DNA of 24,000 bases from Leptolyngbyaceae cyanobacterium RM1_1_2 (lineage in GTDB: Bacteria > Cyanobacteriota > Cyanobacteriia > Phormidesmidales > Phormidesmidaceae). How positions within the stretch are numbered: position 1 is the first letter of the stretch; every line of letters starts with the position of its first letter. Under the pieces are notes generated by a model. It did not search any database, was not told the DNA's origin, and saw only the letters and a list, made by a program, of their open reading frames with translations. Shown here one piece after another: positions 1 through 24,000 of this stretch. The stretch spans positions 36,291 to 60,290 of the forward strand of contig JAAUQI010000008.1 in the NCBI GenBank assembly GCA_012032345.1. The letters are read 5' to 3'. The position numbers and the translations under genes are program-made.

Positions 1-215
1 ACTATTGCGGTTTTCGTCAGGTTTGGAGTCGCGGCTATACCCTATATCAGCGCGGCATCAAGCTCAAAACAGAAACGGGCCTACAGGAAATTAGCCAGCT
101 TTCTCCCCTGGTAAAGACTTTGACTGATCCTGTACAGCGCGTTTGGCTAATCTATCCGGCTGAGGTAAAAACGCAGCTGCAGCAGCTAAGAGCCACCCTA
201 GAGCACCTGAGTTGA
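1..215 (+). CDS. 3' end of an unidentified protein-coding gene (partial; start lies upstream of the window)
   Basis: The frame with codons starting at position 3 is open from the window edge to TGA at 213-215 (...YCGFRQVWSRGYTLYQRGIKLKTETGLQEISQLSPLVKTLTDPVQRVWLIYPAEVKTQLQQLRATLEHLS*). I recognise no family. It overlaps the convergent gene 198..890 by 18 nt. Confidence 0.4.
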   Translation, partial: YCGFRQVWSRGYTLYQRGIKLKTETGLQEISQLSPLVKTLTDPVQRVWLIYPAEVKTQLQQLRATLEHLS

Positions 216-890
216 TCGCAGCGCTGCTAGATCTAGCGATTGCAGCTGCTGATAAGCCTGACTGACGGTACCTGCCTTGCGTAAAAAGCCTGTATTAGCC
301 CCTGGGCAGACATGCTGGAGCGTCTCTGGGCTAAAACTGTCGAGTATGTGCTGGAAGCTCAGTAACTGACGCAGCCAGTGGAAGGTTTTAGCAGAGCGCA
401 GAGGCTGCAACTCTCCGGTCGGCGTTGGCAGCAGATGGCGACCACTAAACAACAGCCCTCCATGCCGTTGGTGATAGAGACAGGCTGAGCCAGGAGAATG
501 CCCAGGTGACCAAAAGACTCGACTTAGCTGACTCAGGTCGTGGGCATGTTGAAAAGTTTCAGGCGAGAGGTTAGGCAGCAGATAAGCTTCTTGCTCTTGA
601 ATGAGCACCTGGCAGGGAAAAGCTTTAAGAATATCTCTGACGCTGGCGATCGCCCCCCGGTGAGTGATAAACAGCCAGCGAATACCCCCCTGAGCCGAGA
701 CAAAATCCTGGGTTGTTTCTGTCCAGGCAGGACAATCCACTAAAATATTGGCTGCTTTATTTGAGGAGTCATTTTCTACAATGAAGTAAGCAGTCCCTCC
801 CATCGTTTCCCGATTGGGTGGAAAAGCAAAAATGCCATCAAAAATCTGGCGGGGTGCTTTAGCTGATCTGTGAGGATTTGAAGCCATCAT
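198..890 (-). CDS. Metallo-beta-lactamase-fold protein with degenerate metal-binding motifs
   Basis: 230-aa ORF. MBL-fold landmarks appear in the right order: ILVDCP, then WLFITHRGAIA where HxHxDH normally sits, then SPGHSPGS (PGHTPG-type motif), then LLFSGRHLL (normally ..GD..). The His/Asp ligands of motif 2 and the GD Asp are replaced. Confidence 0.75.
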   Translation of the reverse strand: MMASNPHRSAKAPRQIFDGIFAFPPNRETMGGTAYFIVENDSSNKAANILVDCPAWTETTQDFVSAQGGIRWLFITHRGAIASVRDILKAFPCQVLIQEQEAYLLPNLSPETFQHAHDLSQLSRVFWSPGHSPGSACLYHQRHGGLLFSGRHLLPTPTGELQPLRSAKTFHWLRQLLSFQHILDSFSPETLQHVCPGANTGFLRKAGTVSQAYQQLQSLDLAALRSTQVL

Positions 891-1174
891 TATTTTTAGA
901 CAGTTTTTGCAACTTAAATCCCACTTTAGAAGTTATCTAACGACAACCAGTCTTTGGGGATTATTGGCTGACTAGGCTAAGTCAATTGTTTAGCGCGATC
1001 GCTGATTTTTTGCTATTTGGCGCTAAGGTTGTCAGACTGAGCTTAGAGATTCAAAAACTGACAATTGGTCAGTTTACTTTAGCGCTTAAGCTTACAGAGC
1101 GGCTGGAAAAGCCTCTGGAGCCGTAGCTGAGCACGATAAATTCTGTTTCAAGAACGCCTGAGTGAAACCAGCCC

Positions 1175-2650
1175 ATGCTGTATTTTTGGTTACTTTTATT
1201 AGGAGTCTTCACCTACCTTGTCGTCCAGCGCAGCGTGATGAACATTACGCGCACCCCTATCTGGATTCTTTGGCTAGTGATGATGACCCCTGCTTTTGTC
1301 CTGACAGCGTGGAGTCTGGCACAGGGACAAGACGAGCCGTTTCCGTCGGGGTTACTCCTGGGTTTGTTTGTCGTTTGTCCCGTCATTTACTGGCTGTTAA
1401 TTCAATGGGGCCGACAACCCAAGCCCGATGGCCAGCAGATGGTGGCAACTGCTGCTGAAGACAAAAAACGAACAACAGCAGAAACTCGGCCAGCGCTGCG
1501 TCCGATCGACAAAGAGGAAGAAGCCAGTCTGCAACACTGCTTTCCCTGGTCAGTTTTTTATCTACAGAACATTGAGTATCGGCCCCAGGCTATGATTTGT
1601 CGAGGGCAGTTGCGCTCTTCTGCCAGCATCGCCTACAAAACGGTTCAAGAGAATATAGAGTCCCGCTTCGGCAATCGATTTCTGGTTCTTTTTCAAGAAG
1701 GATTGAATGGCAAGCCCTTTTTTGCCCTAGTGCCCAATCCTCAGGCAAAAACTGTTGAAAAAAGAGAAACTGAGCCTCTAACCCGTCCTGGACTGGCGAT
1801 CGCGCTGTTTGCTATTACTGTGATGACAACAACTTCTGTAGGGGCGCTGGTAGTTGCTGGCGTACCTGAGGAGCAGCTACAGAGCGATCCTGCTCTGTTT
1901 TTAGCGGGCTTGCCCTATGCGCTGGCGCTGATGGGAATTTTGGGCATTCATGAGTTAGGGCATTACTTAACCGCTCGTTGCTATCGCATTCAAGCAACGC
2001 TGCCCTATTTCATTCCCGTGCCCTTTTTCTTAGGTACGTTTGGCGCTTTTATCCAGCTAAAATCCCCTGTGCCCAATCGTAAAGCCTTATTTGATGTTGG
2101 CATTGCAGGGCCGATGTCGGGCCTGCTAGCAACGCTACCTTTACTAATTTGGGGGCTGAGCCAGTCTGAGCTGGTAGCAATGCCCGAAGACGCCAGCCTG
2201 CTGAACTTTGAAGCGTTAGATCCCGGTACGTCTATCTTGCTAGCTCTTTTGAGCAAGCTGGCGCTGGGGGCAAGTTTGGGAGCTGAGCAGGCGATTCGTT
2301 TGCATCCGGTCGCGGTTGCTGGCTGCTTGGGGCTGGTAGTGACTGCGCTCAACCTGATGCCGATTGGGCAACTAGACGGCGGACATATTGTCCATGCTAT
2401 GTTTGGTCAACGCACTGGGGCAGTGATTGGTCAAGTCGCCAGGCTGCTGGTTGTAGGGTTGGCTCTGATTCACCGGGAATTTATGCTGTGGGCGATATTG
2501 CTGTTTTTTATTCCAGCCGTGGACGAGCCAGCTCTAAATGACGTTAGCGAACTCAACGCTCAGCGGGACTTTTGGGGACTGTTTGCCCTGACGCTGCTGG
2601 TGCTCATTGTTATACCAGCTCCTGAGGCACTGATGCGTTTTTTGTTTTAA
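1175..2650 (+). CDS. M50-family site-2 metalloprotease (EGY-like, polytopic membrane protein)
   Basis: 491-aa ORF with an ATG start. It has HELGH (HExxH) inside a hydrophobic segment and the second M50 motif NLMPIGQLDGGH. There are many hydrophobic helices, and a soluble insert after two N-terminal TM helices. Confidence 0.9.
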   Translation: MLYFWLLLLGVFTYLVVQRSVMNITRTPIWILWLVMMTPAFVLTAWSLAQGQDEPFPSGLLLGLFVVCPVIYWLLIQWGRQPKPDGQQMVATAAEDKKRTTAETRPALRPIDKEEEASLQHCFPWSVFYLQNIEYRPQAMICRGQLRSSASIAYKTVQENIESRFGNRFLVLFQEGLNGKPFFALVPNPQAKTVEKRETEPLTRPGLAIALFAITVMTTTSVGALVVAGVPEEQLQSDPALFLAGLPYALALMGILGIHELGHYLTARCYRIQATLPYFIPVPFFLGTFGAFIQLKSPVPNRKALFDVGIAGPMSGLLATLPLLIWGLSQSELVAMPEDASLLNFEALDPGTSILLALLSKLALGASLGAEQAIRLHPVAVAGCLGLVVTALNLMPIGQLDGGHIVHAMFGQRTGAVIGQVARLLVVGLALIHREFMLWAILLFFIPAVDEPALNDVSELNAQRDFWGLFALTLLVLIVIPAPEALMRFLF

Positions 2651-2669
2651 ACGCCTTTAGCTGATACCC

Positions 2670-3185
2670 TTGACCCTGTTTTTTTATGCTGCACTTCAAT
2701 ATTTGGTTCCCGGAATGACAGGCGATGTAACTCAGTGGCTAGCTGAAATTAGAAATTTGCAGCGACAGCTAGCCGACACGCTCAAAGAACGAGATGCTGC
2801 CTATAAAAGCGCGGCTAACTGGCGGCAGCTCTATGAAACTGAAGCCAGTCAGCGCCGCAGCACCGTGGAGCAAATTCAGGAAAACAACAGGGCGCTGCAG
2901 CAGGAACTCACGAGGATAAAGCAGCAGCCCGCTCTCTCTCACCCCCAAAACGCTGCTAACCTTGAGCAGAGCATCCGTCAAATTGAAGATCCTGAAGATC
3001 TTCGTCAGCAGCTAATTGCAGCCTTAGCCCAGTGCGATCGCCTTAGGCAGGCGCTTGAGACAGAGCAAAATGAGCATACTCAAACTCGACAAAGCCTCAC
3101 CCTAGCCCTGGGAGATGCCATCGATACGCTCTCCAAAGCTTCAGCCGCCCCACCAGCTAGCACGATAGGAAAGGATGGAGGCTAA
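2670..3185 (+). CDS. Hypothetical coiled-coil protein
   Basis: The track ORF starts at TTG 2670. The first in-frame ATG is at 2715 (MTGDVTQWLAEIRNLQRQL...) and is the more likely start. The Q/E/R/L-rich, heptad-like sequence suggests a coiled coil. The 3' end overlaps convergent thrC by 4 nt. Confidence 0.6.
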   Translation: MTLFFYAALQYLVPGMTGDVTQWLAEIRNLQRQLADTLKERDAAYKSAANWRQLYETEASQRRSTVEQIQENNRALQQELTRIKQQPALSHPQNAANLEQSIRQIEDPEDLRQQLIAALAQCDRLRQALETEQNEHTQTRQSLTLALGDAIDTLSKASAAPPASTIGKDGG

Positions 3186-4306
3186 AAGCCCATCGCAGTG
3201 GCCAAGCTGGCTAGATTTGGCTCAACGCCCTGATGCACCTGATTTTGACTGTGCTTGATGGCGGCATCTGGATCTTTCAGGCCGTTTCCGGTCAGGACGC
3301 AAACTACCCTAGCTCCGACCGGAATTTGTTCCTTTACTTTCAGTAACCCAGCCACAGAGGCGGCGCTGGCAGGTTCACAAAAGATGCCTTCGGCTGCTGC
3401 CAGTAGCCGATAGGCCGAGAGAATTTCTTCGTCGGTGACAGCGTTGAAGGCTCCCTGGCTGGCAGCTTGTACGGCTAAAGCGCGATCGCGGTTAGCCGGA
3501 TTGCCAATCCGAATGGCAGTGGCCAATGTCTCAGGATGAGGGCAGGGTTCTCCGGTTACCAGCGGAGCCGCGCCTGCCGCTTGAAATCCCATCATGCGCG
3601 GCAGGCGATCGCAGCGTCCCTGGGCGTGATACTCACAAAAGCCCATCCAGTAAGCAGTGATATTGCCAGCGTTTCCGACCGGAATGCAGAGCCAGTCAGG
3701 GGCGTCACCCAGGGCATCTACAATTTCAAAAGCCGCTGTTTTTTGCCCCTCTAAGCGATAGGGATTGAGAGAATTCACCAGCGTCACCGGATATTTTTCG
3801 GCGCTCTGACACACCATGTCAAACGCCTGATCAAAGTTGCCCTGAATGGCTAGAACCTTGGCCCCATAGAGCAAAGCCTGGGCTAGCTTGCCTAGGGCAA
3901 CGTAGCCGTCAGGAATCACCACAAAGGCCCGCATTCCCCCTCGTAGCGCATAGGCAGCGGCGGCGGCGGAAGTATTACCTGTACTGGCGCAGATAACGGC
4001 TTCAGCGCCAGCTTCTTTGGCTTTAGAAATCGCCATTGTCATGCCCCGATCTTTGAAGCTGCCGGTTGGATTTAGCCCATCATATTTAACAAAGACCTGC
4101 ACCGATTTGCCGATGCGATCGGCAATAGAGGGCACCGGAATCAGTGGTGTATTTCCCTCCATTAAAGTTATGACCGGAGTTTGGTCGCTCACCGGCAGGT
4201 AAGGCCAATAAGCCTGAATCAGACCTGGCCACCGATGGGGAGCAATCTGTAGCTGAGAAGAATGGCTATCTGGTGGCAGGCGATTAGGGTTGAGACTGAG
4301 AGTCAC
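3182..4306 (-). CDS. thrC: Threonine synthase
   Basis: 374-aa ORF. It has the PLP-lysine motif GSFKDRG, ASTGNTSAAAAAY, and LEGNTPLI-type N-terminal motifs (TLMEGNTPLI). Length and pattern fit short-type ThrC. Confidence 0.92.
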   Translation of the reverse strand: MTLSLNPNRLPPDSHSSQLQIAPHRWPGLIQAYWPYLPVSDQTPVITLMEGNTPLIPVPSIADRIGKSVQVFVKYDGLNPTGSFKDRGMTMAISKAKEAGAEAVICASTGNTSAAAAAYALRGGMRAFVVIPDGYVALGKLAQALLYGAKVLAIQGNFDQAFDMVCQSAEKYPVTLVNSLNPYRLEGQKTAAFEIVDALGDAPDWLCIPVGNAGNITAYWMGFCEYHAQGRCDRLPRMMGFQAAGAAPLVTGEPCPHPETLATAIRIGNPANRDRALAVQAASQGAFNAVTDEEILSAYRLLAAAEGIFCEPASAASVAGLLKVKEQIPVGARVVCVLTGNGLKDPDAAIKHSQNQVHQGVEPNLASLATAMGF

Positions 4307-4552
4307 GGGTAATTTAAGAGTAAATCAATGTAAAGATTAGCTTGTTGAGGCGACCACCAGCGTAAAATCTGGCTCTTCCATTTTACCGTGTCCCTGCTGA
4401 GCATGAGCGAACCGCCGCAATCATAGCCGATTTTGTAGCTGGCATACTCAGTCTTGAGCTAAGGTTGAGAGCTATTACGATTTTGTACAAAGCTTGGTAT
4501 CAGATTAAGTCAGTGCTTTTACTAGGCAGAAGCTCATAGTACGCCTTGAAAG

Positions 4553-4744
4553 ATGAACGTTTCCGAAACTGCTCCCCAGGTTGCTCCTCTGAAAGAAACT
4601 GCTAGCTGCCAAGCAAAAACTGAGAAAATTTGTTGGATTGAGGTGAGGCAGTCTTGCCCAGCCAATCATCAAGCAGAACTGCTGCATTTGCTAGCAGAAG
4701 CAGATGCGCTGCTTTTGCGGCTGCAAACCTGCTCTAAAAAGTAG
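4553..4744 (+). CDS. Possible small Cys-containing hypothetical protein (63 aa)
   Basis: This is the only sizeable ORF in the 590-bp thrC / 4897 intergenic region. It is on the same strand as the downstream cluster and has four Cys plus a helical C-terminus (ELLHLLAEADALLLRLQ). No family recognised; it may be non-coding. Confidence 0.3.
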   Translation: MNVSETAPQVAPLKETASCQAKTEKICWIEVRQSCPANHQAELLHLLAEADALLLRLQTCSKK

Positions 4745-4896
4745 CCAGTTTAGACCAGAATTGACCTATAGGCCGCAGTCGTGCCAAAACAGGTGAATCA
4801 TCTGGTCTTTTGGCTTAACCGCTGGTTTTTCCAAAACTGTGTGATCCGCTGGTCTTAGAATTGGCTATCCTGGTTGAGAATTGTGGGGATTAGCTG

Positions 4897-5688
4897 ATGA
4901 AGAAACTCAAGTCTAAGACAGCCTGGGTAGCGGCGGCGATCGCGGTTGCTGTGAGCGTAGGCAGCATGGCAGGGTATCTACAGCGATCGCGCCAGCAATC
5001 TGCTGCTGACTCTGCAAAACCCACTGCTGCAACCGCCTTAAAACCTTTGTCTGATGAGTCTGCTCAAGGGAGTGTTGAGCGATCGCCGCAGTTTTTAGCA
5101 ACAGCCAAAACTGCCCTGTTGAAGACCACACCAGTAGCAGAGCGATTGCCTGTTATTTCAACTGGCCGTAGCGATCCTTTTATCTCTCCGTTTATTCCCT
5201 CTCGTCCTCTAGTCACACCTGTAACCAGCATTAAAACCGCGCCAGCAGGTATTCCTGCGCCGAGCATAGCTACCCCAGCTAGCGTTCCCCAGTCAGCTCA
5301 GGTTCCGACTTCTGTCACCCTCCAGCCATTACCTCCGTCGCTGACACGGACGCCTCCGATACTGCCCCCTGTGCCGACCGAATTGCCAACGCTGTCGGTG
5401 CCGAGTTTACCCATTAGCTCACCTACCGTAGCGTCCGCAAGTACGAGTGCAGCTGCAATTCAGATTTCTGGCGTTTTACAGTTTGCCAATCAGATCAGCA
5501 TCGTGGTGGAGGAACCCAGCGCTGAAACCAGTCGCTATGTGCGAGTAGGTGATTATTTAGCCAACGGTCAGGTTCGTATTAGCCGGGTAGAATGGCCAGC
5601 CGGACAGGATCCAGTCGTGATTCTAGAGCAGGGGGGACGTGAATACGTTAAAACAGTGGGAGGAGCCACAGTAGCTCAGGTTCGATAA
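4897..5688 (+). CDS. Membrane-anchored, proline-rich protein with a PilP-like C-terminal domain
   Basis: 263 aa. It has an N-terminal basic stretch plus hydrophobic anchor (MKKLKSKTAWVAAAIAVAVSVGS), a GRSDPF motif and a long P/S/T-rich linker. The C-terminal beta-rich block ISGVLQFANQISIVVEEPSAETSRYVRVGDYLANGQVRISRVEW..VVILEQGG resembles, from memory, the PilP pattern (..VRVGDYLG..G.V..I....V.L). Confidence 0.7.
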   Translation: MKKLKSKTAWVAAAIAVAVSVGSMAGYLQRSRQQSAADSAKPTAATALKPLSDESAQGSVERSPQFLATAKTALLKTTPVAERLPVISTGRSDPFISPFIPSRPLVTPVTSIKTAPAGIPAPSIATPASVPQSAQVPTSVTLQPLPPSLTRTPPILPPVPTELPTLSVPSLPISSPTVASASTSAAAIQISGVLQFANQISIVVEEPSAETSRYVRVGDYLANGQVRISRVEWPAGQDPVVILEQGGREYVKTVGGATVAQVR

Positions 5689-5724
5689 TGCGATCGCGTT
5701 GGGCCAATTGTTTTTGCTGAGTCG

Positions 5725-6279
5725 ATGTTGTCTATGAGTTCATCGTCATCTCCAGATCAAAGCGAATATAAGCTCGAAGCCAAGAGTGAACAACAAACGC
5801 CAGCGGTTTCGGCAGCGCCAGTCTTAAATCTCAGTGGCCGCTACCTTTGTCCTGTCTGTCGGCACGGACATATTGAGGCGCTGACGCTGATGGATGCTTT
5901 CGCCTGCGATTTTTGTCGCCACATTTTTACTGTAAACTTGCAAAATCAAACGGTTCAAGTTGTGGACAGCGCTCAGCCCATGAGCTGGCGCTGGAAGGGA
6001 CACAGCTGGCGAGGGGTTCATCAAGACAACTGGAATCTCACGTTTATTATCTGGATTGTGGGTCTGGCCCTGATTGGTTTTCCGACAGGCTTAGTCTGGC
6101 TGTCTTCTCATCTCTTTCCCCCGCTCCCCGGCAGCCCGGGTGCCCAGCTTCCAACGATCTGGTCGGGTCTGACGCTGCTGTGTCATCTGCTGTTAGTGAC
6201 CTGGCTACTGTCTGAACACTATCAGCTACCGCTATATGTCTCGGCTAAAATTCGGCTCCAGCAGCTGGGTCAACACTGA
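5725..6279 (+). CDS. Zinc-ribbon (CxxC...CxxC) membrane protein, hypothetical
   Basis: 184 aa, starting 36 nt after the preceding gene. It has CPVCRHGH...CDFCRHIF (a 4-Cys zinc ribbon) followed by two or three hydrophobic helices (LTFIIWIVGLALIGFPTGLVWL, WSGLTLLCHLLLVTWLL). Confidence 0.7.
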   Translation: MLSMSSSSSPDQSEYKLEAKSEQQTPAVSAAPVLNLSGRYLCPVCRHGHIEALTLMDAFACDFCRHIFTVNLQNQTVQVVDSAQPMSWRWKGHSWRGVHQDNWNLTFIIWIVGLALIGFPTGLVWLSSHLFPPLPGSPGAQLPTIWSGLTLLCHLLLVTWLLSEHYQLPLYVSAKIRLQQLGQH

Positions 6280-6421
6280 GGAAAAATGACTAGGATGCTA
6301 GAGACTCAGCTCTAGGGCACATAATCGCCGTTAAGGGATTTATCGATTTCTGCCGCAGTCGCTGAGATGACCGTTATACTGCGTAGATTAAGGTCGCTAG
6401 CATCCCCAAAGGGATTGGTCT

Positions 6422-6907
6422 ATGGAATATTGGGAGTTTCTACTGCAGAAAGAGGGCGATCGCACCTGGTTACCGCTGGAGTCTGCTGAAGTTGAGATTT
6501 TAGAGGGTCGCTATCGCCTGATGGCCCACGGCGCTCAGGCAGACGCTGTCGTTGAGGTTCGCATCAGTCAGCTACTGCTAGAAGAGATGCCTCCTAAACG
6601 TCGGGTTCTAAAGCGCCAAGGTCAGACCAATCAAGACGGCTTGATGGTGGTTATGCCCTTTACCCAGCTACATCCCGGAACATGGGAAATTCGCTGCCTC
6701 GGGGGCGATCCCTTGGATGACCTAATGGGAGATAGCTGGCAGTATGGCGTACAGTTTCAGGTTTCGCCCCAGAGCAGTGATGAGACAGACGATTGGGATG
6801 CTAACTGGTCTCCTGTGGCCGACCAGGAGACCGTATCTGCCGATAGAATTGCAGTGAGTTCGCTGTCGGAGGTCATCCTTAATGTGTCGGGGCTAGCCCC
6901 AATCTGA
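6422..6907 (+). CDS. Hypothetical protein, possibly the N-terminal part of a gene continued in 7009..8709
   Basis: 161-aa ORF (MEYWEFLLQKEGDRTWLPLESAEVEILEGRYRL...). It has a beta-strand-like alternating pattern, then an acidic tail. The stop is at 6905-6907, and the downstream gene's frame is already open from 6883. Confidence 0.65.
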   Translation: MEYWEFLLQKEGDRTWLPLESAEVEILEGRYRLMAHGAQADAVVEVRISQLLLEEMPPKRRVLKRQGQTNQDGLMVVMPFTQLHPGTWEIRCLGGDPLDDLMGDSWQYGVQFQVSPQSSDETDDWDANWSPVADQETVSADRIAVSSLSEVILNVSGLAPI

Positions 6908-6944
6908 ACAGCCTGCCTACCAGCCAGCTAGCTCAATCAGAATC

Positions 6945-6974
6945 AGAGACAGAGACAGAGACAGAGACAGAGAC
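6945..6974 (+). repeat. (AGAGAC)x5 perfect hexanucleotide tandem repeat
   Basis: Read directly: agagac occurs five times at 6945-6974. In the frame of ORF 7009..8709 it encodes (ET)5 within ..QSESETETETETETSVIAVSSDLDIM.., upstream of that ORF's first ATG. Confidence 0.95.
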
Positions 6975-7008
6975 GTCTGTCATCGCAGTCTCATCAGATC
7001 TGGACATC

Positions 7009-8709
7009 ATGGCCGACCGGCTCATGGGCGACGTTTTCAGCGATATGCTATCGCCGCCTGGGTCAGATGTTGAATCGGATACTGAGTCGGATACTGAGGT
7101 AAAAAACCTGACGCCGCAGATAGCTGCTACAGCCAGCGCTTTCCCGCTGCAGATTAGTCTCGATCAGACTACTTACCTGGTGCGCGCCCGCCAGCCGCTG
7201 CTCCTACAGATTCAAATTTGCTCAGAACAGAGGCTGTATGCTGAACTGCCTGAGAGTGAGCTAACGCTGGTTTTGCGCAATCCTCAAACCTCAGAGCTAT
7301 TGGCTACGCTGAAGCGATCGCTACTATCGCAGTCTCTGCCTGCGCAGATAGAGGTTGAAGCCAAGCTGCCAGCAGCGGTCAAAACATACCTGATTTTGGG
7401 AGAACTTACACTACAGTCTCTAGACGAGCCGTTAATTCTGGCAGCTCAGGCGTTTACGGTAGCAGCTATGCTAGACGAGCTGATTGAGACGGTTGCCGAT
7501 CAAGGAGAATACCTGCAAGATCCAACCCAGTGGCATCTACCGCTAGAAGGAACAGCCGCTCAGGTGGCCGACGCTATGGGCCAGGTAGTCAGAAAAACGA
7601 TGCCTGTACAGCTGCCCAGCTCGGTCAGGCCAGACAAACCTGCTTTTTTACCTTCTACGGGCATGTTTTTGCCTCCTCAGATTCATAATTCACTGCTAGC
7701 TCCCCCTTCAGCCAGCAACCGTTCTCCAGTATTACCGTCACTGCCACCTATTACTCAGGCTGACTCTAGTCTTTCTACAGCGGCCTCAGACACTGCGGCG
7801 GCTATAGATATAGCTGCGCCTGAGGCTGACTTACCGCTTACAGCTGCGCCTGAGGCTGCTCTATCCCCTGATGAAAACCGATCAGAGCCAGCTTTAGCAG
7901 CCCCGCCTGAGGCATTAACCGTGGATCAGGCGGATGAAGACGCTGATTTCATTGCAGCAACTCAGCAAAATGACTTTGAAGCCAAAACATTTCTAGAGTT
8001 AAAAATAGCTGATACTGCGACAGCGCCTCTAGAAGACTCGGAAGTAGATGTAGCCTTTCAGTCTTTGAATTTGAAAGATCGCTTTTGGTCACGGCTGAGT
8101 GCTTTTGCTTTAGATGGTTACAAAGCAGCTCAGGAGATTCAGGCTGCAACTGAGCTAGGAGAAATGATTGCGAATCAGGCTGAGACAGCTGTGCCCAATG
8201 AGACGATCGCGCCGATTATGTCGCTTGGTGAAAAAGATTTTAGCCGCGAATTTGTAGTTTACGACGCAGCCGCTCAGACTGTTCAACTTGAAGATCAGCC
8301 TCCACCTGAGAGTCGAGCCGCTGCTGATGCGGCTGTCGAACTGCCCCCTGTTCCTATCCCAAAACTTAAAGTGCCTGTCGGCACCCTGATTGCTGGTGAG
8401 CTGATTTCTATAGAGGTGACGCTGCGGGCGACGCCTGAGCGTTTATGTGTCAAATTTTGGACTAGCGATTTGCAAACGCGGGCTTTAGTTGATAATCCTC
8501 GCTGGCTGATGTCTTTTGATCCAGACGGTCAGGGCAATATGTCTACGACTCTGCGTCTCACTGTGCCTCAGGGATGTTTAGAAGCCAGATTTGCGGCGAT
8601 CGCAGTTGACATTGTTAGTCAAAGAGAAAGCGAACGGGTGGTGATTGATCGCTCTATTTTGCCAGATGCTCTTCCAGAGCAGCCGCTAGACGAGTTTGAT
8701 TTGTTGTAG
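7009..8709 (+). CDS. Large acidic hypothetical protein (566 aa from the first ATG)
   Basis: Long ORF, very D/E/S/T/A/P-rich, with internal DNA repeats. Beta-rich blocks (FPLQISLDQTTYLVRARQPLLLQIQI..., LIAGELISIEVTLRATPERLCVKFW...TTLRLTVPQGCLEARFAAIAVD) are separated by apparently disordered acidic linkers. No family recognised. Confidence 0.7.
   Translation: MADRLMGDVFSDMLSPPGSDVESDTESDTEVKNLTPQIAATASAFPLQISLDQTTYLVRARQPLLLQIQICSEQRLYAELPESELTLVLRNPQTSELLATLKRSLLSQSLPAQIEVEAKLPAAVKTYLILGELTLQSLDEPLILAAQAFTVAAMLDELIETVADQGEYLQDPTQWHLPLEGTAAQVADAMGQVVRKTMPVQLPSSVRPDKPAFLPSTGMFLPPQIHNSLLAPPSASNRSPVLPSLPPITQADSSLSTAASDTAAAIDIAAPEADLPLTAAPEAALSPDENRSEPALAAPPEALTVDQADEDADFIAATQQNDFEAKTFLELKIADTATAPLEDSEVDVAFQSLNLKDRFWSRLSAFALDGYKAAQEIQAATELGEMIANQAETAVPNETIAPIMSLGEKDFSREFVVYDAAAQTVQLEDQPPPESRAAADAAVELPPVPIPKLKVPVGTLIAGELISIEVTLRATPERLCVKFWTSDLQTRALVDNPRWLMSFDPDGQGNMSTTLRLTVPQGCLEARFAAIAVDIVSQRESERVVIDRSILPDALPEQPLDEFDLL
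7075..7098 (+). repeat. (TCGGATACTGAG)x2 perfect 12-nt tandem duplication
   Basis: Read directly at 7075-7086 and 7087-7098. It encodes SDTE-SDTE in the acidic N-terminus of ORF 7009..8709. Confidence 0.9.
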
Positions 8710-8899
8710 GGTGCTAGAGTTCAGTGCTGGTTTAGCAGCTACCGCTTATGGATGATAGTGTGTGGGTCGAGCGCTCAGTGAATGCTAGCGATGCTTCCGC
8801 TCTAGAATTGCGCAAAGTTTGTAGAAGAATTTAAGCATTTTGAGCCATTTCGCAGTAATCTGATTGACGTAATAAGTTGTGTTGAGATAGGCAACCCGT

Positions 8900-9010
8900 A
8901 TGGCAGCTTCTTTCCTTCCTTCTATTCTGGTTCCTGTGGTCGGCCTGGTTTTTCCAGCTATAGCAATGGCGTTTCTCTTTCTCTATATTGAGCAAGAAGA
9001 TGCCGCATAG
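8900..9010 (+). CDS. psaI: Photosystem I reaction centre subunit VIII (PsaI), 36 aa
   Basis: Not in the ORF track (<60 aa). Hand translation gives [36 protein letters not shown], which matches the PsaI pattern (..[20 protein letters not shown]..). TAG is at 9008-9010. Confidence 0.88.
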
Positions 9011-9048
9011 CTTTTAGATCGGGATCTAAAAGTAATTAGAGGCCACAC

Positions 9049-9081
9049 AAAAAAGCACCCCCCAATTGGGGGGCACTTTTT
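9049..9081. terminator. Bidirectional intrinsic terminator between convergent psaI and psbJ
   Basis: AAAAAA-GCA-CCCCCC-AATT-GGGGGG-CAC-TTTTT. This is a perfect 6-bp G/C stem with an AATT loop, flanked by an A-run on the left and a T-run on the right, so a U-tract follows the stem on either strand. Confidence 0.7.
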
Positions 9082-9112
9082 ACTTAGCTAGGAGAAACGG
9101 CTGACGCCGCTA

Positions 9113-9232
9113 CTACATAGCGGAACCGACTCCGGCATAGGCTCCATAAAAGAAAAGACCAACGACAACAAGTACGCCTGTACCTGCAATTGTCGCAACG
9201 ATCCATAAAGGAATTTTTCCACCTTGGCCCAC
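9113..9232 (-). CDS. psbJ: Photosystem II protein PsbJ (39 aa; 40 aa if the adjacent GTG at 9235 is used)
   Basis: Hand translation of the minus strand gives (V)[38 protein letters not shown]. It matches the PsbJ consensus (..GG.IPLW.VAT.AG.GV....[14 protein letters not shown].). GGAGG lies 6 nt upstream of the GTG start. The track ORF 9088..9336 is a different frame. Confidence 0.9.
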
Positions 9233-9289
9233 CACACACCTCCAAAAGAATTAGTTAAGCTAAAGCACCGATACAAAAGAGGGAATTTT

Positions 9290-9409
9290 CTAGTTGAAGA
9301 AGTAGCTAGAAAAAAGCAGGCCAAGAACAAATACAAGTAACAAGCCCAAAAAGAGCGAAGTCCGGTTTAGCTCTACTGGCTGTTTATTAGGATTCTGTTT
9401 GCGTTCCAT
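9290..9409 (-). CDS. psbL: Photosystem II protein PsbL (39 aa)
   Basis: Hand translation gives [39 protein letters not shown], the canonical PsbL sequence pattern. AGGAG lies 7 nt upstream, overlapping the psbF stop. Confidence 0.93.
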
Positions 9410-9418
9410 GATGTTCTC

Positions 9419-9553
9419 CTATCGTTGAACAAACTGCATTGCCGCAATCGCTCCCAGAAAGAAAACGGCGGGAACCGCGAGTGCATGAACTGATAGCCAT
9501 CTCACCGTAAAGATGGGATAAGTTACTGGCTCGTTGGAAGTATTGCTATTCAT
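9419..9553 (-). CDS. psbF: Cytochrome b559 beta subunit (PsbF, 44 aa)
   Basis: Hand translation gives [44 protein letters not shown]. It has the conserved [11 protein letters not shown] heme-ligand region of PsbF. Confidence 0.93.
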
Positions 9554-9593
9554 TTGCGAAAACCTGATTTACTAAAGAAAACGAAAGTGAAAG

Positions 9594-9842
9594 CTATTGG
9601 TTTTGGAACTGCTGAATTTCCTGGCGGGCATCGTAGCGATCGTCAACAATCGGCAGTTCCATGCGGTTGTTGGGGTAGTACTCGTTAGGACGAGGCGTAC
9701 CAAATACATCGTAAGCCAGCCCTGTGCTGACAAATAACCAGCCAGCAACAAAGAGCGCCGGAATCGTGATGCTGTGGATAACCCAGTAGCGAATACTGGT
9801 GATAATGTCTGAAAATGGACGTTCTCCAGTTGAACCTGCCAT
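9594..9842 (-). CDS. psbE: Cytochrome b559 alpha subunit (PsbE, 82 aa)
   Basis: Track [58 protein letters not shown].., the canonical PsbE sequence. GAGGAG lies about 8 nt upstream of the ATG. Confidence 0.97.
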
Positions 9843-9884
9843 CGATTTTTCTCCTCTAACAGCAATTTATCTATGAACTATTCC

Positions 9885-9913
9885 ATCATACGGAACGTGC
9901 TTTATCCTCACAA
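9885..9913 (-). promoter_or_regulatory. Putative sigma70-type promoter of psbEFLJ
   Basis: The minus strand reads TTGTGA-17 nt-TATGAT (-35 at 9913-9908, -10 at 9890-9885) in the ycf48/psbE intergenic region. It lies about 43 nt upstream of the psbE ATG. This is sequence-pattern evidence only. Confidence 0.35.
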
Positions 9914-9950
9914 GAAATAGGAATAAAGCAGGTCTCTAATCGCTCAGAAA

Positions 9951-11009
9951 CTAAGCTGCTTCTACCGTGTTATCGTACTTTAGCAAAATACCGCGCTGTC
10001 CTAGAACGAATCCCCTATCCTCTGATAAAAAGATGATGCGATAAAAATTAGAGGGGACATCCTCTAGCTGTCTATCCTTTAGCCAGGTTTTGCCACCGTC
10101 TAGACTACATAGCAGGTTGCCACCGCCGCCTGCAACCCAAACTTCGTCGCGGGTACGATAGGCCATATCCAATAGGCCCCAGCTAGTAGAAAATTCAGGG
10201 TTGATCGGATCTTGCCAATCTTCGACATCTGCTGAAGCCGAAAACTGGAGCTGACCGCCACGAGCAATCAACCAGAGGTCATTTTGCTGATTGAACCCCA
10301 TGTTTTGCAAACGCTTGGAGTTTTCACGGTTGTGTAGCTGCCAACTACGCTGTCCCGGTTGCCAGGTAGAGTAGAAGTTACCGCGTGAAGAAACGGCAAC
10401 GTAGCGACCATCCCGAGAACGAGCCATATTGCGGACAACGCCGACCGCACCTTCAACCAGAGCCTTCCAGTTTCGCCCCCCGTTCTGAGTGACGTAGATA
10501 GCTCCAATATCTGTTGCCATCTCGGCTGAGTCTGGCCCTAGGGCAGTAATCAAAAATGGGCTACCGGGGAGCTGTTCGCTCAGCGATACCCTAGCCCAGG
10601 TTGCACCTTCATCATTGGTATGAAGTAGCAGGTTAGGCTGACCTGTGATCCACCCCTCACTGCCTTCAAAGCTCACCGAGGTCAGAGTGTAACGCTTCTC
10701 GTCTAGATCTAGATGACGAGGTTCCCAGGTGTCTCCTCGATCATGGCTTTCCAAAAGTGTGGAGTTACTGCCCACTAGCCAACCGTGACTGCCATCTGCC
10801 GTAAATGCAATATCTGAAAAAGTATTTTCAGTGGAAATTTGTAAAACCTGCCAGGGATTTTTTTCCAGAGAGGGCAAAAAAAATCCAGAACAGCCAACGG
10901 TCAGTAAAGCGATCGCCACGATCGCAACCAGCTTCTTAGCAGACCCCAGATTAAACTGCATTGCCATGAGAGGTAAGTATATTAATGTCGAACAACAAGC
11001 TGATTTCAA
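9951..11009 (-). CDS. ycf48: Photosystem II assembly factor Ycf48/HCF136 (beta-propeller lipoprotein)
   Basis: 352-aa ORF. It has a signal peptide with lipobox LLTVGCSG and repeated propeller blades with ..D.G.TW.. motifs (SHDRGDTWEP, TNDEGATWARV, TQNGGRNWKAL, SLDGGKTWLKD). It lies between rubA and psbEFLJ, as is typical of cyanobacteria. The true start may be the internal ATG at 10967 or 10961. Confidence 0.9.
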   Translation of the reverse strand: MKSACCSTLIYLPLMAMQFNLGSAKKLVAIVAIALLTVGCSGFFLPSLEKNPWQVLQISTENTFSDIAFTADGSHGWLVGSNSTLLESHDRGDTWEPRHLDLDEKRYTLTSVSFEGSEGWITGQPNLLLHTNDEGATWARVSLSEQLPGSPFLITALGPDSAEMATDIGAIYVTQNGGRNWKALVEGAVGVVRNMARSRDGRYVAVSSRGNFYSTWQPGQRSWQLHNRENSKRLQNMGFNQQNDLWLIARGGQLQFSASADVEDWQDPINPEFSTSWGLLDMAYRTRDEVWVAGGGGNLLCSLDGGKTWLKDRQLEDVPSNFYRIIFLSEDRGFVLGQRGILLKYDNTVEAA

Positions 11010-11032
11010 AAAATGCTGCCTGAATCAGCAGC

Positions 11033-11431
11033 TTAACGTAAGCCATAAAGGCTTAGAAAGAACAAAAAGCCGAGTCCTAAAGCTCCAAAAATGAGTATAT
11101 TCTTTTGCCCCGGCGTTAGCGTGTTGACCCCAAGGCCGTAGCGTAAATTTTCTTCAAAACCTGAAGGTTTACCCGTAGGCCCAATATTTTCAAACTGAGG
11201 CTTGCGGGCACCGCACACAGGGCAGCGCCAGCCAGCAGGAAGCTCTGAGAAAGGCGTTTTAGCTGCAACCTCCGATTTATTGTCTCCCTTATCAGGTTCA
11301 TAAACGTAGCCACAGGAACGACATTCGTAGCGGTCTAGCTGCTTTTGCTCGGCAGTTGGGGGGGGGCTACCCTGACTTTGCTGGAGGTCAGAAGCATCAG
11401 CACTAACATTGACTTCCGGCTCGGTATTCAT
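11033..11431 (-). CDS. rubA: Membrane-anchored rubredoxin RubA
   Basis: 132 aa. It has the rubredoxin Cys pairs CRSCGYVY...WRCPVCGA and a C-terminal TM helix (ILIFGALGLGFLFFLSLYGL). It sits immediately upstream of ycf48. Confidence 0.92.
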   Translation of the reverse strand: MNTEPEVNVSADASDLQQSQGSPPPTAEQKQLDRYECRSCGYVYEPDKGDNKSEVAAKTPFSELPAGWRCPVCGARKPQFENIGPTGKPSGFEENLRYGLGVNTLTPGQKNILIFGALGLGFLFFLSLYGLR

Positions 11432-11742
11432 GTCTTGTCTCTCTTTTCCTAAATGCTCTCTAAACGCAGAAATGCCTGCCTAAAGCTAGAGCTTATCGGG
11501 CTGTAACCAGCTTAATATGAGAATAACTGTTAAAGATTATGACATACTGTGGGTTTTCTTCTATAGCTTCCTCAGGCGATCTTTGAGTTCAATCAGTCTT
11601 AGCTGCTCTCTCGATAGTCTCAATAGTACTGGAGCAGAGCTAATGAAATTTTGCTGTGATACCTCTGTATTTAGAGAAAATGCACTATAGAATAGTGAAG
11701 GCAAGTAACATTACCTACTGACCTGACAGAGAGCATTACGCC

Positions 11743-12105
11743 GTGTTTGTCTTAACCGGTTACGAATATTTTCTAGGATTTTTGATTATTTGCGGCCTGA
11801 TTCCCGTGCTAGCGCTGAGCGCTTCTAGGTTATTGAGACCTGTTAGCCGGGGACCAGTTCGCAGAACAACTTATGAATCTGGCATGGAGCCGATAGGTGG
11901 AGCCTGGATTCAGTTCAACATCCGCTACTACATGTTTGCCCTGGTTTTTGTCATCTTCGATGTAGAAACAGTTTTTCTGTACCCCTGGGCGGTCGCATTT
12001 AGCCGGTTGGGTCTGCTGGCTTTCATAGAAGCCCTGATTTTTATCGCAATCTTAGTAATCGGCCTGGTTTATGCATGGCGTAAAGGAGCCTTAGAATGGT
12101 CATGA
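11743..12105 (+). CDS. ndhC: NAD(P)H-quinone oxidoreductase (NDH-1) subunit 3, NdhC
   Basis: 120 aa from a GTG start: [33 protein letters not shown]...YESGMEP.G.AW.QF.IRYY.FAL.FV.FDVE..FLYPWA, the canonical NdhC/NuoA pattern. Confidence 0.95.
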
Positions 12106-12842
12106 ATTCAAGTACTTTATCTTCCAGTCCGCTGCTCAAGTCAGATGAGCGGATCATGAATCCGGCAGGGCCGCCGACGGTGACTCAGGATCTCTCTGAG
12201 AACGTTGTTTTGACGACGTTAGACGACCTGTATAACTGGACAAGGCTGTCCAGCCTGTTTCCGCTGCTATACGGTACAGCCTGCTGTTTTATTGAGTTTG
12301 CAGCGCTAATCGGTTCGCGCTTTGACTTCGATCGCTTTGGGCTTTTGCCGCGTTCTAGTCCGCGTCAGGCTGACTTGATCATTACGGCAGGAACAGTCAC
12401 CATGAAGATGGCACCTGCTCTAGTTAGGCTGTATGAGCAAATGCCTGACCCCAAATATGTGATCGCCATGGGGGCCTGTACCATTACAGGCGGTATGTTC
12501 AGTACTGATTCTCCCAGCGCCGTGCGGGGTGTAGATAAGCTAATTCCGGTGGATGTCTACATCCCTGGCTGTCCGCCGCGACCCGAGGCTATCATTGATG
12601 CCATTATCAAGCTGCGCAAAAAAGTCGCTAATGAGTCTATTCAAGAGCGTGGCTATACTCAGCAAACCCATCGTTACTACACCACTGCCCACAATCTGAA
12701 GTCAGTAGATCCGATTTTGACCGGGCAGTATTTGCGCTCTGATACGCGACAGGCACCCCCCAAAGAACTGATGCAGGCTGTCGGTGCTCCTGTAGAAGAT
12801 TTGGCTCAGATGCAGGCAGAAAAGGAAGCTACCCATGAGTGA
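12096..12842 (+). CDS. ndhK: NDH-1 subunit NdhK (NuoB-like, Fe-S cluster N2)
   Basis: 248 aa. It contains [23 protein letters not shown] and [11 protein letters not shown] (the NuoB Cys ligands). The start overlaps the ndhC stop by 10 nt (alternative ATG at 12102). Confidence 0.95.
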
Positions 12843-13368
12843 TGAAGAAAAGCAGTCCGCTGAAGTCTCTGAGGCAGCTGGAGAGATCGTTGAAGCTGGC
12901 AGGGTTTCTAAGTGGCTCACTGAGCAGGGCTTTGACCATGAGGTTTTAGAGCCTGATCATCTCGGTGTTGAGATGATTAAGGTGGCTCCAGAGTTTTTGA
13001 TTCCGTTTTCAACGGCACTTTACGCCTACGGCTTTAACTACCTGCAGTGTCAAGGGGCCTACGATATTGGGCCAGGCGACGGGCTGGTTAGCTTCTATCA
13101 CTTGATCAAGCTGGAAGACAGTGGCGATCGCCCTGAAGAGGTACGTCTCAAAGTGTTTTTGCCGCGTGAAAATCCGAAACTGCCCTCGGTTTACTGGATT
13201 TGGAAATCTGCCGACTGGCAAGAGCGCGAGAGCTATGACATGTATGGCATTGTCTATGAAGGGCACCCGAATCTAAAACGGCTGCTGATGCCAGAGGACT
13301 GGGTGGGCTGGCCATTGCGCAAAGACTACATTTCGCCTGACTTTTATGAGCTTCAGGATGCCTACTAA
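12835..13368 (+). CDS. ndhJ: NDH-1 subunit NdhJ (NuoC-like)
   Basis: 177 aa. The C-terminal half has the canonical NdhJ pattern: [36 protein letters not shown]. The start overlaps the ndhK stop by 8 nt. Confidence 0.95.
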
Positions 13369-13399
13369 GGCTGTTGTAGACTGTGTTTGGTTACCCGCA

Positions 13400-13595
13400 A
13401 TTAAAACTATCCAGAAATGAGTAAGGCGTTGTTCAACCTGATTTTCAACTCAGTGTATGAGCAATCGTACTAGAAATGACTCAATGTTTCGCAGAATAGC
13501 TCGCTTGCTCATGCCTTCTCATCAACTAGCAGCAAAGCCTCTTCATAGCGACCCTCCAAGAGGCTTTGCCTCAAGTCAACCAGTTCCTGAGTCAT
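13400..13595 (-). pseudogene. Decayed remnant of a small helical protein gene (frameshift plus in-frame stop)
   Basis: The minus strand reads ATG(13595) MTQELVDLRQSLLEGRYEEALLLVDEKA* (TGA at 13509-13511). The sense continues after a frame change as MSKRAILRNIESFLVRLLIH*, then in that same frame past the TGA as VENQVEQRLTHFW. Coherent helical peptide text thus spans two frames and one stop. It resembles small cyanobacterial DUF29-like proteins from memory only; the family is not verified. Confidence 0.35.
13532..13569. repeat. Perfect 12-bp inverted repeat (hairpin with 14-nt loop)
   Basis: GCAAAGCCTCTT (13532-13543) pairs with AAGAGGCTTTGC (13558-13569). It lies about 165 nt downstream of the ndhJ stop, inside the gene remnant. 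No U-tract follows on either strand. Confidence 0.85.
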
Positions 13596-13757
13596 AGCGT
13601 TATCCACCGTGACGCAAATTGATTCTATCGTGGCTTTTACAGTGCTCCTGGCTACCGCTTACTTAATAGAGACAAGCGGTTAAAAAACTAGAATCTGGGC
13701 CTGTAGCCTGAAAACACCCGCTCAGCCGATATTCCCAGGCTAAAAAAACAGAAGATA

Positions 13758-14141
13758 TTAGCTATCCGATTGGTTGAGCTGGATAATATCCCGACGAATC
13801 GCCTCAAGCTCCTGGGTCAGGATCTTGATTTCAGTCTGTAAGCTTACCTCGACTGTGGGCATATTAACGGTGCTGACGGGGGTGTGTGTAGGGCGAGATT
13901 GACTAAAGGGGCCAGGTATTTGCGCCATCATGCTGTCAACCATTTGACGCGCTTCTTGTTCTGCCACCGTGCCCTTGCTTTCTAAATCTTCGCTGAGACG
14001 ATTCCAGTCACCATTGATTTCAGAAAACCTTTCGCTTTGCCTGGCCGGATCTTGAACTGCTTCGACTAAAGATGCAGTGGCTCCTAAAGCAATACGAAAA
14101 CCTTTTTGCAGCAGTTCGGTGAAGCTATCAGAGTTCATCAT
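13758..14141 (-). CDS. Hypothetical helical protein (127 aa), weakly phasin-like N-terminus
   Basis: Intact ORF with an ATG start. The N-terminus (FTELLQKGFRIALGATASLVEAVQD) resembles phasin/COG3937-type helical proteins from memory. The C-terminus is coiled-coil-like (LQTEIKILTQELEAIRRDIIQL). Confidence 0.6.
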   Translation of the reverse strand: MMNSDSFTELLQKGFRIALGATASLVEAVQDPARQSERFSEINGDWNRLSEDLESKGTVAEQEARQMVDSMMAQIPGPFSQSRPTHTPVSTVNMPTVEVSLQTEIKILTQELEAIRRDIIQLNQSDS

Positions 14142-14325
14142 AAAGTTAATATGCCAAAAAACAACCGTGTTTAGTGGGCAACGCCCACCCTACCCGTAGA
14201 GGTTTCTAAATCTAGGGGCTGGTCTGATTCAGATACTGGTTCTCAACGAGAGTACAGACCATTGCCTCGATTGTATATTGCTTCCTTCAGAGTTGCTTGT
14301 AGAGTTGCTTATGGCCCTGTCTATA

Positions 14326-14676
14326 TCAGACGATTTGATCAAGATGCTGGTTGAGATCTTCTAAGACCCGAGTCAGTTCGGCTTCTGTGGTCAAGCGAAT
14401 GCGATCGTCTCGTAGGGTAATCAGCAGCTTGGCGGCAAAAGGAGTCGGCCAAATATTGGGGTTACAAAAAACTTCCAAAAAAACGTCGCCTGTGTGCTGA
14501 TATTCGAGGGATTTTTCGGGCTTGGGCTTGCTGCTTGCGCCTGCTTTAGCCGTAGCGATCGCCTTTAGGCTAGCCATTAGCTCAGCCAAAGCCGCCTCCA
14601 GCTTACGGGCCGCTTCTGCCGGGAAGTTAAAGCGAACCGAGCCTTCAACTAAGTTCAGCGTCATCTGTGTAGTCAT
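14326..14676 (-). CDS. Hypothetical protein (116 aa)
   Basis: Intact ORF on the same strand, starting 58 nt downstream of the FAD-oxidoreductase stop. No motif recognised. Confidence 0.55.
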   Translation of the reverse strand: MTTQMTLNLVEGSVRFNFPAEAARKLEAALAELMASLKAIATAKAGASSKPKPEKSLEYQHTGDVFLEVFCNPNIWPTPFAAKLLITLRDDRIRLTTEAELTRVLEDLNQHLDQIV

Positions 14677-14734
14677 GGTTCAGCTCAGTGTAACTGGCTT
14701 ATATTTTGCCAATAGCCGTTGTTATTCACCTAGC

Positions 14735-16756
14735 TTACCAGTCAGAGCGCAGGCCCTGATGCTTGAGATGAGCCTGTAATTCAGCCATCCGGCCTTTGGC
14801 CACAATATCTGCTGCTTTCAGCTCAGGTTCAGCCGTGCTAACCAGCCAGCCAGCCGTTGCCCCTGCTGCTGCCCCTACGCTCCATTCTCCATAGTGAACC
14901 CGGGTCATGGCATTGACGATGTGGCTTACGGCGATCGCTTTCCCCCCCACTAGTAAATTGTCAACACTCTGTGGAATCAGGCTCTCTAGCGGAATTTGAA
15001 CTGGCCGCACCACAAATTCTTTGACGCTGGCCCCCGAAGCTTCTCCGGTTTCCTCTTTGTTGCGATAGCGACAGCCATGAATATCGACGTCGTAGTGAGT
15101 CAGGCCCACTGCCGTAGCGCTAAAATTGCGGCCTACAGATAAATCTTCTCGAATGTCTGACTCTAACAGCATAAACATGGGCTGTTGATAAGCTGTACGA
15201 CCTAGAATGCGACGGCCTTCACGGATATAGGGATACATGCTGAGGCCAGAATAGGTGCCCAAGGGCGAGTCTGGCCCTGCTAGGTGGGCTAGGGGCAGGC
15301 TTGGCAAAGACTGGTTCTTGATCAGCCATTCTGAAAAGAGCAGAGCGTGGTTTTCTCCTTCTCTAAGAGAATCCAGGTCAAGTCCGCCCAGCCAGTTTTG
15401 CCGCTGTTTGGACGTTTCAATTTTTTCGTCAGTCAAAATCAGCGGCGGATCCATCCAAACCCAGTCGTTGCCAAGGTTCCAGTTAATTAAAGTAATGTCG
15501 CCTGGGTTAGAAGGCCCCTTCATCGGGTCGCTGGGAGCCGTGCTGAGAATACGACGGTAGTTAAACAAGCTGCCGCGATCGAACATGGGAAAGCCTTCCA
15601 TATCAAACCAGCGCTGATGCTCTTCACGGGAGTAGCCGGGCTGTACCCGCTCCAGCATTTTTAGGCTACCGCCGCCGTCATCGAAAATAGCTAGGGCAAA
15701 CGGAAACGTATAGCCTTGAGTGCAATCGGGATTGCCCTGCTCGGGCGCATTCACCTCTTTGGTCAAAGCCCGCGAGTCCGACCCTGTCATGTGGGGAATG
15801 CCTGCCCAGCCGATCAGCTCTCCGGTATCAGTGGCATCAATAACAATCATTTCTTTGCCTGGAGGAGCCTGTAAACGAATCGGTACTTTTTCAAAGGTGT
15901 CATCAGCTGACCAGGAATACCAGCTCACCAGCTCTCGTGAGAGCAGGCCGTGAGGCACGTAGTCTAGCGCCCTGGGAATACGCTTTACCGCATAGACGGC
16001 GATTATGTTGCGCCCGGTAATGTCAAAAGCAGCTCCCTTAAAGGCGATGGAGGTTCCCCAGCGACTGCCGGGGGCTTTTGATGCGGCAGTTTGCAGCCAG
16101 CTTTGAGCTGCTGCTGCTCCAGCTTTGGGCGCAAAGCAGAGTTCGCCAACCCAGCAGCTATTGAGATCGCTGACGCGCCGAGGAGAGATTTCTGCCCAGA
16201 TCGGTAGCTCTACTACCTGCTGGGCAATCAGGTTCTTGAAAGCATTCCAGCTGGCCGAAAAGTTACGCCGCGCTCGCATAGAGCGAGACTCGTCAATAGC
16301 AGAGACGCCCTGAGAGCTAATTTGCCCCCCCAGCCAAGGCGTCAGCTCGATTAGGCAGGTACGTGCCCCTGAATTCATAGCATGGCTAGCAGCGGCGACG
16401 CCCCCTAGAGATCCCCCAACTACCACTACCTCACACTCCCAAACTTCTTGAGCTACGGGCAGCGGTGAAAGCTGAGGCCGTCCGTTGGCCCCCATCAGCT
16501 CTGAAATTTTTGAGCTAACTTGTTGTCCTTGCAGGGTTTCCTGGAGCTGAGTTCGCAGCGGCAGGGAAAACTCGGGCTGACTGCGAGCGGCAGTGAACGC
16601 CTCTAGCATAGAGAAAGCGATCGCCAGCATCAAAACAGTGGAGATAGAAAAGCGTCCCCAGCGCTTCATCTGAGTTAAGCGCTTTTGCCGCCGCAGGTGC
16701 GATCGCCTGCGGCGGGCTAATTTTCGTTGAGCTGGCGTGAGAGACCGCTGATGCAT
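14735..16756 (-). CDS. FAD-dependent oxidoreductase (large, with signal/anchor-bearing N-terminus)
   Basis: 673-aa ORF. It has the dinucleotide-binding fingerprint VVVVGGSLGGVAAASHA...LIE after a hydrophobic segment (FSISTVLMLAIAFSMLEAFTAARS). Its size and layout resemble the pfam FAD_oxidored-type family (from memory). The first 29 codons are Arg/Lys-rich, so the start may instead be the ATG at 16669 (MKRWGRFSIS...). Confidence 0.85.
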   Translation of the reverse strand: MHQRSLTPAQRKLARRRRSHLRRQKRLTQMKRWGRFSISTVLMLAIAFSMLEAFTAARSQPEFSLPLRTQLQETLQGQQVSSKISELMGANGRPQLSPLPVAQEVWECEVVVVGGSLGGVAAASHAMNSGARTCLIELTPWLGGQISSQGVSAIDESRSMRARRNFSASWNAFKNLIAQQVVELPIWAEISPRRVSDLNSCWVGELCFAPKAGAAAAQSWLQTAASKAPGSRWGTSIAFKGAAFDITGRNIIAVYAVKRIPRALDYVPHGLLSRELVSWYSWSADDTFEKVPIRLQAPPGKEMIVIDATDTGELIGWAGIPHMTGSDSRALTKEVNAPEQGNPDCTQGYTFPFALAIFDDGGGSLKMLERVQPGYSREEHQRWFDMEGFPMFDRGSLFNYRRILSTAPSDPMKGPSNPGDITLINWNLGNDWVWMDPPLILTDEKIETSKQRQNWLGGLDLDSLREGENHALLFSEWLIKNQSLPSLPLAHLAGPDSPLGTYSGLSMYPYIREGRRILGRTAYQQPMFMLLESDIREDLSVGRNFSATAVGLTHYDVDIHGCRYRNKEETGEASGASVKEFVVRPVQIPLESLIPQSVDNLLVGGKAIAVSHIVNAMTRVHYGEWSVGAAAGATAGWLVSTAEPELKAADIVAKGRMAELQAHLKHQGLRSDW

Positions 16757-16865
16757 CTAGGCTCACTAGAAAGTGACTATCGAAAGCTAGAAATGGCTAA
16801 TGTTGGGAGTTGCTCACTAGTTGTACCAAAATCTGACAATCTTGCCCATGCTTTTACAGAATTCC

Positions 16866-16898
16866 ATTAAAAAAGAGGCATCAATAGACACCTCTTTT
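16866..16898 (-). terminator. Intrinsic terminator of the ctaCDE operon
   Basis: The minus strand reads AAAAGAGG-12 nt loop-CCTCTTTTTTAATGG. This is an 8-bp perfect stem followed by six T, about 90 nt downstream of the ctaE stop. Confidence 0.6.
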
Positions 16899-16986
16899 GA
16901 TCTAAAACTCAGTGGAGCTACTTCAACTGCTCTACAAGCGAGGCCGACGCTGCTCCGGTAGCCTGTCAAAACGGACTAGAGGCAGA

Positions 16987-17610
16987 CTAGAGAATGTAGA
17001 GCAGCAAGAAGAGAATAATCCAGACCACATCCACAAAGTGCCAGTAAAGCTCTGCTGCCTCAATGCCAAAATATTCTTCTTTAGAGTAGTGGTTGGCCTG
17101 CCGCGATCGCCACAGCACCGCCAGCATCAACAAAATACCCACAAAAACGTGCAGGCCGTGAAAGCCTGTCAGCGCGTAGAAGGTGCTAGCAAAGAGATTA
17201 GTCGTCAGGCCAAATTCCAGGTGACTGTACTCATAGAGCTGACCGACCAGGAAAACAGCGCCCATCGCCGCCGTAATCCCAAACCAGCGCTGCATAGCAG
17301 CCACGTCATTTTTCTTGATAGCGCTATCGGCCTGATGAATCACAAAGCTGCTCGAAATCAGGATTAAGGTGTTTACCCCAGGCAGCAGCACCTCCAGCTC
17401 TGGCGTTCCAGCGGGGGGCCACTCAGGGGCCACGAGGCGGAAGGCCAGGTAGGCTGAGAACAAGCCTGCAAAAATCATGCTCTCAGCGACTAAAAACAAA
17501 ATCAGGCCAAAAACGCGGTGATCGGGATGTTCTTCAGGATGGGCAGCGCTTTCCTGGGCTACGCCCATCATGGCATCGGATGTGTCAACGGCTGAACCTT
17601 GCATAAGCAA
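16987..17610 (-). CDS. ctaE: Cytochrome c oxidase subunit III
   Basis: 207 aa, polytopic. The conserved C-terminal region is FYALTGFHGLHVFVGILLM...E....YWHFVDVVWI.LF..LY. Confidence 0.95.
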   Translation of the reverse strand: MLMQGSAVDTSDAMMGVAQESAAHPEEHPDHRVFGLILFLVAESMIFAGLFSAYLAFRLVAPEWPPAGTPELEVLLPGVNTLILISSSFVIHQADSAIKKNDVAAMQRWFGITAAMGAVFLVGQLYEYSHLEFGLTTNLFASTFYALTGFHGLHVFVGILLMLAVLWRSRQANHYSKEEYFGIEAAELYWHFVDVVWIILFLLLYIL

Positions 17611-17662
17611 ATCTAAAAGATGAGGGACTCAAACTGTGAGAAGACGCAGGGGCATCTGTGAA

Positions 17663-19333
17663 TCAGGCTGGGACTTCTTCGCCATAAAGCTCTGGCGGAT
17701 CGCGGTCGGGAATATAGCCTAGACCGTAATCGTAAGGCCCCGTCTTGAGTACAGGCAATTCCTCAAAGTTTTCAATCATGGGCGGCGAGGTTGTCTGCCA
17801 TTCTAACGTCAGTGCCCGCCAAGGGTTAGCCGGGGCTTCTGGCCCATAAAGCCAGCTCCAGACCGCATTGATGATGAAGGGAATGGTAGAGACAGCCAGA
17901 ATGTAAGAACCCACCGTCGCCACTACATTGAGATCGGTAAACTGGGGATCATAAAGCGCAATCCGGCGGTTCATACCGCGCATACCCAGCTCGTGCATCG
18001 GCATAAAGGTCAGGTTCATACCGACAAAAGTGAGGACAAAGTGAATCCGTCCCCAAAACTCATTCATCATTCGCCCCGTCATTTTGGGGAACCAGTGATA
18101 AACCGCCATGTAGACGCCAAAGACGGCTCCGCCAAACAGCACGTAGTGGAAGTGGGCAACGACGAAATAGGTATCATGAACGTGAATGTCGAAGGGCACT
18201 GCCGCCAGCATAACGCCGCTAATGCCGCCAATCAGGAAGGTGGCAATGAAGCCTAAAGCAAAGAGCATGGCGCTGGTATAGGCAATTTTGCCCCGCCACA
18301 GCGTCGCTACCCAGCCAAAAACCTTGACTCCAGTGGGCACTGCAATCACCATCGTGGTGATCATAAAGAACATTCGCATCCAGGGGGGTGTACCGCTGGT
18401 AAACATATGGTGCGCCCAGACAATCAGGCCCAAAAAGCTAATCGCCAGACTAGAGTAGGCGATCGCCCGGTAGCCAAAAATCGGCTTGCGAGCATGAACC
18501 GGGATCACATCAGAAATAGCCCCAAACAGCGGCAGTACAAAAATGTAAACCGCCGGGTGAGAGTAAAACCAGAACATATGCTGGTAGACAATAGGGTTAC
18601 CGCCGCCTGTCGGGTTAAAGAAATTCGTCCCCGCCAGCAGGTCAAAGGCCAGCAAAATCAGAGCACCAGCTAGCACTGGCGTACTGACCAAGATCAAAAA
18701 CGAGGTCGCTAACATAGACCAGCAAAACAGCGGCATACTGGTCAGCGGCATACTGGGTACCCGCATCCGTAAAATCGTGGTGAGAAAATTAATTGCGCCC
18801 AGAATGGAGGCCGTCCCCCCCACCAAAATGCTCATAATCCAGATGCCTTCTCCTAACTGTCCGGTGGTCAGGCTCAGGGGCGGATAAGATGTCCAGCCCG
18901 CTGAGGGCGGCTCAAAAAAGTAGCTGCTCAGCAGCAAAATACCAGAGGGCGGAATCATCCAAAAGGCGATCGCATTGAGCTTGGGAAAGGCCATGTCTCT
19001 GGCCCCAATCATTAGCGGGATCAGATAGTTAGCTAGCCCAGCCCCCGCTGGCACAATCCACAAAAACAGCATCACCGTGCCGTGCAGAGTGAGCAGGCCG
19101 TTGTAAACATCAGGGGTCACAAAGTCAGGATCGGGGGTAGCCAGCTCAGTCCGCATAGCGGTGGCAAAGGCTCCGCCAATCATGTAGAACACAAAGGCCG
19201 TCACAAGATACTGAATGCCGATGACCTTGTGGTCGGTACAAAAGGTGAAATAGTCTGTCCACTTGCGGGTTTCACCATGACCATGAGGCGGTGGTGAAGA
19301 CGCTGGCGTTGCTTTTAGTTCTGTCTGTGTCAT
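17663..19333 (-). CDS. ctaD: Cytochrome c oxidase subunit I (heme a / heme a3-CuB)
   Basis: 556 aa. It contains GGGNPIVYQHMFWFYSHPAVYI, WAHHMFTSG and HDTYFVVAHFHYVLFGG, the canonical heme-copper oxidase subunit I motifs. Confidence 0.97.
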   Translation of the reverse strand: MTQTELKATPASSPPPHGHGETRKWTDYFTFCTDHKVIGIQYLVTAFVFYMIGGAFATAMRTELATPDPDFVTPDVYNGLLTLHGTVMLFLWIVPAGAGLANYLIPLMIGARDMAFPKLNAIAFWMIPPSGILLLSSYFFEPPSAGWTSYPPLSLTTGQLGEGIWIMSILVGGTASILGAINFLTTILRMRVPSMPLTSMPLFCWSMLATSFLILVSTPVLAGALILLAFDLLAGTNFFNPTGGGNPIVYQHMFWFYSHPAVYIFVLPLFGAISDVIPVHARKPIFGYRAIAYSSLAISFLGLIVWAHHMFTSGTPPWMRMFFMITTMVIAVPTGVKVFGWVATLWRGKIAYTSAMLFALGFIATFLIGGISGVMLAAVPFDIHVHDTYFVVAHFHYVLFGGAVFGVYMAVYHWFPKMTGRMMNEFWGRIHFVLTFVGMNLTFMPMHELGMRGMNRRIALYDPQFTDLNVVATVGSYILAVSTIPFIINAVWSWLYGPEAPANPWRALTLEWQTTSPPMIENFEELPVLKTGPYDYGLGYIPDRDPPELYGEEVPA

Positions 19334-19392
19334 AGACGTTTTGAGGGGGTATTAATCTTGCTTTATCTGATTTACCTGATCTATTTGACAGG

Positions 19393-20408
19393 CTAGCGGA
19401 TATCTGCTGAAGCCACAGCGGCCTGATGGTGGGCGTGCAGGTGCGACAAGGCAGCGGCATCTACATCAAGGTCTAGCGGCTGGGCTAAGGCGCTCAGGTA
19501 GTCAGCATCGCTGCGATCGCTATTGGGTACTAGCGCGATCGCTTCATTGCTGGTGCTTTGAGCGACTTGTGACTGTACCCAAGCACTATAGTCTTCAGCT
19601 GAGTCTACAATCAGTTGCGTTTTCATTGCGCCATGATAAGGCCCACACAGCTCAGCACAAATGACGGGATAGGTGCCGACCGGGTCGGTGTAAAGGCTAG
19701 CTCAGTCTCGCTGCCGGGGATGACATCCTGCTTGATCCTGAACTCTGGCAGCCAAAAAGCATGAAGCACGTCTTGTGCCTGCATGTTGAGCCTGACCGAG
19801 TTGTCTACAGGGACATGCAGCTCCCCTGAAACCACGCCGCTGTCAGGATAAGTAAAGACAAAGGCATACTGCACCGCCATCACGTTCACCGATACGTCCG
19901 GCGATTGCCCCTGTAGGTCAGGGCTAGAGCCGATCCCCAGATTAGAAGCTAGTTTTGCCCCCAATCTACTAGGCATGCCCAGCATCGGGAAGCTATTTTC
20001 GTCTCCGGCATAGGCAACTTCAACCGTCTGCTGAGTGCCTTCAACCATCGGTGTCAGACCGCCTAGCCGAGTGTAGACATCAAAGCTGTAAACCGAGATA
20101 CCAAAGACAACCACGGCGGGGATCGCCGTCCAGAGAATTTCTAGCGGCACGTTACCTTCAATATGCTCCCCATCGCTCTCATCTCCGTCAGTGCGGCGAA
20201 AGCGAATGGCAGCTACGACGAGCGCTCCTTCAACCACGAGAAACAACCCCACCGAAATCGTCATCATGGTGTTGAACAGACCGTCAACTAATTCTGCTTC
20301 CGCTGAGGCAGCAACAGGGAGCAGCCCATGATTTTGTCCATACCAAAGGCTAACAAGCGTGATAAAAATGCCTGCTAGCATCGTCAGAATTGAGCTTGGA
20401 ATCTTCAC
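19393..20408 (-). pseudogene. ctaC: Cytochrome c oxidase subunit II, interrupted by a frameshift (two track ORFs, 19623..20408 and 19393..19626)
   Basis: The N-terminal ORF has two TM helices and the first CuA His (DVLHAFWLPEFRIKQDVIPG) but ends in nonsense sequence. The other frame, open only from 19701 downward, reads DPVGTYPVICAELCGPYHGAMKTQLIVDSAEDYSAWV, the CuA loop CxExCGxxHxxM. The frame change lies within about 19678-19701. Confidence 0.9.
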
Positions 20409-21169
20409 AGTTGTAAACTAAAACCCCTTAAGCGTTAGGAATCCGAAAGAATATGTAAGGCCGAAGCTATCTTTGTTGCAAAATATACAAACTCGGTTGG
20501 AAACTTCTAGAGAGTTCCCCTGATGCCAGCACTGTAGAGGAAAGTCTCTAGATGAGAAACTTGCTGGCTCAAAGCAGATCGGAGCTTGGATATCAATCAC
20601 ACGTGGGCAAACAATACCTCACTTCTAGTCAATGGTGTTTTGCTTTTCTCTTACTACGTTAAAACAGCGATCCAAAATAGACAGAAATTGAAGGTATATA
20701 TTGGGCTATCTTTGCTTTTTCTTAAGAAAGCCACGTATACTTGCATATCTGATCTTGAAGCTGCTGTGAGATAAATTTTACTCTTCTTAACACTGATTAA
20801 CGCTGAAATGTTGAGCCAGGATTTAGGAACCCCTCAGTCTGCTTGGTTTGCGTTAGGGTGGCAGGGTTAGAAGCCAAGCTAAAAAGCTAAACTTTTAACC
20901 CACATATTTAGATTTTCCTCTTTAAAGTGGGAAGTAGGCAGAATTTACTCTGAGCAAAGGTAATTTCTTTACAGCCTCAATGAAGGAGCGATGTCTCATC
21001 CTTGAAATCGAAAACGTTTCTGTGGATTTACCAGCTTTTAGGGATTTTGCCTCTAGATCTAAAGTAGAACCATAGAATCCTGCTGATTCGGCTACAGTCT
21101 CAACAAGTCTCTATACGTTTTACCCAGTGTTGCTCAAGCCAGACAACTTTTTTTATACGCCCTTTTCTG

Positions 21170-22159
21170 TTGCCCCTGAACGAGGCAGGCATGACTAACT
21201 TCACGACAAACGCTGACCTTTCTACCGCTCGCTTGCTCAAAACTCGAACTTGCCCGACTCAATCGCAGGTCTGGATCCGTCGCCTGATTTGGAAAATGGC
21301 GATCGCAACCCTAGCCCTGATGGCCGTTGGCAGTGCCACTCGGGTCATGAATGCGGGGTTGGCCTGCCCAGATTGGCCGCTGTGCTACGGACAGCTCGTG
21401 CCTCACCAGCAGATGAACCTGCAGGTGTTTCTAGAATGGTTTCATCGTCTAGATGCGGCTCTGATTGGCTGCATGGCGATCGCCCTAATGGGCCTATGCC
21501 TATGGTTTCGACGTCAGCTACCGACTTGGCTACCCTGGGGTGCAGCAGTAGCTTTATTGCTAATTGTATTTCAGGGCGTTTTGGGAGGGCTGACGGTTAC
21601 TCAGCTGCTGCGATTTGACATCGTCACGGCTCACCTGGGTACGGCCCTGCTCTTTTTTATAGCGCTGCTGATTTTGGGCACGGCCCTGCTGCCCTATCAG
21701 GCCACTGGAACCGTTGGTAAACTCCCCTGGATTAGCCTGATTGCGGCTGTCTTGGTATATCTACAGAGCTTACTGGGGGGGCTGGTAGCTTCTCGCTGGG
21801 CAGCTCATCAGTGTTTTGGCTTGGATCAGCTTTGCCGCGTCATGAACAGCCATATCTTTGGCGTAGTGCCGCCAACCGTCATGACATTATCGCTAATGTG
21901 GCTAGCTTGGCGCACTCCAGCCCTCAATGGTAGGCTGCGACGGCTTGCCAATGTTGCGGGAGCGCTGGTGCTCTTACAGATATTGCTGGGAACGGCAACT
22001 TTTTGGCTACATCTACAGGTTGAGCCGCTAACGGTTTTACATCAGGTGATTGGCGCAGCCCTGCTGGGCACGCTGGTCTGTTTTACAGTTTTGGCTTGGC
22101 GAGATCGGGCGATCGCGTCTCAGCTCAACCCTTCTGAGCCTAAACCGACTGCGGTTTAG
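21170..22159 (+). CDS. ctaA: Heme A synthase (COX15/CtaA family)
   Basis: 329-aa polytopic ORF with GLACPDWPLCYG and EWFHRLDA motifs plus a second His-containing half. The track start is TTG 21170; the ATG at 21191 (MTNFTTN...) is more likely. Confidence 0.9.
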   Translation: MPLNEAGMTNFTTNADLSTARLLKTRTCPTQSQVWIRRLIWKMAIATLALMAVGSATRVMNAGLACPDWPLCYGQLVPHQQMNLQVFLEWFHRLDAALIGCMAIALMGLCLWFRRQLPTWLPWGAAVALLLIVFQGVLGGLTVTQLLRFDIVTAHLGTALLFFIALLILGTALLPYQATGTVGKLPWISLIAAVLVYLQSLLGGLVASRWAAHQCFGLDQLCRVMNSHIFGVVPPTVMTLSLMWLAWRTPALNGRLRRLANVAGALVLLQILLGTATFWLHLQVEPLTVLHQVIGAALLGTLVCFTVLAWRDRAIASQLNPSEPKPTAV

Positions 22160-22244
22160 TAGCCGCCATTTTCTAAAGCCGCGCGATCGCACCTGAAAAC
22201 ACGCCCACAGCTTTTCGCTGAATCAACTTAACAGGAATGACTTC

Positions 22245-23222
22245 ATGCAAGATTTGACCGCTTGGACTAACGCCATCCGCCACGAAACTCTGGGGCAGGT
22301 CCTGAAGAGCTACTGGCAGCTCACAAAACCTAGAATTATTCCGCTGTTGCTGATTGAGACGGCTGCCAGCATGTGGGTAGCAGCTCACGGGCAGATTGAT
22401 CCCTGGTTGCTGCTGGTAACGCTTCTGAGTGGGGCGTTGGCGGCAGCTTCAGCCCAGGTAATTAACTGCATCTACGACCAGGATATTGACTACGACATGG
22501 AGCGCACCCGCCATCGTCCCATCCCTTCAGGTCGGGTTCAGGTACGCGACGCGCTGCTGTTTGCGGTGGTTTTGGCGGTGCTTTCGTTCACCCTGCTCAC
22601 CACCTTTGCTAACCTGCTGAGTGCCTGTCTAGCACTGTCAGGCATTGTGGTTTACGTGCTGGTCTACACTCACTGGCTCAAGCGATCGTCTTCGCTCAAC
22701 ATTGTCATTGGCGGCGCAGCAGGAGCCATTCCACCTTTAGTCGGCTGGGCGGCTGTAACTGGGAGCCTGAGCTGGACAGCCTGGGTCATCTTTGCCATTG
22801 TGTTTGTGTGGACACCGCCTCATTTCTGGGGACTGGCGATGGTAATTCGAGATGACTATGCCAAGGTCGGCATTCCTATGCTGCCGGTTGTAGCGGGGAA
22901 TGAAGCCACCGCTAAGCAAATCTGGCTCTACACTCTGCTGCTGGTACCCACTACCCTGCTGCTGGTGTATCCCCTCCAGTCTGCTGGTCTGCTCTATGGT
23001 GTGTTGGCTGTCTATCTAGGCGGTCTGTTTTTGAAGAAAGCCTGGCAGCTGCGCCAGGCTCCTGAAGATTTGACCCTGGCCCGATCGCTGTTTAAGTTCT
23101 CGATCTTCTACATGATGCTGCTCTCTGTCGGCCTGATTGTGGATAGTCTACCGATTACCCATCAGCTAGTCGCTTTTGGCCGTGAGCAGATAATGGCTGT
23201 AGCAACGGCTCTGACCCTCTAG
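22245..23222 (+). CDS. ctaB: Protoheme IX farnesyltransferase (heme O synthase)
   Basis: 325 aa. It has the UbiA-family motif [23 protein letters not shown], the second motif in ...[24 protein letters not shown], and multiple TM helices. Confidence 0.95.
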
Positions 23223-23306
23223 TTCTAGAGTCGGCTTGGGTACTCACTCATCTGGACGCAACTTCGATAGTATTAGGTTAATAGAAGTTAAGACTTGCCC
23301 CTACCT

Positions 23307-24000
23307 ATGTCGCCTGCGGTTAAGATTCAAGACCTTCAAAAGCGCTATGGCTCCCTCGTAGCGGTCAAGAACGTCTCTTTGACCATTGAGTCAGGGGAGA
23401 TCTTTGGGCTTTTAGGCCCCAACGGTGCGGGCAAAACCACTACTATCCGCTGTCTCTGCACGTTGACTAAGCCTGATGCTGGCGTCTTGGAGGTAAACGG
23501 CACTTCGGTTTTAGAGCGACCTCGTCTAGCCCGTCAGTATCTAGGCTATATCGCTCAAGAGGTGGCTCTAGATAAGGTGCTGACCGGGCGAGAGCTGCTG
23601 CAGCTACAGGCGGCACTTTATCACATGCCAGCCAAGGTTGCAAAAGCCCGTATCGCTCAGATGCTATCGCTGCTGGAGATTGAAGCCTACGCCGACCAAA
23701 AAACAGGCACCTATTCGGGAGGTTTGCGGAAGCGACTGGATCTAGCGGCTGGCCTGCTGCATCAGCCAGATGTACTAGTGCTAGACGAACCTACCGCAGG
23801 ACTTGATATTGAAAGCCGCTCTGCCGTGTGGCAGTTTTTGCGGCAGCTTAGAGCTGCGGGCACGACCGTGCTGATTACTAGTCACTATCTCGAAGAAATA
23901 GACGCCCTAGCCGACCGCGTAGCCATTATCGATCGCGGTGAAGTCATTGCCACAGGTACTCCCAGCGATCTGAAGAATAAAGTTGGCGGCGATCGCATTA
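23307..24000 (+). CDS. ABC transporter ATP-binding protein (ABC-2/DrrA-like), 3' end beyond the window
   Basis: Not in the track because the window ends before a stop. Hand translation from ATG 23307 gives MSPAVKIQDLQKRYGSLVAVKNVSLTIESGEIFGLLGPNGAGKTTTIRCL.. (Walker A). It also has YSGGLRKRLDLA (ABC signature) and VLVLDEPTAGLD (Walker B). Confidence 0.9.
   Translation, partial: MSPAVKIQDLQKRYGSLVAVKNVSLTIESGEIFGLLGPNGAGKTTTIRCLCTLTKPDAGVLEVNGTSVLERPRLARQYLGYIAQEVALDKVLTGRELLQLQAALYHMPAKVAKARIAQMLSLLEIEAYADQKTGTYSGGLRKRLDLAAGLLHQPDVLVLDEPTAGLDIESRSAVWQFLRQLRAAGTTVLITSHYLEEIDALADRVAIIDRGEVIATGTPSDLKNKVGGDRI

Follow-up and report, generated by a model that had tools for sequence, protein, structure and literature searches.

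A single-base deletion that splits ctaC in a cyanobacterial stromatolite genome is probably a homopolymer sequencing or assembly error

The window, by which we mean the whole 24,000-nucleotide stretch of DNA analysed here, belongs to RM1_1_2, a metagenome-assembled genome (MAG) from South African stromatolites whose bin was assigned by GTDB-Tk to the family Phormidesmiaceae (bioRxiv 10.1101/818625). It contains an ordinary cyanobacterial aa3-type oxidase cluster, in which ctaC, ctaD and ctaE are accompanied by a divergent ctaA–ctaB pair (Table 1). The original prediction, made from the sequence, had placed ctaC beside these four genes, and Pfam searches confirmed the neighbours, with COX1, COX3, COX15-CtaA and UbiA matches all present around ctaC. 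The gene that immediately follows ctaE, also on the minus strand, encodes a FAD-dependent oxidoreductase of 673 aa (PF12831; 14735-16756), which is 644 aa long in the NCBI model; the two versions differ only in the choice of start.

The ctaC gene, on the minus strand, was found in two pieces, a 261-aa open reading frame (ORF; 19623..20408) and a frame carrying the CuA site (19393..19680), as the result of a 1-base deletion. The 261-aa ORF begins with GTG and encodes the COX2 transmembrane domain (PF02790; E=1.4e-18, residues 22-111 in a Pfam search) and the DVLHAFW segment, whereas its C-terminal tail is the out-of-frame sequence ...FTPTRSAPIPSFVLSCVGLIMAQ*. Its match to PF00116 (COX2) stops at profile position 94 of 120 in the same kind of search, with the remainder of the domain located in the -1 frame. 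That frame, which includes a 77-aa ORF (19393..19626), reads ...DPVGTYPVICAELCGPYHGAMKTQLIV... / ...DPVGTYPVICAELCGPYHGAMKTQLIVDSAEDYSAWV..., and its sole ATG (19626) is the codon of the CuA methionine. The CuA frame is offset by -1 from the frame of the 261-aa ORF, which fits a 1-nt deletion. No single polypeptide encoded by the window as deposited holds the complete periplasmic cupredoxin domain (PF00116), and neither ORF is by itself able to make a working subunit II. Repairing the gene by hand gave a 338-aa product in which PF00116 was matched to position 114 of 120. Thus, every element of the predicted split, with the CuA loop out of reach, was found again, including the TGA that closes the CuA frame upstream and its lone ATG. 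The repair did restore a single ORF, as had been expected, although its length had been put at about 337 aa.

The NCBI accession run for the window has one number per intact ORF (NJN01831 for the FAD oxidoreductase, NJN01833 for ctaD and NJN01835 for ctaB) and no number for ctaC, which suggests that GenBank either regards ctaC as a pseudogene or carries no annotation for it. Exact protein look-up tied the window to RM1_1_2, with NJN01833.1 for ctaD, NJN01835.1 for ctaB, NJN01831.1 for the FAD oxidoreductase, NJN01825.1 for rubredoxin and NJN01828.1 for ndhJ; look-up of the truncated products of 252 aa and 261 aa returned no entry in the protein collection.

Table 1. Features of the cta cluster in the window, with the parts of the split ctaC gene
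Feature	Position	Strand	Remarks
ctaC codons 1-243	19680..20408	-	GTG start to ACC CGG (T242 R243); two TM helices and the beginning of the cupredoxin domain with its first CuA His (DVLHAFW)
Out-of-frame run-on of the ctaC 5' part	ends at TGA 19623-19625	-	translation of the window
Lesion	19680..19681	-	G run 2 long (CC on the plus strand) versus 3 in all three other assemblies
ctaC codons 244-338 and stop	19393..19680	-	-1 frame, VGTYPVICAELCGPYHGAMKTQ...ADIR*; CuA ligands Cys, Glu, Cys, His, Met
TGA closing the CuA frame upstream	19702..19704	-	bounds any switch of frame on the 5' side
ctaD (subunit I, 556 aa)	17663..19333	-	intact, directly downstream of ctaC; PF00115 on the identical Logan gene; NJN01833.1
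ctaE (subunit III)	16987..17610	-	intact; PF00510, E=2.5e-37
ctaA (heme A synthase, COX15 family)	21170..22159	+	intact, divergent from ctaC; PF02628, E=5e-32
ctaB (protoheme IX farnesyltransferase)	22245..23222	+	intact; PF01040; NJN01835.1

We compared the window with three other assemblies of the same strain, namely the sister MAGs SL_1_1 (GCA_012032635.1) and SM1_1_3 (GCA_012031865.1) and the Logan reassembly of run SRR11470444, and all three carry GGG at the ctaC site. A 17.8-kb Logan contig aligned with window positions 11910-24000 over 12,092 bp with no mismatches and one gap, which lies in ctaC. Similarly, SL_1_1 showed no mismatches over 11.7 kb, and SM1_1_3 showed none from window position 18650 to 24000, with GGG at 19680. 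Two of the three (SL_1_1, as NJO10646.1, and Logan) encode CtaC intact, as a 338-aa protein that does not differ from the repaired window sequence; the best database match to the repaired protein was the Logan protein P0001, at 100% identity, and P0139 is likewise identical. In SM1_1_3, ctaC is split into 173 and 165 aa by a private deletion of its own, CCCC to CCC at window position 19908. The 3' part of ctaC in the window (19393..19680) is 100% identical to the intact alleles and shows no decay. A scan of metagenome contigs for either ctaC allele gave no matches in JGI metagenomes.

The alignment with the otherwise identical contig placed the missing base in a GGG run at window positions 19680-19681, where the minus strand reads ACC CGG [G]TC GGC, the bracketed G being the one that is absent. 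The lesion thus leaves a base run 1 nt shorter, GG in place of GGG: the Logan contig reads GACCCGGGTC where the window reads GACCCGGTC. A palindrome check showed that the intact GGG sits within a perfect 14-bp palindrome, CCGACCCGGGTCGG. Together, the -1 offset and the single gap bear out the 1-nt deletion that the original prediction had claimed, and the missing base falls inside the interval to which the frame switch had been confined (19678-19701). The join proposed there, ACC CGG TC/GGC ACC, was right in placing the deletion nearby and off by up to 2 nt as to the actual site. An extra base that restores a single ORF of about 337 aa had been named as the sign of an assembly error; very nearly this was found, with other assemblies taking the place of raw reads.

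The SM1_1_3 contig (JAAUTA010000094.1) has a further peculiarity. When its positions 5520-6400 (locus L083) were compared with window positions 17762-18650, the contig was seen to switch inside ctaD to a copy that is about 77% identical. Of the 205 mismatches, 136 fall at codon position 3, and there are paired gaps as well. Beyond the switch it carries different genes, a 209-aa COX3 followed by ORFs of 199 aa and 478 aa. Either the assembly is a chimera joined through the conserved ctaD, or the contig passes here into another organism or a second cta operon.

A shift is not a feature of the family. The segment from the histidine to the CuA site lies in one frame at all 83 other related loci that we fetched, and none of them requires a shift. 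The loci L083, L084 and L085, like all 83 non-window loci, have the full CuA ligand set, H...CxExCxxxHxxM, in a single frame (HAFW...CAELCGPYHGAM); in four related loci HAFW is replaced by HALW, HSLW, HAMW or HAIW, all in frame. The nearest named relatives in a scan of GTDB representative contigs, Almyronema epifaneia (84%) and Sphaerothrix gracilis (83%), are both unshifted.

Across the 24 kb, the same-strain assemblies differ at 12 single-base indel sites and at no substitutions, with the left half of the window compared through further contigs covering that half (Table 2). At 11 of the 12, a single-base run is longer or shorter, the exception being site 10308. Seven sites could be compared in three or more assemblies, and at each of these a single assembly carries the odd allele. 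For the five from 8595 to 11358, the window and SL_1_1 give the only coverage, and there, as elsewhere, the correct allele was judged by ORF integrity. Nine of the 11 sites other than the ctaC lesion are private to SL_1_1, and most of these break or alter ORFs in that assembly: a 230-aa ORF (198..890), thrC, ycf48, rubA, ndhJ and the FAD oxidoreductase are intact in the window and not in SL_1_1, and the 566-aa ORF (7009..8709) is shortened to 544 aa. Sites 4481 and 9068 are apparently intergenic. Wherever the comparison can be made (ndhJ, thrC, ycf48, rubA, the FAD oxidoreductase and ctaC), the odd allele breaks or alters an ORF, and the window keeps the ORF-preserving allele at all eight other ORF-comparable sites. 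It is not credible that real divergence would yield a dozen indels that mostly disrupt or alter ORFs together with zero substitutions; technical length noise in base runs explains the pattern directly.

Table 2. Single-base differences between the window and other assemblies of the same strain
Window position	Window	Other assembly
716	T3	T4 (SL_1_1)
3604	GG	G (SL_1_1)
4481	T4	T5 (Logan; private to the Logan contig)
8595	GG	G (SL_1_1)
9068	G6	G5 (SL_1_1)
10308	no T	extra T (SL_1_1)
10858	T7	T8 (SL_1_1)
11358	G9	G8 (SL_1_1)
13131	C3	C2 (SL_1_1)
16401	C5	C4 (SL_1_1)
19680	C2	C3 (SL_1_1, SM1_1_3, Logan)
19908	C4	C3 (SM1_1_3; private)

The HIP1 palindrome, GCGATCGC, has 29 copies in the 24 kb (for example at 3605, 8596 and 13124), and three of the 12 indel sites, none of them the ctaC lesion, touch a copy, although the copies with 2 nt on either side take up only 1.45% of positions. 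Together with the palindromic setting of the ctaC lesion, these sites suggest that the error is context dependent and occurs at palindromes rather than at random.

Several parts of the left half of the window can be described from the same comparisons. Between 8709 and 11431, no ORF of at least 100 aa lies in the stretch of small photosystem genes. Gene calls from SL_1_1, moved to this interval by coordinate transfer from locus L086, gave a PsaI-like 36-aa gene, psbJ, psbL, psbF and psbE, which are followed by ycf48 (9951..11009; PF14870, E=1e-132) and the rubredoxin gene rubA (11033..11431). The cluster is intact in the window, and we take it to be the familiar cyanobacterial rubA-ycf48-psbEFLJ cluster. 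Six ORFs of 230, 171, 263, 184, 161 and 566 aa, located in 198-890, 2670-3185 and 4897-8709, had no Pfam match at E<=0.001, and the 566-aa protein carries no more than a hypothetical label in all sister MAGs.

The history of these assemblies is documented. The libraries were run on the 'IonTorrent Ion P1.1.17 Chip'; SPAdes 3.12.0 was used for assembly, with the options --iontorrent --only-assembler, and Autometa for binning; in the bin names, RM1 stands for Cape Recife Middle 1, SL for Schoenmakerskop Lower and SM1 for Schoenmakerskop Middle 1 (bioRxiv 10.1101/818625). Bin coverage was 9.82x for RM1_1_2, 5.33x for SL_1_1, 2.64x for SM1_1_3 and 2.86x for RM2_2_21 (Table S3 of bioRxiv 10.1101/818625), and the average nucleotide identity (ANI) between SL_1_1 and RM1_1_2 was 99.89% (Table S2 of the same study). 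The authors state that --iontorrent enables IonHammer homopolymer correction (bioRxiv 10.1101/818625). Given --only-assembler, this correction may never have been run. The latter option skips the read-correction stage of SPAdes, and assembly without read correction would account for the many indels in the deposited MAGs. Consistent with an effect of coverage, the indel load rises as coverage falls, from one site judged to be an error in the window to about 10 per 24 kb in SL_1_1.

Because three assemblies of the same strain carry the missing base and the data are low-coverage Ion Torrent reads, we conclude that the ctaC frameshift is a homopolymer sequencing or assembly error and reflects neither loss of the oxidase nor recoding, a reading to which we give a probability of roughly 0.87. 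One G would have been under-called in the GGG run while the metagenome reads were assembled into RM1_1_2, and the under-call would then have passed into the consensus of the MAG. What the organism carries is almost certainly a normal ctaC of 338 aa, encoding two TM helices and a cupredoxin domain with a full CuA site, at the head of a ctaCDE operon beside ctaA and ctaB, and we infer that the RM1 reads themselves support GGG. Two observations weigh against an error. At about 10x coverage and with a run of three, a wrong consensus needs a systematic error or locally low coverage, as opposed to independent read errors; and neither of the other two MAGs is as good as the window, which has the ORF-preserving allele at the eight other comparable sites. 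Of the three causes that the original prediction had left open, the assembly indel is thus the one favoured by the three GGG assemblies and by the low-coverage platform, whereas oxidase loss and recoding are unsupported.

The origin of run SRR11470444 bears on this conclusion. The run most likely represents the RM1 sample, given that coverage is highest for RM1 and that no other Logan run gave long contigs of the strain. If so, the same reads yield GGG with another assembler. If it comes from SL or SM1 instead, the reassembly removes every covered private indel of that MAG, which would prove such indels to be assembly artefacts; and any other origin would make the run a fourth independent case in which the allele is intact. 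Each possible origin either favours an artefact or leaves that interpretation unweakened.

An unlikely explanation is that the 1-nt deletion is real in the RM1 population at Cape Recife Middle 1, so that the ctaCDE aa3 oxidase has been lost there and another terminal oxidase may serve. The deletion is, after all, present in the deposited sequence, the preserved ORFs at eight other comparable sites show that the window is not a generally poor assembly, and short homopolymers do mutate by slippage. However, three assemblies of the same clone, with no SNPs over up to 24 kb, have GGG, and the same dataset demonstrably produces such differences by error, including the second ctaC break in SM1_1_3, on a platform that is prone to homopolymer errors. 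Nor is there decay in the 3' part of ctaC or in ctaD, ctaE, ctaA or ctaB. If GG were nevertheless real in RM1, a free-living stromatolite cyanobacterium would have inactivated its ctaCDE aa3 oxidase very recently, while clonal populations a few kilometres away keep theirs.

It is far less probable that GG and GGG coexist in the mat, through heterogeneity within the sample or phase variation, and that the assembler took the minor allele. The sample is a natural mat community, and if SRR11470444 is RM1, then the same reads gave GGG with another assembler; but SNP-level diversity is zero in four assemblies from three or four sites, and read-level length noise on the Ion Torrent is a simpler cause of mixed calls. 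Slipped-strand phase variation is not known from runs as short as 3 nt. Least probable of all, and rejected, is recoding, in which full-length CtaC would be restored either by transcriptional slippage or by programmed -1 frameshifting of the ribosome at CGG_G: a -1 slip after CGG, with the G re-read as GTC, would give the intact protein exactly (...FTPTRVGTYPVIC...) and the shift site lies inside the palindrome, but CTA GCC TTT ACA CCG ACC CGG T, the stretch from the upstream TGA to the shift site, contains no slippery heptamer of the form X XXY YYZ. Nor is the local RNA more stably folded than its shuffled versions (minimum free energy -29.1 kcal/mol versus a mean of -30.7 for the shuffles; z=0.44). 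RNA polymerase slippage needs a run much longer than GG, and the shift is required by none of the 83 related loci, with an unshifted gene in the strain itself.

With a homopolymer error as the preferred explanation, the biological novelty of the ctaC frameshift is nil, and its importance lies in how such records are used. Taken at face value, the deposited sequence describes an abundant stromatolite cyanobacterium without a functional aa3 oxidase and would distort metabolic reconstruction. In the Ion Torrent MAGs of this study, single-base indels range from about 1 per 2.4 kb (SL_1_1, 5.3x) to 1 per 24 kb (RM1_1_2, 9.8x), and they break core genes (ndhJ, ycf48, rubA, thrC and ctaC). Calls of gene presence, absence or pseudogenization from these MAGs are therefore unsafe and should be checked against sister bins or raw reads.

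Three known systems come closest to the ctaC case. The CtaC of Almyronema epifaneia S1 (P0002) is 85% identical to the repaired protein over 99% of its length, has the same Pfam architecture (COX2_TM and COX2) and shares the FTPTRVGTYPVICAELCGPYHGAM segment with window ctaC; relative to cyanobacterial CtaC, the window record alone lacks one G at codon 244, which puts its CuA loop out of frame. Programmed -1 frameshifting, as in dnaX and the IS3-family transposases, resembles the ctaC case in that the frames overlap and a -1 fusion gives a sensible full-length protein, but ctaC has no slippery heptamer, stimulatory structure or conserved shift, and an unshifted gene is present in the same strain. 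Compared with a typical Ion Torrent homopolymer error, the ctaC run is short (3 nt) and the bin is covered at about 10x, so the error must be context dependent. In other respects, the ctaC lesion is like the Ion Torrent homopolymer errors of low-coverage MAGs: a single-base run differs in length in one assembly only, unaccompanied by substitutions, in a dataset in which such changes are commoner at lower coverage and for which the platform and the assembler are documented.
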